Shown here piece after piece: positions 1 to 64,000 of a DNA stretch of 64,000 bases. This DNA comes from Escherichia phage vB_Ec-M-J. The DNA lies in sequence record OQ718158.1, one strand, 5' to 3'. Numbering within the stretch: the stretch's first letter is position 1; each line of letters opens with the position of its first letter. The position numbers and the translations under genes were made by a program. The notes beneath the pieces are model-generated. The model was not told where the DNA came from. It saw nothing but the letters and a program-made list of their open reading frames with translations, and did not search any database.

Positions 1-187
1 TTGATTGGGAATAAAAAGGTATCGACATATAAATCAGATGCTGGTATAATAGCAAATGTAATATTGATAGTGGACCCCAAGACAAAGGATGGGGATATTT
101 ACATAGTCATTTATCAAGATTCGTCGAACAAACGCGATCAGGATATTGATAAATTGAATATTCATTGTGAACTGTAAGGTATAACAA

Positions 188-571
188 ATGATAAACGATG
201 TAATGCTTTATGTATTAATTACTCCGATTCTTATTAACTCAGTAATAACTATTTCAATGGCATTATTTGGTATAGTAGCAATTGTTTATGCGGTTAGTAC
301 TGGAAAGTATACTTTAATTAGTAAGGTTGATTCATGGTTCGCATCTGATAGTGTACCATATTCAGCTAGTATGATTACGATTGGTATTCTAATCGTTGCA
401 TTTACACTGCACTGTATTGGTTTTATTAATACAAGTATTTTTTCAGTTTTTATTGGTCTATCATTATATCCATCACTTTGGTACTTGATTTATGTAATCG
501 ATGTTTGGTATAATAACTACAAGCAGTACAAAGTGAAGAAATCCATTTTATCCAAAGGAAACAAATCATGA
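188..571 (+). CDS. small hydrophobic membrane protein (hypothetical)
   Basis: 127-aa track ORF, several hydrophobic segments; stop overlaps next start (ATGA). Confidence 0.5.
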   Translation: MINDVMLYVLITPILINSVITISMALFGIVAIVYAVSTGKYTLISKVDSWFASDSVPYSASMITIGILIVAFTLHCIGFINTSIFSVFIGLSLYPSLWYLIYVIDVWYNNYKQYKVKKSILSKGNKS

Positions 572-918
572 AAGTAATTTTGTTTTTTGTTTGTATGATT
601 ATATGTGGTATGTCTTATGCAGAACCATTACCTGGACTAGTCTGTACTGAAGGTGATATTAAACACATTTACCAAGGTGATAGCGATGACCATACTATCG
701 TTTATATCGATGGTGAAGTGTATAATTTTGTTAAAGAACATACTGTAGGTGACATTAGTTTTACGCAGTACTCGAATGATACTGATCCCAATATGCTTGC
801 ATTTCTTCAAGTTGATGTATATGAAGAAAGTAATGGTGAACAGTATGTTAAACTTGTGATGATGCGTAAGGCAGCAAAACAGGCAACATTCGGTGGCTTG
901 TGTAAATATGAGGACTAA
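568..918 (+). CDS. secreted hypothetical protein with N-terminal signal peptide
   Basis: N-terminus MKVILFFVCMIICGMSYA is signal-peptide-like; RBS GGAAAC before ATG. Confidence 0.55.
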   Translation: MKVILFFVCMIICGMSYAEPLPGLVCTEGDIKHIYQGDSDDHTIVYIDGEVYNFVKEHTVGDISFTQYSNDTDPNMLAFLQVDVYEESNGEQYVKLVMMRKAAKQATFGGLCKYED

Positions 919-922
919 ACAT

Positions 923-1114
923 ATGTTGATTTATCAATGTGATAACATTCGTGTTATGCAGCATCCCTACTTACAAATCTTTGATGTGCAGCAGTATATG
1001 GAAGGTGATGACCCAAGAACCTATGGTCGTAAGTATGATTACTTCACTGTAAAGCAGTGTCATAACATCAAAGAAGTACGACAATTAGTTCAAGAACTTC
1101 AAAATAAAGGTTGA
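923..1114 (+). CDS. hypothetical protein
   Basis: track ORF 893..1114 trimmed to first ATG after upstream stop; followed by terminator hairpin. Confidence 0.45.
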   Translation: MLIYQCDNIRVMQHPYLQIFDVQQYMEGDDPRTYGRKYDYFTVKQCHNIKEVRQLVQELQNKG

Positions 1115-1140
1115 CTTCGGTCAACCTTTTTTGTTATAAT
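1106..1140 (+). terminator. fused terminator-promoter module (UUCG-loop hairpin holding TTGACT -35, then TATAAT)
   Basis: AAAGGTTGAC-TTCG-GTCAACCTTTTTT followed by TATAAT. Confidence 0.65.
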
Positions 1141-1169
1141 TACTTCATCAACTACTGGGGATTTTAATT

Positions 1170-1610
1170 ATGTACGTATATCGTTTTGAACTTAAATTCA
1201 GTTATATTGAACCTAACTTAGATCCAGCAAAAACAGTAGGGCCGTTCGCACGGTACTCTTCACGATACAGTACTAAAAATGGATTTGACCGTTTGTGCAT
1301 GACCACGCCTTCGCAATTCCAACCAGAACCAACTGAAGATGGAATCTATTCAATCAAACGTGGCTGGGCATTTGGCTGTCAGAGTTTGAATGATTTGTTT
1401 AAGTTCTTTACTATGGACTTGGGTAAATTACATCGTGCAGGGTTTGCTGTATCAGTATATGAAGTTCCTGATAATCATGTTGACATTGGTCGTAGTCAGG
1501 TTCAGTACTATTGTGGTAGTGCCAATCTGGTTCGTATTATGTCAGTGAGAGAAGCAAAGGATGAGTACCGCCAAAGTAAAAGAGTAATACATGAGGCTGT
1601 ATATGGATAA
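1170..1610 (+). CDS. hypothetical protein
   Basis: 146-aa track ORF directly downstream of terminator/promoter module. Confidence 0.55.
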   Translation: MYVYRFELKFSYIEPNLDPAKTVGPFARYSSRYSTKNGFDRLCMTTPSQFQPEPTEDGIYSIKRGWAFGCQSLNDLFKFFTMDLGKLHRAGFAVSVYEVPDNHVDIGRSQVQYYCGSANLVRIMSVREAKDEYRQSKRVIHEAVYG

Positions 1611-1947
1611 GACTCAAATAGAATTAAAAAAATTTGTATCGTTTTATCTACCCAATGACCCACGTTGTACACAATATGATGTTGCATATTACAATGCATT
1701 GACTACACAGTTAATGAAGAAATTCAAACAGTGTTTGACTGTATTCAATGATGATGGTAGACGTAGATATAGAATCATTCCAATGAATGATGAAAACGAT
1801 AACTACTTTGACTTTGATGTTGTTTTTCGAGCATATAATGATGATAGAATAAAATTAAATTATGAGCAAATAATGCTTGACCTCAGTGTTATCTGTGTTA
1901 TAATTACTCACATAGCCGAACTTGATGGTTTAAAAGAATGGTATTAA
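1603..1947 (+). CDS. hypothetical protein
   Basis: track ORF 1591..1947 trimmed to ATG overlapping upstream stop (ATGGATAA). Confidence 0.5.
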   Translation: MDKTQIELKKFVSFYLPNDPRCTQYDVAYYNALTTQLMKKFKQCLTVFNDDGRRRYRIIPMNDENDNYFDFDVVFRAYNDDRIKLNYEQIMLDLSVICVIITHIAELDGLKEWY

Positions 1948-1961
1948 CTTAGAGGATAATC

Positions 1962-2228
1962 ATGAAGCTTAAATTACAATACAATGGTTTTACTTTGCGT
2001 AACGACACTGAGTTTGTCAATCGTTCACCAGGTGCTGAGTTGTTTTTGCGAGAGATGAACATTCCTTTCGTCATCACTACTGTTGGTGACCGTGAAGTGC
2101 TACAATACGCAGAGCATCCAGTTATTGATGTTCCGTGGTATTCTGAGCATATGTATATGGATATGGCCCGTCGCTACGACTGTAAGTTCGTAGTTGAAGG
2201 TGATAAAATTACAGTCCAATTCAAATAA
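1962..2228 (+). CDS. hypothetical protein
   Basis: 88-aa track ORF; RBS GAGGA before ATG. Confidence 0.55.
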   Translation: MKLKLQYNGFTLRNDTEFVNRSPGAELFLREMNIPFVITTVGDREVLQYAEHPVIDVPWYSEHMYMDMARRYDCKFVVEGDKITVQFK

Positions 2229-2239
2229 GGTAACTTAAA

Positions 2240-2533
2240 ATGATCAGTACTTCAGTAAATGCAAGCATCGTGGCAGACGTAGAAATGGTTAAAGAATGTA
2301 CAGACGAAACCCTTCGCAACATGTACATCAATGATTTGATTTCAGAGTACGGAAGTCGTGGTGTTCATGAGTTTGTTCGCCTAAGCGGTGAATTGATGAA
2401 GAATCGCATTCGTATGAAGCTTAATGTGCATCCAAAAGCATGGGCGTTTACAATGAAGTACGCTGAAGATATTGTTGAGTTGCGTCGCAATGATGTGTAT
2501 AATCGTTTACACAATGGTACATTAAAGGACTAA
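2240..2533 (+). CDS. hypothetical protein
   Basis: 97-aa track ORF; AAGG RBS. Confidence 0.55.
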   Translation: MISTSVNASIVADVEMVKECTDETLRNMYINDLISEYGSRGVHEFVRLSGELMKNRIRMKLNVHPKAWAFTMKYAEDIVELRRNDVYNRLHNGTLKD

Positions 2534-2583
2534 ATTATAGGAATCCGTAAAAGGATTCCTGTTCTTGTTTATAAGGTAATAAA

Positions 2584-2808
2584 ATGAAATATCTAGTACT
2601 AGTACTGCTATTCTTGAGTACTGTTGTATGTGCTAAACCAAAGTATCATGTAGTGTGTATCAACGAGATGGAAGGATATACTGAAACATATAAGAACCAT
2701 ATTGTTGAAGTTGCAGCCCAAGGTTCCTATGGGACCATCATCTTCCTTAAGAACAATGTGATTGTTCAGTACAAAAAAGATTCAAATTGTAAAGTGACTA
2801 AAAAATGA
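2584..2808 (+). CDS. secreted hypothetical protein (signal peptide)
   Basis: N-terminus MKYLVLVLLFLSTVVCA; AAGG RBS. Confidence 0.55.
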   Translation: MKYLVLVLLFLSTVVCAKPKYHVVCINEMEGYTETYKNHIVEVAAQGSYGTIIFLKNNVIVQYKKDSNCKVTKK

Positions 2809-2878
2809 TCTAGATCAATTTTTCAGATATTCTCTGTAAATAATAGCAGTACAGAACATTATTTTACGGAGGTGTAAT

Positions 2879-3115
2879 ATGGAAACTATAATCATCATAT
2901 GTGCGTTGTTTGCATTTTTGGTAATGTGGTCACCAACATTCATTGCATATAAAATGAAAAATAAAAATGCAGAAGCAATTATGTACGTAAACTTATGTTG
3001 CATACTAACTTATGGAATACTTTTATTCTTTACTGAATTTACATTAATCCCAGTAGTAGTTTGTTCATCAATGTTTATTTGGTTGTTTCTGCTTTATGAA
3101 TCTATTAAAAAATAA
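2879..3115 (+). CDS. small membrane protein (hypothetical)
   Basis: 78-aa ORF, two hydrophobic helices; GGAGG RBS. Confidence 0.5.
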   Translation: METIIIICALFAFLVMWSPTFIAYKMKNKNAEAIMYVNLCCILTYGILLFFTEFTLIPVVVCSSMFIWLFLLYESIKK

Positions 3116-3169
3116 AAGATATAGGGTTGGTAATATGCCATCCCTTTTACTTTATGTGGGGTTTAATTA

Positions 3170-3742
3170 ATGAATAGAAAAGGTAAGTTCAAAGTATCAA
3201 AGAAGAACAAAAGTTCTAGATTTAGACCTATAACTTTAACTTTTAAGGCTAAAGAAGAATTAACTGCACTTAGTAAAAAGATAATTTCATCTAAGATTAA
3301 AGTATCATACGTAAATTCGGTAAAATTTCAGAAGGTTAAACCACAAGACAAACTCATTTCACTTATATTTAAACGTAATGATTTTGAGATATTAGTAGAT
3401 GATTATAGAGCCTATAATGCTGGATTCATTCATGTCACTTGTAATACCGAACTAACTGAGTTGGAACATTTGACATGTATCATAAGTGTAGATAACGGTG
3501 TGGTGAAGTACAATTTTTTACATTTTACCAATATCAATAATGGAATGGGTGTACAATCCAGACCTATAGTACCTACATGTGATGTGACTAATTTAGCAAA
3601 GCTCAATGAAGAAGAATATTTTCAAGAAAGCATTGTAACTGAGCATTTAGATGCTATAATAGCAACTTACAAAGAATGCATATGGGTTTTGAATGCGATA
3701 AAGCCCAAATTGTGTTTAATGAATGTCGTTCGTGATTTATAA
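3170..3742 (+). CDS. hypothetical protein
   Basis: 190-aa track ORF; GGGG RBS. Confidence 0.55.
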   Translation: MNRKGKFKVSKKNKSSRFRPITLTFKAKEELTALSKKIISSKIKVSYVNSVKFQKVKPQDKLISLIFKRNDFEILVDDYRAYNAGFIHVTCNTELTELEHLTCIISVDNGVVKYNFLHFTNINNGMGVQSRPIVPTCDVTNLAKLNEEEYFQESIVTEHLDAIIATYKECIWVLNAIKPKLCLMNVVRDL

Positions 3743-3755
3743 CTGGAGATGTAGT

Positions 3756-4199
3756 ATGGGTTGGATTAACGTTAATAGCATTGAACTAAATGAGCAAGAC
3801 ATATTTGCCTTTGTTAATTTGGTAGAGAACATTGCTATTAAAGGTCGTCTGTTTAGTTCATCGGACGGTAAAAAATGGATCTCTCTTATGAACGACAATG
3901 GCGAGATTTATGACGTTATGCAACTACCTCATTGGGCTTATAAGAATACATCTGATGATGTGATGGCTGCTGTTATGCGTGAGTTTGAGAAGCTGCCAGG
4001 TGGTGATATTAAGAACATCGTATTCAATGCAGAACGCATGAACTACACACCAGAGCAGCTTCAACAGTTGGCAATTGCTGCCTATCAAGCTGCCATTAAG
4101 AAACCTGAATGTGTGATATTAAAGTACACACCGAACTTGAAGTTAACACTAGAAGATATGGATTCCTTTATCTTCAGTTCAGAACTTAAACAGTACTGA
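3756..4199 (+). CDS. hypothetical protein
   Basis: track ORF 3723..4199 trimmed to ATG after GGAG. Confidence 0.55.
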   Translation: MGWINVNSIELNEQDIFAFVNLVENIAIKGRLFSSSDGKKWISLMNDNGEIYDVMQLPHWAYKNTSDDVMAAVMREFEKLPGGDIKNIVFNAERMNYTPEQLQQLAIAAYQAAIKKPECVILKYTPNLKLTLEDMDSFIFSSELKQY

Positions 4200-4270
4200 T
4201 TTGACTTTGGAACAACCATTTCATATGTGATATAATCTTAAGTGTCTGTTGAAATAAACAGCACATGAAG

Positions 4271-4278
4271 TATAAATA
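4271..4278 (+). promoter_or_regulatory. T4-type late promoter motif TATAAATA (tentative)
   Basis: exact TATAAATA about 35 nt upstream of 4311 start; 8-mer alone expected by chance in AT-rich DNA. Confidence 0.3.
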
Positions 4279-4310
4279 TTAAAGTAATTTATCTCTTTAA
4301 GGAGTATGAA

Positions 4311-4694
4311 ATGGTTGATAAATGGAATAAGAAAGATCCATCGCATGATGTGGATATTTCTGGAATTGATAATGCACATAAGCATAAGTATCTTGATTCA
4401 CTAGGTCTACTAAAGCCTGACCAAAGTCTTGCACATGATCGTCCTTCACGCGAAAAAGCTTTCAGTTTAGAATCACTAGGCCATGAATTGAATCGTGTAT
4501 TTGAAGATCATCCAATTTATGTACGTGATATCATTGAGAAACTTAAAGTGACTCCTAAAGAGCACTTCAAGGCAACAGTACACGCAGCATTCCGTGCACT
4601 ACATGAAGCACTAAAGAAAACTCATAACCTTCGTAAGATTCATGATGATATCGTGAACTCTATTGAAGGCGAAAAACATAAGTTTAAAAAATAA
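4311..4694 (+). CDS. hypothetical protein with Y(L/V)(D/N)SLGLL motif
   Basis: 127-aa ORF; AAGGAG RBS; TATAAATA late-type motif about 35 nt upstream; motif shared with 5542..7053. Confidence 0.6.
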   Translation: MVDKWNKKDPSHDVDISGIDNAHKHKYLDSLGLLKPDQSLAHDRPSREKAFSLESLGHELNRVFEDHPIYVRDIIEKLKVTPKEHFKATVHAAFRALHEALKKTHNLRKIHDDIVNSIEGEKHKFKK

Positions 4695-4698
4695 TTAA

Positions 4699-4734
4699 AA
4701 GGGGTTGACTTCAGTCAGCCCTTTGTCGTATAAT
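4699..4734 (+). terminator. fused terminator-promoter module
   Basis: GGGGTTGACTTCAGTCAGCCC hairpin then TATAAT. Confidence 0.55.
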
Positions 4735-4781
4735 ATTTTCATCAAGTGATACAAAATACAAACAACGTGAGGTATTAAATT

Positions 4782-4895
4782 ATGCAAGGTACTAAATTCA
4801 TCATCGCTGCCCTAATCGCTGCTGTTGTAGTGGGTACAGTATGTTATTCAATTGACACCTATATCAATACACCTAGTGTTGAACAAACCAAATAA
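4782..4895 (+). CDS. small hydrophobic peptide (37 aa, hypothetical)
   Basis: hand-found ORF below track threshold; GAGG RBS; single TM-like segment. Confidence 0.35.
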   Translation: MQGTKFIIAALIAAVVVGTVCYSIDTYINTPSVEQTK

Positions 4896-4903
4896 GGGAT
4901 ATC

Positions 4904-5167
4904 ATGGCTGAAACATTATCACTATATGCGTTAGTACTGTTATTTGTCGGATTTCTTCCCGCACTCATTACAGCCATTCGTGTTGTTAAACATGAAGCTG
5001 CATTGATTGTATGTAGTATTGGGTCGAACATTCTATTGTATTTCTTTTTGACAAACACTATTGTACTGTTCGCTTTCTTTATCATGATTCTGTGGGTACT
5101 TGTAATTCTCGGATTCTTCATTTGGTCATTGGTTGATCCTAAGAAAAAAACAGGAGAAGTGAAATGA
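4904..5167 (+). CDS. small membrane protein (hypothetical)
   Basis: 87-aa hydrophobic ORF; stop overlaps next start. Confidence 0.5.
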   Translation: MAETLSLYALVLLFVGFLPALITAIRVVKHEAALIVCSIGSNILLYFFLTNTIVLFAFFIMILWVLVILGFFIWSLVDPKKKTGEVK

Positions 5168-5460
5168 AATTAATTATTGTAATGATGATGTTTTTGGCTT
5201 TCCCAGTACTGGCTACTCCTAATCTGGACTGCACACTGTTGCGTTCAGATGGTGACACACTTGAAATCAACACATATGAACTCTTTGGTCCAAGTGTAGT
5301 GGAGAATGAAACCACCTACAATTTCAAAGCTATTGACTTTGAAGGTAATGTTCCAGTACTAACTACAATGACTATTGACAAAACTACTTTACTCGGACGA
5401 ATCACCACACAACGCGGAGAAAGTAAAACATTCACAGCGAAAGCTGACTGTAACTACTAA
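5164..5460 (+). CDS. secreted hypothetical protein (signal peptide)
   Basis: N-terminus MKLIIVMMMFLAFPVLA; GGAG RBS. Confidence 0.55.
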   Translation: MKLIIVMMMFLAFPVLATPNLDCTLLRSDGDTLEINTYELFGPSVVENETTYNFKAIDFEGNVPVLTTMTIDKTTLLGRITTQRGESKTFTAKADCNY

Positions 5461-5481
5461 TGGTATAGTACAGTGAAAATA

Positions 5482-5513
5482 GGGTTGACTTCGGTCAACC
5501 TTTTCTTTATACT
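5482..5513 (+). terminator. fused terminator-promoter module
   Basis: GGGTTGAC-TTCG-GTCAACC then T-run and TATACT. Confidence 0.6.
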
Positions 5514-5520
5514 ATAAATA
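5513..5520 (+). promoter_or_regulatory. T4-type late promoter motif TATAAATA (tentative)
   Basis: exact TATAAATA about 25 nt upstream of 5542 start. Confidence 0.3.
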
Positions 5521-5541
5521 TAGTCATAGAGAATAAACAAT

Positions 5542-7053
5542 ATGAAATCTATGGAGAGAAATCAAATGCCAGGTCAATTTACTGATAAAAATGGCGGGAA
5601 CATGGCAGGTCACTCTGATAAATGGAGTGAACGCAATCGTCGTCAAAATAGCTACCAAGCAGGACAGGGGTCACGTGGTTCACGTAATCAAGGGACAGGT
5701 TTAGCTGGTAAGGCAAACGCAGAAGCAGGTGAAGTTAAGAGTACTGAGAACATGACTGAGCTAGAAAAGCTACGTTATGTTAACTCATTAGGTCTTCTTA
5801 ACGCAACACAGAAACAACGCCTTGCTGATATGGAACGTGCTGAGAAAGAACAAGAAGTTCCTAAAGAAGAACCAAAACCAGAAGCTCCTAAAGCAGCTAA
5901 CCCTGTTAAAGAGTTATCTGATAACTTAGGTAAGATCTTTGCTAACAAACCACAGTTGATTCAGGGTATTGTCAAAGCACTACAGGCAGTTCCTAAAGAA
6001 GAACTCAAAGGTAAAGCACAAGCTGTACTTGATGCAATGAAAGGTAATAAGAGCACTGAACCTACTGAAGTATTCAGTACTATCATGCGTGCACTTGAAG
6101 GTACACACAAAGAAGATTCCAAAGAACCTGAACAGGGTGAAGCAAGTCTTGATGGTATTCTTAAAACTTTTGATAGTATTGGTAAAGCAGACCGTGCTAA
6201 TGCCCAGCAAGTCAAGAATGTACTGGCTAAACTTGAAAACCGTTTAGAAGGTAAAGATGATAAGGTTAAGCTCGTATCAGATGCAGTTAACAGTGCACTT
6301 AAATCTTATGTACAAGGTGAGAAAAGTCGCTTCGTAACAGCTATGGATGCTGCATTCAACACTATGAAAAAGTATGAAGCAGAACATGGTGAGAAAGTGA
6401 CACCTGATGGATATCTACTACGTAAAGATGAAGAAGGTGCAGTTGAACAGAAAGATGTTGAGCCTGAGCAAGAAGATCTACCTGATACCGTTGATATGGA
6501 TGGATACATTCATCGTCCTGAGATGGAAGAGTTTGGGTCAGATAAAGAAGGTTTTGAACATGCAATGGCAGTATATAAAGCATTAGTTAAAAATCCAGAT
6601 TATGCTAACCGTTTTGTTGACGAGTTTGATAGTGCATGGAATAACTACAAAGAGAAAGGTTATGATTTCCCTGCTGAAGCTGCATTCTTTGAACTTGGTA
6701 AACTATTAGCTAAACATGGAATTGACGTTGGTTCATCTGATTCCGAAGGTATGGAAGAAGAACATCTTGAAATGACTGATAAATCAATTCATGAACTTCA
6801 AAAGTTAATGATGTGGATATCCGAGATTGGTAAAAAAGCAGGTGCTGATAGTAAAAGTATCAACAAAAATATTAGTTGGATTAAAGATAATGTTGGTAAC
6901 AATGCTCGTAAACTTCAAAAGGCTTGGGCTGATTTAGTAAATGGTGCAGATGATGTTGACATTGAATCACCAGAAGCATATGAGTATGCACTAACTACAC
7001 TTGATAACTCATTCAAAGAGTACGACCGTGGTGTTGGAAAGGATAAAAAATAA
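5542..7053 (+). CDS. acidic K/E-rich 503-aa protein (hypothetical; candidate late/virion protein)
   Basis: longest plus-strand ORF in part 1; TATAAATA at 5513; shares SLGLL motif with 4311..4694. Confidence 0.7.
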   Translation: MKSMERNQMPGQFTDKNGGNMAGHSDKWSERNRRQNSYQAGQGSRGSRNQGTGLAGKANAEAGEVKSTENMTELEKLRYVNSLGLLNATQKQRLADMERAEKEQEVPKEEPKPEAPKAANPVKELSDNLGKIFANKPQLIQGIVKALQAVPKEELKGKAQAVLDAMKGNKSTEPTEVFSTIMRALEGTHKEDSKEPEQGEASLDGILKTFDSIGKADRANAQQVKNVLAKLENRLEGKDDKVKLVSDAVNSALKSYVQGEKSRFVTAMDAAFNTMKKYEAEHGEKVTPDGYLLRKDEEGAVEQKDVEPEQEDLPDTVDMDGYIHRPEMEEFGSDKEGFEHAMAVYKALVKNPDYANRFVDEFDSAWNNYKEKGYDFPAEAAFFELGKLLAKHGIDVGSSDSEGMEEEHLEMTDKSIHELQKLMMWISEIGKKAGADSKSINKNISWIKDNVGNNARKLQKAWADLVNGADDVDIESPEAYEYALTTLDNSFKEYDRGVGKDKK

Positions 7054-7062
7054 ACATTTAAA

Positions 7063-7100
7063 AGGTTGACTTCGGTCAACCTTTTTTTGTAAATATTGTA
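7063..7100 (+). terminator. terminator hairpin of module type
   Basis: AAAGGTTGAC-TTCG-GTCAACCTTTTTTT. Confidence 0.65.
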
Positions 7101-7124
7101 GAGGGTTTTATAAGAGGTAATGCA

Positions 7125-7376
7125 ATGTTTAAATATGTTTTATTTTCACTTGTATTGTTTACTGATATAGTTTATAGTACTGAATACCAGTGCTCCATTG
7201 CTAGACAGGAGTTTAGAAACGGTGAGTTCTATACCAAGTCTTACACTAGAGGATTGGTACATGACAATAATAAAACTATAGGGTTCAATGCATTTGATAA
7301 CAAAGATCGATATACGTCTGGAATACTATCTGAACGTAAGTCTGATATACTAGGTATCGAGCGTGAATTCCGGTGA
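7125..7376 (+). CDS. secreted hypothetical protein (signal peptide)
   Basis: N-terminus MFKYVLFSLVLFTDIVYS; GAGG RBS. Confidence 0.5.
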   Translation: MFKYVLFSLVLFTDIVYSTEYQCSIARQEFRNGEFYTKSYTRGLVHDNNKTIGFNAFDNKDRYTSGILSERKSDILGIEREFR

Positions 7377-7386
7377 CACGGTTGCA

Positions 7387-7737
7387 ATGTGTAATGATAT
7401 TGAGAGTACTAAGAAAGTATATACTAATGGTGAAAATACTTTTAGATTCCACAATCTTACTACTAATGAAAGTTTATACTTCTACAACTGTAAAGAGTTC
7501 ATTAAACCTGTGGATAACTCATGTGATATGCCGGAGCCAAAAGCTGCTGTATGTGAGGAACCACAATCCAAAGCTGACAAAGATTCAAAAGATAAGAAAG
7601 ACAAAGCTGACAAATCGGATAAAAAAGAAAACAAAAAGAAAGCTAAAGATGATAAAGATAAAAAGTCCCCTAAGCCAAATCCATTTGAAAAGCCAAAGAA
7701 TGAAAAGCCAAAACCAGACATGACATGTAAAATATAA
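7387..7737 (+). CDS. hypothetical protein with Lys/Asp-rich low-complexity tail
   Basis: track ORF 7363 (GTG) trimmed to first ATG; may be a frameshifted continuation of 7125..7376. Confidence 0.4.
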   Translation: MCNDIESTKKVYTNGENTFRFHNLTTNESLYFYNCKEFIKPVDNSCDMPEPKAAVCEEPQSKADKDSKDKKDKADKSDKKENKKKAKDDKDKKSPKPNPFEKPKNEKPKPDMTCKI

Positions 7738-7742
7738 AAGAA

Positions 7743-7777
7743 AAGGGTTGACTTCGGTCGGCCTTTTTTGCTATAAT
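7743..7777 (+). terminator. fused terminator-promoter module
   Basis: GGGTTGACTTCGGTCGGCC then TTTTTTGCTATAAT. Confidence 0.6.
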
Positions 7778-7803
7778 CATTTCATCAACTACTGGAGGCA
7801 AAC

Positions 7804-8217
7804 ATGTTAAAAGTTATTTTCCGTTCTATCAGTTCATTACTTCTTATGATTAGTTCAGTTTGTTATGCAAATGAAGTATCTGATTTATTTGAGAAGAATT
7901 ACCCAACTGCACAAGAGATGGGTGTTTTAAAATGCAAGCTAACTTCGTACAACATCATCGGCAGTAAACTTGTACTAGAACATGAACGTAGTACACCAAT
8001 CCCTCTAGTAGAAGAAGGTAGTACCTTTAGCTTCAAGTACGGGGTGAACGTAACATCTGGTGTAATGAACAATGTTGATGCAGAGACTGGTTCAACATGG
8101 AGTACTAGCGGTAAAGATGTGTTTCATCGTATGCGTGAAAATGGTAAACTGAAGTACGTATATGAAAGTTCATTCATGAAACGTGTATTCATTATAAAAA
8201 ATTGTGTACCAGCATAA
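7804..8217 (+). CDS. secreted hypothetical protein (signal peptide)
   Basis: N-terminus with hydrophobic core before CYA; GGAGG RBS. Confidence 0.55.
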   Translation: MLKVIFRSISSLLLMISSVCYANEVSDLFEKNYPTAQEMGVLKCKLTSYNIIGSKLVLEHERSTPIPLVEEGSTFSFKYGVNVTSGVMNNVDAETGSTWSTSGKDVFHRMRENGKLKYVYESSFMKRVFIIKNCVPA

Positions 8218-8228
8218 GGAACAACATC

Positions 8229-8504
8229 ATGCGTTCATTTGAAAACTTAATAGGTAAACTTCGCTTACAAGAAATTGAAGCTGATGTGAAGGAATTATCT
8301 GAAACTAAGAGTTACATTCATTTAGATGAACTGTTTATTAAGTACGGTGAGATTGGTTTTAAGTCATTATTTGTGTTTGTCATGAAGGTGCATAGTTTAA
8401 AGTACTTTGATTTGAGTTCAAAAGACGGACAACCAAATCTGTATTACATGTATTATCTTAAGAACATAGACGAAGCTAATACATTATTCTTAGAATATAT
8501 GTAG
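8229..8504 (+). CDS. hypothetical protein
   Basis: track ORF trimmed to ATG after AAGGAACAA. Confidence 0.5.
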   Translation: MRSFENLIGKLRLQEIEADVKELSETKSYIHLDELFIKYGEIGFKSLFVFVMKVHSLKYFDLSSKDGQPNLYYMYYLKNIDEANTLFLEYM

Positions 8505-8513
8505 GGGTAAAAA

Positions 8514-8852
8514 ATGGAACAACATTTTGAATTAATTAATAAGGTATCATTTTATGTAGTATCATTAATTTGGGTGTATTACATGTTTTGTTACATTATT
8601 GCATTCTTCCGATACACGACCTTGTATCAACGCATATACTACGATGCACCCATTTCATTTATGATGTTCTGTGCATGTACGTGGGGGATAATTGAAGCAC
8701 TGGTATGTGGATATAGTACTGACGAATTAAATCTCGTATCGGGGTTGACATTACTAACAATTGCCATTATGATAGCTACTGTTCCGATATTTTTGCTCTT
8801 TAAACTGCTTCATCGTATCGATGAGTGGCGTAATAAAATCCCTGAAAAGTAA
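8514..8852 (+). CDS. small multi-pass membrane protein, family A paralog 1
   Basis: about 112 aa, hydrophobic, C-terminal basic tail ending KIPEK; tandem with two paralogs. Confidence 0.6.
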   Translation: MEQHFELINKVSFYVVSLIWVYYMFCYIIAFFRYTTLYQRIYYDAPISFMMFCACTWGIIEALVCGYSTDELNLVSGLTLLTIAIMIATVPIFLLFKLLHRIDEWRNKIPEK

Positions 8853-8861
8853 GGATTGATA

Positions 8862-9203
8862 ATGATTTTTTACACTAATGCGTTTGCTTATGCCGTTGCA
8901 TCAATCTACATTGTGTACTTCTTATTTGGTGGAGTACTGTACTTCTTTAAGTACAAAACATTGTTTAACCGAATGTATCCAAATCACCCAATTGTAGTAG
9001 TACTTTTGATGATTTCTGTTGCTCACATCATTGTAGAAACAATAATGGGTATCAGTGCAGTACATTACAGTCTAGGTACTATTGTGATTATTACTATGAT
9101 CATCGCATACATTTTAGTAATGGGTTCTGGTTTATTTGGGAATGTAGCAATGAAATTGTATAATCGAATTAAAACCTTACGTGATAATCTACCGGAGCGT
9201 TGA
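8862..9203 (+). CDS. small multi-pass membrane protein, family A paralog 2
   Basis: track ORF (TTG) trimmed to ATG; tail ends NLPER. Confidence 0.6.
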   Translation: MIFYTNAFAYAVASIYIVYFLFGGVLYFFKYKTLFNRMYPNHPIVVVLLMISVAHIIVETIMGISAVHYSLGTIVIITMIIAYILVMGSGLFGNVAMKLYNRIKTLRDNLPER

Positions 9204-9204
9204 G

Positions 9205-9549
9205 ATGTATAATTTAAATTTAATCTCATATATCATAACAACACTGTTTACTTTCTATACCTTTGTCGGTATACTCCTACTGTACTTTAAATTTTATAAA
9301 CTCTTTGACCGTTTATATCCATCATTGGAACATGAATTCTTATTGGTGATGTACATCTGTTTAACGTGTATGTCTACATTTTTCACTGTATTTGATGGTA
9401 TCATCGGTATTAAAGCTGAAGATCCAAATGGCAGTACACTTGTTGCCTTTATCCTGGTAGGATTCTTCGGTACTTATATCACTTTCATTTCAACATGGTC
9501 TGTGGTTGATTATCTCATTAGATTACGAGATAAAATGCCAAATCGATAG
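9205..9549 (+). CDS. small multi-pass membrane protein, family A paralog 3
   Basis: track ORF (GTG) trimmed to ATG right after upstream stop; tail ends KMPNR. Confidence 0.6.
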   Translation: MYNLNLISYIITTLFTFYTFVGILLLYFKFYKLFDRLYPSLEHEFLLVMYICLTCMSTFFTVFDGIIGIKAEDPNGSTLVAFILVGFFGTYITFISTWSVVDYLIRLRDKMPNR

Positions 9550-9558
9550 GGGATTGCT

Positions 9559-9816
9559 ATGTTTGCATTGCGTAATAAAAATACAAAAGAGATTCTATGT
9601 ATCTCAACAGTATGGGATTGTGCAGGAAGTGAAATGATCCTCGAAGAAGGTTCAGGTGATTGTGTTTATGTTGTTCATGATCGTCGCGAACTGGAATCAT
9701 TACTTGATGAATTTAATGCTGGTGGAAATCCTAAAAGTACTCAATTCCCTGAGATCAGGAATCCAGCACCACCAGGCTCTTATGAAATTCTACAACTGTG
9801 GGAGATGGATAAGTAA
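9559..9816 (+). CDS. hypothetical protein
   Basis: 85-aa track ORF; GGGG RBS. Confidence 0.5.
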   Translation: MFALRNKNTKEILCISTVWDCAGSEMILEEGSGDCVYVVHDRRELESLLDEFNAGGNPKSTQFPEIRNPAPPGSYEILQLWEMDK

Positions 9817-10196
9817 TGCGACAAATGCACAAAGTAACCGAGCTAAACAAGCGTCTGATTAAACAATCAATGTTTGAGGATAAAGAGTCTTACTATAACT
9901 TCAAACGTGCTGTAGAGGCTGCTATCCACATTCAGAAGCTTAAAGATAGTGGATGTATTATTCTCGAAAATGGTTCTGACGTTGTTACTGATGACTTCAG
10001 TGTAGCGTTTGATGTTTCACCTGATGGTTCGCTATCAATGCCACGCTTAGGGACTGGTGACATGACTGTGTGGGTAGGTTTCACTATGGGGAATGTACCA
10101 GGCACGGTGTATGTAGATGATGCTGAGTTGAAAGAAAGCTTTAAAAACTTATCGCATCTTGAACCACAATACGCACATGAAATGAATTTATTTTGA
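9816..10196 (+). CDS. hypothetical protein
   Basis: 126-aa ORF; start overlaps upstream stop (TAATG). Confidence 0.55.
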   Translation: MRQMHKVTELNKRLIKQSMFEDKESYYNFKRAVEAAIHIQKLKDSGCIILENGSDVVTDDFSVAFDVSPDGSLSMPRLGTGDMTVWVGFTMGNVPGTVYVDDAELKESFKNLSHLEPQYAHEMNLF

Positions 10197-10197
10197 G

Positions 10198-10225
10198 TTG
10201 ACAAACTCATTCAGTACTGTATAAT
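10198..10225 (+). promoter_or_regulatory. sigma70-type promoter followed by 5' GC hairpin (10235..10255)
   Basis: TTGACA-N16-TATAAT; hairpin GGGGATGAACTTCTCATCCCC. Confidence 0.6.
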
Positions 10226-10272
10226 GTTTATCAAGGGGATGAACTTCTCATCCCCACAATCGAGGAATTGTC

Positions 10273-10827
10273 ATGATTACTTTTAAGAAAACTGCTAACC
10301 ACATCCATGAGATCTACATTAACGGTCACAAAGCTGGCCTTCTTCGTTTACTCGCCCATCATCCGAATATTACCGTATCTGATAATGAACCTAAAGATTG
10401 GCGTGTATTTTTCTTTGGAAAGTACAGTGATTTTCAAGTATCAAACCTGAAGAACATTCGTTCAGTATGCACGTTAACTGAAATTAAAGAAAAGTTAACC
10501 AAAGCATTGAAAACTAATCCAGATGGTGTTCTTCCACCTGATAACTTTGTAGAGAAAGGATATGCCTTAGCTCATTTCAAAGATGGTACTATTCAATCTA
10601 TCAGTACTGAATATGAATATCAATGGACTGAGTACTTCACTTATGGATCGCGTAATACATTGATGGCTTCACGTAGTAAATTGGAAGAAGTACTGACTCG
10701 TATGAATGAACGCGAGCGTCAGTACTATGACAAACCAGAAATGTGGAGTTCAACTTACATTGACCGTATTGACTATGTTATTATGACTCCAATCTTTGAC
10801 ACTGCTTACTATGATTCTTTGAAATAA
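10273..10827 (+). CDS. hypothetical protein
   Basis: 184-aa ORF behind TTGACA-N16-TATAAT promoter and 5' GC hairpin. Confidence 0.6.
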   Translation: MITFKKTANHIHEIYINGHKAGLLRLLAHHPNITVSDNEPKDWRVFFFGKYSDFQVSNLKNIRSVCTLTEIKEKLTKALKTNPDGVLPPDNFVEKGYALAHFKDGTIQSISTEYEYQWTEYFTYGSRNTLMASRSKLEEVLTRMNERERQYYDKPEMWSSTYIDRIDYVIMTPIFDTAYYDSLK

Positions 10828-10838
10828 GGATAACTTAT

Positions 10839-11015
10839 ATGAAACTACGTACTCGTAATCGACTGATGGATGCACTGTACCATGAACAGCTTTCACTGAA
10901 TGAAGTGAAGCGACAGTTAATGTACACATATCTGTTACCCGCTCGCATTGCAAAACAACGTGCTAAAGAATTGCTGAAAGAAGCAATCGAGTACTGGGAA
11001 TCTGATTCGTACTAA
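10839..11015 (+). CDS. small hypothetical protein (58 aa)
   Basis: hand-found ORF below track threshold; AAGGA RBS. Confidence 0.35.
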   Translation: MKLRTRNRLMDALYHEQLSLNEVKRQLMYTYLLPARIAKQRAKELLKEAIEYWESDSY

Positions 11016-11043
11016 TTGTCACGTTAATTAAGTGAGGCGATAA

Positions 11044-11295
11044 ATGAAAATTTTATTAGTTCTAATACTACTAATTGTTTTACCATTTACGTTAGTATCC
11101 CCTGAACTTGCATGGAATGTGTTTGTGTACTTACTATGTACTATGATAGTAAATGGTATCTTGTTCTTAGTTCTATTCATAAATGGAATAGGACACGGTG
11201 GAGGATGGACCAGTACTGCTGATATTGTACATAAAACCACTATGTCTTTATTTGTAGTGTGGAATTTATTCTGGACTTGGTTTGTGTTCTTCTAA
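11044..11295 (+). CDS. small membrane protein (hypothetical)
   Basis: 83-aa hydrophobic ORF; GAGG RBS. Confidence 0.5.
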   Translation: MKILLVLILLIVLPFTLVSPELAWNVFVYLLCTMIVNGILFLVLFINGIGHGGGWTSTADIVHKTTMSLFVVWNLFWTWFVFF

Positions 11296-11305
11296 TTAAA
11301 AAAAT

Positions 11306-11677
11306 ATGAATATAGATTTGAAAGGTGCAACACGAACTGTCATACTCATTGGGGAATATGCTATCAAGATTCCAACCTTTAAAAGTTGGAAGCTATTCTT
11401 AACAGGGATGATAGCTAACCTCAATGAACGTTCGTGGATGCAGTACTCCAAGCGTAGTGATACTGGTATCTGTCCTACTTTGTGGTCATCATGTACTGGA
11501 CTAGTAACTGTACAGAAACGTTGTAAGCCAGTACAACATAGGGGTTTATTTTGGGTGGAGTTGTGTGCTTTAGCATTGAATTCAGAGTTAAGTACTGACT
11601 TCTTCTATTCAGATGCGAAGCCAGAAAACTTTGGGTATCTGTGTGGTAAGTTGGTTAAACTTGATTATGGAGATTAA
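11306..11677 (+). CDS. mini protein-kinase-like protein (hypothetical)
   Basis: YAIKIP (beta3 Lys-like), DAKPEN (catalytic-loop-like), KLDYGD (DFG-like) in kinase order; weak RBS. Confidence 0.45.
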   Translation: MNIDLKGATRTVILIGEYAIKIPTFKSWKLFLTGMIANLNERSWMQYSKRSDTGICPTLWSSCTGLVTVQKRCKPVQHRGLFWVELCALALNSELSTDFFYSDAKPENFGYLCGKLVKLDYGD

Positions 11678-11678
11678 T

Positions 11679-11948
11679 ATGTACGCATTGTATAATAAAG
11701 AAAAGAAACGATTTGCTAAGGTTGAAATTTCGATTGATACATTTGATATGTTGGAGTACTGTATTGTAACGGACTTATATGCTAACTTGTATTACGTTCT
11801 TGATGACGTATCAGTACTGCAACGATTGCTTGAGAATTCCAAAAGTCAATGCCAGGGCATCCATGATGGTTCATCTTATGAAACACCTGAGTGTTCCTAC
11901 GGCTATCTGGACGGGTATGAGATTGTGAAGTTGGGGATTGTTGAATAA
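11679..11948 (+). CDS. hypothetical protein
   Basis: track ORF trimmed to ATG immediately after upstream stop. Confidence 0.45.
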   Translation: MYALYNKEKKRFAKVEISIDTFDMLEYCIVTDLYANLYYVLDDVSVLQRLLENSKSQCQGIHDGSSYETPECSYGYLDGYEIVKLGIVE

Positions 11949-11960
11949 ATGGATTAAACA

Positions 11961-12374
11961 ATGAAGAAGTGTATCACGTGTAATATTGAAAAAGACATTA
12001 GTGAATTTGGTATAAGAAGTGATACTGGGAAACATAGAAATACATGCAAAGGTTGTAGTAATATTACCAGTAAGAAAACCAGAAATAAAAAAACTGATGT
12101 CAAAAAACTTGAAGAAATCAAAAGAAAAAATAAAGATTTCATGACCAGAGTTAAATCATTTTATGGTTGTAGTGTTTGTATGATGAAGTATCCAGAATGT
12201 TTAGACTTTCACCATCTTGACCCTAATACCAAAGAACATACACCAAGTTCTATGTTCAGTAAAAGTCGAGATGCTATCAAAGATGAAATTCGAAAGTGTA
12301 TGATTCTTTGTTCTAATCACCATCGCATGGTACATTCTGGTAGACTATGTTTGATTGAAAGAAAAAAGGGTTGA
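11961..12374 (+). CDS. HNH endonuclease (homing-endonuclease-like)
   Basis: Cys pairs plus HHLDP...CSNHHRMVH, an HNH-type motif; stop lies inside terminator hairpin. Confidence 0.75.
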   Translation: MKKCITCNIEKDISEFGIRSDTGKHRNTCKGCSNITSKKTRNKKTDVKKLEEIKRKNKDFMTRVKSFYGCSVCMMKYPECLDFHHLDPNTKEHTPSSMFSKSRDAIKDEIRKCMILCSNHHRMVHSGRLCLIERKKG

Positions 12375-12400
12375 CTTCGGTCAGCCCTTTTTGCTATAAT
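12366..12400 (+). terminator. fused terminator-promoter module
   Basis: AAAGGGTTGAC-TTCG-GTCAGCCCTTTTTGCTATAAT; HNH gene stop lies in stem. Confidence 0.65.
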
Positions 12401-12428
12401 CATTTCATCGAAACGAGAGGATGAATAC

Positions 12429-12944
12429 ATGACACGCATTAACTTAGTACACGTTAAAGAACTTGCTGACCAACATCTGATGGCTGAATATCGTGAACTC
12501 CCACGTGTGTTTGGTGCTGTACAAAAACATGTTCAAGCACGTAAGCGAGTCCGTGATTTCAAAATTAACAGTACTTACCTGTTAGGTTCAGGTCATGTAA
12601 CATTCTTCTACAACAAGTTATTGTACTTACAGAAGCGTCATATTGATATTGTTAACGAATGTTTGCGTCGTGGTATGAAGATTCAAAACACTGAAGTAAA
12701 CGACATTAGCGGATTCCCTGCTGAGTTTTGTAATGACTACGTACCATCGGAGTCAGAGATTAAAATGTCTCGTGAGCGTTTGATTGAGAAGCTCCAGATG
12801 AAGCCTACGTGGTATAAATTTACTGACGTTGAACGCCCACAGTACGTTAAAGATATGCAGGACGTAAGTAGTAATATAGAATCTAGTACTGATATGTTAG
12901 ACGAAATTGAAGAACAAATCAAAGATGAAATGAATAATTATTAA
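12429..12944 (+). CDS. denV: endonuclease V, pyrimidine-dimer DNA glycosylase (T4 DenV homolog)
   Basis: N-terminus [31 protein letters not shown] matches T4 DenV as recalled from memory. Confidence 0.85.
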
Positions 12945-12982
12945 AGGTAAGGGTTAACTTCGGTCACACAAAGGAACATAAC

Positions 12983-13177
12983 ATGTTATTAGTATATTCA
13001 AAGCGTTTCTGGATTTCTTTTATTGTACTATCGCTTATCGGCTTCGGTGTGAGTATACTCTTTTCGTGGGATGAATTGGGTACATGGTATTATGAAGTTC
13101 CGTGGTACATGAAGATAGCTCCTTGTTATGCGGCATTGTTCGTGTCATTCCTTATTGTTGTCTTCAGCGAGGATTAG
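12983..13177 (+). CDS. small membrane protein (hypothetical)
   Basis: 64-aa ORF with two hydrophobic segments. Confidence 0.45.
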   Translation: MLLVYSKRFWISFIVLSLIGFGVSILFSWDELGTWYYEVPWYMKIAPCYAALFVSFLIVVFSED

Positions 13178-13283
13178 TTGATGTAGTAGGTGCTACACCA
13201 AAGTATTTGGATATTTGAGATATAAACATTGACACCTGTTCTATCTTTCTGTATTATGTACATCACCAAATGAGGAATACCAC

Positions 13284-13643
13284 ATGGCATCTTTAAGTGA
13301 AATCGCGGAATACAACCCACTAACAATCTCAACAATTCAACGTACAAAAACTTTTTATTTCCGTCCTGCTGATGGATGGAAACGTGGAATGAATGGTGAC
13401 TATCGAGTACTGGAAGATGCACTCGTCGAGCGTATCAACTCTGAACTACATAAGTATGAAGGTGTTAAAGTTGTGCGTTCAACTTCTCGTTATTTTGAGT
13501 ACTACATTGAGTCTTCAACTGTAAATGAAAACTCATCATTCTCGGTGGATAACACTGATATTCTTCGCAATGCAGTTGGTCTGTTATGCAACATTGCTGA
13601 GGAAATGGGATTAACTATTACTACAATGAGTGAATTAGAATGA
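13284..13643 (+). CDS. hypothetical protein
   Basis: 119-aa ORF behind TTGACA-N17-TATTAT promoter; GAGGAA RBS. Confidence 0.55.
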   Translation: MASLSEIAEYNPLTISTIQRTKTFYFRPADGWKRGMNGDYRVLEDALVERINSELHKYEGVKVVRSTSRYFEYYIESSTVNENSSFSVDNTDILRNAVGLLCNIAEEMGLTITTMSELE

Positions 13644-13837
13644 TTAAAACTTTTATTCTTACTATGGTATTTGGGTCTTATGGGTATGGTGGTGGTGTAG
13701 CAACAGTTGAGTATCCATTATACGAAGATTGTAAGGCCGCCGCTGAAGTGTTTGTAAAAACAACCAAAGATTTAGCAACTGTCACTGATGCAAAAGCTTG
13801 GTGTACAACTAAAAATACACCAGAAACTAAGAAATAA
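13640..13837 (+). CDS. small hypothetical protein
   Basis: 65-aa ORF; ATGA overlap with upstream gene. Confidence 0.5.
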   Translation: MIKTFILTMVFGSYGYGGGVATVEYPLYEDCKAAAEVFVKTTKDLATVTDAKAWCTTKNTPETKK

Positions 13838-13843
13838 AAAATA

Positions 13844-13879
13844 AAGGGTTGACTTCGGTCAGCCCTTTTTGCTATAATT
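13844..13879 (+). terminator. fused terminator-promoter module
   Basis: same 36-nt module as at 12366 and 15256. Confidence 0.65.
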
Positions 13880-13904
13880 ATTTCATCAACTGATGAGGTA
13901 ACAA

Positions 13905-14141
13905 ATGAAACTATCTTTTATACGATTAGCTGAATTTTTCGGTACTAATGTAATTACTCTACAACAAATCGCAGATAATACATCATTAACTACTCAAGAA
14001 GTACTTGACTTAGATGTAATTCAGTGCGATAATACTTCCATCGATTACAAAGAAGGTCTTGTCGAAAAAGATAAGATTCAAGCTAAGATTAATGGTGCTG
14101 GACGGGTTCAGTACTGGAAAGGAGTTTTAAGTAATGTATAA
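13905..14141 (+). CDS. hypothetical protein
   Basis: 78-aa ORF after terminator/promoter module; GAGG RBS. Confidence 0.5.
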   Translation: MKLSFIRLAEFFGTNVITLQQIADNTSLTTQEVLDLDVIQCDNTSIDYKEGLVEKDKIQAKINGAGRVQYWKGVLSNV

Positions 14142-15249
14142 ATTTTATTTTAATGACGATGGTGAAAAAGTTTATTTCCACGAAGAACTTGGTATGCGTT
14201 TTGAATGGATGCACGCGGAAGACATTGAACAATTTTCTTGTGGAAAAACTGCCAAAGACCACGTTGATGACATAGAGGCATCATTCTATGATTTAGGAAT
14301 AACTGATATCACAATTTTGGGTATTGGTGTGTCAAACGCAGCTGAATTTGGTATTTCTGGAAATTCACATGCTAAAATCGTCTTAAAAAAAGACGATATC
14401 ATCTATAATAATTATAAAATAACTGCTTTTAAAACAAAGCTTAATAAGTTGTCAGAAGGTGATGGTATTAAGTTATCTTTTTCATACACAAATGATAATT
14501 ATTACTATTACGTAACCAAACTTGCAAAATTACAATCTAAAAACTGTCATATACATCCAAATGAAATAATTGATAATGGAATTTCATCTAAAATAAAATT
14601 CACATATAGTGATGGTGTAACTGTACCTAGAAGAATAAATGATATATTGACAAAAACTAAAATTAATGTGAGTTATTTTGTAGATGATGATATTAGAGAT
14701 GGGGTAGCTTTAAATCGATGTAGAGAATTGAAATATCATTTTCAGTCTATTTACAAGCATGAGAATGGACGATACTTTGTAAAATATGAGTGTACTAGAG
14801 GTCATCAATGTGATCAAGACTATCATGCATTTACTGGTACAGCGAAGCAATCATGTGGTGTGTGTTCTAAACTTAAGACACACTCATATGGTCATAATGA
14901 TACCATGAAATTTTTAAGGAATTTGCATATTACAATAACGGAAAAAACTTTCAATGATTTGAAAGATAAAATGAAACTTCCATATGATTTTTATGTGAAA
15001 GATTTAAATGCGTTGATAGAATATGACGGTAGTGATCATTTTAAAAATAAGTCATCTCGAAACAATTTTATTGATCGTCAGAAGAAAGATAAAATGAAAA
15101 CGGAGTACGCAATCAACAATGGATATAACTTCCTACGAATTGCATATTATGAAGGTCATCTTGAAGTACTGGAATCTTTCCTGAAACTCATCGAAGAGAA
15201 CCCAGGAAAGCAAATCGTACAGATTTATGGTGATGTGAAAATCATCTAA
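14134..15249 (+). CDS. putative nuclease (zinc-ribbon plus PD-(D/E)xK-like C-terminal domain)
   Basis: C-terminus IEYDGSDHF...DRQKKDKMK...GYNFLRIAY resembles restriction-endonuclease-like fold; Cys/His cluster. Confidence 0.5.
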   Translation: MYKFYFNDDGEKVYFHEELGMRFEWMHAEDIEQFSCGKTAKDHVDDIEASFYDLGITDITILGIGVSNAAEFGISGNSHAKIVLKKDDIIYNNYKITAFKTKLNKLSEGDGIKLSFSYTNDNYYYYVTKLAKLQSKNCHIHPNEIIDNGISSKIKFTYSDGVTVPRRINDILTKTKINVSYFVDDDIRDGVALNRCRELKYHFQSIYKHENGRYFVKYECTRGHQCDQDYHAFTGTAKQSCGVCSKLKTHSYGHNDTMKFLRNLHITITEKTFNDLKDKMKLPYDFYVKDLNALIEYDGSDHFKNKSSRNNFIDRQKKDKMKTEYAINNGYNFLRIAYYEGHLEVLESFLKLIEENPGKQIVQIYGDVKII

Positions 15250-15255
15250 AACAAA

Positions 15256-15290
15256 AAGGGTTGACTTCGGTCAGCCCTTTTTGCTATAAT
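15256..15290 (+). terminator. fused terminator-promoter module
   Basis: same module; GCTATAATCATTTCATCAACTGATGAGG continues to RBS. Confidence 0.65.
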
Positions 15291-15318
15291 CATTTCATCA
15301 ACTGATGAGGATAACGAA

Positions 15319-16089
15319 ATGACCAGAGAAGCACGTAGCATTCAAATCCAGAAAAACTTCAACTCCATGATGGTTGCTCTTGAGTGTTTGCTCGACGATA
15401 ACAGTACTGTAAAAAGTATGGTTGTCAGCGGTGCACCTGGTGTTGGTAAGACTTACACCCTGTCACAACGCCTCCAGAAAGCTCATGACGCAGCAGAATG
15501 GAACGTAGCTACTATCAGTGGTAAGATGACTACTCTTGCTCTGTACGAAGTTCTGTACAAGAATCGTCACAGCACTAACGTATTAGTACTGGATGATATG
15601 GACAGCATCTTTGATTCAGAAGACGGTATGAACCTGCTCAAAGCAGTACTGGACAGCGGTAAACGTACTGTGTCTTACATGACTAGCTCTAAGTACTTAA
15701 CTACCAACGGTATCCCTAACAGCTTTGATTTTAACGGTCGTATCGTATTCATTACTAACAAAGATTTAGCACTGAATGCTAAAGCTAAAACCAAAATGTC
15801 TGCTCACTATGCTGCTCTTATGTCTCGCTCTGTGTATGTTGACTTACAGATCCAGACTAAAAGCGATATCATGATTCACATTGAAAACGTAATGAACAAG
15901 ACCAACATCCTGTCAACTAAAGGTGTTAATAGTAATGGTAGCAAAGCAATCCTGAATTGGATGCTGAAACATGAAGATGCACTTCGTGCCCCTTCACTGC
16001 GTATGCCTCTGTTGATTTCAGCAGTATACAACAACAACCCGTATGATTGGGAAGAGCAGTGCGAAAACTTGTTCCTTGAGAAAATTTAA
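15319..16089 (+). CDS. P-loop NTPase (ATPase)
   Basis: Walker A GAPGVGKT and Walker B-like VLVLDDMD. Confidence 0.65.
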   Translation: MTREARSIQIQKNFNSMMVALECLLDDNSTVKSMVVSGAPGVGKTYTLSQRLQKAHDAAEWNVATISGKMTTLALYEVLYKNRHSTNVLVLDDMDSIFDSEDGMNLLKAVLDSGKRTVSYMTSSKYLTTNGIPNSFDFNGRIVFITNKDLALNAKAKTKMSAHYAALMSRSVYVDLQIQTKSDIMIHIENVMNKTNILSTKGVNSNGSKAILNWMLKHEDALRAPSLRMPLLISAVYNNNPYDWEEQCENLFLEKI

Positions 16090-16156
16090 TTACATGTATT
16101 GACAGCACTACACTATGGTAGTACTATAACTTAATATTCACCACCGGAGATACGAT

Positions 16157-16495
16157 ATGCTTGAGTTTTTTAATTCAGATACAATGCTTAGTATTACTTT
16201 GATTTATCTGTTTGGTTTTTTCTTTTATCATGCACTAGTTGTAGTACTATGGTATTTTAAAAAGAAAATTGTTTTCAAACTGTATCCTGATGGAAATATT
16301 TCACTACTTCTTTTCACTATTATCCAAGGTATGTTTGCAATTGTTGGTCTTATCGCACACTTAATTTATTGTGCTAATCCACAGTTGAACTCAATATCAC
16401 AATATATTGTTTTCCTTGGATTACTAATTTGGGTGCTGATATACTTGTTTAATCTCATCATTAATGGTAGAGCAAAAATTCGTGGGGACTTCTAA
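16157..16495 (+). CDS. small multi-pass membrane protein, family B paralog 1
   Basis: 112 aa, hydrophobic; first of 7 tandem paralogs with coupled starts. Confidence 0.6.
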   Translation: MLEFFNSDTMLSITLIYLFGFFFYHALVVVLWYFKKKIVFKLYPDGNISLLLFTIIQGMFAIVGLIAHLIYCANPQLNSISQYIVFLGLLIWVLIYLFNLIINGRAKIRGDF

Positions 16496-16842
16496 TGTTT
16501 GAATCTTATCTTGAGTTTTTAAAGAGTAGTTCTGTTGCACATTCAATTGCAGGGATTATTCTAACAGGTTATGTAACATTTTGGGTAGTTATGTTTCTAG
16601 GATGGTATTTTAAACGACAATTCTATAAGCGTAATGGTGAAGATTTTATGAATTCTTTCATTAATCAATCGTTGTTTGCATCAACATTGATAGCATGTAT
16701 TGTAGCAACACTCACAGGAAAGGTACTGCCAGCATTCTCCGCAGTTTACGGTACATTGGGTATGATATGTGTAGTTTTTTACTTGACCATTAAACTTTGT
16801 TGTGTTATGATTGAACTTCGAAACAAGATACCGGAGGAATGA
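16495..16842 (+). CDS. small multi-pass membrane protein, family B paralog 2
   Basis: tail ELRNKIPEE like family A; TAATG overlap. Confidence 0.6.
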   Translation: MFESYLEFLKSSSVAHSIAGIILTGYVTFWVVMFLGWYFKRQFYKRNGEDFMNSFINQSLFASTLIACIVATLTGKVLPAFSAVYGTLGMICVVFYLTIKLCCVMIELRNKIPEE

Positions 16843-17177
16843 TGGAATATTTTTTACACTTACTGCCGTGGTATATGAAAGTTAGTACTATGTACTATAT
16901 TCTTAGTGCTGGATTCTACTTTCTGATGTGGTTCTTCAAACGACCAATTTCAGTATTCATCTCTGATAACATGCTGCAATTAAAATTACACGCATGGTTT
17001 TTTATGGCGATGTTTATGCCTATTATTCACTACTCAATGATTAGTAGAGGTTTACGTTCTAATGGTGAACCAATTATATTAGTATTCTATTGGGGTTCAA
17101 CTATTGCATATGTAAGTTTGTTGTTGATCCCAGCCGTTCATAAATTGCGTTCTAAAGTTCCTGATGCGAGGTACTAA
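16839..17177 (+). CDS. small multi-pass membrane protein, family B paralog 3
   Basis: tail HKLRSKVPDARY; ATGA overlap. Confidence 0.6.
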   Translation: MMEYFLHLLPWYMKVSTMYYILSAGFYFLMWFFKRPISVFISDNMLQLKLHAWFFMAMFMPIIHYSMISRGLRSNGEPIILVFYWGSTIAYVSLLLIPAVHKLRSKVPDARY

Positions 17178-17491
17178 TGGATATCGTAACATTGATTTAC
17201 ACGTTGTATTCATTCTATTTTATTATGTGTTGGGTTGGATTTTTATTTGTACTGAAAATGTTTGATTATGTTGAAAAACAGATAAAAGAATTTTGTATTC
17301 CTTTTATTGGGTCAACCATAATTAGTATTACTTGTTTGTATTATTTGGTATGTGATCCACCTGTTAATACAGCAATGATTGACTTCATGTTATTACCAAC
17401 AACTGTTATTTTTTTATGTAGTCTGATGCCACCGATTAGTCGTGGGCTAACCGAATTTAGACGCAATCAAAAGCGTAAACGAGGGATGTGA
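17177..17491 (+). CDS. small multi-pass membrane protein, family B paralog 4
   Basis: 104-aa hydrophobic ORF; TAATG overlap. Confidence 0.55.
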   Translation: MDIVTLIYTLYSFYFIMCWVGFLFVLKMFDYVEKQIKEFCIPFIGSTIISITCLYYLVCDPPVNTAMIDFMLLPTTVIFLCSLMPPISRGLTEFRRNQKRKRGM

Positions 17492-17859
17492 TGGAAATTG
17501 CACTTATTATATTAACTGCTATGTTGTTTATTAGTACAATTGTTATTATTGGCAAGTTCTTCTGTGTATCCTTCTTGGAAACCGTATACGATGAAATTGC
17601 TGATGATTATGAATTACATGCGGGATTTTTTACTACGTATTGGATTAGTTTATTACTACTTATCACTGTATGGATTTTACATATATTCAAATGGGGTATG
17701 GTAGATGGTGATCCAGTACTGGCAATTATCTGTGTAGTGTTTGGTCTACTCGGTGGTGCTGTCCATAATCTGATGGTAATTTGGCAAACCGTACAATATG
17801 TATTAGTTCCACATTTTCAGAGAATGCACCAAAGCATCAAATACCGCAAACGAGGATAA
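17491..17859 (+). CDS. small multi-pass membrane protein, family B paralog 5
   Basis: track ORF 17488 (GTG) trimmed to ATG overlapping upstream stop. Confidence 0.55.
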   Translation: MEIALIILTAMLFISTIVIIGKFFCVSFLETVYDEIADDYELHAGFFTTYWISLLLLITVWILHIFKWGMVDGDPVLAIICVVFGLLGGAVHNLMVIWQTVQYVLVPHFQRMHQSIKYRKRG

Positions 17860-17860
17860 C

Positions 17861-18223
17861 ATGAATAATATTGAATTATCTTTTATTGGTCAATTAATGG
17901 TAATGGCGTATACATTTATCTTCTCACTGAATGCATTCGTGTGCATTGGGAAGTACTTCCATAAGCGACCATTATCAAATATATATGATGTAATACAAAG
18001 GAGATATAGTCCAGCATATACTGTGTTGAGTACAGCATTCAATTTTGGTTTTATTCTAATGCTGGTTGCATTATTAACATCGAGTTCGAATTTTATAACA
18101 TTTGGTATTATGGTATGTTCACTAACACTGTGTGTGGTTATTCTCTGTGCATCAGTTGAGTTGATGGCGTGGATGTATAATAAGATTTCCGAAATCCATG
18201 AGCGTTTAGGTAAGAGGAACTAA
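17861..18223 (+). CDS. small multi-pass membrane protein, family B paralog 6
   Basis: 120-aa hydrophobic ORF; GAGGA RBS. Confidence 0.55.
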   Translation: MNNIELSFIGQLMVMAYTFIFSLNAFVCIGKYFHKRPLSNIYDVIQRRYSPAYTVLSTAFNFGFILMLVALLTSSSNFITFGIMVCSLTLCVVILCASVELMAWMYNKISEIHERLGKRN

Positions 18224-18224
18224 A

Positions 18225-18596
18225 ATGAGTTATCGTGAAATATTTTCGATCATTACTATTATTGTGTTTAGTTTAGGTTCTTTGATTTGGTTATTGTATT
18301 ACTTCTGTGTAACCCCAGTATATAATATGCTAAATTCAGTACGCTCTGATGTTGGTATTGTTTCTTTTATTATCTTCATGGCATATTATATGCTAAGTAT
18401 CACAGGTTTGGTTTTGGTTGTTATCTTTGACCTTGGACCGAATCAAGATGGTATGGAGGTGTGGGAATTGATAACGATGTTTGCATGTATGATACCTGCA
18501 TTTGGTGTATGTGCTGGTGTATTTTATGGGTTATGTAAAGGTGTGAACTACTTAAAAAATATCCACAATACTATTCGTAAAAAACGTATGTTATAA
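18225..18596 (+). CDS. small multi-pass membrane protein, family B paralog 7
   Basis: 123-aa hydrophobic ORF; followed by bidirectional hairpin. Confidence 0.55.
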   Translation: MSYREIFSIITIIVFSLGSLIWLLYYFCVTPVYNMLNSVRSDVGIVSFIIFMAYYMLSITGLVLVVIFDLGPNQDGMEVWELITMFACMIPAFGVCAGVFYGLCKGVNYLKNIHNTIRKKRML

Positions 18597-18603
18597 TAAA
18601 AAA

Positions 18604-18626
18604 TCCAGTACTATAATAGTACTGGA
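18604..18626. terminator. bidirectional hairpin between convergent genes
   Basis: TCCAGTACTATAATAGTACTGGA in A/T-rich context. Confidence 0.55.
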
Positions 18627-18632
18627 TTAATT

Positions 18633-19757
18633 TTAATTATCTAAGCCACCAATTACACTGAACTGTGTGGTAACGTCTGAACTATTATCTATGTAAGTTC
18701 TTCGACCAACATAATATAGTTGTCCTTTTGCTTGAATAAAAGTTACGGTCCCTGTATTGAATGTTATAATATCATTGTATGTAATGTCAGGTGGTAGTGC
18801 TGCTGATAATGCAGTAACAGCACTTAATGCAGCACTAGCACTACCATTTATACCAGCAGCAATACTACCAGTACCATAGAACTTATTATCTTTACCAATG
18901 AATACGTTGGCTGATGCTTGTGTAGCTGATGTTATTGCCTTACCAATTTGGAATGCGGTTCCTATGGTGTATGGTGTGCTCCTGGCTGCGTCTATGCTTT
19001 GTGTATATCCATCCCCTAGCTGACCATTAACTTTGTCACCACATGAGTATAGAGTACCATTGAGGCTGTATATGATCCCACGGTTAGAGAAGCTAACAGC
19101 TTCTGCATTAGTCCATACTGGTGCGGTGTATGAGTTTACACGACTAGCGGTAGTTCCTAGACCTAGTATACCATATGTGTTATCACCACATCCAAACCAT
19201 TGTCCAGAACTGTTTTGATAGAACACTGAACGTTCTGTTGATTCCATGCGTACAGCATCCACAGCACCACTTTTAACGAACGAAGTGGATGAGGATGTAG
19301 TACCAGTACCCAATGCACCATAAGTGTTTGTACCAATCGCATAGATTGATCCTAGTGGTGTCATAACACGTATGCAGTTATATCCCAATTGAACTTTACA
19401 TTCAAATAGGTTGTCCCATATTTCAGGAACAGCAGAAAATAAATTTGTAATTTCGAACCATGATGTTGTCGAACCAGTTAATCCTATACTGCTTTTGTTT
19501 CCTAAAATGAAAACAGTTTTGTCCTTCTTAATTATCCATGATGATAGAAAGCCTATCTCACAGCTATGAACATTTGATTCGATTTGGGTAATATAATACT
19601 TAACGGTGTTATCACCCATAAATGCCGCAGCACCAGATGCAAAAAGGTTTCCAGTTTGTTTATTTAAAATGTAGTTATTGTTTCCATATACACTAACATC
19701 ATAAGAACTTTCTTGTTTTTCGTTCCCATAATCAAATAACAATACGAAAGGTAACAT
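18633..19757 (-). CDS. beta-propeller protein, RCC1-like repeats, divergent leader MLPFVLLFDYGN
   Basis: 374 aa; G/S/T/N-rich; motifs YGALGTG, YGILGLG, NGQLGDG. Confidence 0.75.
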   Translation of the reverse strand: MLPFVLLFDYGNEKQESSYDVSVYGNNNYILNKQTGNLFASGAAAFMGDNTVKYYITQIESNVHSCEIGFLSSWIIKKDKTVFILGNKSSIGLTGSTTSWFEITNLFSAVPEIWDNLFECKVQLGYNCIRVMTPLGSIYAIGTNTYGALGTGTTSSSTSFVKSGAVDAVRMESTERSVFYQNSSGQWFGCGDNTYGILGLGTTASRVNSYTAPVWTNAEAVSFSNRGIIYSLNGTLYSCGDKVNGQLGDGYTQSIDAARSTPYTIGTAFQIGKAITSATQASANVFIGKDNKFYGTGSIAAGINGSASAALSAVTALSAALPPDITYNDIITFNTGTVTFIQAKGQLYYVGRRTYIDNSSDVTTQFSVIGGLDN

Positions 19758-19834
19758 GATAAAATCTCCTTGTGTTATACTTTATTTAATCATTTTATAA
19801 TGTACAATTTTACAGCGATTTAATTGAGGTACTC

Positions 19835-20485
19835 ATGAATAAAAGAAGTAAGTTCTATCAAGAATATTTCACTAAACAGAAACGATTCACAAAAAAATAC
19901 TTTACATCATCCCACCGACCAGTTGCAAGTTACAAACGTCCTAATACTAACTATCTTACTGGTGGCAAGTTTAGTGCAAAGTTCGAATTACTTATGCGTG
20001 AAAAGAATATCAAGATGCATTACGCAGAGACAAGAAAAAACTCATCAATTATTTGTTCTGATTTTCTTGAGTACGGTTGCTTAACTTATAAATTCAATGA
20101 TGTATATTTGTATATTGATGTTGATTGTAACAGTACTCGTATGTTTGAGATTTCAATTCACCCAAATCACAACCGTTATATAAACATTAACTTGGTTGAT
20201 AAAGTACTGATTGGTATATCTAGTACTGATGGTGGTGGATTTGAATTTATTGCTTCAAAATATGATGAAGATTTCGTACTTTACCCAGTACTTGATGATG
20301 TGAAAGATATTCTCAATTCATTAAAAGGAAGTCAATACAAATTATCTGAAGAACAGCTATTTCAGTACTCACTTATTCATGATGATATCGAGATATACTT
20401 AGAGTGTGCGAGAATCTTGGAGTATCTTTATAATGAACTAACAACAACTGGTAAAGTGACAGCATTCACATTATATAATATGTAA
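19835..20485 (+). CDS. hypothetical protein (plus-strand gene embedded in propeller array)
   Basis: 216-aa ORF flanked by AGTACT hairpins on both sides. Confidence 0.55.
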   Translation: MNKRSKFYQEYFTKQKRFTKKYFTSSHRPVASYKRPNTNYLTGGKFSAKFELLMREKNIKMHYAETRKNSSIICSDFLEYGCLTYKFNDVYLYIDVDCNSTRMFEISIHPNHNRYININLVDKVLIGISSTDGGGFEFIASKYDEDFVLYPVLDDVKDILNSLKGSQYKLSEEQLFQYSLIHDDIEIYLECARILEYLYNELTTTGKVTAFTLYNM

Positions 20486-20493
20486 AAGAAAAA

Positions 20494-20512
20494 GCCAGTA
20501 CATAGTACTGGC
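20494..20512. terminator. bidirectional hairpin between convergent genes
   Basis: GCCAGTACATAGTACTGGC flanked by A and T runs. Confidence 0.55.
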
Positions 20513-20518
20513 TTTATA

Positions 20519-21652
20519 TTAAACTGGTGGAGAATTATATGGCTCAAATTTATAAGTTGTCGTAGCAGTACCAGCAATGGCGTTGTTAGCTAGTATGTAC
20601 ATAGTCCTATAGTCGATTACTACCACAGTAATACTACCACCAAAAGCATAGTCTGTTATGTTATTAGTGTTGAATGGTAAATTAGATGAACTGGTCCATG
20701 TATTAGCTGTTGTGCTATTTGTACCATTGGAATAGCCGACACTAGATGCACCAGTTGTCCATAAGTTTCCATCATTGAACAACGATACATGGTTAGCTGT
20801 ATATGATTTATTAGGTATAGAACTATCAATTGGCGTATTCCAAACTTTAGTAACCCATGTTGTGACGGCTGTATTATTAGTAACACCATTACCTAACGAA
20901 CCATTTATTGGTATACCTCTTATATAAGAAGTGTTAGTACTAGGGTCAACATATCCAAATGTATATGTATCAAATGCAAATTGAAAACAATCAGAACTCG
21001 GTAATGTGTACAGTAATGTATATGAAGACGTGATTATTGATGAATTTGTACCGTTCACGCCTTGGTATAAAATACCACTACCCAATATTTGATTATTATT
21101 TTTTGTTATAGCAGTCATAGATGGATATGTTTTTACTTCACGCACATCATTAGTTACATATGTTTGTGTTGATAATGCAACATTACTACCATTACCAATA
21201 ACACCTGTATTTGCACCGCTTCCATAAAGTGAACCATCATTCAAAAGTACCATTGTGGCATTACTATTTCCAGTAATTGTTTTAATATTACTAACATCCA
21301 CCGCAGCAAATACAGTTGATGTTAAATCAGTGAAACGTGTATAATGTGATGTTGTGCCATTGATTGGTGTCGCAAAACCAGAATACAAAATTCTATTTTC
21401 TTTGGTAATAAGGAATGTTCCAGTAACACCGTTTGAATGGATATCAATAATATTATCGCCCATTAATACCCAATCACTTACGAATGTTGTACCAGCACCC
21501 AACCCATATGTCGTATTGTATCCACGTCCATACACTCTACCATCACTGAGTAATGTTACCACACATTGACCACCACCACCAAGGATAACTTTTTGGATAG
21601 TACTCTTTACTTTTATATTCCCGTACTTAACCATTCTTGCAAAAGGTAACAT
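20519..21652 (-). CDS. beta-propeller protein, RCC1-like, leader MLPFARMVKYGN
   Basis: 377 aa; conserved leader and upstream cassette with AAGGAGG RBS. Confidence 0.8.
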   Translation of the reverse strand: MLPFARMVKYGNIKVKSTIQKVILGGGGQCVVTLLSDGRVYGRGYNTTYGLGAGTTFVSDWVLMGDNIIDIHSNGVTGTFLITKENRILYSGFATPINGTTSHYTRFTDLTSTVFAAVDVSNIKTITGNSNATMVLLNDGSLYGSGANTGVIGNGSNVALSTQTYVTNDVREVKTYPSMTAITKNNNQILGSGILYQGVNGTNSSIITSSYTLLYTLPSSDCFQFAFDTYTFGYVDPSTNTSYIRGIPINGSLGNGVTNNTAVTTWVTKVWNTPIDSSIPNKSYTANHVSLFNDGNLWTTGASSVGYSNGTNSTTANTWTSSSNLPFNTNNITDYAFGGSITVVVIDYRTMYILANNAIAGTATTTYKFEPYNSPPV

Positions 21653-21696
21653 AATTCCCTCCTTTATTCTTTATACTATATTTAATCAAAAAGAAA

Positions 21697-21715
21697 AGCC
21701 AGTACTCTGTACTGG
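21697..21715 (-). terminator. inter-cassette terminator hairpin of propeller array (representative)
   Basis: GCCAGTACAGAGTACTGGC followed by TTTTCTTTTT on minus strand; same design between most paralogs. Confidence 0.6.
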
Positions 21716-21722
21716 CATTATT

Positions 21723-22883
21723 TTAAATTGGTGAATCTTCAACAAATATAGTACTAGCAGTACCACCAGATACTAGGTTAGTACCACTTGAATATATTTT
21801 GTTTCCATCTGTCATATATGTTTTACCATAGCAACTTTGGATTTTAACATCTTTGAAATTCAAATCAGGAGTAATAGATTTAGTGTAAGTTAATACGTTA
21901 GTAGTTGAACCTGTACTTAATTGTCCATAGTATGAAGTCGCTGAGTTATTACCAGCAACGTATACACCTGTGTCAGTAATAACAAAGTTAGAGTAATATC
22001 CGTACCCATATCCTATATCTAATATATTTCCTTGTGGTTGATTTGCCACAACAGTTGTCAATATGTTGGTTGATGCTGCTGTATTAGTAGCAGCCTGTCC
22101 ATATGATTGGTCACCACCAGTATACACAGTAACAACAGACGTACTATTGTTTCTAGCAATACCTTGAACCATACCATTAACAGTACTTATAAATGCTATA
22201 GTACTAACAGTTGCTGGTAATCTATCTGATAATGCGAATACATTATAAAAACTCACGGTTGAAGTACTGTTAGTATCACCCTTAACTTCACCTGTGTAAT
22301 ATAGTCTACCACTTTCGGCAATAAACGAACACATGTTTATACCTGCAATAATCCTTTTCGGAACCGCACCACTTGGTATAATTGATTGTACTAAAGTAGA
22401 GAAACTGTTAGAATAAGAAGCATTCCCAAGCTGCCCTCCTGTGTTATAACCACCACTCCAAATTGTCCCATTACTCATAAGTATTGAAATGAAGTTATTC
22501 CCTAGTGATATTTCTGAAATTGTTCCTTGGGAATTAACTTGATTAATAACAGTTTGCATAGAAGTCCATGCATTAACAGATGATGTACCCATACACACAT
22601 TGTATTGTCGCCCTGTGTATTGATATGTACCATCTGATTTGTGAATCATTGTAGCATACTGACCACACCATACATCAATGACATCCGATGCAGTTACTGT
22701 CCATGATGTTCTGGTTGTATTGTCTCCTAAACCCAACTGACCACTTGAATTGGAACCACGGGTATATAATTTACCATTACTACCCAATACCATAACCCAG
22801 TTATACCCTGCAACTAATTTTTTAATGGCAGCAGGGGATGGTGCAATGTTCCCGTAATCAAACAATCTTACAAAAGGTAACAT
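21723..22883 (-). CDS. beta-propeller protein, RCC1-like, leader MLPFVRLFDYGN
   Basis: track ORF trimmed to MLPF start (AAGGAG RBS); motifs SGQLGLGDN, GGQLGN. Confidence 0.8.
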   Translation of the reverse strand: MLPFVRLFDYGNIAPSPAAIKKLVAGYNWVMVLGSNGKLYTRGSNSSGQLGLGDNTTRTSWTVTASDVIDVWCGQYATMIHKSDGTYQYTGRQYNVCMGTSSVNAWTSMQTVINQVNSQGTISEISLGNNFISILMSNGTIWSGGYNTGGQLGNASYSNSFSTLVQSIIPSGAVPKRIIAGINMCSFIAESGRLYYTGEVKGDTNSTSTVSFYNVFALSDRLPATVSTIAFISTVNGMVQGIARNNSTSVVTVYTGGDQSYGQAATNTAASTNILTTVVANQPQGNILDIGYGYGYYSNFVITDTGVYVAGNNSATSYYGQLSTGSTTNVLTYTKSITPDLNFKDVKIQSCYGKTYMTDGNKIYSSGTNLVSGGTASTIFVEDSPI

Positions 22884-22896
22884 TTTTTTCTCCTTA

Positions 22897-24045
22897 TTAT
22901 ATTGATGGCATATCCAACACATATGAGTTGCTAGTAATTGATGAATATGTAGAATTTAAACCTGTACTATAAACATAATCACCTGCCCATAAGAATGTTC
23001 TATCCAATGTTGTATGTATTTCAATATCATCATATGATGATAATGATATTTGTGCTAGTGTATATGTAGTAGCATCAATGTTTGAACCAATACCCAAAGT
23101 ACCATTGTATTGTGATTGGGAGTTTTGACCAGTTGCATATATACCAGATTTGGTTATTAAATGCTGATTGTACATTGACGTACCTTTAAACAATTTAATT
23201 AAATTAGAGTTAGGTGTAGTTATTGGTGCAGGAGCAAGTATTGTTGTTGTAGTGCCACCATCACCTAATTGTCCATATCGTTGGTAACCACCAGCGTATA
23301 CCTGTTTAACTCCAGCCGTAGTTTCAATAATAAAGAATGAACCATAGCCAGTAGTATTAAAGTCTATAATTTTATTTGTACTCAAACCAACATTATATCT
23401 AGTAAATGTTGTTGCATTTGCTGAACCACCAGCATTCCCACCTACCATTTGCCCACTATAATAAAATGCTCCAGTACTGTCAGTATAAGCCATACAGTTC
23501 TCACTACCATAGATTTTTACTGGTGTACTGGGGAAACTAGAGGTTATATTCACACATGTATTATATTTTGCAGTAGTTCCAGTAATTTCACCATTGTTGT
23601 TTTGCCCAATTACCCAAACTGTGTCATCCGAACGTATAGCCATTGAGCTATAAAACGAGGATACAAATTGTTTAATAAAGGAACCAGGGAGAGAAGTAAG
23701 CATACTATTGATTTGTGCACTCACATTGGTCCATGTATTCACAACTGAATTGACACCTGCGGCTGCACCTGAACCAGAACTCCACCATGATTCATCATTC
23801 TTTTTAATCAATGTACCATTAGCAGAGCAATAAACATCAGCAACTGAACTATTAACTAATATCCATGCCCTCGCTGCTGTTGTATTACCAGTACCTAGCT
23901 GTCCTGCTGCATTACTACCCTTAGCATATAAATCTCCATTCTGCGTTAAAAGCATAGCATGTTGGTATCCAGTTGACAATTTCTTTATTTTTGGTAATGC
24001 TGGTGCTTCATTTCCATAATCAAACATTCTAACAAAAGGTAACAT
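22897..24045 (-). CDS. beta-propeller protein, RCC1-like, leader MLPFVRMFDYGN
   Basis: 382 aa; motifs AGQLGTGN, YGQLGDGG. Confidence 0.8.
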   Translation of the reverse strand: MLPFVRMFDYGNEAPALPKIKKLSTGYQHAMLLTQNGDLYAKGSNAAGQLGTGNTTAARAWILVNSSVADVYCSANGTLIKKNDESWWSSGSGAAAGVNSVVNTWTNVSAQINSMLTSLPGSFIKQFVSSFYSSMAIRSDDTVWVIGQNNNGEITGTTAKYNTCVNITSSFPSTPVKIYGSENCMAYTDSTGAFYYSGQMVGGNAGGSANATTFTRYNVGLSTNKIIDFNTTGYGSFFIIETTAGVKQVYAGGYQRYGQLGDGGTTTTILAPAPITTPNSNLIKLFKGTSMYNQHLITKSGIYATGQNSQSQYNGTLGIGSNIDATTYTLAQISLSSYDDIEIHTTLDRTFLWAGDYVYSTGLNSTYSSITSNSYVLDMPSI

Positions 24046-24116
24046 AATTCCCTCCTTTATTCATTATACTATATTTAATCAAAAAGAAAAGCCAGTACTC
24101 AAGTACTGGCATTATC

Positions 24117-25295
24117 TTAAAATTGTGGTAGTTGGTATTCAGTTAATGTCCATGTACCTGTAACTGTTCCATTCGGGGACATCCCTGTGTAGTATAATTT
24201 GCCACCAGCGTATACAAATAATGCATTGTCATTAGCAGCAACCATCGAAGTTTCTGGATCAAATACTACAGAAATTGGTAATTGTGATTGAACAAATACT
24301 GACGCATTGGTAGTTGAATTGTTACCAAGTTGTCCATAGTTGTTATACCCAGTACTGAAAATACGGCTACCATTTCTATATAATATACCCCTAGTACTTT
24401 GTGAATGTAGATCTATAAATTCAAAATCGGAAACATTAGTTAATTGCAAATAAGTACTTTGTGGAGTTAGTGCTGTCTTATTCGTATTGGTTGTAACTCC
24501 ATTACCTAATTGACCGTAAAATTGTGATCCTAAACCATATAGCGGATAAGTACCATCTGAATAAAGAACTATACCCAACATCTTATTATGTGAAAGAATA
24601 TCTATTGGATATTTCCCTGTACCAAAGTCGTATCTAGTCCAAGACGTTAATGTAGCCGACGCTGCCCCAGTTAACAAAGTACCAGTGGTAGTTGTGCCAC
24701 ATCGCCACGCTGAATTATCATTCTTAATTATCCAAGTTGGACTATTAAAAAATGAACTAACCTTTTTAACATTAATATTGACCTGGGTTAATTCTGTAAG
24801 CATTGATGAACTTGAACCCAACTCATATGTGGAGTTATTACCTATTGCATAAAGAACCCCACTATTTGTTAGTACAAACAAATTACGAACATTAGGATAT
24901 ATCTCTTTAATATCATCAATATTAATACCCGAAAAATAAGAAGTACATTCCACAAAGGTAGTACTTTGTACTTCACTCGATGCACCTGTCCAGGTGTTCC
25001 ATCCTGCATAATAAAATTTATTATCATTAGTCTGTACTAAGCTATATGAAGAGTTCCTAGTGCACCAGAAATTTTTCACATTTTGCATTAATCGAACCCA
25101 TGATGTCTGTGTTGTAGTATTACCCAGTCCGAAAATACCAGCATTGTTTCCACCGATACCCCACAAATCACCGTTACTATACTGTAGCATCAATGTATTG
25201 TTGGTGAACGCTGATGGTGCTTGCATTTTAATTACATTAGCTGATGGTGCAGGTTTAATATTCCCGTACTTAACCATTCTTGCAAAAGGTAACAT
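24117..25295 (-). CDS. beta-propeller protein, RCC1-like, leader MLPFARMVKYGN
   Basis: 392 aa; motifs YGQLGNGV, YGQLGNNS. Confidence 0.8.
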   Translation of the reverse strand: MLPFARMVKYGNIKPAPSANVIKMQAPSAFTNNTLMLQYSNGDLWGIGGNNAGIFGLGNTTTQTSWVRLMQNVKNFWCTRNSSYSLVQTNDNKFYYAGWNTWTGASSEVQSTTFVECTSYFSGINIDDIKEIYPNVRNLFVLTNSGVLYAIGNNSTYELGSSSSMLTELTQVNINVKKVSSFFNSPTWIIKNDNSAWRCGTTTTGTLLTGAASATLTSWTRYDFGTGKYPIDILSHNKMLGIVLYSDGTYPLYGLGSQFYGQLGNGVTTNTNKTALTPQSTYLQLTNVSDFEFIDLHSQSTRGILYRNGSRIFSTGYNNYGQLGNNSTTNASVFVQSQLPISVVFDPETSMVAANDNALFVYAGGKLYYTGMSPNGTVTGTWTLTEYQLPQF

Positions 25296-25370
25296 ATATT
25301 TTTCCTCCTTTATTCATTATACTATATTTAATCAAAACGAAATGCCAGCACTCAAGTACTGGCATTATTG

Positions 25371-26561
25371 TTATAGTTGTCTTGGAGTATCAAGTACATA
25401 TCTATTTGTACTAGGACCACCATCATCATAAGTTCCGGTTGAATATATATTTTTCATATCAGCAGTTAGGAAAGTACGTAACGACCCTCGATATATTTTT
25501 ATTTTATCATACATAGAATATGTTATTTCTGACGGCAATGGACATGCAGTAAATTTACCAATGGTAACATTAGAACCAACACCCAATGAACCAGCATAAC
25601 TACTCGCATTTAAACCTGTTGCATATACACCAGAACTCGTAACTAGTATACTAGATTGTGCTGGGTATCCAGTATGAATTGAATACAAAGTACCGGGTGG
25701 TAAGGTTGTACTATTATTTCCTAATACTGCTCGTGCTGTACTAGACGTAGTGTTATTACCCCATGCCCCATTATTGGCGTTCCCACCCACTAGGAACTGA
25801 CGTGCTCCTGTACTTGGATTCTCCACTAAAGCACTGACTGCACCAATTGTACATACAACATATTGTAATGTTTTTGTATATGTTGTACTTGGCTGATATA
25901 AAGTATATTGATTGTATGGAGTCCATGTATCAGTAGTACTTATACCTGATGTACTACCACCAATATATAAATTATTTTGTGTATCATAAAACATTACACA
26001 GCTATTTGTTGACTGTATTCGTGCAATATCAACATTAGGCGTGACAGCTTTTACAAATGATCCATCTGTTATTTGCTGAGTACTACCAGTACCATCAGCG
26101 AATTGTCTAGCCCCACTCCAACCAGTACTCCATATTGTATTATTATCCATTAAGAAAGTAAACCAAGTAGTACCTGCATACATCTGTTTAATTGAAGTAC
26201 CTGAACTTTGTGTGTACAAATTTTCAATATATTGGTTATAACTTAAAAATGATGTAGTACTAGTTTCTAAACCAATATGACTACCATATCCACAATAAAA
26301 ATAATTTAAGTCCTTATCTTGAACTAACAAAGTTCCTTGTGTCATCCAGCAATCTTTGACATTTTCTCTAATTAATGTCCACGACCTTACTGCATTATTA
26401 TTTCCGCGACCGAACTTCCCATAACTATTATTTCCTCGTGCGTATAGTTGACCGTCAGTATAAAGTACAACCACATCAGTATCAGTTGGTATTATTTTCT
26501 TAATTAGAAGAGGTTCAGGTGTGATATTCCCATAATCAAACAATCTAACAAAAGGTAACAT
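25371..26561 (-). CDS. beta-propeller protein, RCC1-like, leader MLPFVRLFDYGN
   Basis: 396 aa; conserved leader and cassette. Confidence 0.8.
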   Translation of the reverse strand: MLPFVRLFDYGNITPEPLLIKKIIPTDTDVVVLYTDGQLYARGNNSYGKFGRGNNNAVRSWTLIRENVKDCWMTQGTLLVQDKDLNYFYCGYGSHIGLETSTTSFLSYNQYIENLYTQSSGTSIKQMYAGTTWFTFLMDNNTIWSTGWSGARQFADGTGSTQQITDGSFVKAVTPNVDIARIQSTNSCVMFYDTQNNLYIGGSTSGISTTDTWTPYNQYTLYQPSTTYTKTLQYVVCTIGAVSALVENPSTGARQFLVGGNANNGAWGNNTTSSTARAVLGNNSTTLPPGTLYSIHTGYPAQSSILVTSSGVYATGLNASSYAGSLGVGSNVTIGKFTACPLPSEITYSMYDKIKIYRGSLRTFLTADMKNIYSTGTYDDGGPSTNRYVLDTPRQL

Positions 26562-26631
26562 ATTTTCCTCCTTTATTCATAATACTATATTTAACCAAAA
26601 AGAAAAGCCAGTACTTGATACTGGCGTAATG

Positions 26632-27774
26632 TCAATAAGCTTCCCACGGTAAGGGTGTCTTCCTAAATCCATACCTGGTTGTGGTCGCACCATCACCAGC
26701 AATGTATCGACCGATACCACATTGGTATAACTCTGTACTACTACATATAGCACCACCAATAGTACCACTACTCCACAGAATTATATTAGAATATGTTATT
26801 GGTAAATCACTACATTTAGTATATACACCAACGGTAGCAGTCCCACTAATACCACCAAACATACTTCGGTTAGCACCAGTATAATATATACCATCTGGAC
26901 TCATAAATGCAGAGGTGTAAGTTGTACTACAATCCACTGGACTTCTTATAGTATTAAGATCGCCTGGGTATGTCCTGACACCAAAGGTGTATACATTACC
27001 ATCAGTTGTAATACCATTACCTAACTGCCCACTGTTTTGTCCACCACATGTAAGCAACAATGCAGAACCAGAAACAATTGCAGTAGCATTATACGAAGTA
27101 CCCATCGCAATAGAAGCACCAGACAATAGTTTTGGAGTAACAATAGCTGTTGTATTACCCTGGCCTAATTCACCATTGATATTTCGTCCCCATGCGTATA
27201 TAGAAGTTGTATCCAATCGACATAGTACTGAACCATAACTAAACGTATATCGCATGTCAATTACCGCATTAGGCAAATTAACCTTAGTTGCAACACTAAT
27301 AACACCACCAGTAACACCACTGTTTGCGTTCATGTTACGACCATATGCATATAAAGAACCATCTGAAGTTTTAATATGCATCATACCATCTGTACAATAC
27401 AATGCATCTATACTATCCACTGCAACCGGACCCATACTGGTAGTTATATCGGTCCACCCAAGCGTGGTAGTACTGGAAATTAAGTTATTTCCGGCGTATA
27501 GTATTCTATTATTATTAGTAACTACAACTGTATATCTGGCAGTAACACCAATTAATCGAACATCAGTATATATCTTAGACCACGCACCTAATGAATTGGT
27601 GTTTGCATCCAAAAAGCCCAACTGCCCATCTGTATTGTATCCAATACCCCATACATCACCTGCACTGTCCAATAACACTTCATGTGAAAATCCAATCTTA
27701 AAATCTTTTATTGTAGGAACTACCGGAACTGGTGCAATATTCCCGTACTTAACCATTCTAGCAAAAGGTAACAT
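26632..27774 (-). CDS. beta-propeller protein, RCC1-like, leader MLPFARMVKYGN
   Basis: 380 aa; motifs DGQLGF, SGQLGNG, NGELGQGN. Confidence 0.8.
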   Translation of the reverse strand: MLPFARMVKYGNIAPVPVVPTIKDFKIGFSHEVLLDSAGDVWGIGYNTDGQLGFLDANTNSLGAWSKIYTDVRLIGVTARYTVVVTNNNRILYAGNNLISSTTTLGWTDITTSMGPVAVDSIDALYCTDGMMHIKTSDGSLYAYGRNMNANSGVTGGVISVATKVNLPNAVIDMRYTFSYGSVLCRLDTTSIYAWGRNINGELGQGNTTAIVTPKLLSGASIAMGTSYNATAIVSGSALLLTCGGQNSGQLGNGITTDGNVYTFGVRTYPGDLNTIRSPVDCSTTYTSAFMSPDGIYYTGANRSMFGGISGTATVGVYTKCSDLPITYSNIILWSSGTIGGAICSSTELYQCGIGRYIAGDGATTTRYGFRKTPLPWEAY

Positions 27775-27850
27775 AATTCCCTCCTTTATTCATTATACTA
27801 TATTTAATACAAAAAAGAAAAGCCAGCACTCAAGTACTGGCATTTTAATT

Positions 27851-28999
27851 TTAACGAGGTATAACTATTTTTTTGAATAATCCAGTATTTCCTGCATTTT
27901 CTTCTTCATATGGAATTGTACCCATACCAGCAGTTCTGCCACCATTCCCTGAACCATACAGTTCTCCATTCTTAATCATGAATGTTATCATATAACCATG
28001 TGTCATTTTATCATATGGAACTGGTTCAGTTATATTATTACATGCTCGCCATGTACTAATAACACTAGAGTTCGTTATACCATCACCTGATGCGTTTCCT
28101 CGACCAGCGAAATACCATATCCCACCTGCTCTAACGTGTGCTTCATAATTAGAACCACCTATGTAATCAATCGCAGTACTAGGAATACTAGAAGCTGGTA
28201 TCTTTGTGATTGTTCTAAGACTGTTAATAGTGCCATTAGTACCATCACCCAACTGTCCATATATTTGTGAACCGAATACATATAGCCCATCACTCTTTAA
28301 TACGTAATTAGCACTATATGCATTTTCTGAATTTACCTGTAATACTCCAGTAGTAACAGTAGTCAATGTGGTGGTAGTTGTACCAGTCGAACCAATACTA
28401 GATTTATTCCCACTGTACTTTAATATTCCATTATTGTATAATACAAATGAAGCATTATCAGCGGTTACACCAATATCTTTAACATCAACTTCTGGTGTCA
28501 ATGTCAGTACTGATACTCTTTGGTCAACAGCCCCAGTAAAAACTTCACCGTTGTTATTGTAACCCATCTTATATAATTTATTATCTATTGTTAATAATAA
28601 TGTAACGCCGTTTCCTATAACTATTTTACTATATGTGTCATTCACATCATCAAAAATACCAAGTATTTCTGTCCATACACGATAAGTAGTATTAACACCA
28701 CGATAGATTTGAGCACCAGTACTCCACCATGTGCCATCATTTTTACGTACTAATATTCCATGTGTATTACCAGTAGTCCAAAATTCCTTTACATCAGTTA
28801 AACATAAAACCCACTCTTCAACTATAGTAGGAGAACTACTACCAGTACCTAATTGATAGTAAAAATTATGCCCTCTGCCATATAATCTTCCGTCTTCTAA
28901 TAAAATAAACACATTATTCTGTAAAACTTTTACCATCTTTATACCAACTGGCACAGGTGCTTCATTCCCATAATCAAACATTCTAACAAAAGGTAACAT
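27851..28999 (-). CDS. beta-propeller protein, RCC1-like, leader MLPFVRMFDYGN
   Basis: 382 aa; motifs YYQLGTGS, YGQLGDGT. Confidence 0.8.
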   Translation of the reverse strand: MLPFVRMFDYGNEAPVPVGIKMVKVLQNNVFILLEDGRLYGRGHNFYYQLGTGSSSPTIVEEWVLCLTDVKEFWTTGNTHGILVRKNDGTWWSTGAQIYRGVNTTYRVWTEILGIFDDVNDTYSKIVIGNGVTLLLTIDNKLYKMGYNNNGEVFTGAVDQRVSVLTLTPEVDVKDIGVTADNASFVLYNNGILKYSGNKSSIGSTGTTTTTLTTVTTGVLQVNSENAYSANYVLKSDGLYVFGSQIYGQLGDGTNGTINSLRTITKIPASSIPSTAIDYIGGSNYEAHVRAGGIWYFAGRGNASGDGITNSSVISTWRACNNITEPVPYDKMTHGYMITFMIKNGELYGSGNGGRTAGMGTIPYEEENAGNTGLFKKIVIPR

Positions 29000-29070
29000 A
29001 TTTCCCTCCTTTATTCATTATACTATATTTAATTCAAAAAGAAAAGCCAGTATCAAGTACTGGCATTATG

Positions 29071-30180
29071 TTATTTTGGTAAATCAATTTTAGTAAAGAC
29101 TGCAACATCCTCGCTTGCCCCTGGGATGGCGTAATAAGAACCAGTACTATATACATCTCCGTCTTTTGTTAATATTGAAGTTAAACCATCACTAAAAAGA
29201 ACATCACTAATCTCACTAACTGAAACAGGTAATTGTAAATTAGTAGCACTATATATTGCACCAGTTTGAGAATTGTTTAATCCCAAACCACGGTTCGCCC
29301 CAACACCCTTCTGATATGTACTAGTAATTATAATTTGTGTAGCAGTATTTAATGCAGGTGAATTCGTCATAAACAACGGAGAACTATTAGGCAAAGAACT
29401 TACAGGAACTGCACGAAATGTAGTTGTATCTGAACTAAGAAAGTTTGGCGTTTGACCACATACGAAATATGATGTACCATTATAGTAATTAAATGCATTA
29501 CCACCTATAGCTGCATCTATTACTCCAGTACTACGTAATCCCCACGTGTTAATTTGTGTTCGGTTCCCCGTGCCATGCTGACCCCTGTCATTCCACCCAG
29601 AACTATATAACTTATTATCTAATGTAATATACATACTGTCATTTGAATTCGTCATTACTTTACGCACATTAGTAGCACATTGAGTTAATGTGTAAATTGA
29701 TGATGAACCAATACCTAAAGCACCACGATATCCATTAGCCCCTGCACCATAGAGTACTGAACTAGTGCTAAGTACAAATATTAAACCATACGAACATACT
29801 ATATCAGCAATTTCATTTACCGATAGTACACTCGTAAACCACGCAGTCCTATCAACTAATACAGTACTGTAAGAAGTCCCAGTAGAAGACGAAAACCAAT
29901 AAGTCTCACCAGCAGTCCATATAGTATTGTCACTCTTAATAACAACAACTGTACGATCACCAGCAAAAAAATTAGTAACTTCTGTACTCACTAATCTCCA
30001 TGAAGATACAGTGTTGGTATTACCATTTCCAGATTCACCACCTTGATTTCTACCTATGTAATATAAATCATGTGAATCAGTCAATAAGAATTGACCCTGT
30101 GTAGACGCACCAACTTTTATTATATTTTTAGGACCAGGTGTGATATTCCCATAATCAAACATTCTTACAAAAGGTAACAT
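29071..30180 (-). CDS. beta-propeller protein, RCC1-like, leader MLPFVRMFDYGN
   Basis: 369 aa; motif RGQHGTGN; only 10 nt from upstream paralog (co-transcribed). Confidence 0.8.
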   Translation of the reverse strand: MLPFVRMFDYGNITPGPKNIIKVGASTQGQFLLTDSHDLYYIGRNQGGESGNGNTNTVSSWRLVSTEVTNFFAGDRTVVVIKSDNTIWTAGETYWFSSSTGTSYSTVLVDRTAWFTSVLSVNEIADIVCSYGLIFVLSTSSVLYGAGANGYRGALGIGSSSIYTLTQCATNVRKVMTNSNDSMYITLDNKLYSSGWNDRGQHGTGNRTQINTWGLRSTGVIDAAIGGNAFNYYNGTSYFVCGQTPNFLSSDTTTFRAVPVSSLPNSSPLFMTNSPALNTATQIIITSTYQKGVGANRGLGLNNSQTGAIYSATNLQLPVSVSEISDVLFSDGLTSILTKDGDVYSTGSYYAIPGASEDVAVFTKIDLPK

Positions 30181-30190
30181 ATTTCTCTCC

Positions 30191-31321
30191 TTAATTTAAT
30201 AATGCCCCTGGCAAATCCACTTTGACGAATTGTGCATATGCTGAGGAATTTTGATCAAAGTTTGGTCCCAATCCATAAAATGAGCTAATGCCGTCTTCAT
30301 TTGTGTATATGATATAAACGTTCTTTACATCATTTCCGCATATAAATCGAATGTCTTTCGTTTGTGTTCCCGCTGGAACATTACGAAGGTTCACAACGCC
30401 ATTACTTGCATTGTTATCAGCCGACGCAATTGGTAATTGATTTTGACCATATTGACCACGCATATTTTTTGCATCTAAACCAAACACAGTATCTGATACC
30501 GCACCAACTTTCAAAAATGAACCAAAACTATTATTGAATGACTTTGGAAATGTACCACTATAAACACTTCTCCCATCTGATAATACCGCTGAACTGAATT
30601 TCCCGCTATTCGATATGGCAAATTCATTGTAAGGAAGTGTACCCATTTTGGTATATACAGAATATGAATTAGTGGAAGTATTATCAATAATCTTATTACC
30701 ATTATATCCAATACCATACTGGTATCCGTCTGCATCTTGAACTATACACAAAGGACCACTTGGGGTTTGTGTCAACGAAACAACACGTTCAACTTGTATA
30801 TCACCAAATGTATTTCTTCGCCATGTTCTATCTATTATAGTACTAGTATTACCCAAAGATAATGCCACACTATATAATAGATTGTTTTCAGTAAAAATGG
30901 CAACATAATATGCGTGGTTAATAACTTGCTTCATCCCAGCATCAATAACTTCCTGTGGAATATGATCAGTAACATCCAACCAATCAAGGTTAGATGATGC
31001 AATATCTGGAGTACTGAATTTGTCAAATCTAGTTGAGCCACAAACTAGCACTCTATCATCATTTGTCAAAGCCACTGTGCTAGTCTGCATATTAGAACTG
31101 AATGATTTAACATTACTAATGTTAGACTTGTACCAACCCTTATCAGCAGCACCCACCGTGAATCCGGTTCCCATTGATCCACTTGTACTTGTACCATAAG
31201 CCCACATCTCACCACTATATGTTAGTGCCATACAGTGGCTTCCATTTGCTTGGAAATCCTTTATACCAGTGGGAGCAACCACTGTATTCCCATAATCAAA
31301 CATTCTAACAAAAGGTAACAT
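30191..31321 (-). CDS. beta-propeller-like protein, leader MLPFVRMFDYGN
   Basis: 376 aa; same leader; variant upstream cassette. Confidence 0.75.
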   Translation of the reverse strand: MLPFVRMFDYGNTVVAPTGIKDFQANGSHCMALTYSGEMWAYGTSTSGSMGTGFTVGAADKGWYKSNISNVKSFSSNMQTSTVALTNDDRVLVCGSTRFDKFSTPDIASSNLDWLDVTDHIPQEVIDAGMKQVINHAYYVAIFTENNLLYSVALSLGNTSTIIDRTWRRNTFGDIQVERVVSLTQTPSGPLCIVQDADGYQYGIGYNGNKIIDNTSTNSYSVYTKMGTLPYNEFAISNSGKFSSAVLSDGRSVYSGTFPKSFNNSFGSFLKVGAVSDTVFGLDAKNMRGQYGQNQLPIASADNNASNGVVNLRNVPAGTQTKDIRFICGNDVKNVYIIYTNEDGISSFYGLGPNFDQNSSAYAQFVKVDLPGALLN

Positions 31322-31398
31322 AACTAATTCTCCAAATTCAAATAATTATAATGTATTTACAAAAAAAATACCAGCACATATTTCAGTACTGGTATCAT

Positions 31399-32580
31399 TT
31401 ATGGTAAAATGATAGATTGTAACGAACTCATACCCAATGCTGGAACACTAGCCTGTGGTGCTGGAGAATTCAATTTTGGTGATGAAACCGCATATGACAT
31501 TCCTGAACCCAAATCTGGATCAAAAACTACAGCACAATAATTCCCACTATATATAAGTCCATTCTTGTATCCTTGTGCACTTTGAATGCATTTCGTGAAC
31601 GTACCAATATCTGTAGTGGCATTTATTAAGTTCCTCCCACGATAACCGCAGGTGTATATGAAATTATCATCGCCTATGTACATACTAGAATCCCCAGAAG
31701 AACTACATAGATACGACATATAAGCACGCATGTTTTTAGGAGCAACTGACAATGTACCTGCATAGAATTTATTATTCGAACCCGTAATATCACCATCACC
31801 CAATGCACCAAAACTTCCCCAGCCAGTACCATAATATCTCTTATCACTCAAGAATATAATACAGTTGTTATTACACATCTTGACTTGATATATCAATGAA
31901 GGATCAACCCCAGGGAATGATTCAGTGTATGTTAGAACAGCCAGATCAGTACTAGCATTACATTGATGATATGTATTAGTACCAGCGGACAAGATTGTTC
32001 CATTAGCTAACAGAATTCTCGCAGTACCAGTACCAGCAGTACAAGCAACTGCACTTCCTGCACTTCCGGTGTATATTTGTCTGAAAGTAAAGAAACCAAC
32101 AGTTTTACTTCCCTGCCCACTCCAACCAGTATTATCAACTCCACACGCCCATACTGAACCATCTTGCATGATCATCATTACACCAAAGCGTTCTATTGAA
32201 ATATAAACAATCTTCGTTGTATCAACTGCACTAAATCTAGAAGTTATATCAGTCCATACCTTAACACTTACCGCCGTCGCACTGGAAGTAGGATCTTCAC
32301 CAGCTATCATTATCCTCCCATTGTTAGTAAGATACATTGTCTGACTATAACCAGTACTACAAAACTTAACACTATCAGTCTCTGGAACTTTTAACCACTC
32401 GTTGTAACGTGTTACGTTAGTGTTATTACCTAACTGATAATAGTTATTCATCCCAGATACATATAACACACCATCCTTTATTAAACTATAAGTCGCACTA
32501 TAGTCACTACAGGTATAACGTGTACCCACAGGTCGCTCAACGACGTTCCCATAATCAAACATTCTAACAAAAGGTAACAT
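31399..32580 (-). CDS. beta-propeller protein, RCC1-like, leader MLPFVRMFDYGN
   Basis: 393 aa; motif YYQLGNNT. Confidence 0.8.
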   Translation of the reverse strand: MLPFVRMFDYGNVVERPVGTRYTCSDYSATYSLIKDGVLYVSGMNNYYQLGNNTNVTRYNEWLKVPETDSVKFCSTGYSQTMYLTNNGRIMIAGEDPTSSATAVSVKVWTDITSRFSAVDTTKIVYISIERFGVMMIMQDGSVWACGVDNTGWSGQGSKTVGFFTFRQIYTGSAGSAVACTAGTGTARILLANGTILSAGTNTYHQCNASTDLAVLTYTESFPGVDPSLIYQVKMCNNNCIIFLSDKRYYGTGWGSFGALGDGDITGSNNKFYAGTLSVAPKNMRAYMSYLCSSSGDSSMYIGDDNFIYTCGYRGRNLINATTDIGTFTKCIQSAQGYKNGLIYSGNYCAVVFDPDLGSGMSYAVSSPKLNSPAPQASVPALGMSSLQSIILP

Positions 32581-32653
32581 AATAAAATCTCCGTAATTAA
32601 ATTATATAGTATTTACAAAAAATACCAGTACATATTTCAGTACTGACCTATTA

Positions 32654-33775
32654 TTAAAAGGGCAACGGTAACTCAGTAAAAGTACTTACGTCCGGTAAAC
32701 CATACATTGAATTAGCATCACCACAGTAATACCACTTCGTAGAATCATGTACCACCGATAAACGCTGTGCACATAACACTTCCTGTATGTCATTAAACAC
32801 CATCGGGACTAACTCATATGTATCCGCAAATGAAGATACACCACCACTCGCATGAAAAGTATTCGTCCCAGCATAAAATAACTGATTAGTGTTCTTACCC
32901 ACAGCAAATGTCATCAATATCCCATCATTCTCCCATAAAGAAGAAAACTTATCAACACTACCAGAAAGCTCTGTGTAAGTACTCGTAATGGCACTCGCAG
33001 CCGCCGCATTACCCATCTGTTTATTCAAGTTCTGTCCAGCAATAAAATATCTCGTGCGTGCACTAGAATCAGTATATAATAACCCAGTGTTCGTAGTCAT
33101 CATTCCAATGTCCTTAATCGTCATACCAGTCTGTGAATAACTTAGATACGAAGTTAAACTACCATTATTACCCAACGAACCGTTATCACTCATGCCACAA
33201 CGATGTAATATACCACTTGTATCAACGTAGATAGTACTAACTAAACTCGTATACAACTCTTGTACATTATTCGCAATAAACACAGCAGTCGCCTTATTAC
33301 TAACCCCACCAAATGATAGGTTATTATCAAATCCCTTAGCGTATAATTGATTATTAGTAGTCAATAATCCAATCGTGAAATAAGACATTTTCATATCCCT
33401 TACTGTACTCAAATCTACTGCCCCAAATTGGTGCGTAACATCTGTCCATGTGAAAATCTGTGCACTACCAACACCACCCGTTTCAAACCATTTGTCACCA
33501 CAGTACAATATGCGATTACCCTTAGTAAAGATAACTGTTACCAATCCACTACCACACGCAAACTTTACATCACTTCTAACCTTCGTCCAATCAAGTACAT
33601 AGGTAGTGGTGTTATTACCTATACCTAACTTGCCATAACGGTTATAACCACGCACCCACAAATCACCACTCTTAGTAATTAATAGTAATGCGTCTCCTGT
33701 ACTTATTATTCGAAATCCCGAACTAGGATCAGGTACTTCATTTCCATAATCAAACATTCTAACAAAAGGTAACAT
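32654..33775 (-). CDS. beta-propeller-like protein, leader MLPFVRMFDYGN
   Basis: 373 aa; conserved leader and cassette. Confidence 0.75.
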   Translation of the reverse strand: MLPFVRMFDYGNEVPDPSSGFRIISTGDALLLITKSGDLWVRGYNRYGKLGIGNNTTTYVLDWTKVRSDVKFACGSGLVTVIFTKGNRILYCGDKWFETGGVGSAQIFTWTDVTHQFGAVDLSTVRDMKMSYFTIGLLTTNNQLYAKGFDNNLSFGGVSNKATAVFIANNVQELYTSLVSTIYVDTSGILHRCGMSDNGSLGNNGSLTSYLSYSQTGMTIKDIGMMTTNTGLLYTDSSARTRYFIAGQNLNKQMGNAAAASAITSTYTELSGSVDKFSSLWENDGILMTFAVGKNTNQLFYAGTNTFHASGGVSSFADTYELVPMVFNDIQEVLCAQRLSVVHDSTKWYYCGDANSMYGLPDVSTFTELPLPF

Positions 33776-33848
33776 ATATCCCTCCTTTATTCATTATACT
33801 ATATTTAATCAAAAAAGAAATGCCAGTACTCAAGTACTGGCATAGTAT

Positions 33849-34976
33849 TCAAAAAGGTAAATCAATTTGCTTAGTAATAATAGTATCTAACGGTATTGAA
33901 CACAATGAGAAATTCTTTCCACCCGTATTTTCAGGATTATATCCATTCATCCATACATTATTACCTTCGTAAAATGTATTCCAGTATAAAGACCCACTAT
34001 ATCGTGTATTCGAATTGAACGATGTAAAATTGAATTCTTGAAATGCTGTAAAATATGGAAGGGAACTTGAACTACTTCCCGTAAATGGGGTATGCCCAGT
34101 TGCTATTAGTTTGTTTGTATCTGCATTAATTAAAAATACAACACTAGTCGAATAGTCCAACGAATCAGGATGATATATATTACTCATATCACCTATAGTA
34201 AAACCAACATCAAAAACTTTACTATGTGCACCACTACCAGCAAAAGTAGTTCCAGTTGCATATATTTTATTATCAGATGTTATCATTACAAAACCAACAC
34301 CAGAAACAAAACTGCATTTTATATCATAAGATATATCATCAAACAACGGAACAAATGTGGTTGCATCACCCGATGTTGCTTTAACTTGAAAGCTGTTATT
34401 TGAACCTGAACCATATACAGTTCCATCGTTTTTAATCTTAAACAATGTATCGCCAAGGTAACCGCCAAATATATTATCCACATTAGTGTCAAGTACAGTC
34501 CACGCTGAAACATAATTTTTATGTCCTAAACCTAATGTACCACTTCGATTCCATCCTCTTCCATAAAGTGTTCCGTCTTTCATTAATATAAATGCTGTAT
34601 AACCACATAACATTTTTTTAATTTGGGTAACATCTATACCAGTGAAATACACAGCCCAGTCAGTATATCCTTGTTGGAAAGTATTAGAATTCGTGAATGC
34701 ATATGTTGAACCTGAACCATATATTTTATCACCTTTAATAACAACGGAAAACGATCCTAACCATAAGTCATCAACTTCAGTTGTGATTTGTTGAACTGCT
34801 CCTAACGATACAAACTGTGTACTTAAACCCGCATTATAGTTTGAATCTTCACCGTGTGCATATACAGTGCCATCTTGCATTAGAAACATTTCAAGAGTGT
34901 AACTAACAACACTTTTCTTTATATTATTAACTTCGATTATATTCCCATAATCAAACATTCTAACAAAAGGTAACAT
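33849..34976 (-). CDS. beta-propeller protein, RCC1-like, leader MLPFVRMFDYGN
   Basis: 375 aa; motifs YGRGWNRSGTLGLGH, YGSGSNNS. Confidence 0.8.
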   Translation of the reverse strand: MLPFVRMFDYGNIIEVNNIKKSVVSYTLEMFLMQDGTVYAHGEDSNYNAGLSTQFVSLGAVQQITTEVDDLWLGSFSVVIKGDKIYGSGSTYAFTNSNTFQQGYTDWAVYFTGIDVTQIKKMLCGYTAFILMKDGTLYGRGWNRSGTLGLGHKNYVSAWTVLDTNVDNIFGGYLGDTLFKIKNDGTVYGSGSNNSFQVKATSGDATTFVPLFDDISYDIKCSFVSGVGFVMITSDNKIYATGTTFAGSGAHSKVFDVGFTIGDMSNIYHPDSLDYSTSVVFLINADTNKLIATGHTPFTGSSSSSLPYFTAFQEFNFTSFNSNTRYSGSLYWNTFYEGNNVWMNGYNPENTGGKNFSLCSIPLDTIITKQIDLPF

Positions 34977-35045
34977 AATTCCCTCCTTTATTCATTATAC
35001 TATATTTAATCAAAAAAAGCCAGTATCAAGTACTGGCATATTAAT

Positions 35046-36194
35046 TTACTGCAAAAATGACATATCGACTTCTGTATAATTAAGAACGTTCTGTCCAGAA
35101 ATACCACCCATTACTACTATTGCAAGGCCACAATAATATAATTTTCCAGTATCAGTAAGTATAAGTGAACCAGATGGGGTGCGTACCAAATTACAAGAGG
35201 TATTAAACGAAGTATATGAAGGAGTATAGGAGTACTGATTAATATTATTACCAACACCTAATTGACCAGACGCGTTGCTTCCAGATGCATAAAGTACTTC
35301 ATCACCTTTAACTATATGTGATGCCATGTTACCAACACAAGTATATAAACTATAAACACCTGCACTCAATAATGTGGGGGTTTTATATTGTATATCAGTA
35401 GAAGAGGAAGTACCACCTGTACCAAATTCGTTCCCATATTGTGCACCGAACTGTTTACCACAAGCGTACAAATTATTATCCGATTTGATAAAAAATGTAC
35501 TCTGATAACTTACATTAAAATCTATAACATCCGAAGAAATCATCGTCACCCCAGTAATAGAAGTTTGATTACCCGTGCCCAACTGGTAGTAATAGTTAAA
35601 ACCACAACCCCATAAAGTATTATCTTCTCGCAAATAAATGTTACCAACTGCCTTTTTAACCGAAGTTATAGTATCTACTCTTTTGAATGTGTTAAAAGAA
35701 TTAATGTTTGTGCCATCACCAAATGATGATATGTTCGATATATTGTTAGCTCCACAACAATACAATGTACCATCGTTTGTTATCAAATTCACCTTCATAT
35801 CATAAAAACTACTCATGTATTTTATATCAGAAACATTAATACCACTTGATGTTATCCACGTAGTACAGTCCGTCCACAAAGTTTTTCTATCAGTTACACC
35901 AGTGAATGCCTTCGTGTTACCAGTGATAAAAACTTTTCCAGTACCTTTCTCTTCATACAATTGACAATCACTACTGTTATCTTCCAATAGAACTCGTTTA
36001 ACATTCTCCGCACAAAGAATAAATTTACTCGATGCTACACCTGTACCAGTACCCCAATTCGTCGCAGAAGATGCATACAACTTATCAGTATAAGTATCAT
36101 GAAGATACATAGAATCACTGGAATATATTTTAAAACGCCCAGAGTTGGTAGGTGCTTCATTCCCATAATCAAACATTCTTACAAAAGGTAACAT
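35046..36194 (-). CDS. beta-propeller protein, RCC1-like, leader MLPFVRMFDYGN
   Basis: 382 aa; motifs YYQLGTGN, SGQLGVGN. Confidence 0.8.
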   Translation of the reverse strand: MLPFVRMFDYGNEAPTNSGRFKIYSSDSMYLHDTYTDKLYASSATNWGTGTGVASSKFILCAENVKRVLLEDNSSDCQLYEEKGTGKVFITGNTKAFTGVTDRKTLWTDCTTWITSSGINVSDIKYMSSFYDMKVNLITNDGTLYCCGANNISNISSFGDGTNINSFNTFKRVDTITSVKKAVGNIYLREDNTLWGCGFNYYYQLGTGNQTSITGVTMISSDVIDFNVSYQSTFFIKSDNNLYACGKQFGAQYGNEFGTGGTSSSTDIQYKTPTLLSAGVYSLYTCVGNMASHIVKGDEVLYASGSNASGQLGVGNNINQYSYTPSYTSFNTSCNLVRTPSGSLILTDTGKLYYCGLAIVVMGGISGQNVLNYTEVDMSFLQ

Positions 36195-36206
36195 ATTTCC
36201 TCCAAA

Positions 36207-37112
36207 TTATTTAAAAACATACTGCGTATTAACACGTGTCCCGTTGTCGTAACCAAGTACGTAAAATATTTCAGCACTATTATTAGAGCCAAATAATGCA
36301 CCAGTACTATTACTCAACGTTGTATTGATAGCTAATGGTATCCATTTGTTTTGCTCGGCATCATATTTTAATAAATTTAATGCACCATAAGATACTGCAT
36401 ATATACCTTTGTCATATCTATTGTAAATTATCTTACTAGGGTTAGCTCCACCAACTGCTGCCATTCTTGACCAAACCGCACTCTCTATGTGATATTTTTG
36501 TGCAGGAGTAGATCCTTGTCCTGTAAAATATATGTAAGTACCATCAGTGCACATATCACCACCACCATTGTTTGTTGTATTCCCAGTAGTACCTAACGAT
36601 GTCCATGTATTAGTACTCGGCGTATAACTATATAATGCAGTATTAGACGGTGAACCCCACAAATATATCTTATCCCCTGTAGTAATCATCTTACTATATA
36701 CTGCCTGGTTAGGTTTGCCAACACTTGTATTATTCAGTGTCCATGTATCAGAGCTTATGTCATATACATAAAAATTATTATTAGCAACATTCGCTGCACC
36801 TAAACCACCGAACAAATATATTTTTCCTTGATAGGCACACAATGCACTTCCATAGGTGGATACTGGTGGTGATGATAATTGTACCCATATTCTAGAATTT
36901 AAATTAAAACTCCATAACTGATTATCCTGGTTCGAAGTATTCATTATACCACCAAATATATAAGCAGTATTTCTTGATGCATCATACGTATAACCAAAGT
37001 TATTTCGTGCTGAAGGTACTGGTGATGTGGTAAATTGAGTTCGTATACCACCATTTGGGGCTGGTAATGGAGCTTCATTCCCATAATCAAACATTCTAAC
37101 AAAAGGTAACAT
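36207..37112 (-). CDS. Kelch-type beta-propeller protein with the same leader MLPFVRMFDYGN
   Basis: track ORF trimmed to MLPF start; Kelch-like blades YIFGG, IYLFGG, IYLWG, YIYFTG. Confidence 0.75.
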   Translation of the reverse strand: MLPFVRMFDYGNEAPLPAPNGGIRTQFTTSPVPSARNNFGYTYDASRNTAYIFGGIMNTSNQDNQLWSFNLNSRIWVQLSSPPVSTYGSALCAYQGKIYLFGGLGAANVANNNFYVYDISSDTWTLNNTSVGKPNQAVYSKMITTGDKIYLWGSPSNTALYSYTPSTNTWTSLGTTGNTTNNGGGDMCTDGTYIYFTGQGSTPAQKYHIESAVWSRMAAVGGANPSKIIYNRYDKGIYAVSYGALNLLKYDAEQNKWIPLAINTTLSNSTGALFGSNNSAEIFYVLGYDNGTRVNTQYVFK

Positions 37113-37159
37113 ATTTCCTCCTTTATTCATTATATCATATTTACCCCATAAACAAAACC

Positions 37160-37188
37160 CTTGACATCCTTTCAGTACTGGTGTACTA
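37160..37188 (+). promoter_or_regulatory. sigma70-type promoter for the plus-strand small-gene array
   Basis: TTGACA-N17-TACTAT in divergent region between Kelch gene start and array. Confidence 0.55.
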
Positions 37189-37214
37189 TAGAAGGAATAC
37201 AAGGAGAACTACAC

Positions 37215-37442
37215 ATGACAGCTACACTTAAGTACTACATTAATACTCTAAATGAACTAGAGTACGGTAAGTTTCTCGCGGATAGTTCGTGGCTAATTGA
37301 GCTAAAAACACATAACAGTACTGGATGTAACCTTATGCTGAACAATGCACTTGATACCCTTGTAGTGAGTATTTTACACAGCACCATCTGCGGGGATAGC
37401 AATAAACAATTATCAAAAATCTTAGTACTGGTAGCTCTATGA
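37215..37442 (+). CDS. small protein, EYY-family-like (first gene of plus-strand array)
   Basis: track ORF trimmed to ATG after AAGGAG; N-terminal KYYINTL; behind TTGACA-N17-TACTAT promoter. Confidence 0.5.
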   Translation: MTATLKYYINTLNELEYGKFLADSSWLIELKTHNSTGCNLMLNNALDTLVVSILHSTICGDSNKQLSKILVLVAL

Positions 37443-37651
37443 ACACTATGAACATTGAACAGTACTACATTGATGCACTGCCAACAAAAGGTCTACGAGA
37501 AAGCCTACTGTATACACAAAATAATTATATAAACCTCAAACATTGTCCTAAACTATTGAACTCGTACAGGAATAATAAAATAAGAAATGCTGTACAAGGG
37601 GTAGAAAGTATGCAATACTATTACATCCTAACCCTTTTAATCGAGCACTAA
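37439..37651 (+). CDS. small protein, EYY-family paralog
   Basis: about 70 aa; N-terminal QYYIDAL, C-terminal YYYILTLLIEH. Confidence 0.55.
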   Translation: MNTMNIEQYYIDALPTKGLRESLLYTQNNYINLKHCPKLLNSYRNNKIRNAVQGVESMQYYYILTLLIEH

Positions 37652-37652
37652 T

Positions 37653-37838
37653 ATGTATAAAGAATTCTACTGTAGTAAGCTGCACAAACAATACAGAGAT
37701 TCATTTCCCAATGAACCTATGGATATGAATAGTCCCTTTTATAAATTTGACTTCAGACTGGAGACACGTTATGCAATAGAACATCAATTTCCTGAAACTA
37801 AGTACTTATCTATCATGAACCTCATCTTTAAGTTCTAA
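37653..37838 (+). CDS. small protein, EYY-family paralog
   Basis: N-terminal MYKEFY; hydrophobic C-terminal motif. Confidence 0.55.
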   Translation: MYKEFYCSKLHKQYRDSFPNEPMDMNSPFYKFDFRLETRYAIEHQFPETKYLSIMNLIFKF

Positions 37839-37849
37839 AAGAGTACTAT

Positions 37850-38062
37850 ATGAAAACTATGAACATACACCAGTACTACTTAGATATTCTCCCTAAAGAT
37901 GTACAGTTCATCCTTAAACAAGAATACAGTACTTTAAAAAACCTTAAAAGATCCGCACCGAATGTATTAATCCTGCACCAAGAAAATGTAGTTGATAATA
38001 TTCTACAAGGTGTACCAGGGACCGAGTACTTTAACATAATAAGGCTAATTACATTACCATGA
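37850..38062 (+). CDS. small protein, EYY-family paralog
   Basis: N-terminal HQYYLDILP; C-terminal EYFNIIRLITLP. Confidence 0.55.
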   Translation: MKTMNIHQYYLDILPKDVQFILKQEYSTLKNLKRSAPNVLILHQENVVDNILQGVPGTEYFNIIRLITLP

Positions 38063-38244
38063 ATCATATATTATACTATTACCAAAATCTATCCGACAGG
38101 GACAAGTACACCCACAACTCCAATGTATGGTACTACAAACGCGGTAGTATAAGAGACAAACAACATTACTTCTGTATTGCTATAAAAGAAGCACTAACAA
38201 CTAAGTACACGTACAGAGCAGTACTGAAACTTATTGATATGTAA
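38059..38244 (+). CDS. small protein, EYY-family paralog
   Basis: C-terminal YTYRAVLKLIDM; ATGA overlap. Confidence 0.55.
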   Translation: MNHILYYYQNLSDRDKYTHNSNVWYYKRGSIRDKQHYFCIAIKEALTTKYTYRAVLKLIDM

Positions 38245-38254
38245 AGAGAATACT

Positions 38255-38437
38255 ATGAGCATTGAATTGTACTTAAGTAAATTACAGCCTGGCGATAGAT
38301 TCATCTACAATAAGTTCGAATTCAACTACAAGAACGGGAGCAACAAATATCGTCGAGGATACCTATATACAAGCACAAGAGATGCACAAAACGAAAAGTA
38401 CACATACAGAGAAGTACTTAAACTAATCTCTATTTGA
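38255..38437 (+). CDS. small protein, EYY-family paralog
   Basis: track ORF trimmed to ATG; C-terminal YTYREVLKLISI. Confidence 0.5.
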   Translation: MSIELYLSKLQPGDRFIYNKFEFNYKNGSNKYRRGYLYTSTRDAQNEKYTYREVLKLISI

Positions 38438-38445
38438 GGTAATAT

Positions 38446-38631
38446 ATGAATACATTTGAGTACTATACAAATAAACTATCTATGCCTGAAAGATCTCATC
38501 TCTATGTGTGGAGAAATGCGTATAAAAGCGGCAATAAACTTATACAAAGAAATTCCCTTACAGTGTGTACAAATTTAATTAAAGCAGAGTACCGCACATA
38601 TATTGAAGTACTCAAACTGATAGCAATCTAA
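38446..38631 (+). CDS. small protein, EYY-family paralog
   Basis: N-terminal MNTFEYYTNKL; C-terminal EVLKLIAI. Confidence 0.55.
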   Translation: MNTFEYYTNKLSMPERSHLYVWRNAYKSGNKLIQRNSLTVCTNLIKAEYRTYIEVLKLIAI

Positions 38632-38639
38632 GGTACTCT

Positions 38640-38819
38640 ATGCAAGAATTCTATATCTATAACCTCCAGCACAAAGATAGATACAACTATAATAAATTCC
38701 AAAGGTACTACACAGTCGGGAACAAAAGAGATAAAAAACGTTATCTACTCTCGTGTACAGTAGAAGCACAAAACGAAAAGTACACGTACAGAGAAGTACT
38801 TAAACTAATCTTAATCTAA
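38640..38819 (+). CDS. small protein, EYY-family paralog (59 aa)
   Basis: hand-found ORF below track threshold; MQEFYIYNL...YTYREVLKLILI. Confidence 0.5.
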   Translation: MQEFYIYNLQHKDRYNYNKFQRYYTVGNKRDKKRYLLSCTVEAQNEKYTYREVLKLILI

Positions 38820-38826
38820 GGTAGAC

Positions 38827-39015
38827 ATGAACACTTTTGAGTACTACTTCAATAAACTAAACCACATAGAACAAAGTATGCACAACTCATTTATTCAGCA
38901 CCATCAATCATCTGCACATGGAATTAAAAATATATCGATTGAGATTATCACTACCCGTGTACTGTCATCTGAACGTTATATGTATATTGATGTACTGAAA
39001 CTCATCTCTATGTAA
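38827..39015 (+). CDS. small protein, EYY-family paralog
   Basis: N-terminal MNTFEYYFNKL; C-terminal DVLKLISM. Confidence 0.55.
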   Translation: MNTFEYYFNKLNHIEQSMHNSFIQHHQSSAHGIKNISIEIITTRVLSSERYMYIDVLKLISM

Positions 39016-39023
39016 GGAATAAT

Positions 39024-39203
39024 ATGCAAGAATACTATATAGAACACATAAGCATTAAAGACCGTTTCATGTACGACACCTTCGTGAAGTACTACAACCT
39101 GGCAACTAATAGTACTAAAAATATTAATCTCAATAGCTGCATTCATCACGCACTAACAAAAGATAATCCCTTCAGGGAAATCCTCGCTCTCGCATCTGTA
39201 TAA
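39024..39203 (+). CDS. small protein, EYY-family paralog (59 aa)
   Basis: hand-found ORF below track threshold; N-terminal MQEYYIEHI. Confidence 0.45.
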   Translation: MQEYYIEHISIKDRFMYDTFVKYYNLATNSTKNINLNSCIHHALTKDNPFREILALASV

Positions 39204-39213
39204 AGGAAACCAA

Positions 39214-39873
39214 ATGAAACTTAATGCACACAGCAAACAATACCTTAAGCACTTTAAATACCTCAACAGTATTCAAGCAGAATCAGTTACATCATCTTAT
39301 ACGTATCACCCGAATATACTAAAGAAACGAAATAAAAAGAAAAAATCCAGAAATGTTCTCGTATCTAAGAACCTCAAATCGTACTTGAAGAAAAATAATA
39401 TAGCTCTTGCTTTTATTAATATCTATAATACTGATTTAAAAGTATTGAGTACTAATACCAGCACAAAAGCACTAAAGAATGCATCTATCTATATACACAT
39501 GGATAATATCCCGTGCACTATAATTCTATCTTTCGGGAATGTATACTTCTTCGGGAATTGTAATAGCACCCATGATATCAGTACTGCACAATTCCAAATC
39601 GGCGATATGTACTGCATGGGTTCAGAAAAAATACACGATAACATGCACTTCTTCCAAAAGCAACGTACTAACGAAACTGATACAGTACTGCAATTCCTCA
39701 AAGAATTACCAGGCAAAGAATTAACACCAGAAGAAGAATTCATGTACAGTACTGTAATCGATAATCCAGGACTCTATAAAAACGCGTACAAACTAACAAA
39801 ACATGTACAGGAACTTATCAGTACTGATAAGAAAATTCATCACCTCATTACGTATATTACAAACTATGTATAA
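39214..39873 (+). CDS. hypothetical protein (219 aa) interrupting the small-gene array
   Basis: track ORF; basic N-terminal region; GGAAAC RBS. Confidence 0.55.
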   Translation: MKLNAHSKQYLKHFKYLNSIQAESVTSSYTYHPNILKKRNKKKKSRNVLVSKNLKSYLKKNNIALAFINIYNTDLKVLSTNTSTKALKNASIYIHMDNIPCTIILSFGNVYFFGNCNSTHDISTAQFQIGDMYCMGSEKIHDNMHFFQKQRTNETDTVLQFLKELPGKELTPEEEFMYSTVIDNPGLYKNAYKLTKHVQELISTDKKIHHLITYITNYV

Positions 39874-40048
39874 AGAATACTACAAAGATAAAATCCCAAT
39901 GCATCTACAACACCATATACCAAACGTTGCATTGGGTATCAAAGATCACGCAAAGATAATGTTCCAACAATGTACTAAGTACACGCTCATATACGATGAT
40001 AATCCATATATGCTGTACTACGTAGTAATGCTAACATTCAGGTACTAA
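39866..40048 (+). CDS. small protein, EYY-family paralog
   Basis: track ORF trimmed to MYKEYYKDKIP; C-terminal YYVVMLTFRY. Confidence 0.5.
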   Translation: MYKEYYKDKIPMHLQHHIPNVALGIKDHAKIMFQQCTKYTLIYDDNPYMLYYVVMLTFRY

Positions 40049-40049
40049 T

Positions 40050-40229
40050 ATGCACAAACATAAAGAATTCTACCTCTCGTACCTTAATTCCGATATAGTA
40101 ACATCCAATACCTTCAGTACTAAAATTATCTATAATGAATTAATGAAAGAGTGTATTAAAGGTGCTATTAACCCTAAAGATACGTATGACTTGTACTATG
40201 CAGTACTAACCCTTGTTTTCACGAAATAA
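40050..40229 (+). CDS. small protein, EYY-family paralog (59 aa)
   Basis: hand-found ORF below track threshold; N-terminal MHKHKEFYLSYL. Confidence 0.45.
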   Translation: MHKHKEFYLSYLNSDIVTSNTFSTKIIYNELMKECIKGAINPKDTYDLYYAVLTLVFTK

Positions 40230-40237
40230 CACATAAT

Positions 40238-40429
40238 ATGAATAACCACAAAGAATACTACATAGATAAACTCCCAATGCATCTACAATACCTTGTACCA
40301 ACAGAACCATTGGGTATAGAAAAAGACTACGAAAAAGACTACTTCGTTAAGTGCACTAAATCCTCGATAGATATTGAGGACTATAATCGAGTACTGTATC
40401 ACATCCTTTTACTAATATATAAGTACTAA
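40238..40429 (+). CDS. small protein, EYY-family paralog
   Basis: N-terminal MNNHKEYYIDKLP; C-terminal ILLLIYKY. Confidence 0.55.
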   Translation: MNNHKEYYIDKLPMHLQYLVPTEPLGIEKDYEKDYFVKCTKSSIDIEDYNRVLYHILLLIYKY

Positions 40430-40430
40430 T

Positions 40431-40619
40431 ATGAATAACCACAAAGAATACTACATACAATTTCTCCCCAGTATTTTTGAACACTACGCCAGATATAAAG
40501 TCCCCCTGGATAACGATTTGGCAGTACTGGGATTCAATAACTGCATAGAACGAAGTATAGAAAATAGTAGTAGTTATGACCAATTATATAACACTATCCT
40601 ACTTATATTCAGGTACTAA
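40431..40619 (+). CDS. small protein, EYY-family paralog
   Basis: N-terminal MNNHKEYYIQFLP; C-terminal ILLIFRY. Confidence 0.55.
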   Translation: MNNHKEYYIQFLPSIFEHYARYKVPLDNDLAVLGFNNCIERSIENSSSYDQLYNTILLIFRY

Positions 40620-40620
40620 T

Positions 40621-40812
40621 GTGTATAAAGAATACTACATAAAAGATTTACCACCGCACCTTCAAGGTAATCTGTTAGAAGATGAACCTCGCGGTATCAA
40701 TGCTCAAAACGATAAAGTGTACTTTACTATGTGCACTAAAGCATGTATACTAGATTTTGACAGCTATCATCGAGTACTGTATCATGTACTGTACCTAGCT
40801 TTCGTGTACTAA
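40621..40812 (+). CDS. small protein, EYY-family paralog (probable GTG start)
   Basis: paralog alignment places start at GTG giving (M)YKEYYIKDLP; C-terminal VLYLAFVY. Confidence 0.45.
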   Translation: MYKEYYIKDLPPHLQGNLLEDEPRGINAQNDKVYFTMCTKACILDFDSYHRVLYHVLYLAFVY

Positions 40813-40822
40813 AGAGGCCAAT

Positions 40823-41029
40823 ATGAACGAACAGAAAGAATTTTACACCAAACACCTCAGTGCATCAGAACAAATGTTTCTAAGGAGTGTATCACCTTTA
40901 AGTTTAGATACACCACACGCCAGAGATTGTTTTAATAATTGTATACGTATTACTCTAGAAGCTTTAGAAAATAATAACAAAAATATTCAGTACTCAGGCG
41001 TAATGGGACTAATATTCTTCTATGAATAA
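40823..41029 (+). CDS. small protein, EYY-family paralog
   Basis: N-terminal MNEQKEFYTKHL; C-terminal GLIFFYE. Confidence 0.55.
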   Translation: MNEQKEFYTKHLSASEQMFLRSVSPLSLDTPHARDCFNNCIRITLEALENNNKNIQYSGVMGLIFFYE

Positions 41030-41210
41030 CAAAGAATTCTACATAAACCATCTGGAACTAAACTCCCAAATGCTTATACCACTAAACCCAATAGATATCA
41101 AGGATAAGAAAAATACCCAACAATTCATTTACCATACACAGTGTGCTATCACTCCAGATTATAATACATATAAACTGTACTACATTCTCGCCCTAATATA
41201 CAGGTACTAA
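41022..41210 (+). CDS. small protein, EYY-family paralog
   Basis: N-terminal MNNKEFYINHL; start overlaps upstream stop. Confidence 0.55.
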   Translation: MNNKEFYINHLELNSQMLIPLNPIDIKDKKNTQQFIYHTQCAITPDYNTYKLYYILALIYRY

Positions 41211-41211
41211 T

Positions 41212-41397
41212 ATGCATAGAGAATACTACACACAATTTGTTAAAGGGAACTACAAACACGCCGTCCCCGTAAACCCCTTAAATTCTAATGACCCAAGTAC
41301 TATATTCTTGTTCCATGACGCAATACGTACAGTACTCAATACTAAAGATGAACAGGTGCAGTACGTATTCTTACTATTACTTATATACAGACACTAA
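41212..41397 (+). CDS. small protein, EYY-family paralog
   Basis: N-terminal MHREYYTQF; C-terminal LLLLIYRH. Confidence 0.55.
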   Translation: MHREYYTQFVKGNYKHAVPVNPLNSNDPSTIFLFHDAIRTVLNTKDEQVQYVFLLLLIYRH

Positions 41398-41402
41398 CTA
41401 AT

Positions 41403-41612
41403 ATGAATAAAGAACATAAAGAATACTACTCCAAACACCTCAGCCCCTCAGAACAAATGTTTCTAAGGACTACAGCACCTTTAAGTACTGATACATATTT
41501 CGGCAGATTATGCTACAATAATTGTATTCAAATGACTTTAAACGCAAACGACAATAATAACAGTACTAACCTGTACTCAGGCATCATAGGTATACTATTT
41601 CTATATGAATAA
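41403..41612 (+). CDS. small protein, EYY-family paralog
   Basis: N-terminal MNKEHKEYYSKHL; close paralog of 40823..41029. Confidence 0.55.
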   Translation: MNKEHKEYYSKHLSPSEQMFLRTTAPLSTDTYFGRLCYNNCIQMTLNANDNNNSTNLYSGIIGILFLYE

Positions 41613-41787
41613 AGAACATAAAGACTTCTATATAAGAAAACTAACATTCGTCCCCGTAAAAATATATAAAGAATGCGACCCAAGATTATACCTATGGCAC
41701 TTCAATGAGTGCATAAAAGATTCTATATACCCTAAGAACTACAAAGAACAATTGTGCTCAGTACTAACCCTAGTACTATCATATTAA
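41605..41787 (+). CDS. small protein, EYY-family paralog
   Basis: N-terminal MNKEHKDFYIRKL. Confidence 0.55.
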   Translation: MNKEHKDFYIRKLTFVPVKIYKECDPRLYLWHFNECIKDSIYPKNYKEQLCSVLTLVLSY

Positions 41788-41800
41788 TAGAGATAATACT

Positions 41801-41983
41801 ATGCATAAAGACTTCTATATAAGTAAACTCAAAGAGAATGAACAAGCATGGGTTAACAATTTAATCCCCCTGGCAATGACTCAATACGAATTTAATATGT
41901 GTACAAAGATTGTTTTAACTAGTAATGATATCTCTAATACGTACTACTTCCTATTAAGAGTACTATATGGTACTTTGAAATAA
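41801..41983 (+). CDS. small protein, EYY-family paralog
   Basis: N-terminal MHKDFYISKL. Confidence 0.55.
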   Translation: MHKDFYISKLKENEQAWVNNLIPLAMTQYEFNMCTKIVLTSNDISNTYYFLLRVLYGTLK

Positions 41984-41994
41984 TAAGGTATACT

Positions 41995-42201
41995 ATGCAG
42001 AACATAAAAAACTATAAAGAGTACTATATAAGTAAACTACCACCGACTGACCAAGCATGGATTAGATCTATAATAGTACTGGCATTTAATAGATATGCAT
42101 TTAACAGATGTACCGAGATTGCTATAGACCCTTATAATATTAAAGAGAATGTACAGCATAATCAGTACTACTATATGTTAATGCTTATATATAGGAAGTA
42201 A
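41995..42201 (+). CDS. small protein, EYY-family paralog (last of array)
   Basis: N-terminal KEYYISKLP; C-terminal YYYMLMLIYRK. Confidence 0.55.
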   Translation: MQNIKNYKEYYISKLPPTDQAWIRSIIVLAFNRYAFNRCTEIAIDPYNIKENVQHNQYYYMLMLIYRK

Positions 42202-42547
42202 TTCAACATATAGACAGGGGGAAGCTCCGCAGGGAAAGCATTGGACAGGCTTTAACATATGTTATATATGTTAAAATTCAGCCTGGACAAATGCGATCAC
42301 TAGGATTCTCCCCAGGCTAAACCCCGTAATCATATGTAGTCATAAGTAATCATATATAAACATTTAAGTAATCATTTATAATCACTGTAGTGATCAGTAG
42401 TGAGTACTAGAGTGTAATAGAGTACAGGAATGTGCACGTTTAATCAAGAACGTAGCAGTACTGATATGTCACTAAAGTAGGCAGAGGAAGTCTGCCGTAC
42501 TTTGTAGTTTCCAAGCTCCTTTTCCATTTTGCAAATTACATCAAATG

Positions 42548-42574
42548 TAATCAAAAGTAATCAAAAGTAATCAC
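42548..42574. repeat. short tandem repeat GTAATCAAAA x2.7
   Basis: AATGTAATCAAAAGTAATCAAAAGTAATCA. Confidence 0.6.
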
Positions 42575-43263
42575 GCAATGATTAGTACTGAATTATTACT
42601 TTCACCTTAATTTCAATTACCCCTTTACCCTTCGGGGTAAAATTCCATTACCCCTTGAGGCTCCAGCAAAAAGTTGGTTAGTACTCCATCCTAAATCTCG
42701 ATCCTAAAAATTTTGGAGTACCTATGAAATAAAAGTTGGATCTTCGAAATTTGAAATTTACGTTGGGACGTTTATGATTTGTGGGATATAATGATGTTTG
42801 TAGTCGGGTAGTTTTCAAGAATATCAGCACTGAATAATGAAAGAAAGCTATTGACATTATGATTCAGTACTGTATAATGTTCTACATAGGGTGATGAGTT
42901 GCTGCGAACAATTCATTTACTCTACCTCCTGTCGTGAGACAGTACAGAAAAGATAGTTCCTCCTGTGGTGGTACATCTTTTTGAACCTCATATGAAAATC
43001 GTAATAACAGTACTGATATTAACAGAATGGTGTCAGTACTGATTTTAATCTAAAGCATTATGCCACCAGCACAAGCTGGTGGATTCCCTCTAACAGTATT
43101 CAGTACTACATGATGGTCTTCATCCTCCTAGGGTAACATAGTGAGGGCTATGATGGCAGTACTGAATACTCCCTTTCAAAAGATAGATCTATGGTATAGT
43201 ACTGACGGATTTTGGGCGTAGTTACCCTGGATGGATTTTGGACGTAGATATGTCTAGCCCTCC

Positions 43264-43395
43264 AGAAGTCTGGAAGTAAAGATGGCTATCCATCTAGACG
43301 GCTAAACGGCTAGATTTCTGGATGGCTAGATGGCTAGACGTTTGGACGGCTAAACGGCTAGATGGTTACACGTCTGGAAGTATAGACGGCTAAAT
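43264..43395. repeat. iteron-like direct repeats of (C/T)GGCTA(A/G)A
   Basis: about 9 copies of GGCTAGA/GGCTAAA within 130 bp, plus repeated TCTGGAAGT. Confidence 0.6.
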
Positions 43396-44151
43396 CAAAA
43401 TTTTATTTTGTTTTTCCAATAGTTCCCCTACCGCGTGGGGATAGTTTCCCCGCAGTATCTGGAGTTAGATTTTTCTGAATCTGGAATCATTATCTTATAA
43501 ACTGGGGGCAATGTCAACGACCTGGACGGATATTTTTAAAAATTTTTTCAGTACTGAATTTTGGGCGTAACTATGCACCCGGTGGGCTTGAGTCTTTCTC
43601 GACTTGATGGAACTATTATACAGTACTGAAAAAATAAAGCAATACCCTGGAAGCAAAAAAGTTTTAATTAATTTGCTTGCTATCCTGGGCCGGACTATGG
43701 TACTATATTTCAGTACTGAGAAAGTGCGTTTACCTGCTAGGGTGCGGGAGTGTATCCTTTTTTTATATCTTGAATTTTGGGCGTAATTCCGCACCCTCTG
43801 GGGTTTCCGCTTTCTCGCGTCTATGTAGTAATTATACGCTTTTTCAGGATCAAGTCAATACCTAAAAACAAAATAATTGAAAATAATTTAACGCGTTTAA
43901 ACGGCCCGTAAAGCCCTGGAATGATTGGAATGGTGCAAATGTATAGCTTAGGTGTATTAATGCGTTAGAATGCGTCTGAGGCCGTTTTACGGGGTATAGG
44001 GATGATTTGGTGGATTGATTCAGTACTGAATGATAGTACTACTATATAGAAAGATAGTTCCCCTGGATGGTTGCAGTACTGAATGATAGTACTGAATAAT
44101 AGTTCCCCTATATAGAAAGAAAACTATTTTAAAAGTATTTGTAGAAAGTAC

Positions 44152-44179
44152 TTGCAAACTAAGTTTAACGGCGTATAAT
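44152..44179 (+). promoter_or_regulatory. class-A early promoter
   Basis: AAAGTACTTGCAA-N16-TATAATGTTTTACATC, one of about 30 near-identical copies. Confidence 0.7.
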
Positions 44180-44234
44180 GTTTTACATCGAGAGCGGGAA
44201 CACTTCCCGCTACATATTACGAGAGATTAAAACG

Positions 44235-44597
44235 ATGGCGACTCAAATCACTAAAATTATTGCTAACCTGGTTAACTTTCGCGACGAGATGAAAGATCTT
44301 CCGGCAGAAACGGTAAAAATTCACATTTCAGCTTATCGGGAACTTATTGCAATGTTACCGCTTAAGCGTGAACAATACGCCGCGACCGTGATGCTTGATG
44401 CGATGATCCATAAGATGATCGCCAGTGATTTAACGATGGTTTATCAGTATATGGGCGAAAATTTCGCGGTGTATAGTAAACCAGTACCAGGAATGGAAAG
44501 TACAGAAGTATTACACGGTTTAAATTTAAAACAAGATGCATGGGATAATATGCCTCGTTTCCTGGTATGGGCTGACAGTGGCAAGATTTACGAATAA
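44235..44597 (+). CDS. small early-type ORF (hypothetical)
   Basis: track ORF trimmed to ATG after class-A promoter and GC hairpin. Confidence 0.55.
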   Translation: MATQITKIIANLVNFRDEMKDLPAETVKIHISAYRELIAMLPLKREQYAATVMLDAMIHKMIASDLTMVYQYMGENFAVYSKPVPGMESTEVLHGLNLKQDAWDNMPRFLVWADSGKIYE

Positions 44598-44611
44598 GTT
44601 TTAAAAAGTAC

Positions 44612-44639
44612 TTGCAAACTAAGTTTAAAAGCGTATAAT
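44612..44639 (+). promoter_or_regulatory. class-A early promoter
   Basis: same consensus; hairpin at 44651..44671. Confidence 0.7.
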
Positions 44640-44691
44640 GTTTTACATCAGGTGGGGAATAGTTCCCCACTATAATTAAGAGATTAATTTC

Positions 44692-44925
44692 ATGAGTACT
44701 ATTTTAACTGTTTCTCAATCCGTTGCACTGACTGACCTATTAAACGCTTTAAGCCGTTGCACTGAGGTTGGCTTGTTTGATGTGGTAGACGTTGCACCGG
44801 ACGTTATTAATCATTTTTGTGATGCGATGGAAGAATGTAAGGAAGATGATAGCCGTATGATGGCGGTCGCCTTTGAGGAAGTACAACCAGGTGAGATCAA
44901 AGGTTTACCAGTACTGAAAAAATAG
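44692..44925 (+). CDS. small early-type ORF (hypothetical)
   Basis: behind class-A promoter and hairpin GGTGGGGAATAGTTCCCCACT. Confidence 0.55.
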   Translation: MSTILTVSQSVALTDLLNALSRCTEVGLFDVVDVAPDVINHFCDAMEECKEDDSRMMAVAFEEVQPGEIKGLPVLKK

Positions 44926-44928
44926 TAC

Positions 44929-44956
44929 TTGCAAACTAAGTTTAAAAGCGTATAAT
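44929..44956 (+). promoter_or_regulatory. class-A early promoter
   Basis: same consensus; hairpin at 44968..44988. Confidence 0.7.
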
Positions 44957-45007
44957 ACTTTCTATCAGGTGGGGAATAGTTCCCCACTATATAAGAGGAT
45001 TTAAAAA

Positions 45008-45247
45008 ATGGCTAAATCAAAAATGTTCTTAGGTCACAAAAACAAAACTCATTGGAATGTAAGCCTTTGGATTAATAACGATGAGTCATTGTACCGGTTG
45101 GCCCAGGACTTTATTAACGATAGCACTAATCGCAATGATGCGGCCCGTCATATGATGTTATTTTTAGAACAGACTGGACAAGATAAAACACCGGACGGAT
45201 TCAAATATAGCACTACTGCGATCCGTGCGGCGATGGTTGGAATGTAA
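45008..45247 (+). CDS. small early-type ORF, paralog of 47111..47350
   Basis: shared HKNKTHWNVSLWINN and C-terminal TPDGFKYSTTAIRAAMVGM. Confidence 0.65.
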   Translation: MAKSKMFLGHKNKTHWNVSLWINNDESLYRLAQDFINDSTNRNDAARHMMLFLEQTGQDKTPDGFKYSTTAIRAAMVGM

Positions 45248-45335
45248 TAGAATAGAATTTATTTAAAGTACTATTGCACGGGGATAGTACTTTATAATAG
45301 TGTTTTATTCATACACCAACGATAAGGGCAACAGC

Positions 45336-45602
45336 ATGAATATTAAGTATTTTGCGACGCGTGAACAAGCTCGGATCGCCGCACGGCAGGACGGGGCAAC
45401 GTTTAAAGATATGGGCGTACAATCGGAACGTGGTAAACGTTGGGCCATTGTAAAGCGTAGTACCGCCAGATCATTACAGTACTGGTTAGCGGCCTTAAAA
45501 AGTCCCGATAGTGTATCGCGTCGAGTGGTAGAAATAAAGCTCGACCGAAAGGGCAACCGCGTGACTGTGTACCGTACTAAAAAGATTGCAGTACTTGAAT
45601 AA
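45336..45602 (+). CDS. small early-type ORF, paralog of 57850..58245
   Basis: track ORF trimmed to ATG after AAGGGCAACAGC; shared FATREQARI...RKGNRVTVY. Confidence 0.6.
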   Translation: MNIKYFATREQARIAARQDGATFKDMGVQSERGKRWAIVKRSTARSLQYWLAALKSPDSVSRRVVEIKLDRKGNRVTVYRTKKIAVLE

Positions 45603-45609
45603 AAAGTAC

Positions 45610-45637
45610 TTGCAAACTATGTTTAATGGCGTATAAT
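45610..45637 (+). promoter_or_regulatory. class-A early promoter
   Basis: TTGCAA-N16-TATAAT then GCGGGAACACTTCCCGC hairpin. Confidence 0.7.
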
Positions 45638-45689
45638 GTTTTACATCGAGAGCGGGAACACTTCCCGCCTATAACCTGGAGTAATAAAA

Positions 45690-45920
45690 ATGACTAATAT
45701 GTATATGACTGAAGTTAAAACCGTAAAAGATACTACCACGAATAAAACTACTTACTTACAGCGGATCTGCGGTGTATGGCAACGTATCAGCAAATCAAAG
45801 TACTTTAAATTAACATCATATGCAAACCGTTCGGATTCATTCAGTACTGAAATAAAAGGTAATAAAGTACACCAATACGGCACTTATTATTATTATAGCC
45901 TGGACGCGATTGCAGTCTAA
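45690..45920 (+). CDS. small early-type ORF (hypothetical)
   Basis: behind class-A promoter and hairpin; GGAG RBS. Confidence 0.55.
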   Translation: MTNMYMTEVKTVKDTTTNKTTYLQRICGVWQRISKSKYFKLTSYANRSDSFSTEIKGNKVHQYGTYYYYSLDAIAV

Positions 45921-46201
45921 GCAGTTTACAAATCTTTACAATTGCCGGTATTGACTTATTTTGTCAGTACTGGCATAATGTATTCATTGGCAGATAAGCC
46001 GTAGCCCATAGGGTGCGGGAGTGTATCTATAGAAAAATTAGTTTAGTACAGTTACAATTGTGCACCCGGTGGGTTAGCTGTTGTCATGGGGTATATTATG
46101 CCAGTACTTGATAATGCTGTCAATACTTTTTTAATATTCAGTACTGAAAACTATTTTTAAAAAGTACTTGCAAACTATGTTTAAAGGCGTATAATGTTTT
46201 A

Positions 46202-46276
46202 CATCAGGACGGGGAACGAAATAAGTAACTTCCCGTTAAGTAGCCCAGGAGTAAGGCACACGAAAAACTCCCCTGA
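46202..46276 (+). ncRNA. candidate structured leader or small RNA, copy A
   Basis: ORF-free transcribed segment between two promoters; ATCAGG...CCTGAT closing stem plus inner ACGGG/CCCGT stem. Confidence 0.35.
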
Positions 46277-46327
46277 TAAAATAGTTTGACAATTGTTTTT
46301 AAAAGCGTATAATACTTACATCAACTA

Positions 46328-46453
46328 CTGAATGAGGGTTACAAAATGAAAACTATCACTACTACTACTTTCGTTATGGATTTTTCTGAATTGAATGAGG
46401 GTTGCAAAGCGAAAACTGTCACTAATACTACTTTCGTTATGGATTTTTCTGAA
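46328..46453 (+). repeat. 63-bp tandem duplication spanning the start of gene 46346
   Basis: TGAATGAGGGTT(A/G)CAAA...TTTCGTTATGGATTTTTCTGAAT occurs twice. Confidence 0.7.
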
Positions 46454-47020
46454 TTGAACGCAGAACAAAAAACGTCAGCTATCGAACTGGTTCGGGAACG
46501 TGAAAAAAACTTAAACGATGATTATTTTTCTGAAAGTGAAATTGAATACTATAAAGAAACAGTACTACCGGAATATGGCATTAATGACGCTGAAATACAA
46601 TTCAGTGGTTTTTGGTCCCAGGGTGACGGTGCATCAATCAGTACTGACCACGTTGACGCAGTGAAGTTTTTACGCAAGGTAAGAGCATTAACTAAATATC
46701 GCTCAATCCGTCACTTGCTGAATGAAGATGATTTGGCGATGAGTGTAAAGCGTTCTCACTCCCACTACTCGCATGAGAATACTGTAAGCGGGTACATTGA
46801 ATCGGCTTACACTGATTTAACCGCAAAACAAGAAACGTTAGTTAATGAGCTTGAGGAACTACTCACTGAAACTATTCGTGAATTATCCCGCAAGTTGTAC
46901 CGTGATTTAGAGAATGCATATGAGGATCAATTCACTACTGAAAACATTACGGCACTGATTGAGGGTAACGAATATCAATTCAATGTTATTAATGGCGTAG
47001 TAGAATCAATCGAATATTAA
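46346..47020 (+). CDS. hypothetical protein with 21-aa N-terminal tandem duplication
   Basis: 224-aa track ORF; 63-bp direct duplication spans the start region. Confidence 0.6.
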   Translation: MKTITTTTFVMDFSELNEGCKAKTVTNTTFVMDFSELNAEQKTSAIELVREREKNLNDDYFSESEIEYYKETVLPEYGINDAEIQFSGFWSQGDGASISTDHVDAVKFLRKVRALTKYRSIRHLLNEDDLAMSVKRSHSHYSHENTVSGYIESAYTDLTAKQETLVNELEELLTETIRELSRKLYRDLENAYEDQFTTENITALIEGNEYQFNVINGVVESIEY

Positions 47021-47110
47021 TTTAAAAAGTACTTGCAAACTAAGTTTAAAGGCGTATAATACTTTATATCGAGGCGGGGAGTGGTTCCCCGCTCAAACGA
47101 GGATTAAAAA

Positions 47111-47350
47111 ATGGCTAGTACTAAAACTTACAACGGGCACAAAAACAAAACTCATTGGAATGTTTCCTTATGGATTAATAACGGTGAGTCATTGTATCGG
47201 CTTGCTCAAAGTTGCATCGCACAAAGTAGAACTAAAGATATTGCTGCGGAATGTATGTACCGCAGATTAAAAGCCAACGGTACTACTACAACGCCGGACG
47301 GATTCAAGTATAGCACTACGGCGATCCGTGCTGCAATGGTTGGAATGTAA
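47111..47350 (+). CDS. small early-type ORF, paralog of 45008..45247
   Basis: near-identical N- and C-terminal blocks; own promoter and hairpin. Confidence 0.65.
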   Translation: MASTKTYNGHKNKTHWNVSLWINNGESLYRLAQSCIAQSRTKDIAAECMYRRLKANGTTTTPDGFKYSTTAIRAAMVGM

Positions 47351-47408
47351 TATTCAGTACTGTAACAATGGCGGGGAATGGTTCCCGCCTTTATTGAGGG
47401 TTTATCTA

Positions 47409-47669
47409 ATGAGTAAAGTAATTAGCTATACAGTACTAAGCAAGTCATTATCTATTAGCCAGTGCACCGATGGTTATTGGCTATTTGATGAAACGCGTGG
47501 AATGAATTTAGCTATGCGTGCAAAAACTGCTGAGGCGGCGTATCTTGAGGCACTGGAATACTACCAGGAACGTTTAACGGAAGTAGAAGAAGATTATAAA
47601 AGCCTCAAAGCGAAAGTAGATCATTTCGTCGGTCAATTCATCGAGGAAGACGACGACAAACAATATTGA
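47409..47669 (+). CDS. small early-type ORF (hypothetical)
   Basis: track ORF trimmed to ATG after GAGGG; acidic C-terminus. Confidence 0.5.
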   Translation: MSKVISYTVLSKSLSISQCTDGYWLFDETRGMNLAMRAKTAEAAYLEALEYYQERLTEVEEDYKSLKAKVDHFVGQFIEEDDDKQY

Positions 47670-47755
47670 AAAAGTACTTGCAATTAGTTTTAAGTACTGT
47701 ATAATGGTTTACATCAAAGGGAGAAATGGTTCTCCCTGGTAATGAGGAAAATAAA

Positions 47756-47977
47756 ATGGCTAATATCACTACTCTTTCCCAACTGGAAGCACTGGTTAAA
47801 TCTATGCGGGAACATGCCGACAAAATCGGCGTACAAGATCCAGCCGTTTGCTTCTGCGACGAATTGAATGATGATACCCTGGTAATAGCAGAAGTCCAGG
47901 ACGTTTCTAACTATTCCTCGCGTTACACTGGCGGCGTAGCAAATAAAGGTGACTTCTGTTTATACCTTACAAAATAA
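47756..47977 (+). CDS. small early-type ORF (hypothetical)
   Basis: track ORF trimmed to ATG after promoter and hairpin. Confidence 0.55.
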   Translation: MANITTLSQLEALVKSMREHADKIGVQDPAVCFCDELNDDTLVIAEVQDVSNYSSRYTGGVANKGDFCLYLTK

Positions 47978-48220
47978 CAACGCGGGGAGATAATAACTCC
48001 CCGTTACTTTTTCAGTACTGAATCATTTAATAGACGGATCTCGGCACCCGGTGGGTTAGTGACTGTTTCGTCTTGATGTAGTAATTATGCCAGTACTGGA
48101 TGCACTTGTCAACAATTATTTTTCAAATACTTTTTATTAAAATACTTGCAATTAGTTTTTAAACGCGTATAATGTTTTGCATAGGGGGAGCGGTTCCCCT
48201 GGTAACTAAGGAATAAGAAA

Positions 48221-48457
48221 ATGGTCGAACAAATCAAATCAACGTCTTCGAATGTAACGGGAACGGTAGCACACTTTACTAGTGATGAATCGCGGGGCGT
48301 TCCCTATTGTGCTGTACATGTAAACACTGAGGGTAACTACTGGTTTACGGTTTACGGATCATATTCATTTGGACGGCCAGGGCATCAAAAAATTCTGGAT
48401 AAAGTACAACCAACGGGTAAAAATATCACTGCCGAAATGTTTTATAAAAAATCATAA
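48221..48457 (+). CDS. small early-type ORF (hypothetical)
   Basis: behind promoter and hairpin; AAGGAATAAG RBS. Confidence 0.55.
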   Translation: MVEQIKSTSSNVTGTVAHFTSDESRGVPYCAVHVNTEGNYWFTVYGSYSFGRPGHQKILDKVQPTGKNITAEMFYKKS

Positions 48458-48541
48458 AGTACTTGCAATTAGTTTTTAGTACTGTATAATATTTTACATC
48501 GCAAGGGGGAGCGGTTCCCCCTGGTAACTAAGGATAATCAA

Positions 48542-48841
48542 ATGAAAATTGCAATCATCGCCCTGGCTTTATCTGTTTCCTCTTTCGCTGTTAATGCGTC
48601 ATTAGATGTAAGTAGTGAAAAATTCATTCAGTGCACTGTTGCAATGACCGATGAAAGAACTGGCGAGATTGTATTAAAGGATTTAGAGATCCAGCCGGAA
48701 GCATTTAAAAACGGGCCGTTCCATGAAGAAGACGAAAAAGGTAGCACGACAATTTATTACGATGCCAGTACTAAACGCGGTTCGGTCACTGTAATGGATA
48801 CTGAGAAAGTAACTCATACTGGCGTTATTAATTGCCGTTGA
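48542..48841 (+). CDS. secreted small protein (signal peptide)
   Basis: N-terminus MKIAIIALALSVSSFAVNA; own promoter and hairpin. Confidence 0.6.
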   Translation: MKIAIIALALSVSSFAVNASLDVSSEKFIQCTVAMTDERTGEIVLKDLEIQPEAFKNGPFHEEDEKGSTTIYYDASTKRGSVTVMDTEKVTHTGVINCR

Positions 48842-48862
48842 TAGATACTACGGGGTAACATC

Positions 48863-49093
48863 ATGACTAAGCGAATTGTTTTACTTAACGAAAGCAGTAC
48901 TACACAACTACTTAACGCCGTGCATTATGATATTGAAACGAGCGTTAATCTTATCAGTACTGTCGTACTGTTGGACACTGGAAAGGTCGCCAATGATAAA
49001 GCGATTGCAGGTATATTAACGGATCTTGAGCCTGGTAGCAGTGCACCCATAACGTTAAATGGTAAAGTGTTTAATATTTTACTCACTGATTAA
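48863..49093 (+). CDS. small ORF (hypothetical)
   Basis: 76-aa track ORF co-directional with neighbours. Confidence 0.5.
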   Translation: MTKRIVLLNESSTTQLLNAVHYDIETSVNLISTVVLLDTGKVANDKAIAGILTDLEPGSSAPITLNGKVFNILLTD

Positions 49094-49327
49094 GTACATA
49101 GCCCACCTGGTGGGCTTTTTTTGTTTTTGTAGTATCGTAGTACTGAGATACTTTGAAAATAGTTTTAAAAAAGTAGTTGACATTACCGCAGAAAAGCGTA
49201 GAATGTATTACATCAAGACGGGGAGCACTAAGTAGACCGCCAGTAAGTCGAACGAAAAACTGGACACGTCGAGAAAACTTTGATACACTAATAAACGTAA
49301 ACTAAACTTTAATTGAGGATTTATAAA

Positions 49328-49810
49328 ATGGCTAATGTAAAATCATTCATCAAAGCACTGGTAGCAAATGAAACTAACGTCGCGGCTGAGATCCTGGCTG
49401 AACTGGATAACGATACCATGAAAGCGGTACGCAATAATTTTAACATCGCGTACAGTACTGCGAAAGAACTACAAGCAAATAAAGCGGCAGAAATTGAAGC
49501 GGCAAAGGCTGCCCGTGAAGCAGAACTACAAGCAACAATCGAAAGTATTCAGGCGGCAGTAGTTGGATTGGATCTGGAAGTAGTTACAGAGATGGCACAA
49601 AAAGCCCTGGCGGTTAAGTATGGGGAAGACAAGCCAGAAGTAAAAGCCAAAAAATGGATTCAGGAACGCGTAGCGGTAGTACTGGATAATGGGGAAGAAT
49701 ATCTGATTCCGGTGCGTGGTAACTGTATTGCGGTAGTACTGGACGCGATTAACGCCAGCGGTATGACTCGCGAGGAATGGATCGAATCTCATCGCAAAGT
49801 TGAAGCATAA
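49328..49810 (+). CDS. hypothetical protein (161 aa), Ala/Glu-rich
   Basis: track ORF trimmed to ATG after GAGGA; followed by strong terminator. Confidence 0.6.
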   Translation: MANVKSFIKALVANETNVAAEILAELDNDTMKAVRNNFNIAYSTAKELQANKAAEIEAAKAAREAELQATIESIQAAVVGLDLEVVTEMAQKALAVKYGEDKPEVKAKKWIQERVAVVLDNGEEYLIPVRGNCIAVVLDAINASGMTREEWIESHRKVEA

Positions 49811-49831
49811 CAATTAAAGTACTGAATCACT

Positions 49832-49857
49832 AGCCCACTGTATAAGTGGGCTTTTTT
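49832..49857 (+). terminator. rho-independent terminator
   Basis: AGCCCACTGTATAAGTGGGCT then TTTTTT. Confidence 0.7.
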
Positions 49858-50094
49858 GTGTTTATCGTTTACCAGGCCACCAGCACCGCCTAGAAACGAT
49901 TCTAACGTATTAAACTGTTTATCTGATGCATTGCCCTAGCTGGTGGCGTGAAGGTCGTTAGAATGCGATTGAGAGCGTTTAAAGTATTTTGCAAAAAGTA
50001 ATAAAAAGTACTTGCACGATTAAGAGATTAGCGTATAATGTTTTACATCGAGAGGGGGAAACGGTTCTCCTTCCAAATCAAAGGAATCAAAACA

Positions 50095-50322
50095 ATGGCT
50101 ATCGTAATCACTCGCGTAACTGGTACTACTGGCAATTCTTCTACTGTTGCTGTAATTACTAATAAGAAAGGTGCGGAATTGCATTTTGCAATGGATAAAT
50201 GGGCCGTTAATGAGTTCGGTCAGTGGGCAAGTGTAGCATACATTGAAACCTATCAAGTGCCGTCGATTAGTTTAACTGATTTGGGCGTTGAGCGTATCCT
50301 TTGCCTTGATGAATTAAATTAA
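50095..50322 (+). CDS. small early-type ORF (hypothetical)
   Basis: track ORF trimmed to ATG after promoter and hairpin. Confidence 0.55.
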   Translation: MAIVITRVTGTTGNSSTVAVITNKKGAELHFAMDKWAVNEFGQWASVAYIETYQVPSISLTDLGVERILCLDELN

Positions 50323-50407
50323 AAAAGTACTTGCAAAGTAAATCGAATAAAGTATAATACATTACATCAAGGGGAGAAATGGTTCTCCCCACTACAAGGA
50401 AACTAAA

Positions 50408-50551
50408 ATGAAAACTTGTCAATGTGGTCAGAAATCTATTACGGGTTTAAAGCGGGGCGTTGCTCTTTGCCAGTACCATTATAATTTACAAGTATGGGGT
50501 AAAGAATGGGCCGACCAGGTGGAAGCAGCAAAGAAAGCAAAAAGTAAGTAA
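50408..50551 (+). CDS. small Cys-containing ORF (47 aa)
   Basis: hand-found ORF below track threshold; CQCG...CQYH; own promoter and hairpin. Confidence 0.45.
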   Translation: MKTCQCGQKSITGLKRGVALCQYHYNLQVWGKEWADQVEAAKKAKSK

Positions 50552-50569
50552 AATATTATCACAGTACTA

Positions 50570-50598
50570 TTGACATAGTTTGATAGTACTGGCATAAT
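50570..50598 (+). promoter_or_regulatory. class-B promoter (TTGACA-N17-CATAAT flanked by AGTACT)
   Basis: CAGTACTATTGACATAGTTTGATAGTACTGGCATAAT; repeated at 50864, about 53706 and about 61900. Confidence 0.65.
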
Positions 50599-50631
50599 AG
50601 ATTTTATCAAGACAACTAAGAGGAAACAATA

Positions 50632-50844
50632 ATGGCTATCATCACAAAAATCAAAGTTAACAAATCACTGGTTAAACTTGAACAAGTGAAAGCAGGTTAT
50701 AAAGTATCGTGGTGCGGTATGTATCGGATGTTCACCGATATAGACAATGCAATCAAGTACTACACTGACACCGTTGCCTCATTCGTTCGTGCTGATGTGG
50801 TTATGGCAGTGGCAACGCACAAAGCAGCGAAAGAAAGTAAGTAA
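50632..50844 (+). CDS. small early-type ORF (hypothetical)
   Basis: behind class-B promoter TTGACA-N17-CATAAT; AAGAGGAAAC RBS. Confidence 0.55.
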   Translation: MAIITKIKVNKSLVKLEQVKAGYKVSWCGMYRMFTDIDNAIKYYTDTVASFVRADVVMAVATHKAAKESK

Positions 50845-50863
50845 AAATATTATCACAGTACTA

Positions 50864-50892
50864 TTGACATAGTTTGATAGTACTGGCATAAT
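50864..50892 (+). promoter_or_regulatory. class-B promoter
   Basis: identical block to 50570..50598. Confidence 0.65.
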
Positions 50893-50933
50893 AGATTTTA
50901 TCAAGACAACATATTAATTTAAGGAATACAAAA

Positions 50934-51257
50934 ATGGCTAAAACTATCATTAACACCGTTTCCCTGGCTGCAATCCGTGCAATCAATGTTGACGGTAAAC
51001 GTTGGACTGATTCATATGGCAATACTTATCATTCTTGTCATGTAAGCGTTGAACTGGATAACGGTTTGAATGATCTGGCGGTTGAATCATTTACTTATGG
51101 CTATGAAGATGCATATCAACAAACGGCGTTATCTCTCTTAAAGGAATCAGTAGACGGGCTTAATACTGATGAAACCTCCCTTACTCGTGTGTGCAATGAT
51201 CTTAATATCCCGTTGCATTGTACTGTACAGAATGTTAAACGCAAAAAAGATCTTTAA
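50934..51257 (+). CDS. small early-type ORF, paralog of 57431..57754
   Basis: shared RWTDSYGNTYHSCHVS and C-terminal VKRKKDL. Confidence 0.65.
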   Translation: MAKTIINTVSLAAIRAINVDGKRWTDSYGNTYHSCHVSVELDNGLNDLAVESFTYGYEDAYQQTALSLLKESVDGLNTDETSLTRVCNDLNIPLHCTVQNVKRKKDL

Positions 51258-51336
51258 TTAGCTTTACTTTATGCAGATACTTTGATATAGTGTCTGCATA
51301 GGGGAAAGAAATTAAACTACTTAAGAGGATCGTATA

Positions 51337-51606
51337 ATGAAAAATATCAGTACTTTAATCGATGCAGGTACTCATGTTCGTCGGTCTATGGTTGCAACCA
51401 GTACTACAAAACAAGTAGCGAGCGGTTATCTTGTATTTGTGCACGATGGTAAACTCCTGGAACGTTCAATCAATTTTGATGTTAAAAACAATTGCCGTTT
51501 TATTATCTTTAAGCGTGAGCAATATAAAATTGATTTACCAGCAAAGCCCATTAGTGGGGCGTACAACGTGCAATCATTGTTTGAACGTCAACCATACACC
51601 TATTAA
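51337..51606 (+). CDS. small ORF (hypothetical)
   Basis: 89-aa track ORF; AAGAGGA RBS. Confidence 0.55.
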   Translation: MKNISTLIDAGTHVRRSMVATSTTKQVASGYLVFVHDGKLLERSINFDVKNNCRFIIFKREQYKIDLPAKPISGAYNVQSLFERQPYTY

Positions 51607-51657
51607 TCAAAACATCGTTAGCGGTCGATTCAGGCCGCTTATATTGGGGATTATACC

Positions 51658-51930
51658 ATGAACGTTAATCAAGTACTGAATGAGATCGAAAGCATCATTA
51701 AACCGATGAAGCGTACTGATGCTATGTTAACACCGGAAGAATGCCGCCTTTATGAGCGTTACAGCGTCGAACAAGTCCAGGCAATGGCTATGGCTACCCC
51801 AGCCGTTAAACCGCCTGAGAATGCGTTACAGGACGTTACAGGGGATTATATCATCAATCCAGTACTAGGGAAGATGGCTGCAATCACCGAAGATCAACAA
51901 GACTACTTAAGCCAGTACTTAAAAGGTTAA
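51658..51930 (+). CDS. small ORF (hypothetical)
   Basis: 90-aa track ORF; GGGG RBS. Confidence 0.5.
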   Translation: MNVNQVLNEIESIIKPMKRTDAMLTPEECRLYERYSVEQVQAMAMATPAVKPPENALQDVTGDYIINPVLGKMAAITEDQQDYLSQYLKG

Positions 51931-51935
51931 TTAAT

Positions 51936-52145
51936 ATGCTTACTGTACAGGATAAGATCGACATCTTAAAGGTTAATATGTATGTGATTGATGCAGTACC
52001 TGGTAAAGTATTTGCCTACGATGACACCACTGTAAGCGATTTCTACTATAGCCAGGCCGTGGGGGATCTTTCTGTACAGTCGGTTATTGAAAACGTAGTT
52101 AATGCAGCGTATGAGCATTTACTTTCAAATAGTACTTGCAATTAG
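51936..52145 (+). CDS. small ORF (hypothetical)
   Basis: 69-aa ORF; stop falls inside next promoter. Confidence 0.5.
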   Translation: MLTVQDKIDILKVNMYVIDAVPGKVFAYDDTTVSDFYYSQAVGDLSVQSVIENVVNAAYEHLLSNSTCN

Positions 52146-52214
52146 TTTTTAAACGCGTATAATGTTTTACATGAAGGGGAGAAATGATTCTCCCCACTAA
52201 TTAAGGAATATGAA

Positions 52215-52361
52215 ATGAAAGCATCAAAAAAGAGTACTAACAAGAAAGCACGTTCAACCTTAGATGGGGTATTCCCTTTACGTTTCGTTGATGAAGTGGT
52301 TTCCTACCCGCCTGGCCTTACTCCTGAGATGGTAGAAAGTTTGCGTAAATCTAAAAAATAG
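52215..52361 (+). CDS. small basic ORF (48 aa)
   Basis: hand-found ORF below track threshold; own promoter and hairpin. Confidence 0.45.
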   Translation: MKASKKSTNKKARSTLDGVFPLRFVDEVVSYPPGLTPEMVESLRKSKK

Positions 52362-52442
52362 TACTTGCAATTAGTTTTTAGTACTGTATAATGTTTTACA
52401 TGAAGGGGAGAAATGATTCTCCCCAATAACAGGAGAAACAAA

Positions 52443-52595
52443 ATGAAACAATACAACGCTCGGTTTGATGTTACTATCGGTAACGGCAAAGGTCAATTCT
52501 CTTTCAGTACTCGCAAAAGTTATACAGAAAACTTCCTGCGTAATTGTGCACTGACCGCCGCACAAATTAAACATTACTTTCAGGCTAAAAAATGA
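52443..52595 (+). CDS. small ORF (50 aa)
   Basis: track ORF trimmed to ATG after promoter and hairpin. Confidence 0.5.
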   Translation: MKQYNARFDVTIGNGKGQFSFSTRKSYTENFLRNCALTAAQIKHYFQAKK

Positions 52596-52681
52596 AATCA
52601 TTAGCTTACTATAGTTCTGCGGTGATCGGTGCATTGATCGCGGCGTTGTTAGTAACCTATCTATTCTTTATGGTGATTTAA

Positions 52682-52825
52682 ATGAATCCAACAGGTTTAA
52701 ACTATAAAAGTTGTTCGGCGTTTACGAAAGCAAATAAAGCGAATGCACGTAAAGCGAAAGTACAGGAATACATCAAGCAAGGCATGACGCGAAAAGCGGC
52801 GATTATAAAAGCTAAAAATAAATGA
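52682..52825 (+). CDS. small basic ORF (47 aa)
   Basis: hand-found ORF; preceded by a 29-aa hydrophobic mini-ORF at about 52592..52681. Confidence 0.4.
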   Translation: MNPTGLNYKSCSAFTKANKANARKAKVQEYIKQGMTRKAAIIKAKNK

Positions 52826-52831
52826 AAAAAG

Positions 52832-52862
52832 TGGTTGACTCCGGTCAGCCATTTTGCTATTA
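52832..52862 (+). terminator. fused terminator-promoter module, UCCG-loop variant
   Basis: GGTTGAC-TCCG-GTCAGCC then TTTTGCTATTATAT. Confidence 0.55.
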
Positions 52863-53036
52863 TATATTCATTGAGAGATAGCTCACTAGCCCACAGGGTG
52901 CATAAGTGTATCTATTATATGAGTATTGAGTACTGAAAACTATTTTTAAAAAGTACTTGCAAACTATCTCAATAAGCGTATAATGTTTTACATCGAGAGG
53001 GGGAAACGGTTTCCCCTGGTAATAAGGAAACAAATC

Positions 53037-53378
53037 ATGACTATCTCAATTGCTCAATCTAACTTTGAAAATGAAATCATCGCCCAGGCACTGCGTTTAA
53101 ATGATGGTCGGGCCGAAATTAATTACGGTTTCAATTCAGGCGGTTGCGAAAACTATCAGTACTTTGTAACGGCTGATGGCGGTGTCCTGGGTATCAATAC
53201 AGTTATTGTAAACATCCAAAAAATTAATTTCAATGATCCAGACGATAGCCAGTTTTACATCACTGGCGTAGACGTGAACTATGAGGATGACTCACTAACT
53301 GATGATCACACTGGCGAGCGGTTAGAAAGTGCATACGGTGAAGATGATTATCAGTCCGGTCCAGAAGATTTCGAATAA
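53037..53378 (+). CDS. small acidic early-type ORF
   Basis: track ORF trimmed to ATG after promoter and hairpin. Confidence 0.55.
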   Translation: MTISIAQSNFENEIIAQALRLNDGRAEINYGFNSGGCENYQYFVTADGGVLGINTVIVNIQKINFNDPDDSQFYITGVDVNYEDDSLTDDHTGERLESAYGEDDYQSGPEDFE

Positions 53379-53473
53379 TATAAAAAATAGTTTGACAATA
53401 GATTATAGTACTGTATAATTAATTACATCAAGGGGAGAAAAACTTCTCCCCACTAACAGAGAGAGAAAACAAA

Positions 53474-53686
53474 ATGGCTAATATCCGGTCGAAATTAAAA
53501 AATGCAAAACAAGTTTTATTTTCAGATCATGAATACTTTAATAAAGATATTACAGGAGTTACAAGTATCAAGGAAGTAAAAGAAAAAACCGGCGTTTTGT
53601 GTGATGTGCGATTAGTTGGGACATTTGGGAATAACGTGCTATATCGCTGCGGTGATTACAATTTTACACTGACTATCATTAACTAA
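53474..53686 (+). CDS. small early-type ORF (hypothetical)
   Basis: behind TTGACA-variant promoter and hairpin. Confidence 0.55.
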   Translation: MANIRSKLKNAKQVLFSDHEYFNKDITGVTSIKEVKEKTGVLCDVRLVGTFGNNVLYRCGDYNFTLTIIN

Positions 53687-53769
53687 AAATATTATCACAG
53701 TACTATTGACATAGTTTGATAGTACTGACATAATAACTTTTATCAACTACACTACTAAGGAATTAAAAA

Positions 53770-53949
53770 ATGGCTATCATCGCAAAAACTGAAATCGTTG
53801 GTCTGGATTCTATCATCATGACGTTTGAAGATCAAAAAGGTATGTATGTAGTTTCCTATGGTGATTATGTTCGGGAGTATGAAACGGTAGACGAAGCCTT
53901 TGAAAGTTATATTCGCCAGGTGAATAAAGCATACGACGACTACCGCTAA
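53770..53949 (+). CDS. small ORF (59 aa), loosely similar to 50632..50844
   Basis: hand-found ORF below track threshold; behind class-B promoter; N-terminal MAII. Confidence 0.45.
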   Translation: MAIIAKTEIVGLDSIIMTFEDQKGMYVVSYGDYVREYETVDEAFESYIRQVNKAYDDYR

Positions 53950-54048
53950 AATATATTACCAGTACTATTAAATCTATTGACAACGTTTGATAGTACTGTA
54001 TAATAAGTTTTATAAACAGTAGTTAACTTAACCTAAGAGAGAAACAAA

Positions 54049-54192
54049 ATGATCGCACTGGATTCATTCATCGACGCAGTACTGGCAAAAACTGGCGAGG
54101 ATCTGACCGCAGAACAATACGCGATGATCGAGCAATGTCAGCAAAACGGTAAATCGGTGAAAGATACTGTTAAGATTATCCGCAAGATGTAA
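54049..54192 (+). CDS. small ORF (47 aa)
   Basis: hand-found ORF; class-B-like promoter upstream; terminator hairpin downstream. Confidence 0.4.
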   Translation: MIALDSFIDAVLAKTGEDLTAEQYAMIEQCQQNGKSVKDTVKIIRKM

Positions 54193-54198
54193 TATTAT

Positions 54199-54226
54199 AG
54201 CCCACTGGTTAACGCTGGTGGGCTTT
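54199..54226 (+). terminator. terminator-like hairpin containing a Chi octamer
   Basis: AGCCCACTGGTTAACGCTGGTGGGCT then TTT. Confidence 0.5.
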
Positions 54227-54297
54227 AATCATTTACCCTATACAATGCCAGTACTAAACCGTTTATCTCGTTAGAATGCGTTACAGGACGTTTGACA

Positions 54298-54495
54298 ATG
54301 ATTAGCATGAAATCAGTACAAAAACAAATAGAAACATTATCAAAAATTAAACGTAAACAATACTCGTTAGAATATACAATCAATGGTAACTATCATCTAA
54401 TGAAAGAAAATAATTTTATAGTCATTGATGAATCATTGCAAGTTATTAGTATAGTACTGAAAGCATTAATTAATGATAGAAAAAAATTAAAATAA
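54298..54495 (+). CDS. small AT-rich ORF (hypothetical)
   Basis: track ORF (TTG) trimmed to ATG; composition differs from neighbours. Confidence 0.4.
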   Translation: MISMKSVQKQIETLSKIKRKQYSLEYTINGNYHLMKENNFIVIDESLQVISIVLKALINDRKKLK

Positions 54496-54823
54496 TTGTT
54501 GACATACAATGCCAGTACTGGCATAATACTTACATCAAGACGAGAACGTCACTAACCCATAGGGTGCACAAATGTAACTATATAATATCGATCAATAAAT
54601 GATCAAAAAAGTACTGGATCAATTTAGCATAAGGAGTATAATTCTGATCAATTCTTGATCAAAGGCAATATACGCAGTTGAATTTATATAGACAGTACAA
54701 AGGCGTTACTATCCGTGGTAATGCTGATGGATATGTAGTATCATACGGTTTGAATAAGATAAGCACTAGTAGTATTATTGTAGCATTACAGTACTATAGT
54801 ATTTTTATAATGAGGTTAAAATA

Positions 54824-55081
54824 ATGGCTGTTGGATTCGCGAAGGACGGGGCCGAGCAAGACGAGATTAACGCAGTTATTCAGGCCGCTGTAAACCACGC
54901 TAGAACGCAAATTAACGCACAAATAGAATCACTGATACATTGCCTCGACTGTGGCGATAAAATCCCTGAGAATCGCCGCCAGGTCGTTAAGGGGTGTAAG
55001 TACTGTATCACTTGCCAGGAGGATCATGATAGTACTTTTAAACGTCAACCGCGTAATTGTTGGCATAGATCTATGAGATAA
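54824..55081 (+). CDS. TraR/DksA-family-like C4 zinc-finger protein
   Basis: CLDCG...(17 aa)...CITCQ, the CxxC-N17-CxxC spacing typical of TraR/DksA. Confidence 0.55.
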   Translation: MAVGFAKDGAEQDEINAVIQAAVNHARTQINAQIESLIHCLDCGDKIPENRRQVVKGCKYCITCQEDHDSTFKRQPRNCWHRSMR

Positions 55082-55144
55082 AAAGTATTGACAGTACTAT
55101 CCAGTAGTGTATAATGTTTTATATCTTAACTGAGGATAGAAATC

Positions 55145-55501
55145 ATGGGAATACAACATATCACGCGTACTACTGACAATGGCGAGATCACTGGCTATCA
55201 AGTACAGGGCAAAGTAGCACAATTGCAGTACTGGTTTGTTAAACGTGGAATCATTGCACCGGATCTTGATTATGACCGTGTAGCGTTTATTGATTCTCTT
55301 TATGTTGATCCTGATAGTCGGGGGAATGGTGAAGGTAACGAATTAATGAATGCCTTTATTGATGCCGCCGATGATTCAGATTGTATCATCTTAGAATGCG
55401 ATACGGGAGAAGATAACGCCTTTAATCTTAAAGAATGGTATGAAGGTTTCGGATTCGAGGTACTGATCGATAGTGAATATCCTATCATGATTTTATCATA
55501 G
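55145..55501 (+). CDS. small GNAT-like acetyltransferase (putative)
   Basis: LYVDPDSRGNGEGNELMNAFIDAA resembles GNAT acetyl-CoA-binding motif A. Confidence 0.4.
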   Translation: MGIQHITRTTDNGEITGYQVQGKVAQLQYWFVKRGIIAPDLDYDRVAFIDSLYVDPDSRGNGEGNELMNAFIDAADDSDCIILECDTGEDNAFNLKEWYEGFGFEVLIDSEYPIMILS

Positions 55502-55580
55502 TACTTGCATTTAGTTTTCAGTACTGTATAATAGTTTACATGAAGGGGAGAATAGTTCTCCCCACTACAAGGAAAGACAA

Positions 55581-55769
55581 ATGGAAAACTTATCAAGTAT
55601 TTTAGTACAAGATGATTTCGGTAATCCTGGAAGTGCTATCATTGTTCGGGGTAATAAAGCAACGTTTGTTATTGCTGGTGGACCCGTACAGCGTAGCATT
55701 AAAAATAATGCTGTTACCATTAATAATGTACGCTATCGCTTAGATAAAGAATTAATTCATAAACTGTAA
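55581..55769 (+). CDS. small early-type ORF (hypothetical)
   Basis: behind class-A promoter and hairpin. Confidence 0.55.
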   Translation: MENLSSILVQDDFGNPGSAIIVRGNKATFVIAGGPVQRSIKNNAVTINNVRYRLDKELIHKL

Positions 55770-55855
55770 AAAAGTACTGGACAATAGATTATAGTACTGT
55801 ATAATAAGTTACATGAAGGGGAGAAAATGATTCTCCCCACTAAGAGGAAAGAAAA

Positions 55856-56068
55856 ATGCAAGGTCAACTAATCGTTCGTAAATGGTCTGATACTAACGCT
55901 AAACCGTGGGATGTACAATACATCGCCCCCAATGGTGAATCCAGATATCAACCAGGTGTAACGCATAGTACTGAGCAATTCGCCGCCGCTCATCGTGAAC
56001 GTCTGTTACAATCAATGCAGCAAGGTTTCGGTGAAAAATTCATTCAGGATCATTGGCTGAAAGATTAA
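55856..56068 (+). CDS. small early-type ORF (hypothetical)
   Basis: behind TTGGACA-type promoter and hairpin. Confidence 0.55.
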   Translation: MQGQLIVRKWSDTNAKPWDVQYIAPNGESRYQPGVTHSTEQFAAAHRERLLQSMQQGFGEKFIQDHWLKD

Positions 56069-56154
56069 AAAGTTCTTGCACAGTACTGAATAAAGTGTAT
56101 AATGTTTTATATCGAGAGGGGAATAGTTCCCCTCCTAACAAAAAGGAAAGTATA

Positions 56155-56328
56155 ATGATCCAAGTAGAATTATCAGTACTGAAAGATCTATTTTATCGGT
56201 TAGGTACTAATGGCGAGTATCCTAAAAGTGATACCGCAAAACTTTTTGTATCACTCGACTTATGGCAACGCGAACAATTAGTAATGTCGTGGCGTAAAGG
56301 TAAAGCAGATCGCGAGGTGAAAGCATGA
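56155..56328 (+). CDS. small early-type ORF (57 aa)
   Basis: track ORF trimmed to ATG after promoter and hairpin. Confidence 0.5.
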   Translation: MIQVELSVLKDLFYRLGTNGEYPKSDTAKLFVSLDLWQREQLVMSWRKGKADREVKA

Positions 56329-56474
56329 AAGAATTCTTATTTGAAGTAGTGTTTCAAGGTGTCGGTAGTAACCAACTGATTCGCTCAAGTGGTTACAATG
56401 TTAACCAGGCATGGAATAACATTAAACAAATGTACCCGAACGCTATCACATATCGCAACCCGAAAGAAGTTTAA
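56325..56474 (+). CDS. small ORF (49 aa), translationally coupled
   Basis: hand-found ORF; ATGA overlap; followed by terminator/promoter module. Confidence 0.45.
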   Translation: MKEFLFEVVFQGVGSNQLIRSSGYNVNQAWNNIKQMYPNAITYRNPKEV

Positions 56475-56488
56475 AAATAATTGAAAAA

Positions 56489-56521
56489 GGGATTGACTCC
56501 GGTCAGTCCCTTTGCTATTAT
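56489..56521 (+). terminator. fused terminator-promoter module, UCCG-loop variant
   Basis: GGGATTGAC-TCCG-GTCAGTCCC then TTTGCTATTATAT. Confidence 0.6.
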
Positions 56522-56656
56522 ATACGCATAGAAACAAATTAGCCCACCGGGTGCATAAATGTATCTATTGTTTGCTGGTGGCTAGTACTATCAAGTACTG
56601 AAAACTATTTTTAAAAAGTACTTGCAAAGTATCACGATAAGCGTATAATGTTTTAC

Positions 56657-56729
56657 ATCAGGACGGGGAACGAAACAAGTAACCCCGTTAAGTAGTCCAG
56701 GAGTAAGACATACGAAAAACTCCCCTGAT
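56657..56729 (+). ncRNA. candidate structured leader or small RNA, copy B
   Basis: about 90% identical to copy A, with stem-preserving differences. Confidence 0.35.
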
Positions 56730-56798
56730 AAAATAGTTTGACAATAGAAAGTAAACGAGTATAATACTTACATCAACCACTGATAAGGAAACATTAAA

Positions 56799-57074
56799 AT
56801 GCGGATTCTACTGACAGCTAACGAAATCGAACAAGTACTGACTACTAACCTGGAAGACTGGAAACGTGAAGCAGATATCCAGGCGGTTCAATGGCTTAAT
56901 GATAAGTTAACGCCGGATGATTTAAGTAAGATTGTAGATCCTCAATTCTACGAAGATATTCACGACACCGCGTTAAGCGTCGAGGATGTACTTGATAAGC
57001 ACTACATTGATACTGATTTACATGTTTACGGTCGTAAAAACTTTATCACTATTCACGACATTTACAATACTTAA
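56799..57074 (+). CDS. small acidic early-type ORF
   Basis: downstream of duplicated dual-promoter cassette. Confidence 0.55.
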   Translation: MRILLTANEIEQVLTTNLEDWKREADIQAVQWLNDKLTPDDLSKIVDPQFYEDIHDTALSVEDVLDKHYIDTDLHVYGRKNFITIHDIYNT

Positions 57075-57160
57075 GTATTGACAAAGTATCTTAGTACTGT
57101 ATAATAGTTTACATCGAGAGGGGAAACGGTTCCCCTCCTAACAAAGAGAGAGAAATAAAA

Positions 57161-57343
57161 ATGGCTAAGTGCACTATCTGCAAGAAAGAAATAGTATTAG
57201 TTCCAAGTGCCCGTGAACGTGCCGCTCGGTTTGGTGGCAAAGCGTCAGACTATACAAAAATGTTTACTGCCCATACAGCTTGCCAGGTAGCAAAACGTTC
57301 ACAAGAAAGCGTAGAATTAATGCGTAAACTTTCCAAAAAATAA
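57161..57343 (+). CDS. small early-type ORF with Cys pairs
   Basis: CTICKK...HTACQ; behind promoter and hairpin. Confidence 0.55.
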   Translation: MAKCTICKKEIVLVPSARERAARFGGKASDYTKMFTAHTACQVAKRSQESVELMRKLSKK

Positions 57344-57430
57344 GTATTGACAAAGTATCTTAGTACTGTATAATAGTTTACATCAAGCGAGGGGAATGGT
57401 TCCCCTCCTAACAAAGAGAGAGAAATAAAA

Positions 57431-57754
57431 ATGGCTATGATCCTTACCCAGAAAGTAGAACTGAAAATTGTAACCTCCTTTGACATTAACGTTAATCGGT
57501 GGACTGATTCACACGGCAATACTTACCACTCTTGCTACGTGTCTGCGTTAATTGGCGACCGCTGGGAAGACCTGGGACACGAAACCTTTACATACGGTTA
57601 CGGTACACAAGGCGAATACACGGGCTTGGAGATCATTAAAGAAACCGTTATAGGTTTCAACCCGAAAGAAAAAGTTATTCACCGCATCGAGGAAGAGATC
57701 AACAAAGAAATAACAGTTCGATACAACGATGTAAAACGTAAGAAAGACATGTAA
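57431..57754 (+). CDS. small early-type ORF, paralog of 50934..51257
   Basis: shared RWTDSHGNTYHSCYVS and VKRKKDM; upstream region duplicated from 57161 gene. Confidence 0.65.
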   Translation: MAMILTQKVELKIVTSFDINVNRWTDSHGNTYHSCYVSALIGDRWEDLGHETFTYGYGTQGEYTGLEIIKETVIGFNPKEKVIHRIEEEINKEITVRYNDVKRKKDM

Positions 57755-57849
57755 TAGAATCCATTTAAAGTACTATTTGACATTGCCCAGATAGTACTTT
57801 ATAATAGACTCTAACTTGTAGTACTAACTCAACTAATAGGATGTATACC

Positions 57850-58245
57850 ATGATTACTAAATTCTACGCTACCCGTGAAGCTGCCCGTATTGTTGCACGC
57901 GAGGAAGGAGCAGCATTTAAAGACATGGGCAAAGATGCACCGAAAGGTCAACGCTGGGCCGTACAGTTCAAAGAAATCTCTGATATTGTGAATTCACCTG
58001 AGCCAGTACTGACAGCAGCAGAACTAAAACGAGCGGATATGCTGGCGGCAATACTTGACGCACAAGATGAGTTTATCGCTGATTCTGATATCAAAGTACA
58101 GGTAAACCACACCGCATGGACTCACGCGGATCACCTGGCAAACCTTAAGCGTCCAAGTGAACTGATTCGCAACCAGAAAGAGATCCGACACGACCGTAAG
58201 GGTAATCGTGTAACAGTATACAGTAAACGCCGCCAGGTTATCTAA
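57850..58245 (+). CDS. small early-type ORF, paralog of 45336..45602
   Basis: start set by paralog alignment; shared FYATREAARI...RKGNRVTVY; terminator follows. Confidence 0.6.
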   Translation: MITKFYATREAARIVAREEGAAFKDMGKDAPKGQRWAVQFKEISDIVNSPEPVLTAAELKRADMLAAILDAQDEFIADSDIKVQVNHTAWTHADHLANLKRPSELIRNQKEIRHDRKGNRVTVYSKRRQVI

Positions 58246-58267
58246 TAACTTGCAGTACTAACAACAC

Positions 58268-58292
58268 GGCGGGATCAGTTCCCGCCTTTTTT
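58268..58292 (+). terminator. rho-independent terminator
   Basis: GGCGGGATCAGTTCCCGCC then TTTTTT. Confidence 0.7.
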
Positions 58293-58306
58293 ATAGGACA
58301 AACAAC

Positions 58307-58561
58307 ATGATTAAGGTTCAACTATCAAACGATAATGTATTACGGGTACACTATAAAGCACCTCAGAGAATCATCACAAAGGCCGTACAGCTTGCTAATG
58401 AGTTTATTAATGGTAACCTATTACCTAGGAAGTTAAGCAACGGGAAACTGCGTGTAATCGACGTGGACACTAACAACAGGATAGTAATCGAGAACACAGG
58501 AAAGATAAACCTTTATGAGCATCAACAATACAATAAGAAAATAAAACTAATATCACGTTGA
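58307..58561 (+). CDS. small ORF (hypothetical)
   Basis: 84-aa track ORF; AGGA RBS. Confidence 0.5.
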   Translation: MIKVQLSNDNVLRVHYKAPQRIITKAVQLANEFINGNLLPRKLSNGKLRVIDVDTNNRIVIENTGKINLYEHQQYNKKIKLISR

Positions 58562-58614
58562 CAGTACTCAATTGTTTTAGTACTATGTACACATACCAAC
58601 ACGGGAGAAACAAA

Positions 58615-58833
58615 ATGAAATTATCTAAAATCGAAAAGAAAACTATTGATGAAGCAGTTAAGCACGGTTATACCTTTCGTAATGATTCACATTTTACCAA
58701 TTTTCAACAAGGGTATCGTACTATTAAAAAACTAATTGACAAAGGTTTATTAGTTGAAGTCAATAACGGTAACGGTATCGAGTATCAACCAACACAGGAC
58801 GCATTTTATTTTAAGAAATATAATATTATCTAA
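58615..58833 (+). CDS. small ORF, promoter-duplicate partner of 58891..59133
   Basis: track ORF trimmed to ATG; identical upstream TTGACA promoter block. Confidence 0.5.
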   Translation: MKLSKIEKKTIDEAVKHGYTFRNDSHFTNFQQGYRTIKKLIDKGLLVEVNNGNGIEYQPTQDAFYFKKYNII

Positions 58834-58890
58834 TTGACAGTACTCAAATGTTTTAGTACTATATGTACATACCAACACGGGGGAAACAAA

Positions 58891-59133
58891 ATGATTACTT
58901 TAGAAAAACGTATCAAAGAAACTACATCGCTGGTGGAACTGTTAACAGTACTCAAATGTAAAACAACACCATTCAGCACGCCGGACTTTATTAATATGGT
59001 TGATGTTAATGGTCGCTATCGTATCACGGTCGAACAAGGAGCGGCGAAAGTATTCAGTACTAAAAACACTAAGGAAGTGATCCACGCCGTTAATGTTAAA
59101 AAAGTAGTTGCCATTGATAGTAAAGTACTGTAA
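58891..59133 (+). CDS. small ORF, promoter-duplicate partner of 58615..58833
   Basis: track ORF trimmed to ATG after GGGGGAAAC. Confidence 0.5.
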   Translation: MITLEKRIKETTSLVELLTVLKCKTTPFSTPDFINMVDVNGRYRITVEQGAAKVFSTKNTKEVIHAVNVKKVVAIDSKVL

Positions 59134-59164
59134 TATAGTTTCATTAACTCAAGGAGAACATGCA

Positions 59165-59749
59165 ATGCGTAATTATACTAAATTCATCCGTACACTGTCA
59201 GAAATGGAAACCAACAAAGAGATCCTTTCAGCTTGTCGGTTAGCTGGACTGGAGATCATCGGTGCTGGTTCTTCCCGTATAGTATTCGCTTTAAATGATC
59301 GGTTAGTGATTAAGGTCGCGAATTGTGATGCGGGTGTAGAACAAAATGAAACTGAATGTAAGGTATGGAATTTTTTAGACTATGACCGCCCTCAGTTGAA
59401 ACAGTACTTTGCAAAGGTGCATATGCATTTATGCGATCCTGATAATATGTTTATCGTTATGGATCGGTTGAGTACTGCAAGTAAAGGCAGTGTGAAGCAC
59501 GTTAACGCGTGCAATGAATTAAAGTACAATATTAAACGTAATGCAATTGAACGCCAGCACCGCTTTGCTGATGCACTACAACACGTCGATGATACATTAT
59601 CAACACTAACGATAAGAGATATCAGAAAACAGAATATCGGCCAGGATCGTAATGGCCTTATTAAAGTACTTGATTACGGTTTAACCTGCAATATCTGGAA
59701 TCAGTACTATAAAAAGCGTGATGTGGCAGCAAGTAAGGTAACACGATAA
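59165..59749 (+). CDS. mini protein-kinase-like protein (putative)
   Basis: IGAGSSRIVF (Gly loop), VIKVA (Lys), IRDIRKQNIG (catalytic loop), KVLDYG (DFG-like); AAGGAG RBS. Confidence 0.5.
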   Translation: MRNYTKFIRTLSEMETNKEILSACRLAGLEIIGAGSSRIVFALNDRLVIKVANCDAGVEQNETECKVWNFLDYDRPQLKQYFAKVHMHLCDPDNMFIVMDRLSTASKGSVKHVNACNELKYNIKRNAIERQHRFADALQHVDDTLSTLTIRDIRKQNIGQDRNGLIKVLDYGLTCNIWNQYYKKRDVAASKVTR

Positions 59750-59763
59750 AAAAGATTAAAAAA

Positions 59764-59796
59764 GGGATTGACTCCGGTCAGTCCCTTTGCTATTAT
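59764..59796 (+). terminator. fused terminator-promoter module, UCCG-loop variant
   Basis: identical to module at 56489. Confidence 0.6.
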
Positions 59797-59973
59797 ATAT
59801 TCATTGAGAGATAACTCACTGACCCATAGGGTGCGGAAGTGTATCTATTATATAAGTATTCAGTACTGAAAACTATTTTAAAAAAAAGTACTTGCATTGT
59901 ACTTAGAATCAAGTATAATGTTTTATATCGAGAGGGGGAAATGGTTCTCCCTGGTATATTAAGGAATAAAATC

Positions 59974-60195
59974 ATGACTACAATGACTTGCATTTACGCT
60001 TCCAATCTTCTGAATGATGCGGCCTTTAATGTTGATTCAGAATATCAATGTTATCGGGATGAAAATAAAAAAGTTTTTGTAGTTGATAATAATGGTTTCC
60101 ATATTGAATTACAATCCGGCTTCACTGGCGTTGATGGTAAATCAGTATGGGGCGTACAGGATGATAAAGGTACATATCATTTTAAACGTAATTAA
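59974..60195 (+). CDS. small early-type ORF (hypothetical)
   Basis: track ORF trimmed to ATG after promoter and hairpin. Confidence 0.55.
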   Translation: MTTMTCIYASNLLNDAAFNVDSEYQCYRDENKKVFVVDNNGFHIELQSGFTGVDGKSVWGVQDDKGTYHFKRN

Positions 60196-60278
60196 GTATT
60201 GACAAAGTATCTTAGTACTGTATAATAGTTTACATCAAGGGGAGAATAGTTCTCCCCGATACTAAAAGGAATAAAATC

Positions 60279-60686
60279 ATGACTACTACTAATCAAGCTC
60301 GGTCCATCGCCAACGATAAAAATCATGCTGAAATGGTCGCTGGTTACATTGAAGCTATGCAATTCAGTACTGTACACAATGAGAACGGCGAATACCTGGA
60401 AGATTATGAATTATCAGAGCAAGCCCATCAAGCGGCAGTGATTGCATGTTCACGTTTCCTTGCTGTACATGGTGAAGATATGGAAACAGTACAAAAACAC
60501 CATAATCCTGATTATACTTATAGTCATGCGGGTCATGATCTCTTTCTTACTCGCGAAGGTCACGGCACTGGTTTTTGGGATCGTGATATCGGTCACTATG
60601 ATGATATATTCACTAAGTACTGCGAAGAAATCAACGTTTGCGATCCCTATGTAGGCGATGATAATCTAATCTATATGGGCGAATAA
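60279..60686 (+). CDS. small early-type ORF, His/Asp-rich
   Basis: 135-aa track ORF behind promoter and hairpin. Confidence 0.55.
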   Translation: MTTTNQARSIANDKNHAEMVAGYIEAMQFSTVHNENGEYLEDYELSEQAHQAAVIACSRFLAVHGEDMETVQKHHNPDYTYSHAGHDLFLTREGHGTGFWDRDIGHYDDIFTKYCEEINVCDPYVGDDNLIYMGE

Positions 60687-60773
60687 AAGTATTTGACAAA
60701 GTATATCAGTACTGTATAATAGTTTACATCAAGGGGAGAATAGTTCTCCCCACCAATAAAAGGAAACAAAATT

Positions 60774-61046
60774 ATGTCCAGCTACTCCGCTACTATGATC
60801 ATTAAAGATATGAACGGTAATCCTACTTCTGCTGGTGGATCATTTGGAAACATTAATTTAGATGGTCGGTTATCCATGCAATCAGCCATCGATGCAGCGA
60901 AAGAAGTTTTTAAGAATGAATGTACTGTAAGTAAGCTGGATTATATGGGATTCGCTATCGAAAAAACTAATCGTTTTGTGAACTACAAAAATCCACTGAT
61001 GATCGATACTAACCTGAAAGCAAACGAAGTGGGGTACTTATTATGA
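60774..61046 (+). CDS. small early-type ORF (hypothetical)
   Basis: behind promoter and hairpin. Confidence 0.55.
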   Translation: MSSYSATMIIKDMNGNPTSAGGSFGNINLDGRLSMQSAIDAAKEVFKNECTVSKLDYMGFAIEKTNRFVNYKNPLMIDTNLKANEVGYLL

Positions 61047-61234
61047 CAGTAGAAGAAGTTAAAAAAGTACTGGCAGTACTACGCTATCATAATCATTGCA
61101 AGGTGAAGAATGATCCTGATTATCTCGATTCATCCCTGGAAGAGGATACACTACAAGCAATAAGCCATATGCAAAAAATGCTTAAGCGTATGACCGAAAA
61201 GAATAGGCCGGACTATATCGGAAATAAAATTTAA
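61043..61234 (+). CDS. small ORF, translationally coupled
   Basis: ATGA overlap with upstream gene. Confidence 0.5.
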   Translation: MTVEEVKKVLAVLRYHNHCKVKNDPDYLDSSLEEDTLQAISHMQKMLKRMTEKNRPDYIGNKI

Positions 61235-61321
61235 AAAGTACTTGCATTGTAGTTAGATTAACGTATAATGTTTTATATCGAGAGGGGGAAATGGTTTCCC
61301 CTCAAGTCCAGGAGATACACC

Positions 61322-61585
61322 ATGAACACTATCGAAATCACTATCAATGCACACGTATACGACAACGTAGTACTGCAAACTACTATGACCGCTAATGATA
61401 CCAGTACTTTGCGGAATACTGTTATTAGTGCCGTATGTGCTGCAATCGGTGATGTCGCCCTGGAAAATGCAGAACACATCAACAACGGTTTCACTATGTG
61501 CAAACGTGATAACGCAAAACATATCATCGTAGAAGGTTACGGCGGTGTAGAATTTAATGTTTATATGAAAAAAGTACTTGCATAA
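61322..61585 (+). CDS. small early-type ORF (hypothetical)
   Basis: track ORF trimmed to ATG after promoter and hairpin. Confidence 0.55.
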   Translation: MNTIEITINAHVYDNVVLQTTMTANDTSTLRNTVISAVCAAIGDVALENAEHINNGFTMCKRDNAKHIIVEGYGGVEFNVYMKKVLA

Positions 61586-61652
61586 TAACTAAAACAAAGT
61601 ATAATGTTTTGCATAGGGGGAGATATCCTCCCCCACTAAAAGGAGTAATAAA

Positions 61653-61877
61653 ATGGCTAACTTTGATGAACTGATGCGGGAAGTAGCTAACCTGGCAGAA
61701 GAGAAGAAATCATTCGATTCTATCTATAACACCGCTCACCGTGATTCAGTACTGGCATGTAACCAGGATCAAAAAGATGAACTAATCGCCACCTATCATG
61801 AAGCATGGAAGTACTACCGACAATGGGAGAAAGAAGAAAGTGAGTCTACCATCGAAGGTATCAATAATCTAATCTAA
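61653..61877 (+). CDS. small early-type ORF (hypothetical)
   Basis: behind promoter and hairpin; AAGGAG RBS. Confidence 0.55.
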   Translation: MANFDELMREVANLAEEKKSFDSIYNTAHRDSVLACNQDQKDELIATYHEAWKYYRQWEKEESESTIEGINNLI

Positions 61878-61953
61878 AAGTTTTATTTCAGTACTATTGA
61901 CATAGCTTGATAGTACTGATGTAATAACTTTACTAACTACAAGGGGAAACATA

Positions 61954-62211
61954 ATGGATCAATTCACACAATATCGGGTAAATCCTCAATCTATGGCCTA
62001 CGTAGAAGACCATAAAACGTTACCAGTACTGCAACCAGTTAAAGGCCGTATCTATCGTGGCCTTGCCTGGGATACGGCCCAGGATGGATATAAAACCGTC
62101 GCCGTGGGGATGTATTGCGGGAATGGTGAATGGTTTGATCCTAACAATCCGATTGCACTTGACAGTACTGAAAAAATGAAATGGGCCGACTACATCGAAG
62201 ATATTTCATAA
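61954..62211 (+). CDS. small early-type ORF (hypothetical)
   Basis: behind class-B promoter. Confidence 0.55.
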   Translation: MDQFTQYRVNPQSMAYVEDHKTLPVLQPVKGRIYRGLAWDTAQDGYKTVAVGMYCGNGEWFDPNNPIALDSTEKMKWADYIEDIS

Positions 62212-62301
62212 AAACTATTTGACAGTACTAACCAGTAATGTATAATGTTTTACATAGAGCGGGGGAATAGTTCTCCCGCCAATAGTTTGGAGTTAAACAT
62301 T

Positions 62302-62502
62302 ATGTCTATCGCTATCGCCCTGGTTGAAGTACTGAAAGAAGCTAAAGCCAACCTTATCGATGTACAGATTAAGGAATTGCAAAACGGCTTAATCGGCTGT
62401 ACTTGTACCGCTGGTGGAGCGGCAGACTATCGAGAACACGAATCACTCGAATCACTGGTTCGGTATCTTACCATGATCGTTGATGATTGGAGAATCATCT
62501 AA
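62302..62502 (+). CDS. small early-type ORF (hypothetical)
   Basis: track ORF trimmed to ATG after promoter and hairpin. Confidence 0.5.
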   Translation: MSIAIALVEVLKEAKANLIDVQIKELQNGLIGCTCTAGGAADYREHESLESLVRYLTMIVDDWRII

Positions 62503-62519
62503 CAAAAAAGAATAAAAAA

Positions 62520-62552
62520 GGGATTGACTCCGGTCAGTCCCTTTGCTATTAT
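62520..62552 (+). terminator. fused terminator-promoter module, UCCG-loop variant
   Basis: identical to module at 56489. Confidence 0.6.
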
Positions 62553-62746
62553 ATACGCATAGACAAAAACTAGCCCACAGGGTGCATAAGTGTATCCAAA
62601 ATATATAGTTAATAACGGTGAGTAACTATCTGCTGGTGGAGTGAAAACTATTAATAAAAAAGTATTGACAAAGTATATCAGTACTGCAATAATGTATCTC
62701 GTAGGGCGGCAATGGTGCGACGGCCCACAAAGTTAGGAGCTTCAAA

Positions 62747-63079
62747 ATGACTACTTCAATCGCTATCGTTAAAGCTTTCATCCGTACTAATGTTTCCTCT
62801 GTATTCATCGACGGCCTCGACCGTAACGTAGAATACTCAATCATTATCGCACAAACGGCAAACGGTTCTCGGTACATCCTGAATGATAGTGAAGCAAATC
62901 ACTACTACTTCACTAAAGCCACTGGCTTTAAACGCATCGATGCTGATGTAGTATACGCTAAGATGAATAAGCTGGTAGATAAGATTAACGCTAAAGGTAC
63001 TATAGATTTACAGTACTGGACCGAAACCGATCCAGAATATGGATCTCACCGCTACCTGAATCCAGGTATTAAAATGTAA
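62747..63079 (+). CDS. small early-type ORF (hypothetical)
   Basis: 110-aa track ORF; AGGAG RBS. Confidence 0.55.
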   Translation: MTTSIAIVKAFIRTNVSSVFIDGLDRNVEYSIIIAQTANGSRYILNDSEANHYYFTKATGFKRIDADVVYAKMNKLVDKINAKGTIDLQYWTETDPEYGSHRYLNPGIKM

Positions 63080-63168
63080 AAAGTACTTGCATAGTACTTA
63101 GATTCATGTATAATGTTTTACATAGAGAGGGGGAAATGGTTCTCCCTCCTAAATTAAGGAGTTTTATC

Positions 63169-63570
63169 ATGACCTTCTCAATCACTTCCTTCGCTGACGT
63201 TTTAGTACTGGCTCGGACTTTTGGTAAAGATGCACTGGAGTACGCTGTAAGTAATGGCACTATCCAACCGGAACAGTGCCGCATCATTGGAAACTGCAAA
63301 CGTTGGGCGGTATCCAATACTATTGCACTGGAAAACTTCAACGATGGCAACAATGAATATTCTGTTGATGCAGTATTCGAAGCCGTAGACCTGGGCGGTA
63401 TCTATAACACTAACCTGAATGATGTGCGTATCGTTCGCACGGGGTTCGGTGCTTATGATGTATCTATCCGTGAAGCTATGGACAATGGATACATTAGCAA
63501 GGACTTACTTGCTCACATCATGCAGCTATGGACGGAACGTAACGAAGCACGCACTATCTTAGGGCTGTAA
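63169..63570 (+). CDS. small early-type ORF (hypothetical)
   Basis: track ORF trimmed to ATG after promoter and hairpin. Confidence 0.55.
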   Translation: MTFSITSFADVLVLARTFGKDALEYAVSNGTIQPEQCRIIGNCKRWAVSNTIALENFNDGNNEYSVDAVFEAVDLGGIYNTNLNDVRIVRTGFGAYDVSIREAMDNGYISKDLLAHIMQLWTERNEARTILGL

Positions 63571-63638
63571 GCGTTACACATCACTAAACATCATAGGCCG
63601 CTCTCTAGCGGCCTTAACTATATCAGGAGGGCATACAT

Positions 63639-63848
63639 ATGTTCTATACAGTATATAGCGTTATAGGCACTATTGCAGGCGTACATGATAACGTCGATAG
63701 TGCTATGCGTACAGTACTGCAACAGGTTCCACTTAAGCCTAAGACCATTAAGCAGATGACAGCACGACTAACCAGGGCGACGGCTGGCGTGGAAGTATGG
63801 CAGGACTATGGGGATACACAGATAATCGTAAGCGTAACGAAGGATTAA
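63639..63848 (+). CDS. small ORF (hypothetical)
   Basis: 69-aa track ORF; AGGAGG RBS; hairpin upstream. Confidence 0.5.
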   Translation: MFYTVYSVIGTIAGVHDNVDSAMRTVLQQVPLKPKTIKQMTARLTRATAGVEVWQDYGDTQIIVSVTKD

Positions 63849-64000
63849 TGCGTAAAAGGATTTAGTACTGAATCATAAAAAAGTCAAGGTATTTTTAAAC
63901 TTCAGCGTTAAAAAAATGCATAGGTAATCCCTTGACTTTTATGAATAAAAAGGGATTGGACTATGGCAAAATGCGTAGGGGGCTAAAGGGCGGGTAACCT

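Follow-up and report, generated by a model that had tools for sequence, protein, structure and literature searches.

Tandem arrays of predicted three-pass inner-membrane proteins, a candidate early superfamily, in an Asteriusvirus-type Escherichia coli jumbo phage

Escherichia phage vB_Ec-M-J is an Asteriusvirus-type E. coli jumbo phage of the 121Q/PBECO4 group. The 64,000-nucleotide stretch of its genome analysed here (record OQ718158.1; hereafter the window) encodes ten small hydrophobic proteins in two tandem arrays, which raises the question of how these proteins are related and what they do for the phage. An earlier note had proposed a set of superinfection-exclusion, immunity or holin/antiholin-like proteins. 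The best explanation as a whole, which we favour tentatively and at somewhat less than an even chance, is an early superfamily of three-pass inner-membrane proteins that act as immunity-type protectors and not as holins or antiholins.

The ten genes and their relationship

All ten open reading frames are present on the plus strand, three in 8514-9549 (array A) and seven in 16157-18596 (array B), and encode proteins of 104-123 aa, with gene starts set at the ATG starts annotated in relatives. Array A consists of A1 (8514-8852; 112 aa, C-terminal tail RNKIPEK; phrog_19285, E 2e-48), A2 (8862-9203; 113 aa, tail RDNLPER; phrog_19285) and A3 (9205-9549; 114 aa, tail RDKMPNR). Array B comprises B1 (16157-16495; 112 aa, tail RAKIRGDF; phrog_19454), B2 (16495-16842; 115 aa, tail RNKIPEE; phrog_19046, with cross-hits to 19454, 27396 and 16874), B3 (16842-17177; 111 aa, tail RSKVPDARY; phrog_27396), which is the most divergent member and has the weakest TM1 and TM2, B4 (17177-17491; 104 aa, tail RRNQKRKRGM; phrog_33258), B5 (17491-17859; 122 aa, GKFFCV motif, tail HQSIKYRKRG; phrog_26405), B6 (17861-18223; 120 aa, tail HERLGKRN) and B7 (18225-18596; 123 aa, tail HNTIRKKRML; phrog_27618).

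The overlapping stop/start codons described earlier occur at four of the eight internal junctions (B1/B2, B2/B3, B3/B4 and B4/B5, each a 1-nt overlap of the form TAATG or TGATG), whereas the other four have gaps of 1 nt (A2/A3, B5/B6, B6/B7) or 9 nt (A1/A2). Each of the ten genes is preceded by a Shine-Dalgarno sequence at the right spacing, and translational coupling of neighbouring array genes is directly predicted. Relative to 121Q, dN/dS is 0.10-0.45 for every member, and by this measure all ten genes are under purifying selection.

The earlier division into two families gives way to a single superfamily spread over both arrays, as judged from leave-one-out profiles, hhalign and PHROG cross-hits. 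Members score 16-50 bits against profiles from which their own orthologue group was excluded, and none of 500 hydropathy-preserving decoys reaches that score for nine of the ten, one decoy in 500 doing so for B3 (16.3 bits). The subtypes ignore the array boundary, A1-A3 clustering with B1-B3 and B4-B7 forming the other subtype, and the two are aligned by hhalign at 93.4% probability (E 2.6e-7, 105 columns). An HMM built from the ten proteins recovers them at E 4e-31 to 4e-22, with the next-best window ORF at E 0.033. Nine of the ten paralogues match one of seven PHROGs, generally at E 1e-46 to 1e-60 and in the case of A3 only at 4e-4 (19285); for B6 no PHROG match was better than E 0.046. The PHROGs concerned (19285, 19454, 19046, 27396, 33258, 26405 and 27618) hold the same proteins, all listed as of 'unknown function', as seven unlinked families without annotation, though cross-hits, which also connect arrays A and B, hint at kinship. 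Here the seven are united in a single superfamily, for which the topology, the two loci, the conserved order of the genes and a predicted early expression class are described.

The basic C-terminal tail described in the earlier note occurs in its exact form, R-x-K-[IML]-P-[EDN]-[KRE], in A1, A3 and B2, and a looser form is found in seven of the ten members. The exact pattern is present in 3 of the 356 window ORFs of at least 40 aa, always as the final seven residues, as against a mean of 0.005 matches in shuffled ORF sets, and the looser form occurs outside the family in one unrelated window ORF. Members further share a length of about 100-127 aa, a three-TM build in which TM1 closes with FF[K/C], and a C-terminal [R/H]-x-[K/N/R]-[ILMV]. 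Among 38 family sequences F32 (A1 numbering) is invariant, and the column at position 106 is R or H in 37.

The description of these proteins as a diversified paralogous set of multi-pass membrane proteins holds, since each has three hydrophobic segments and both sequence and copy number differ among related phages. The three Kyte-Doolittle segments are lowest in B3 (1.35, 1.42 and 2.11). The topology check that had been suggested was carried out on the 38 family members, in which lysine plus arginine totals are 12 for the N-terminus, 118 for loop 1, 22 for loop 2 and 168 for the C-tail; this distribution strongly predicts three TM helices with the N-terminus out and the C-terminus in. The short acidic N-terminus is thereby directly predicted to be periplasmic, and the basic loop 1 and basic C-tail cytoplasmic. 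The helix layout is the same in two AlphaFold models (A1, pLDDT 79; B5, pLDDT 69.5). The best-conserved columns (F31, F32, R33, Y42, R/H106, K108, I109 and P110 in A1) fall mostly within loop 1, the C-tail and the end of TM1 that faces the cytoplasm, so that the conserved residues, including the R-x-K-I-P tail, map to the predicted cytoplasmic face. The most variable regions are TM2, TM3 and the tail; dN/dS is below 1 in every protein region, and diversifying selection was not seen.

Operons and predicted timing of expression

Array A lies in an operon headed by a terminator-promoter cassette, whose sigma-70-type promoter (7748-7777, plus strand; TTGACT-18-TATAAT, TG extended, 11/12 consensus) ends 27 nt before the start at 7804. 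Two co-transcribed plus-strand genes with 9-11-nt gaps precede the array, 7804-8217, with a signal-peptide-like N-terminus, and 8229-8504 (phrog_37917), and no intergenic promoter or terminator match was found between them and array A. Two further plus-strand genes on its 3' side (9559-9816 and 9816-10196) are also co-transcribed, and the next promoter follows at 10198-10225. Small envelope-directed ORFs are common in this neighbourhood, with signal-peptide ORFs at 7125, 7804 and 13640 and TM ORFs at 11044 and 12983.

Directly 5' of array B lies a plus-strand gene (15319-16089) for a NrdC.10-like P-loop/AAA NTPase of 256 aa (phrog_1250, E 7e-103; weak AAA/STAND Pfam hits), the RaK2 orthologue of which is annotated as nrdC.10-like. 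It has its own terminator-promoter cassette with a sigma-70-type promoter (15261-15290, plus strand); related cassettes precede the NTPase gene in RaK2 and Munch, and a hairpin variant does so in Hallingskeid. A second plus-strand sigma-70-type promoter (16099-16127; TTGACA-17-TACTAT, with AGTACT palindromes) occupies the 67-nt gap before B1 and is kept in WPEC3, 121Q and JNE01. The array ends at a bidirectional intrinsic terminator with a 12-bp stem (18602-18628), placed between B7 and a convergent RCC1-like gene (18633-19757).

Strict sigma-70 matches in the window, including those ending at 7777 and 16127, are all intergenic and 27-57 nt before a start codon, and the T4-like late motif TATAAATA stands in front of just two genes of the window, at 4311 and at 5542; the gene at 5542 is a virion structural one. 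The early region of the related phage CBB is marked by RpoD-like promoters (PMC5259590). Early expression of both arrays is predicted on the basis of these promoter motifs; a literature search found no transcript data for the genes. Given sigma-70-type operons, a Shine-Dalgarno sequence for each gene and coupling between genes, the proteins would be expected to be synthesised during the first minutes after infection and to enter the inner membrane of the host.

Distribution and evolution

The family is contained in 35 clusters (50% identity) among 1.84 billion representatives, with lengths of 99-127 aa except for one 56-aa fragment, and all but two match end to end. All named members come from phages of Enterobacterales with genomes of about 310-385 kb, and as judged from these searches the family is confined to Rak2-like jumbo phages (~350 kb). 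The near-identical phage fEgEco12, for which a complete genome is available, has exactly ten members. Copy number is 7 or 8 in Asteriusvirus, 8 in RaK2 and JNE01, 3 in Munch and 10 in Hallingskeid. The array A locus holds three members in the window, WPEC3, 121Q and fEgEco12, and Munch has one A-like gene. A tandem array lies directly 3' of the NTPase gene in the window, 121Q, JNE01, RaK2, Munch and Hallingskeid.

Types B1-B7 are collinear in Asteriusvirus, JNE01 and RaK2 (reciprocal best hits), apart from duplications, losses and a frameshift; the reading frame of B4 is shifted in 121Q, and Salmonella SD phages have some truncated copies. By this comparison the array is ancient, paralogue types holding their order between genera while single lineages duplicate, truncate or lose copies. 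The array proteins are 63-90% identical to those of 121Q, compared with 91-99% for most neighbours from 9816 to 16089, and about 25-45% identical to those of JNE01. The region as a whole is mosaic.

Similar evolution, with birth and death of genes in tandem paralogue families, is known from other large DNA viruses (T4 Alt/ModA/ModB; multigene families in poxviruses and in ASFV). The likeness is one of evolutionary mode only: tandem arrays occupy an accessory or early stretch of a very large viral genome and undergo lineage-specific duplication, loss and pseudogenisation, and the RCC1-like genes next door in the same phage likewise form a tandem paralogue array. Unlike those families, arrays A and B encode three-pass inner-membrane proteins, and their core types are unusually stable in order.

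Possible roles of the arrays

That the arrays protect the inner membrane of the infected cell in the manner of immunity proteins is possible, if rather doubtful when taken by itself. Superinfection exclusion or immunity would fit the predicted early expression, the location in the inner membrane and the divergence from strain to strain, and the basis of this best guess is an analogy with T4 Imm (PF14373) and with further small exclusion proteins that lytic phages make early and place in the membrane; like these, the array proteins are small inner-membrane proteins, predicted to be early, of a large lytic myovirus and are encoded among short early ORFs. T4 Imm is a protein of about 83 aa with two TM segments, as against 104-123 aa and three TM here; it is a single gene compared with ten paralogues, has no sequence relationship to them in Pfam, and differs from them in that their conserved surface is cytoplasmic. 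In the proposed mechanism, the faster-evolving TM2 and TM3 of each paralogue would engage a different membrane-embedded target, for instance the DNA-entry or ejection apparatus with which another phage superinfects, or an abortive-infection effector of the host that acts on the membrane. The cytoplasmic face common to all paralogues (the FF[K/C] that closes TM1, the short helix of loop 1 and the C-terminal [R/H]-x-K-[ILM]-P/K tail) would supply an activity, or a contact with a partner, that they have in common.

Several observations speak against protection of this kind. Collinear paralogue types across genera and dN/dS below 1 show no sign of diversifying selection, and such retention of distinct types is not expected of a rapidly churning arsenal. 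The conserved surface is predicted to be cytoplasmic, whereas known injection blockers, T4 Imm among them, probably act from the periplasm, and fast evolution of TM helices often has trivial causes. The ten proteins show no similarity to T4 Imm or another known exclusion protein and have no Pfam or NCBIfam hits; no PADLOC defence model matches them (best, B6 to '2TM effector', E 0.12), the NTPase gives only P-loop-level PADLOC hits (E ~1e-3), and no specific structural neighbour was found for the family.

The same collinearity would suit a different arrangement, in which the paralogues are subunits of one early hetero-oligomeric inner-membrane complex (such as a channel, scaffold or anchoring platform), perhaps operated or assembled by the co-transcribed NTPase, with the conserved cytoplasmic tails as docking sites. 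The overlap of stop and start codons favours synthesis in stoichiometric amounts, the conserved residues are cytoplasmic in the predicted topology, and the NTPase gene is directly 5' of array B in five phage lineages, with almost no gap in RaK2, Munch and Hallingskeid, where the promoter cassette sits 5' of the NTPase gene. We nevertheless consider such a complex unlikely: copy number is flexible (from 3 in Munch to 10 in Hallingskeid, and 7 or 8 within one genus), B4 carries a frameshift in 121Q, and array A forms a separate operon about 6.6 kb upstream. Moreover, such genes are absent from the surroundings of four distant NTPase homologues, where the family HMM gives no hit, so that the NTPase does not need these proteins, and NTPase and array recombine independently within Asteriusvirus, the WPEC3 NTPase being 60% identical to that of the window and its B genes 91-100%. 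Less probable still is the full version, a phage-built assembly installed in the first minutes and serviced by the NTPase through the cytoplasmic tails; if true, Rak2-like jumbo phages would possess a membrane machine that had not been recognised before, for example a conduit, a platform for anchoring or a device that remodels the membrane.

Also unlikely in our estimate, to the same degree as a hetero-oligomeric complex in general, is that each protein binds and inhibits, or redirects, its own target in the host inner membrane (transporters, proteins of division or envelope synthesis, membrane proteases), reprogramming cell physiology rather than repelling phages or defences. The predicted early operons do lie among short ORFs of the kind that the CBB paper assigns to host takeover (PMC5259590), in a neighbourhood rich in other envelope-directed small proteins, and paralogue types that are stable and conserved one by one would suit host targets that are themselves conserved. 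Weak matches connect B2 and B4 with phrog_16874 ('membrane protein; moron, auxiliary metabolic gene and host takeover'), but this label is annotation only, and none of the ten proteins resembles a characterised inhibitor. JNE01 is an E. coli phage as well, and the inner-membrane proteins of the hosts should be mostly common, yet its arrays are as divergent from those of the window as noted above.

A role as class I-type holins, antiholins or lysis-timing proteins is very improbable. Class I holins such as lambda S105 have three TM segments, an N-out/C-in topology and a charged C-tail, and the array proteins fit this generic description in length (shared at about 105-120 aa, the class spanning about 95-125 aa), in predicted topology and in their basic tail. 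However, the holin option raised earlier is unsupported because of the sigma-70-type promoters, the distance to the endolysin and holin candidate and the lack of a profile match. Both arrays are predicted to be early and not late, with no TATAAATA motif upstream, and they are present in ten copies. In fEgEco12 the endolysin Gp275 (a homologue of 121Q gp532) is at 118 kb, and Gp406c, the sole candidate for a holin and T4 T-like by a weak HHpred match, is at 247 kb, so that the arrays at 322-330 kb are 80-210 kb from both. No holin model matched the ten proteins in Pfam (E <= 1) or PHROG (E <= 0.1).

Finally, the notion that a hyperplastic region has merely yielded duplicates without function or artefacts of annotation, for which the frameshifted copy in 121Q, the truncated copies in Salmonella SD phages and the mosaicism might be cited, is scarcely credible and is effectively refuted by purifying selection on every member and conservation across genera, where orthologues persist with their motifs and length; the properly spaced Shine-Dalgarno sequence of each gene in the window likewise speaks against it.

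Ten membrane proteins in one superfamily

A megablast search with positions 8000-19000 returned Escherichia jumbo phages of about 350-385 kb from the 121Q/PBECO4/CMSTMSU group (genus Asteriusvirus, within the "Rak2-like" myoviruses), with EC.P1 (98.5% identity) and WPEC3 (96.9%) as the closest matches. Rak2-like jumbo phages are under development as therapeutic agents for use against E. coli, Klebsiella, Salmonella and Erwinia, and over 80% of their genes lack an assigned function. Using the ATG starts annotated in these relatives, the three ORFs of array A (A1-A3, 8514-9549) and the seven of array B (B1-B7, 16157-18596) encode proteins of 104-123 aa with three hydrophobic segments in each of the ten, which bears out the places, sizes and hydrophobic nature given in the earlier note. 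Its statement that the genes are joined by overlapping stop and start codons holds for four internal junctions, B1/B2 to B4/B5 (1-nt overlaps, TAATG or TGATG); the remaining internal junctions are three 1-nt gaps and one of 9 nt. A Shine-Dalgarno sequence of the GGAG/GAGG type precedes all ten start codons.

The C-terminal motif reported for several members, R-x-K-(I/M/L)-P-(E/D/N)-(K/R/E), is found in its exact form in three of the 356 ORFs of the window (A1, A3 and B2), always as the final seven residues, against a mean of 0.005 matches in shuffled ORF sets; a relaxed form recovers seven of the ten members together with one unrelated ORF. With ORFs, hydrophobic segments, junctions and tail motif checked, the earlier observation is confirmed. 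At the array B junctions (16470-18225), the final two or three codons of B1-B6, e.g. CGA GGN (CGA GGG, CGA GGA), AAG AGG and CCG GAG GAA, also provide the Shine-Dalgarno sequence for the gene that follows, so that part of the "basic/Gly tail" is subject to two coding constraints at once. The idea that the basic tail is a mere by-product of these ribosome-binding sites is correct in part, as far as the two or three C-terminal residues of B1-B6 are concerned. It does not account for the tails of A1 and A3, where the Shine-Dalgarno sequence follows the stop codon, or of B7, which has no downstream gene, and it fails for the R/H-x-K-I core, which lies 4-8 codons upstream of the stop and outside the Shine-Dalgarno window.

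Databases already list the proteins, under the label of hypothetical proteins and in seven unlinked PHROGs of "unknown function", among which cross-hits occur. HMMs built per group join A1-A2-A3, B1-B2 and B5-B6-B7; neither these nor all-against-all BLAST linked B3 and B4 to the rest, for which leave-one-out profiles (the wider family minus each orthologue group) were needed. All ten proteins scored 16-50 bits against these profiles, and among 500 decoys preserving the local hydropathy of each protein none reached the observed score for nine of them and one did so for B3. Two sequence flavours can be distinguished, "FFK ... LRxKIP" (A1-A3 and B1-B3) and "GKFFCV ... H..I+.+K+G" (B4-B7), and these align end to end in profile-profile comparison (93.4% probability, E 2.6e-7). 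The two families previously proposed for the two arrays are thus replaced by one, and this unification of the ten proteins is new.

Searching 1.84 billion representative proteins with a profile of the family yielded only 35 clusters at E <= 1e-3, of 99-127 aa apart from one 56-aa fragment and matching end to end in all but two cases. All named members come from Enterobacterales phages of ~310-385 kb, namely Asteriusvirus, the Salmonella phages Munch, SE_PL and SD, the Klebsiella phages RaK2 and fENko-Kae01 (a relative of fEgEco12) and Erwinia phage Hallingskeid. Across array B, fEgEco12 and the window are 98.9% identical; the complete fEgEco12 genome has exactly ten members (E <= 2.5e-17; next ORF 0.11) at the same two loci and no further one outside them, and the 64-kb window likewise has none beyond its ten. 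Five small envelope-directed ORFs lie around the arrays (7125-7376, 7804-8217, 11044-11295, 12983-13177 and 13640-13837), three with signal-peptide-like N-termini and two encoding small 2-TM proteins, which on testing were not family members. In fEgEco12, the gene corresponding to 7125-7376 (g556) carries the annotation "lytic conversion lipoprotein" (T5 Llp-like).

The multi-pass membrane character suggested earlier is upheld by hydropathy and charge. Over 38 diverse members, Lys and Arg residues number 12 in the N-terminus, 118 in loop 1, 22 in loop 2 and 168 in the C-tail, which strongly predicts three transmembrane segments and an N-out/C-in topology. In the alignment, information is highest at the invariant F32 and at F/Y31, position 33 (K/C/H; R in A1), Y42, R/H106, K108, I109 and P110. 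These columns map to loop 1, the C-tail and the end of TM1 that faces the cytoplasm, so that the tail motif belongs to a conserved cytoplasmic face. AlphaFold models of A1 (pLDDT 79) and B5 (pLDDT 69.5) have one common layout of TM1, a short loop-1 helix, TM2, a loop and then a long TM3 with a C-terminal helix. The predicted topology and the conserved cytoplasmic motif are likewise new.

Gene order, copy number and divergence

Array B lies directly downstream of a P-loop NTPase gene (15319-16089, 256 aa) belonging to phrog_1250, a family of unknown function; for the NTPase no informative PDB relative was found. The RaK2 orthologue of the NTPase is annotated as nrdC.10-like; NrdC.10 is known only as an uncharacterised AAA-like ORF of some T4-like phages (PMC1524935). 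The order of NTPase gene, array, terminator and convergent RCC1-like genes recurs across several lineages, with eight family copies in 121Q and JNE01, three in Munch and ten in Hallingskeid; RaK2 also has eight after its NTPase gene. JNE01 has the order B1, B2, B3, B4 (duplicated), B5, B6, B7, all as reciprocal best hits, and RaK2 has B2 (duplicated), B1, B3, B4, B5, B7; the paralogue types therefore arose before these genera separated. Array A comprises three members in the window, WPEC3, 121Q and fEgEco12, and Munch carries one A-like gene in a similar position. This is a real, well-defined family, unusual in its conserved gene order; the two-locus organisation and the ancient collinear array adjoining an NrdC.10-like gene are also new here.

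Turnover continues atop this stable core of paralogue types. 121Q has an additional B1 copy and a frameshifted B4, split into ORFs of 59 and 55 aa (genes 228/229, 16452-16767 in 121Q); this split reflects either a pseudogene or an error in the sequenced reference. Among Asteriusvirus genomes the array occurs in forms of ~2.53 kb and ~2.88 kb and in two allele groups (~98% and ~84% identity), and some Salmonella phages carry truncated copies. Protein identity to 121Q is 63-90% for the arrays as against 91-99% for most neighbours from 9816 to 16089, and dS is also raised in the array genes, a combination that points to mosaic exchange. The N-terminus, TM1 and loop 1 are the most conserved parts (85-91% identity, dN/dS 0.11-0.14) and TM2, TM3 and the tail the most variable (70-72%, dN/dS 0.26-0.53), with no region above 1.

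The locus around the NTPase gene is a recombination mosaic. The segment 12983-15249, including an HNH/homing-endonuclease gene (14134-15249), is missing from fEgEco12, where denV directly adjoins the NTPase gene; WPEC3 and 121Q carry different endonuclease genes at this site. The WPEC3 NTPase is only 60% identical to that of the window, and its flanking B genes are 91-100% identical. Adjoining array B, a long convergent array of RCC1-repeat genes occupies the minus strand from 18633-19757 to about 42 kb and coincides with a reversal of GC skew at about 20 to 42 kb. Its proteins, of ~370 aa, are annotated "chromosome condensation regulator", and fEgEco12 has about 15 such genes (g580-g595).

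Promoters and predicted expression class

Strict sigma-70-type promoter matches in the 64-kb window are all intergenic, with 27-57 nt between each match and the start codon downstream. The operon 7804-10196, with A1-A3 in it, is driven by one of them; one precedes the NTPase gene and another lies in the 67-nt gap before B1, the last being conserved in WPEC3, 121Q and the divergent JNE01. RaK2 and Munch have a promoter match upstream of the NTPase gene, and since almost no gap separates the NTPase gene from the array in RaK2, Munch and Hallingskeid, the two form one operon there. A bidirectional terminator with a 12-bp stem (18602-18628) closes array B. Only two genes of the window are preceded by the T4-like late motif TATAAATA, at 4278 and 5520. 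In the related phage CBB, RpoD-like promoters mark a region of short ORFs that are considered to be early genes for host takeover, and late structural genes are marked by ATAAATA-type motifs (PMC5259590). The presence of sigma-70-type rather than late promoter motifs suggests that the arrays are expressed early, a predicted class not previously assigned to them. No transcriptome for this phage group was found in the literature.

The motif copy at 5513-5520 lies 22 nt upstream of a 503-aa gene (5542-7053) annotated as a virion structural protein in relatives, and so makes up a late-gene island, the surrounding region being otherwise under sigma-70-type promoters. A recurrent cassette of ~35 nt, AAAGGGTTGAC-TTCG-GTCAGCCC-TTTTTGCTATAAT, joins a GC-rich hairpin and T-run, the terminator of the upstream gene, to a sigma-70 promoter whose -35 hexamer sits inside the hairpin arm. 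Copies lie at 1111-1140, 7748-7777, 12371-12400, 13849-13878, 15261-15290 and 59767-59796, and the cassette is conserved across phage genera (RaK2 about 6620-6655; Munch about 10845-10880). In a second class of promoters, TTGACA...AGTACTGTATAAT, the stretch separating the -35 from the -10 hexamer contains AGTACT/CAGTACTA palindromes; this class is found at 16099-16127 and in promoters ending at 53419, 55115, 57105, 57374, 57805, 60226 and 60720. The same CAGTACTA palindrome makes up the terminator downstream of B7, and these palindromes could be a binding site for a phage regulator.

Possible functions

The arrays are predicted to encode a set of early-made, N-out/C-in inner-membrane proteins with a common cytoplasmic face and more variable TM2 and TM3. 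We tentatively favour, as a possibility, that they guard the inner membrane of the infected cell in an immunity-like manner, with different paralogues recognising different membrane-embedded threats; these would be either the apparatus by which superinfecting phages enter or abortive-infection effectors that act on the membrane. If this membrane protection is real, it would bear on host range, on phage interference in cocktails and on the ways in which giant phages secure their long infection cycle.

The paralogues might instead assemble into a single hetero-oligomeric complex, perhaps in cooperation with the NTPase, as their collinearity, translational coupling and co-transcription would suggest. 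This is rather unlikely, given the flexible copy number, the B4 pseudogene in 121Q, the independent recombination of NTPase gene and array, and the existence of NTPase homologues without such neighbours: an obligate partnership was rejected because four distant homologues have unrelated neighbours with no family matches. Such a complex would provide the first functional context for NrdC.10, uncharacterised since the annotation of the T4 genome. It is likewise doubtful that the ten proteins serve takeover of the cell by inhibiting membrane proteins of the host.

Neither homology nor fold evidence separates the immunity-like, complex and takeover readings. Scans of all ten proteins against Pfam, NCBIfam and PADLOC gave no significant match, and a Foldseek search with the A1 model gave none in the PDB and only two in BFVD (E about 7-9), including a "putative membrane protein" of CBB. 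The best profile match among PDB sequences (E 0.01) was a non-specific one to a GPCR TM region, and no description or functional test of the family was found in the literature on Asteriusvirus, 121Q, PBECO4, RaK2, phAPEC6 and NrdC.10. Ten "hypothetical proteins" per genome become one defined family, each predicted feature of which is directly testable.

A holin or antiholin role, raised in the earlier note, is highly improbable. The proteins resemble class I holins in size, three TM segments, N-out/C-in topology and charged tail. In fEgEco12, the endolysin Gp275 (118,272-119,198) and the sole holin candidate, Gp406c (246,852-247,514; 220 aa; weak HHpred match to a T4-type holin), are encoded far from the arrays (g560-562 and g573-579, 322.6-330.4 kb), and no holin model in Pfam or PHROGs matches the ten proteins, so that the likeness is generic and the arrays are unlikely to be the lysis system. 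The arrays in 121Q are genes 207-209 and 224-232, and the CBB endolysin corresponds to 121Q gp532 (PMC5259590). A "protein spackle" annotation in fEgEco12 proved to be a weak HHpred call (E 3.9) on a different gene. That the ORFs are non-functional is scarcely credible, as dN/dS against 121Q is 0.10-0.45 in every member, which argues for real and constrained genes.

Outside the window, what looks like another large tandem small-gene family of this phage group lies at 21091-27280 in fEgEco12 (g057-g084), with about 28 genes of about 65-85 aa and overlapping stops and starts. Between the two arrays, a 123-aa ORF (11306-11677) matches positions 40-167 of the 225-position phrog_4301 and has the kinase-like motifs DAKPEN and DYG; together with the separate 89-aa ORF that follows (11679-11948), it may represent a small or split protein-kinase-like gene.

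Follow-up and report, generated by a model that had tools for sequence, protein, structure and literature searches.

Paralogous PHROG 4301 genes for predicted miniature protein kinase-like enzymes in an Asteriusvirus-type jumbo coliphage

Phage kinases have recently been shown to be broad counter-defence weapons, as exemplified by T7 gp0.7 and JSS1_004, and this knowledge is based on a single family. A 2026 study showed that the T7 gp0.7 kinase (T7K) is hyper-promiscuous and disarms defence systems (PMC13645617). The same study reported distant T7K homologues from jumbo phages, G17 of Escherichia among them, and described DP(V) at the position of DFG, with a conserved Ser after it (PMC13645617). 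In addition, protein WNN14351.1 of phage Sharanji was termed a further protein kinase of unknown function (PMC11895373); it is the orthologue of the longer gene described here (ORF-L), which is thus a previously noticed putative small kinase.

Here, we describe ORF-L and a shorter paralogue (ORF-S) from Escherichia phage vB_Ec-M-J (OQ718158.1), analysed over a stretch of 64,000 nt referred to as the window. The window derives from an Asteriusvirus-type jumbo coliphage of the 121Q/PBECO4 group and shares 95–99% identity with WPEC3, fEgEco12, 121Q, G17, Sharanji and PBECO4 (~350 kb each). [quoted passage not shown]

Structure and expression of the two genes

A six-frame profile search of the window recovered exactly two copies, ORF-S and ORF-L (Table 1). 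The first-pass annotation had described the latter as a second copy of the former; both indeed match phrog_4301 and are paralogues. The motifs that it had listed were likewise located, in kinase order in both ORFs, with YAIKIP, DAKPEN and KLDYGD at residues 18–23, 103–108 and 118–123 of ORF-S, and IGAGSSRIVF, VIKVA, IRDIRKQNIG and KVLDYG at residues 32–41, 48–52, 150–159 and 167–172 of ORF-L. Both proteins are, as it had stated, far below canonical kinase length, and neither has a complete C-lobe. Because both ORFs match phrog_4301, have conserved lengths, and carry motif residues that coincide with invariant family columns, their motif content lies far beyond chance.

Table 1. Positions of the two genes, their predicted motifs and nearby elements in the window.
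Feature	Position	Strand	Basis or remark
ORF-S	11306..11677	+	123-aa short-form predicted mini-kinase; phrog_4301 match, conserved motifs
ORF-S G-loop	G7/T9/R10	+	motif alignment
ORF-S β3 Lys21	11366-11368	+	motif alignment
ORF-S αC Glu41	11426-11428	+	motif alignment
ORF-S catalytic loop D103-A-K-P-E-N108	11612-11629	+	motif alignment
ORF-S Mg-binding D120-Y-G122	11663-11671	+	followed by one residue, then stop codon
89-aa gene ribosome-binding site GGAG	11670-11673	+	precedes ATG 11679
89-aa gene	11679..11948	+	translationally coupled to ORF-S; phrog_8563, E = 9e-25, full length
ORF-L	59165..59749	+	194-aa long-form paralogue; phrog_4301, E = 4.3e-41
ORF-L ribosome-binding site GGAG	59153..59156	+	8 nt 5' of ATG at 59165
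ORF-L G-loop G33-A-G35-S-S-R38	59261-59278	+	motif alignment
ORF-L Lys50	59312-59314	+	motif alignment
ORF-L Glu64	59354-59356	+	motif alignment
ORF-L catalytic loop D152..N157	59618-59635	+	motif alignment
ORF-L D170-Y-G172	59672-59680	+	motif alignment
Sigma-70-type promoter match TTGACA-16-TATAAT	10198..10225	+	12/12; candidate promoter of operon 10273..12374 holding ORF-S; consensus match only
Next strong promoter match	12371-12400		upstream of denV
Near-identical promoter-like element	58558-58586		resembles 58834..58862
Sigma-70-type promoter match TTGACA-17-TACTAT	58834..58862	+	10/12; upstream of 80-aa gene 58891..59133 and ORF-L; consensus match only
Terminator-like hairpin, 12-bp stem	59761..59788	+	directly 3' of ORF-L; overlaps promoter-like site 59768-59796

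ORF-S aligns with profile positions 40–167 of the 225-position phrog_4301 HMM (E = 9e-43) and ends three residues past the DFG Asp, whereas the alignment of ORF-L covers positions 13–185 and its end lies 24 residues past this Asp. Beyond the ORF-S core, ORF-L carries an N-terminal two-helix extension, a ~45-residue insert between β5 and αE, and one C-terminal helix. The ATG at 59165 was taken as the ORF-L start in preference to the TTG at 59108 because of the GGAG located 8 nt upstream and the N-termini of the homologues, all of which begin at the same point (MRNYTKF / M..[YF]RKF). Comparison with close relatives yielded dN/dS ratios of ~0.2 for ORF-S and ~0.04 for ORF-L, both from small counts and both indicating purifying selection. 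The first-pass annotation had also noted that ORF 11679..11948 directly follows ORF-S. The stop codon (TAA, 11675–11677) is succeeded by an ATG at 11679, and this arrangement of a stop and a GGAG-preceded start indicates coupling of the two genes. Taken together, ORF-S and ORF-L appear to be intact, separately translated paralogous genes. Their location in short operons behind sigma-70-type consensus matches, a layout typical of early regions, suggests that both may be expressed early.

Architecture, conservation and distribution of the family

PHROG 4301 is annotated as 'unknown function' and also includes gp036 of Pseudomonas phage ZC01 (E = 1e-50). Word-indexed searches revealed two length-conserved groups of homologues: a short group of 118–127 aa, extending down to 45% identity, and a long group of 191–212 aa, extending down to ~41% identity. 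In a joint alignment of both, the invariant columns (ORF-S numbering) are G7, R10, V12, K21, G34, N38, E41, D103, G110, D120 and G122, with N108 nearly invariant. These columns comprise the G-loop, β3 Lys, αC Glu, catalytic-loop Asp/Asn and Mg-binding Asp of protein kinases. In ORF-S numbering, the Lys and Glu lie 20 residues apart and the two Asp residues 17 apart, close to the canonical spacing in PKA numbering.

The catalytic residues that characterize the PKL superfamily are present in both proteins (K21/E41/D103/N108/D120 in ORF-S and K50/E64/D152/N157/D170 in ORF-L), and the predicted fold is the bilobal one of this superfamily, with a five-stranded N-lobe sheet plus αC, followed by αE, the catalytic loop and a β7/β8 hairpin. 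The predicted layout of ORF-S runs from β1–β5 and αC of the N-lobe through αE, the catalytic loop and the β7/β8 hairpin to the Mg-binding Asp of 'DYG', where the protein ends. ORF-S thus has neither an activation segment nor a P+1 loop, and αF to αI are missing as well. An AlphaFold model of ORF-L, built from 14 sequences, was poor (pLDDT 59) and was left out of the fold searches.

When 1.84 billion representative proteins were searched exhaustively with a profile, 2,118 clusters matched at E ≤ 1e-3, of which 678 also passed E ≤ 1e-10; the best 150 clusters are mostly 110–135 aa long and align through the last profile position. Among 165 diverse members, all ≤220 aa, that were assembled into a family alignment, the C-terminus lies 2–3 residues past the DFG Asp in 108. 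Lys21 (163/165), Glu41 (164/165) and the Mg-binding Asp120 (164/165) are retained almost without exception. The complete set of five catalytic residues is kept in 128 members, and in 26 others D-x-K-P-E-N is replaced by E-x-K-x-[DN]-S as a coupled variant, which fits a functionally constrained active site. The truncation is therefore the architecture of the family, not damage, and ORF-S represents a large family that has escaped annotation and in which the kinase architecture is radically shortened.

Short forms occur in T4-like phages (JS10, IME341 and the BASEL phage Bas45/PaulHMueller), Vequintavirinae (A7_1), Felixounavirus (SPJ41), the N4-like phage phi G17, jumbo phages of Aeromonas, Erwinia, Klebsiella and Ralstonia, and 57–58 kb siphophages of Pseudomonas and Xanthomonas (NP1, PaMx25 and ZC01). 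In lambdoid Salmonella prophages, a lone short-form gene lies between Rz and the terminase gene Nu1, a typical moron position. A tandem 'poly-kinase' protein, P0034, was also observed on a 4.8-kb contig, the context of which is uninformative.

The family is not covered by any curated model. Pfam returned nothing above its gathering threshold for 23 members (weak matches in 5, best E = 0.003). Against the Pfam Pkinase models, ORF-S had no match and ORF-L scored below threshold (E = 0.0035; 17.2 bits vs the 31.7-bit gathering cut-off). NCBIfam matched neither ORF. In PADLOC, ORF-L had weak generic kinase matches (PD-T4-6, E ~1e-3) and ORF-S none; membership of a defence system was dropped for both on these results. 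In GenBank, 'hypothetical protein' is the name of nearly all entries of the family and of all listed ORF-S orthologues, while a few records give the ORF-L orthologue, and a few distant short-form homologues carry automatically, a kinase label. Our literature searches found no account of a ~120-aa kinase family ending at the DFG motif, and no biochemical study of a member.

Predicted activity and alternative readings

The products of both genes very probably adopt the kinase fold and keep the nucleotide and Mg site intact, and we predict, with somewhat less assurance, that they are active phosphotransferases. If so, ATP would be bound under the G-loop (Gly7-x-Thr-Arg10), with the Lys21–Glu41 pair placing its phosphates and Asp120 and Asn108 holding Mg2+, and Asp103 would transfer the γ-phosphate with the help of Lys105 in a D-x-K-x-x-N loop of the Ser/Thr-kinase type. 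This active-site geometry is one that we infer from motif order. No conserved Arg precedes the catalytic Asp, as in a non-RD kinase, and the activation loop is absent; the enzymes would therefore be unregulated. The substrate site may be open and poorly selective, or may depend on docking by a bound partner; since the peptide-binding groove is absent, the enzymes would be either promiscuous or partner-dependent. Host or phage targets could then be phosphorylated during takeover or counter-defence, as is experimentally known for T7 gp0.7.

The proteins are most likely small unregulated phosphotransferases, expressed early in infection. A role of protein phosphorylation in host takeover or counter-defence is a tentative proposal made by analogy, with somewhat less than even odds. 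Because αF anchors the hydrophobic spines of kinases, the 123-aa protein may be inactive alone or partner-dependent. It is less likely than not that ~120 residues suffice for an active protein kinase without a partner; such an enzyme would be smaller than every kinase-like protein matched or found described here, and the short-form family, if active, would rank among the smallest such proteins described.

The genomic context bears on the nature of the substrate. For the neighbour analysis, 347 flanking ORFs from 33 loci were clustered, and annotated contexts were inspected in nine phage lineages; no universal partner gene was found in this set. Among these ORFs, the only neighbour family common to unrelated lineages (Asteriusvirus and Nipunavirus) is denV, encoding endonuclease V, which overlaps the end of the kinase gene in NP1-type phages and lies ~750 nt downstream in the window. 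The short-form gene directly precedes RNA ligase 2 (Rnl2) in JS10, stands beside DNA ligase and polymerase in SPJ41 and beside DNA polymerase in A7_1, and lies near a tRNA cluster in Bas45; the ZC01 neighbour is a hydrolase, and neighbours in further lineages are unannotated. This nucleic-acid theme is suggestive, not conclusive. Because genes for nucleic-acid enzymes (denV, Rnl2, DNA ligase and polymerase) recur as neighbours, ORF-S could be a kinase-fold phosphotransferase for a non-protein substrate, either a nucleic-acid end or sugar hydroxyl or else a nucleotide or some other small molecule, and could act beside phage enzymes of nucleic-acid repair or modification. We consider this unlikely, given that DAKPEN is the Ser/Thr protein-kinase signature and that protein kinases (TTK, JAK, BRAF and PknB) head the matches in both sequence and structure. 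Moreover, the neighbours are not conserved across lineages, with the hydrolase in ZC01 and unrelated genes or none in PS1, phi G17 and the Salmonella prophage, and nucleic-acid genes are abundant in phage early and middle regions anyway.

It is less probable still that ORF-S and ORF-L are non-catalytic, ATP- or nucleotide-binding pseudokinases that serve as regulators, decoys or inhibitors through binding to a host protein. The truncation does take away the helix that organizes the active core of canonical kinases, and small early phage proteins are frequently stoichiometric inhibitors. However, pseudokinases typically lose at least one of the Lys, the catalytic Asp and the DFG Asp, whereas 163–164 of the 165 diverse members keep such residues here, and variation at the Asp and Asn of the catalytic loop occurs only as a coupled pair.

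Membership of both proteins in the T7K family of jumbo phages, with a shared hyper-promiscuous anti-defence activity, is very improbable. G17, from which a T7K homologue was reported (PMC13645617), is a close relative of the window phage. The ORF-L family is also co-linear with the T7K alignment, with the N-terminal helix, AG[LF]xxxGxG, VIKV, D....N and the final Asp in register, and the T7K kinase domain likewise extends a few dozen residues beyond its DFG-equivalent motif. Nevertheless, neither ORF matched phrog_2828 even at E ≤ 10, and hhalign of profiles A2 and A3 against a nine-member T7K alignment gave E-values of 0.007 and 0.004, respectively, at probabilities of 5–9%. The A3 profile reached E = 0.12 against T7K; nothing significant was returned by hhalign against T7K alone or by phmmer against the PBECO4 T7K-like protein. 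Both ORFs carry DYG instead of DP(V), whereas T-D-P is invariant among T7K-family members. Furthermore, this phage group encodes its actual T7K-like protein in a third gene, without significant similarity to ORF-S or ORF-L, which was identified for the G17 group indirectly, via PBECO4 (AGC34999.1) and Sharanji (gp144/WNN14432.1). Its 224-aa product contains DIHSSN...ITDPLS and matches T7K at E = 6e-11. In Sharanji, ~3 kb separate this gene from the ORF-S operon downstream of it; in the window, it is missing at the syntenic site, which holds unrelated sequence (7497–8214) instead. T7K family membership was rejected, since the phrog_2828 scan, hhalign and phmmer gave it no significant support, and T7K was retained as an analogy in architecture.

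The reading with the least credibility is that ORF-S is merely the N-terminal half of a kinase, with the downstream 89-aa ORF supplying the C-lobe by frameshift fusion or as a second subunit. The first-pass annotation had suggested such a split or frameshifted gene; a single nucleotide separates the two translationally coupled ORFs, the downstream 89-aa frame stays open as far back as ~11592, and ORF-S lacks most of the C-lobe. Yet the 89-aa protein aligns with phrog_8563 from its first residue (positions 2–97 of 97) and had no kinase match in Pfam, PADLOC or NCBIfam; its family comprises 38 phage records from Asteriusvirus/RaK2-like phages only, whereas the 117 records of ORF-S homologues span many phage families; and it is missing beside distant homologues, downstream of which lie unrelated genes or none, stand-alone Salmonella prophage copies included. 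In addition, most members of the ORF-S family stop at the same point, the paralogue ORF-L likewise ends soon after the Asp, at the position given above, and the same pair of 372 and 270 nt is annotated in the independently sequenced 121Q, EC.P1 and Sharanji; the ORF-S stop codon itself recurs in many independent genomes. With its own PHROG, narrower distribution and unrelated neighbours elsewhere, the 89-aa ORF constitutes a separate, lineage-restricted family, and the split-gene half of the first-pass interpretation was rejected, while its kinase-like half is supported.

Implications and comparison with known kinases

On the reading judged less likely than not above, in which the short form is active on its own, the family of more than 2,000 clusters would add to the phage kinases a second class, widespread, unregulated and used in host takeover or counter-defence, spanning T4-like, rV5-like, FelixO1-like, N4-like, jumbo and temperate phages and overlooked by surveys based on Pfam or T7K. 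PHROG 4301 is in any case a candidate second family, much larger and more widely distributed than the one on which present knowledge is based, and current annotation misses it. Its members are also candidate sources of phosphorylation when phosphoproteomes of phage infection are read. Activity of the 123-residue form would redefine how small the catalytic core of a kinase can be and would show the activation segment and αF–αI to be dispensable for phosphotransfer; this would challenge the view of αF as an indispensable scaffold, with a bearing on kinase evolution and protein design. If a partner is needed, that partner would show a new in-trans completion of a kinase. These predictions are directly testable, as members are present in model collections such as BASEL (Bas45).

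Compared with Hanks kinases (TTK/MPS1, MKK4/MKK7 and PknB; PF00069), the phage proteins share the N-lobe topology, the β3 Lys, the αC Glu, the D-x-K-x-x-N loop (DAKPEN in ORF-S vs DLKPAN in TTK), the Mg-binding Asp-aromatic-Gly of the DFG type, and similar spacing between motifs. The ORF-L family profile reaches MKK4/MKK7 at E = 1.6e-4 to 8e-4. Searched against PDB sequences, the short-family profile found nothing when built from 15 sequences and gave non-significant TTK matches when built from 130. Comparison figures for kinase structures were 8.8 for JAK, 8.3 for TTK, 8.1 for BRAF and 8.0 for PknB, followed in the same list by APH(2'') at 7.9, Rio2 at 7.7, Bud32 at 7.5, the RNA kinase Ark1 at 7.1, OspG at 7.0 and HopBF1 at 6.5. 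Unlike Hanks kinases, ORF-S ends at the DFG motif, without an activation segment, APE or αF–αI, and ORF-L continues for only ~24 residues past the Asp. Neither protein reaches the Pfam PF00069 / PF07714 threshold or possesses a complete C-lobe with APE, the αF Asp and αG–αI. Two further features set PHROG 4301 apart: a G-loop in which the only glycine precedes an invariant Thr/Ser-Arg, and an αC motif, G-x-x-x-N-x-x-E, that is likewise invariant.

To our knowledge, solved kinases, minimal ones included, all retain helices after the DFG motif. Those matched here are all longer than 123 aa, including the 'minimal' OspG (169 resolved residues) and Ark1 (173). The resolved chains of OspG/NleH, HopBF1 and Ark1/ArkI span 169–216 residues, and a sequence relationship to the phage genes is not detectable for any of them. 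Their settings differ as well, OspG/NleH and HopBF1 being type III-secreted effectors that act in eukaryotic cells and Ark1/ArkI being archaeal tRNA-modifying enzymes, whereas the genes described here belong to a phage.

T7K resembles the PHROG 4301 proteins in that a phage encodes it and expresses it early, in the short C-lobe of its kinase-like domain, and in a layout co-linear with that of ORF-L, which includes an insert between VIKV and D....N. It differs in belonging to PHROG 2828, in carrying DPV where the present proteins have DYG and DMHSGN where ORF-S has DAKPEN, and in possessing a C-terminal DNA-binding shut-off domain. Accordingly, we regard T7K, with its experimentally shown promiscuous anti-defence role, as the nearest analogy in function to these predicted enzymes, not as a member of the same family.

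Gene replacement, probable insertion and possible disruption around ORF-S

Close relatives of the window phage carry a 224-aa kinase resembling T7 gp0.7 (Sharanji gp144/WNN14432.1; PBECO4 AGC34999.1), encoded approximately 3 kb upstream of the operon that contains ORF-S, the 123-aa short-form mini-kinase gene. In the window, unrelated sequence at 7497-8214 (context 5476-8215) replaces this gene together with its upstream neighbour gp145 and the end of gp146; the T7 gp0.7-like kinase is therefore missing from the syntenic site. Two ORFs touch the replacement segment (see the table), and beyond it lie three successive small ORFs. These appear to be paralogues arranged in tandem, with multi-pass membrane proteins as their predicted products, and their C-terminal tails are alike (...WRNKIPEK, ...LRDNLPER and ...LRDKMPNR).

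On the other side of ORF-S, the HNH homing-endonuclease gene looks like a mobile insertion, because phages 121Q and Sharanji have no HNH gene at the corresponding site and denV, the endonuclease V gene, directly follows the 89-aa gene there. ORF-S itself is partial or split in a few close relatives, namely phage TH47 (MT446416.1) and Salmonella phage SD-1_S14 (OR699183.1), with BFVD entries A0A2Z5HG44 and A0A2Z5HGC2. These copies comprise residues 44-123 or 61-123, or fragments of 84 aa and 38 aa that are 97% identical, and reflect either occasional disruption of the gene or errors in those assemblies.

Features in the window and in loci carrying homologues
Feature	Location	Remarks
Lys/Asp-rich ORF	window 7363-7737	end falls in the replacement segment
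137-aa ORF	window 7804-8217	in the replacement segment; N-terminus signal-peptide-like
112-aa ORF	window 8514-8852	first of three successive small ORFs
115-aa ORF	window 8856-9203	second
122-aa ORF	window 9181-9549	third
HNH homing-endonuclease gene	window 11961-12374	between the 89-aa ORF and denV; phrog_2255, E=9e-32
denV	window 12429-12944	downstream of the HNH gene
Terminator-like hairpin	window 59761-59788	after ORF-L (long-form paralogue); overlaps the promoter-like site
Promoter-like site	window 59768-59796	TTGACT-17-TATTAT, extended -10 TG
Short-form homologue, Salmonella enterica	L003 and L004, 3001-3372; L005, 1736-2107	
Pseudomonas phage NP1	L053, 2402-3312	mini-kinase gene overlaps start of endonuclease V
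Phage JS10	L054, 2477-3854	RNA ligase 2 (rnlB) directly after mini-kinase gene
Tad2-like gene (PF11195)	L006, 1159-1524	four genes upstream of mini-kinase P0025, a short-form homologue

Promoter-like elements and a terminator-like hairpin

Near-identical sigma-70-type promoter elements (TTGACA-17-TACTAT) precede successive small genes at 58558-58586 and 58834-58862, and the consensus is matched at 12/12 positions at 57777, 60199 and 10198. The near-identical repeats give rise to spurious TTG-started ORF extensions ('MTVLNCFST...' and 'MTVLKCFST...'). The overall arrangement resembles an early-gene region built from many short transcription units. At the hairpin that follows ORF-L, the TTGAC of the overlapping -35 element forms part of the stem.

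Unusual members of the mini-kinase family

Six metagenomic proteins of 490-969 aa (P0034, P0081, P0093, P0104, P0110 and P0155) contain two to four tandem long-form mini-kinase units, each with its own G-loop, VLK, QNxxE and LLDYG motifs. Genomic context for these 'poly-kinase' proteins comes from the sole contig recovered, the 4.8-kb L061, which encodes P0034. A sub-family comprising 26 of the 165 members of the family alignment (for example, P0060, P0076, P0080, P0084 and P0085) has E-x-K-x-[DN]-S-F-G in place of the catalytic loop D-x-K-P-E-N-F-G, thereby coupling an Asp-to-Glu change with an Asn-to-Ser change while keeping the Lys and the remaining motif set.

Homologue contexts in other phages

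In lambdoid Salmonella prophages, a 123-aa short-form homologue (45% identity) is the only gene separating the Rz lysis gene from terminase Nu1, with approximately 400 nt of non-coding sequence downstream; this is a classic moron position. Elsewhere, the Tad2-like gene on L006, a member of an anti-Thoeris sponge family, hints at a counter-defence neighbourhood for the mini-kinase. Linkage to nucleic-acid repair may be another theme, given the nearness of mini-kinase genes to endonuclease V in NP1 and to RNA ligase 2 in JS10; both arrangements resemble that of the window, where the mini-kinase gene lies near denV.

Follow-up and report, generated by a model that had tools for sequence, protein, structure and literature searches.

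Conserved resident genes and optional homing-endonuclease-type genes in a probable hyperplastic early-gene region of an Asteriusvirus jumbo coliphage

Described exchange systems and the phage region

The PeSL concept of T4-like phages (PMC2839356, PMC4122927) offers one close described parallel to the region studied here. Like the PeSLs, the cassettes reported below pair a terminator with a sigma-70 promoter, as predicted from their sequence; they recur in the intergenic gaps of a hyperplastic early region, and sequences that have been inserted, deleted or replaced end at them. Unlike them, they lie in a Rak2-like jumbo phage of the genus Asteriusvirus, outside the Straboviridae, their sequence is group-specific, and both their function and their part in recombination are inferred. 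A second parallel is provided by the T5orf172 homing endonucleases with CapR, DUF723 and DUF4379 zinc-finger arrays, which Barth et al. 2023 (PMC10448857) place at recombination boundaries. In addition, the Rak2-like phage CBB carries DenV and HNH homing genes in its early region (PMC5259590).

We analysed a stretch of 64,000 nucleotides (the window) from Escherichia phage vB_Ec-M-J (OQ718158.1), a jumbo coliphage that belongs to the 121Q/PBECO4 group of Asteriusvirus. Four open reading frames on the plus strand, at 11961-12374 (137 aa), 12429-12944 (171 aa), 14134-15249 (371 aa) and 15319-16089 (256 aa), lie exactly where a sequence-only reading had placed them. That reading was silent on four further small ORFs (12983-14141) and on three repeated intergenic cassettes dividing the genes. 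Our comparison map comprises 12 genomes, namely the window phage, 121Q, G17, PBECO4, Ecwhy_1, BF17, EC.P1, fEgEco12, ph0011, JP4, WPEC3 and CMSTMSU, the last of which carries many frameshifts. With a probability of about 0.8, we read the locus as a hyperplastic early-gene region, divided by cassettes, in which two conserved residents (denV and an NrdC.10-type ATPase gene) are accompanied by optional cargo that includes two homing-endonuclease-type genes. Since no intron, other Rfam family or tRNA was found in the region, both nuclease genes are free-standing.

The residents: denV and an NrdC.10-type ATPase gene

The denV gene (12429..12944, plus strand) encodes a pyrimidine-dimer DNA glycosylase/AP lyase. 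Residues 1-131 of its product align with T4 endonuclease V (PDB 2END, E 7.9e-54), the catalytic residues T2, R3, R22, E23 and R26 are kept in that alignment, and the protein matches the profiles of Pfam Pyr_excise (PF03013, E 9e-15) and PHROG 1183 (E 8.5e-59). The DenV homology claimed from the letters is therefore genuine, and the alignment marks the protein as a true orthologue of T4 endonuclease V. It differs from the T4 enzyme in an extra acidic C-terminal tail of 40 residues (132-171), which T4 lacks and which is itself variable among relatives. All 12 genomes carry denV, with products of 144-171 aa. The genomic surroundings of the window denV are unrelated to those of denV in T4.

The second resident encodes an AAA+ ATPase (15319..16089, plus strand) that matches PHROG 1250 with an E value of 7e-103, aligning to positions 77-326. 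Walker A (GAPGVGKT) and Walker B (VLVLDD) motifs are present, in agreement with what had been read from the sequence, and G38, G41, G43, K44, D92, D93, N147, R170 and R228 are invariant across 53 homologues. The predicted structure (pLDDT 93.9) is a generic AAA+ fold resembling ORC/Cdc6, RuvB, RFC and Hda. The protein shares 38.5% identity with T4 NrdC.10 over 93% of its length (E 9e-47), and Foldseek aligned it with nrdC.10 of Aeromonas phage 25 at a TM score of 0.94 (E 8.6e-27). Compared with T4 NrdC.10, a conserved hypothetical protein of 325 aa, the 256-aa window ATPase is about 70 residues shorter N-terminally. ATPases of this type occur at 1309 places in 1308 phage records, that is, as a single copy, and all compared relatives retain the gene with or without an adjoining nuclease. 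We thus regard it as a conserved resident, orthologous to NrdC.10, and not as cargo. Relatives that are otherwise 97-100% identical carry one or other of two ATPase alleles, which share only about 59% identity. In T4, too, a homing gene lies near nrdC.10, the order there being mobD - nrdC.11 - nrdC.10.

Optional nuclease genes and their neighbours

Slot 1 holds the HNH endonuclease gene (11961..12374, plus strand), an optional gene whose 137-aa product matches the PHROG 2255 'HNH endonuclease' family (E 9e-32) and has an intact HNH motif; its Pfam HNH_2 score of 13.5 bits lies under the 21-bit cut-off. The gene is present in six of the 12 genomes. Three (121Q, G17 and PBECO4) have an empty slot, two (Ecwhy_1 and BF17) carry an unrelated 89-aa ORF instead, and CMSTMSU has only an unmatched 72-aa ORF. 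Its absence from some close relatives fits the earlier suggestion of a mobile homing endonuclease gene. Copies at least 80% identical were found in 16 phage records, and relatives of roughly 40-48% identity occur in Felixounavirus, GAP32 and Klebsiella phages. The insertion starts directly after the stop codon of the upstream gene and ends in a cassette, the TGA stop of the HNH gene falling within cassette copy 1. When flanks were compared between genomes with and without the gene, neither co-conversion nor a target site left a clear signature. Judged by its sequence and distribution, this is probably a selfish, homing-endonuclease-type gene.

Slot 2 (12983..13837, plus strand) is likewise variable and contains three small plus-strand ORFs in the window phage: one of 64 aa with two predicted TM helices (12983-13177), one of 119 aa matching PHROG 32140 (13284-13643), and one of 65 aa found only in the window phage among the 12 genomes (13640-13837). 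JP4 has a 203-aa ORF and Ecwhy_1 a 245-aa ORF at this position, and BF17 is empty. Further downstream lies a 78-aa ORF (13905..14141, plus strand; PHROG 34150), confined to this phage group and present at 80-99% identity in 28 phage records, 27 of which have it in one place only. It always stands directly 5' of the slot-3 nuclease, with an 8-nt overlap, and is 92-97% identical at the nucleotide level across relatives although the downstream nuclease differs.

The nuclease in slot 3 is the 371-aa protein (14134..15249, plus strand), which from its predicted fold and family alignment is probably a second homing-type endonuclease, and probably a selfish one, a possibility that the sequence-only reading did not consider. 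Its structure, predicted with moderate confidence (pLDDT 80.8, pTM 0.43), comprises an N-terminal domain (~1-110), a zinc-ribbon/beta-hairpin part (~150-245) and a Vsr-like, EDxHD-type PD-(D/E)xK domain (~255-371), so the PD-(D/E)xK-like C-terminus proposed earlier holds. The C-terminal fold resembles I-Bth0305I and, most closely, the mismatch-repair nickase Vsr. No Pfam family was matched, and sequence-only PDB searches did not reach Vsr or I-Bth0305I (3R3P) at significance; the family assignment therefore rests on the predicted structure. Acidic and His residues are invariant in the family alignment, even in very divergent members, a weak profile match to the AbaSI Vsr-like domain aligns the D...ExD...H block, and the spacing of D285 and H302 (17 residues) equals that of D196 and H213 in I-Bth0305I (PMC3239194). 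In all, 241 phage records contain the nuclease domain, for which homing or VSR endonuclease is a frequent annotation.

In contrast to I-Bth0305I (PDB 3R3P) and the phage Hef-type EDxHD enzymes, the 371-aa gene lies outside any intron or intein, and its N-terminal part is a novel domain plus zinc ribbon rather than NUMOD/HTH. Its relatives bear CapR, DUF723 and DUF4379 zinc fingers, the same DNA-binding families, in shuffled domain arrangements, as the enzymes of Barth et al. 2023, and the gene likewise sits at a boundary of genetic exchange, adjoining the gene-bounded swap of ATPase alleles. The catalytic domain, however, is Vsr-like, unlike that of the T5orf172 enzymes; Vsr is nowhere mentioned in PMC10448857.

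The slot is occupied differently among relatives. JP4 and G17 carry 372-aa alleles 59-60% identical to the 371-aa protein; 121Q, Ecwhy_1, PBECO4 and WPEC3 have unrelated nucleases of PHROG 681, which could not be shown to be T5orf172 or GIY-YIG enzymes. BF17 has two proteins (471 and 365 aa) without a family match, and CMSTMSU only fragmentary ORFs. In EC.P1, fEgEco12 and ph0011 the slot is empty.

This distribution bears on a possible two-gene module for defence or anti-defence (Gabija, OLD or AbiEii-like) made up of the ATPase and the 371-aa nuclease. The two genes adjoin on the same strand, a P-loop ATPase with a nuclease is a frequent defence architecture, and in PADLOC the ATPase had weak partial matches, confined to the Walker-A region, to PDC-S73 (E 9e-4) and GajB (E 3e-3). 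However, a terminator/promoter cassette stands between the genes, the ATPase follows denV directly where slot 3 is empty and adjoins the unrelated nucleases in the four PHROG 681 genomes, and its distant homologues have no neighbouring nuclease. PADLOC returned no match for the nuclease and no defence system for the four proteins. Because the ATPase is a single-copy gene of about 1300 records, kept with or without an adjoining nuclease, the two are not a conserved pair; on synteny grounds the proposed module appears largely refuted, and we consider it the least probable reading.

Scarcely more credible is a coordinated repair cluster, in which DenV would incise UV dimers, the Vsr-like and HNH proteins would act on mismatches or lesions, and the repair motor would be the ATPase. 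DenV is genuinely a repair enzyme, the closest fold to the 371-aa protein is that of a mismatch-repair nickase, and the ATPase fold is akin to RuvB, clamp loaders and ORC. Yet conservation across relatives is limited to DenV and the ATPase, both nucleases being optional, so the 'DNA-repair and nuclease cluster' seen from the sequence does not stand as a functional unit. The 371-aa protein has long N-terminal domains of DNA-binding type, and its family is annotated and distributed like homing endonucleases. A Vsr-type repair function normally goes with a cytosine methyltransferase, but the ORFs scanned (10273-16089) matched no methyltransferase family, and none of the PADLOC models, among which restriction-modification types would be included, matched the four proteins. 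On the T4 map, moreover, denV and nrdC.10 are unlinked.

Repeated cassettes and a model of gene exchange

The genes are divided by an exact 33-mer, GGGTTGACTTCGGTCAGCCCTTTTTGCTATAAT, present on the plus strand at 12368..12400 (copy 1), 13846..13878 (copy 2) and 15258..15290 (copy 3, the predicted promoter of the ATPase gene). Three exact copies and one with two mismatches were found, with zero expected by chance. Copy 1 contains a -35 element (TTGACT), a GC-rich UUCG hairpin followed by T5, which is terminator-like, and an extended -10, TGCTATAAT. A promoter scan of the cassette scored 11/12; the hairpin, folded in copy 3 (identical to copy 1), gave -27.8 kcal/mol (z -4.85), and the cassettes carry a terminator annotation in G17. 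From its consensus match, we infer that this PeSL-like cassette is a composite terminator and sigma-70 promoter with the hairpin in the -35/-10 spacer. A degenerate half-cassette, GGGTTAACTTCGGTCAC (12951..12967, plus strand), without the T-run and -10 box, lies just past the denV stop. EC.P1, ph0011 and fEgEco12 have a complete cassette at this site with the ATPase gene straight after, the product expected of recombination between the half-cassette and cassette 3.

Insertion and deletion ends in relatives coincide with cassettes. Cassette-mediated recombination alone could explain presence and absence without nuclease-driven homing. The nuclease genes might then be passive cargo moved only in this way, perhaps inactive or domesticated against co-infecting relatives or satellites. 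The surroundings of the HNH gene, which show no co-conversion signature, are compatible with this, as is the gain and loss of non-nuclease ORFs in the nuclease slot; in ph0011, this region also has inserted genes that encode a DUF262/GmrSD_N protein and an N6-adenine methyltransferase. Homing-endonuclease domains are also co-opted in phage-satellite conflicts (PMC10448857). We nevertheless judge passive carriage unlikely, if less so than the two preceding alternatives. The invariant catalytic residues of the 371-aa family and the intact HNH motif argue for maintained nuclease activity. Furthermore, at least two nuclease families, and three highly divergent forms, recurrently fill the same slot, a pattern that random shuffling would produce less typically than site-targeted invasion.

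For the preferred reading, a hyperplastic region with homing-type cargo, we propose the following mechanism. Each cassette would stop the upstream transcript and start the next one, so that a gene landing between two cassettes or just before one would be expressed early; the HNH gene would have inserted between the stop codon of its upstream gene and the terminator. As has been suggested for T4 PeSLs, cassette copies would recombine with one another by homology, and modules would be gained, lost and swapped in this way. In the modular 371-aa enzyme, the N-terminal and zinc-ribbon part may bind DNA and the Vsr-like C-terminus act as the nuclease. The nucleases would cut nuclease-free alleles of co-infecting relatives, and recombinational repair would copy the nuclease genes in; by homing, these selfish genes would thus persist in the population and carry flanking markers along. 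All the components belong to known kinds, and the locus would represent an ordinary gene-swapping hotspot, neither a repair nor a defence machine.

Gene order and cassettes in a mosaic region

The region that the sequence-only reading described as a repair cluster, possibly with a defence role, proved to be a shuffling hotspot in which two conserved genes are accompanied by two probably selfish nuclease genes. All four ORFs lie on the + strand at exactly the positions claimed for them, encoding an HNH protein of 137 aa (11961-12374), a DenV protein of 171 aa (12429-12944), a nuclease of 371 aa (14134-15249) and an ATPase of 256 aa (15319-16089), with four small ORFs between denV and the 371-aa gene. 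Matches to the DNA of 9000-19000 were found in 70 phage records, each covering less than 80% of the segment. As coverage reaches 80% in none of them, the region is mosaic; the phage itself is an Asteriusvirus-type jumbo coliphage of the 121Q/PBECO4 group. A comparative map was then constructed from the window and 11 fetched relatives, anchored by flanking genes. In all 12 genomes the order is the same: upstream gene, slot 1, a cassette, denV, slot 2, a cassette, slot 3, a cassette and the ATPase gene.

The slots differ in content. Slot 1, before denV, carries the HNH gene in the window, WPEC3, EC.P1, ph0011, JP4 and fEgEco12 and an unrelated 89-aa ORF in Ecwhy_1 and BF17, and it is empty in 121Q, G17 and PBECO4. 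The proposed check on whether close relatives lack the HNH gene thus gave presence in 6 of 12 genomes, an empty site in 3 and another ORF in 2; the twelfth, CMSTMSU, a record full of frameshifts, has only a 72-aa ORF without a match. Slot 3 holds the 371-aa gene in the window, 372-aa alleles of 59-60% identity in JP4 and G17, and unrelated PHROG 681 nucleases of 487, 447, 379 and 516 aa in 121Q, Ecwhy_1, PBECO4 and WPEC3, respectively. BF17 has a 471-aa and a 365-aa protein there, both without a family match, the frameshift-rich CMSTMSU record has fragmentary ORFs only, and the slot is empty in EC.P1, fEgEco12 and ph0011. In slot 2 (12983-13837), the 65-aa ORF at 13640-13837 has a signal-peptide-like start and a 4-nt overlap with the stop of the ORF before it; none of the 11 relatives compared has an equivalent ORF. 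In ph0011, four extra genes lie between the HNH gene and denV (L005 4941-8274); their products include a putative N6-adenine methyltransferase and a 401-aa protein with a DUF262/GmrSD_N domain (Pfam E 1e-17). This hotspot thus also takes up cargo of a defence- or anti-defence-like kind.

Exact copies of the 33-mer GGGTTGACTTCGGTCAGCCCTTTTTGCTATAAT are found at 12368, 13846 and 15258 and a copy with 2 mismatches at 7745, whereas 0 occurrences are expected by chance; a terminator-only relative lies at ~7060-7085. Each cassette comprises a -35 element (TTGACT), an 18-nt spacer and an extended -10 element (TGCTATAAT). The spacer forms a GC-rich UUCG hairpin followed by T5 (-27.8 kcal/mol, z -4.85), and the same hairpins are annotated as terminators in G17. 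This design is shared with the PeSLs of T4-like phages, in which a sigma-70 promoter and a stem-loop terminator are combined and repeated in the hyperplastic region, and which have been proposed to mediate modular shuffling there (PMC2839356, PMC4122927). Across the 12 genomes compared, the ends of indels and replacements coincide with cassettes. The window has a degenerate half-cassette after denV (12951-12967); in EC.P1, ph0011 and fEgEco12 the cassette at this place is complete and leads directly into the ATPase gene. Around the 371-aa gene, homology to relatives ends at ~14140-14215 and restarts at ~15112-15258. The positions of the indel ends are consistent with a PeSL-like shuffling role of the cassettes.

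The conserved genes: denV and an nrdC.10 orthologue

The claimed DenV homology is genuine, with matches in Pfam (Pyr_excise PF03013, E 9e-15, 55.2 bits against a cut-off of 23), in PHROG (PHROG 1183, E 8.5e-59) and to T4 endonuclease V (PDB 2END, E 7.9e-54, residues 1-131 aligned to 1-131), and with the catalytic residues kept. Thr2, Arg3, Arg22, Glu23 and Arg26 are identical to T4 in the 2END alignment (MTRINL..., ...AEYRELPR...). In the T4 enzyme, the N-terminal amine of Thr2 and Glu23 are catalytic and the three arginines bind DNA. The protein is a predicted pyrimidine-dimer glycosylase/AP-lyase. In contrast to T4 endonuclease V, it bears a 40-residue acidic C-terminal extension (residues 132-171, window 12822-12944); DenV proteins of the relatives have 171, 167 or 144/145 aa, so the tail itself is variable.

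The ATPase assignment was borne out by Walker A (GAPGVGKT) and Walker B (VLVLDD) motifs, and the family invariants are G38, G41, G43, K44, D92, D93, N147 (the sensor-1 Asn), R170 and R228. The model, with a pLDDT of 93.9, shows an AAA+ fold of an alpha/beta domain and a helical lid. Its nearest solved relatives are all generic (ORC/Cdc6, RuvB, RFC and Hda), and a Foldseek search of viral models (BFVD) matched it to nrdC.10 of Aeromonas phage 25 with a TM of 0.94 and an E of 8.6e-27. Searching with tblastn returned T4 nrdC.10 (AF158101.6) at 38.5% identity (E 9e-47), among 1309 places in 1308 phage records. The window ATPase is the orthologue of T4 NrdC.10, a conserved T4-type ORF for which the literature gives just an AAA match (PMC1524935). 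Many homologues in the phage records from this search are annotated 'thioredoxin'; since the NrdC.10 protein is an AAA+ ATPase, this label is most likely an error inherited from the gene name.

Two alleles of the ATPase gene were found among the relatives (7627-8400 in WPEC3, L001; 8914-9687 in ph0011, L005; ~7448-8217 in a further relative, L004), with either 96-100% or ~55-59% amino acid identity to the window protein, in a setting of neighbouring genes that are 97-100% identical. Between the window and WPEC3, nucleotide identity falls from the cassette onwards and recovers to 98-100% precisely where the ATPase gene has its 3' end. The divergence being bounded in this way, the whole gene has been replaced, as described in general for boundaries occupied by nucleases (PMC10448857). 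No correlation between ATPase allele and slot-3 occupant was seen among the few genomes of the 12-genome map.

Could the ATPase and the nuclease form a defence or anti-defence module, as suggested from the sequence? Synteny argues against it: the ATPase gene stays in place, and the nuclease gene can be missing or exchanged for another. A terminator/promoter cassette separates the two genes, and distant ATPase homologues have small early ORFs around them and lack a nuclease neighbour. PADLOC-DB returned no matches for the 371-aa nuclease, the HNH protein or DenV, and for the ATPase only weak, Walker-A-limited matches to two unrelated systems. Taken together, these results led us to reject the pair hypothesis. 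In T4 (L016 1379-4244), the order is mobD - nrdC.11 - nrdC.10, so that a single gene separates nrdC.10 from the HNH homing gene mobD on its upstream side. Some T4-like records likewise annotate a homing or DNA endonuclease next to the nrdC.10 homologue, and the proximity of nuclease genes to this ATPase may be a recurring pattern.

Downstream of the ATPase gene, seven ORFs of 104-123 aa stand in tandem at 16157-18596, with two further ORFs upstream at 8856-9549; as all are hydrophobic with a basic tail at the end, they resemble a set of small, paralogous membrane proteins. Their number varies among relatives, with an additional copy after the ATPase gene in 121Q, JP4, G17 and ph0011. A perfect 12-bp palindromic hairpin (18602-18628) marks the switch from + to - strand genes, with a change in the sign of GC skew nearby. 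In relatives, the first - strand gene (18633-19757, 374 aa) carries the annotation 'regulator of chromosome condensation' (RCC1-like) and is one of several such paralogues.

The optional nuclease genes

A scan of the window for introns, other Rfam RNA families and tRNAs found none; with no intron or other RNA family present, both nuclease genes are free-standing. The 137-aa HNH protein matches PHROG 2255 best (E 9.3e-32) and four more HNH PHROGs. Pfam HNH_2 scored 13.5 bits, under its 21-bit cut-off, and a PDB sequence search gave no match. By inspection, the protein has a His...Asn...His motif with flanking Cys pairs (GCSVC...DFHHLDP...LCSNHHRMVH) and an additional CxxC...CxxC at its N-terminus. 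The insertion junction is clean, with the upstream stop codon on one side and the cassette on the other: the gene starts 13 nt past that stop codon, and its own TGA falls in the cassette's TTGAC, as does that of the alternative 89-aa ORF. At 80% identity or more the gene occurs in 16 records, and relatives of ~40-48% identity are scattered among Felixounavirus, GAP32 and Klebsiella phages. A search of the variable flank columns in HNH-plus, HNH-minus and other-ORF genomes for a target-site or co-conversion signature gave no consistent pattern; the SNPs fail to separate HNH-plus from HNH-minus genomes and point to no target site.

The 371-aa protein is 100% identical to a deposited protein of vB_Ec-M-J and matches PHROG 559 and PHROG 9084 ('homing endonuclease'); Pfam, NCBIfam and PADLOC searches returned no match. 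Sequence-only PDB searches, with the full protein and then with a C-terminal family profile, yielded a weak AbaSI match and spurious matches to repeat proteins (DARPins, designed beta-propellers), and being unproductive, they made a fold search necessary. On the structural model, the C-terminal domain is predicted to have a Vsr-type nuclease fold. The 'PD-(D/E)xK-like C-terminus' noted earlier was therefore right and is more precisely a Vsr-like homing-type nuclease domain; the deposited copy is labelled 'HNH endonuclease', despite this predicted fold.

The C-terminal ~110 residues are highly conserved across 24 database relatives. D285, E296, D298, G299, H302, D319, K322, R335 and E340 are invariant in the family alignment and E270 nearly so, and the spacing of 17 from D285 to H302 equals the Asp-to-His spacing of I-Bth0305I. 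In that enzyme, the EDxHD family is defined by E170, D196, H213, D222 and a further conserved acidic residue (PMC3239194), and the invariant residues here appear to fit this pattern. The N-terminal parts are very variable and CxxC-rich. Whereas a NUMOD/HTH N-terminus would be expected of EDxHD/Vsr-like homing endonucleases, the N-terminal parts in the 371-aa relatives match the zinc-finger families DUF4379, CapR and DUF723, and a search of the N-terminal region of the 371-aa protein found no NUMOD or HTH match. This absence concerns architecture, not the catalytic family. Likewise, residence in a group I intron or intein would be expected of EDxHD/Vsr-like enzymes, whereas the 371-aa gene stands alone between cassettes; yet free-standing phage Hef-type genes also count as members of the family (PMC3239194). 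The Vsr-like domain was found in 241 records from many phage groups, only 14 of them Escherichia-phage records. We hold a Vsr-type role in mismatch repair to be unlikely because the gene is optional and of homing-type architecture.

Nuclease turnover at slot 3 and its meaning

Just upstream of the slot-3 nuclease, a 78-aa ORF (13905-14141, +) recurs in 28 records at 80-99% identity, and the features annotated under or beside its matches are homing, HNH, 'endonuclease' or UvrC-like. Directly downstream of it, Vsr-like domain matches were found in EJP2, TH47, SHEFM2K, JNE01 and BAU.Micro_ELP-22. In PBECO4, the 379-aa enzyme (L009 4294-5433) is chimeric: similarity to the window 371-aa protein over the N-terminal 90-120 residues is followed by a middle repeat like the DUF723-like repeats of WPEC3 and then by a C-terminal domain that shares 61% identity with its counterpart in 121Q gp221. 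Domain shuffling of this kind has been described for T5orf172 homing enzymes (PMC10448857). A G-D-G-x-T-E-T motif had suggested that the 121Q, Ecwhy_1, WPEC3 and BF17 nucleases are themselves T5orf172/GIY-YIG enzymes; this assignment was dropped, as Pfam did not support it even with the threshold relaxed to E 10, so their label stays 'PHROG 681 endonuclease', and the sole such hint for the alternative nucleases is a 'UvrC subunit' annotation in phAPEC6. In WPEC3 (L001 ~7480-7560), the cassette is immediately preceded by a remnant coding for the C-terminal tail of a nuclease of the 371-aa type (...NPGKQIVQIY.EVQII). Its position downstream of the unrelated 516-aa nuclease suggests that an earlier occupant was replaced.

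One could go further and see slot 3 as a dedicated nuclease-exchange site, its enzymes as weapons between co-infecting Asteriusviruses and the swap of ATPase alleles as their footprint. On such a scheme, the 78-aa ORF and the N-terminal domain shared by the 371-aa protein and the PBECO4 chimera would tie the nuclease to the locus, while catalytic domains of the Vsr-like and PHROG 681 types would be swapped, and the gene-bounded change to a 59% NrdC.10 allele would reflect nuclease-driven repair or escape from cleavage. We consider this extended scenario improbable.

The main reading, which we consider probable, is more modest. As selfish genes in a shuffling hotspot, both nucleases would cut nuclease-free alleles and spread through recombinational repair; recombination between cassette copies would add or remove modules, and the cassettes would end and restart early transcription.

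Much of this has precedents. DenV, HNH homing genes and RpoD-type early promoters were already described in the Rak2-like phage CBB (PMC5259590), and Vsr-like homing endonucleases, free-standing phage Hef-type genes included, were known as well (PMC3239194). PeSLs and nucleases at exchange boundaries are both familiar, and what is new is membership and detail. The main value lies in correction and tidying, in that an 'HNH endonuclease' becomes a Vsr-like (EDxHD-type) enzyme and a 'thioredoxin' becomes an AAA+ orthologue of NrdC.10. Three wider points are of modest interest: a predicted Vsr-type catalytic domain is joined to zinc-finger scaffolds so far linked to T5orf172 homing enzymes, PeSL-like cassettes bound exchangeable modules in Asteriusvirus, whose jumbo phages do not belong to the T4 family, and a single locus, slot 3, accommodates many alternative nucleases. 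As a natural system, the locus would lend itself well to studies of homing-gene turnover and of the swapping of catalytic domains.
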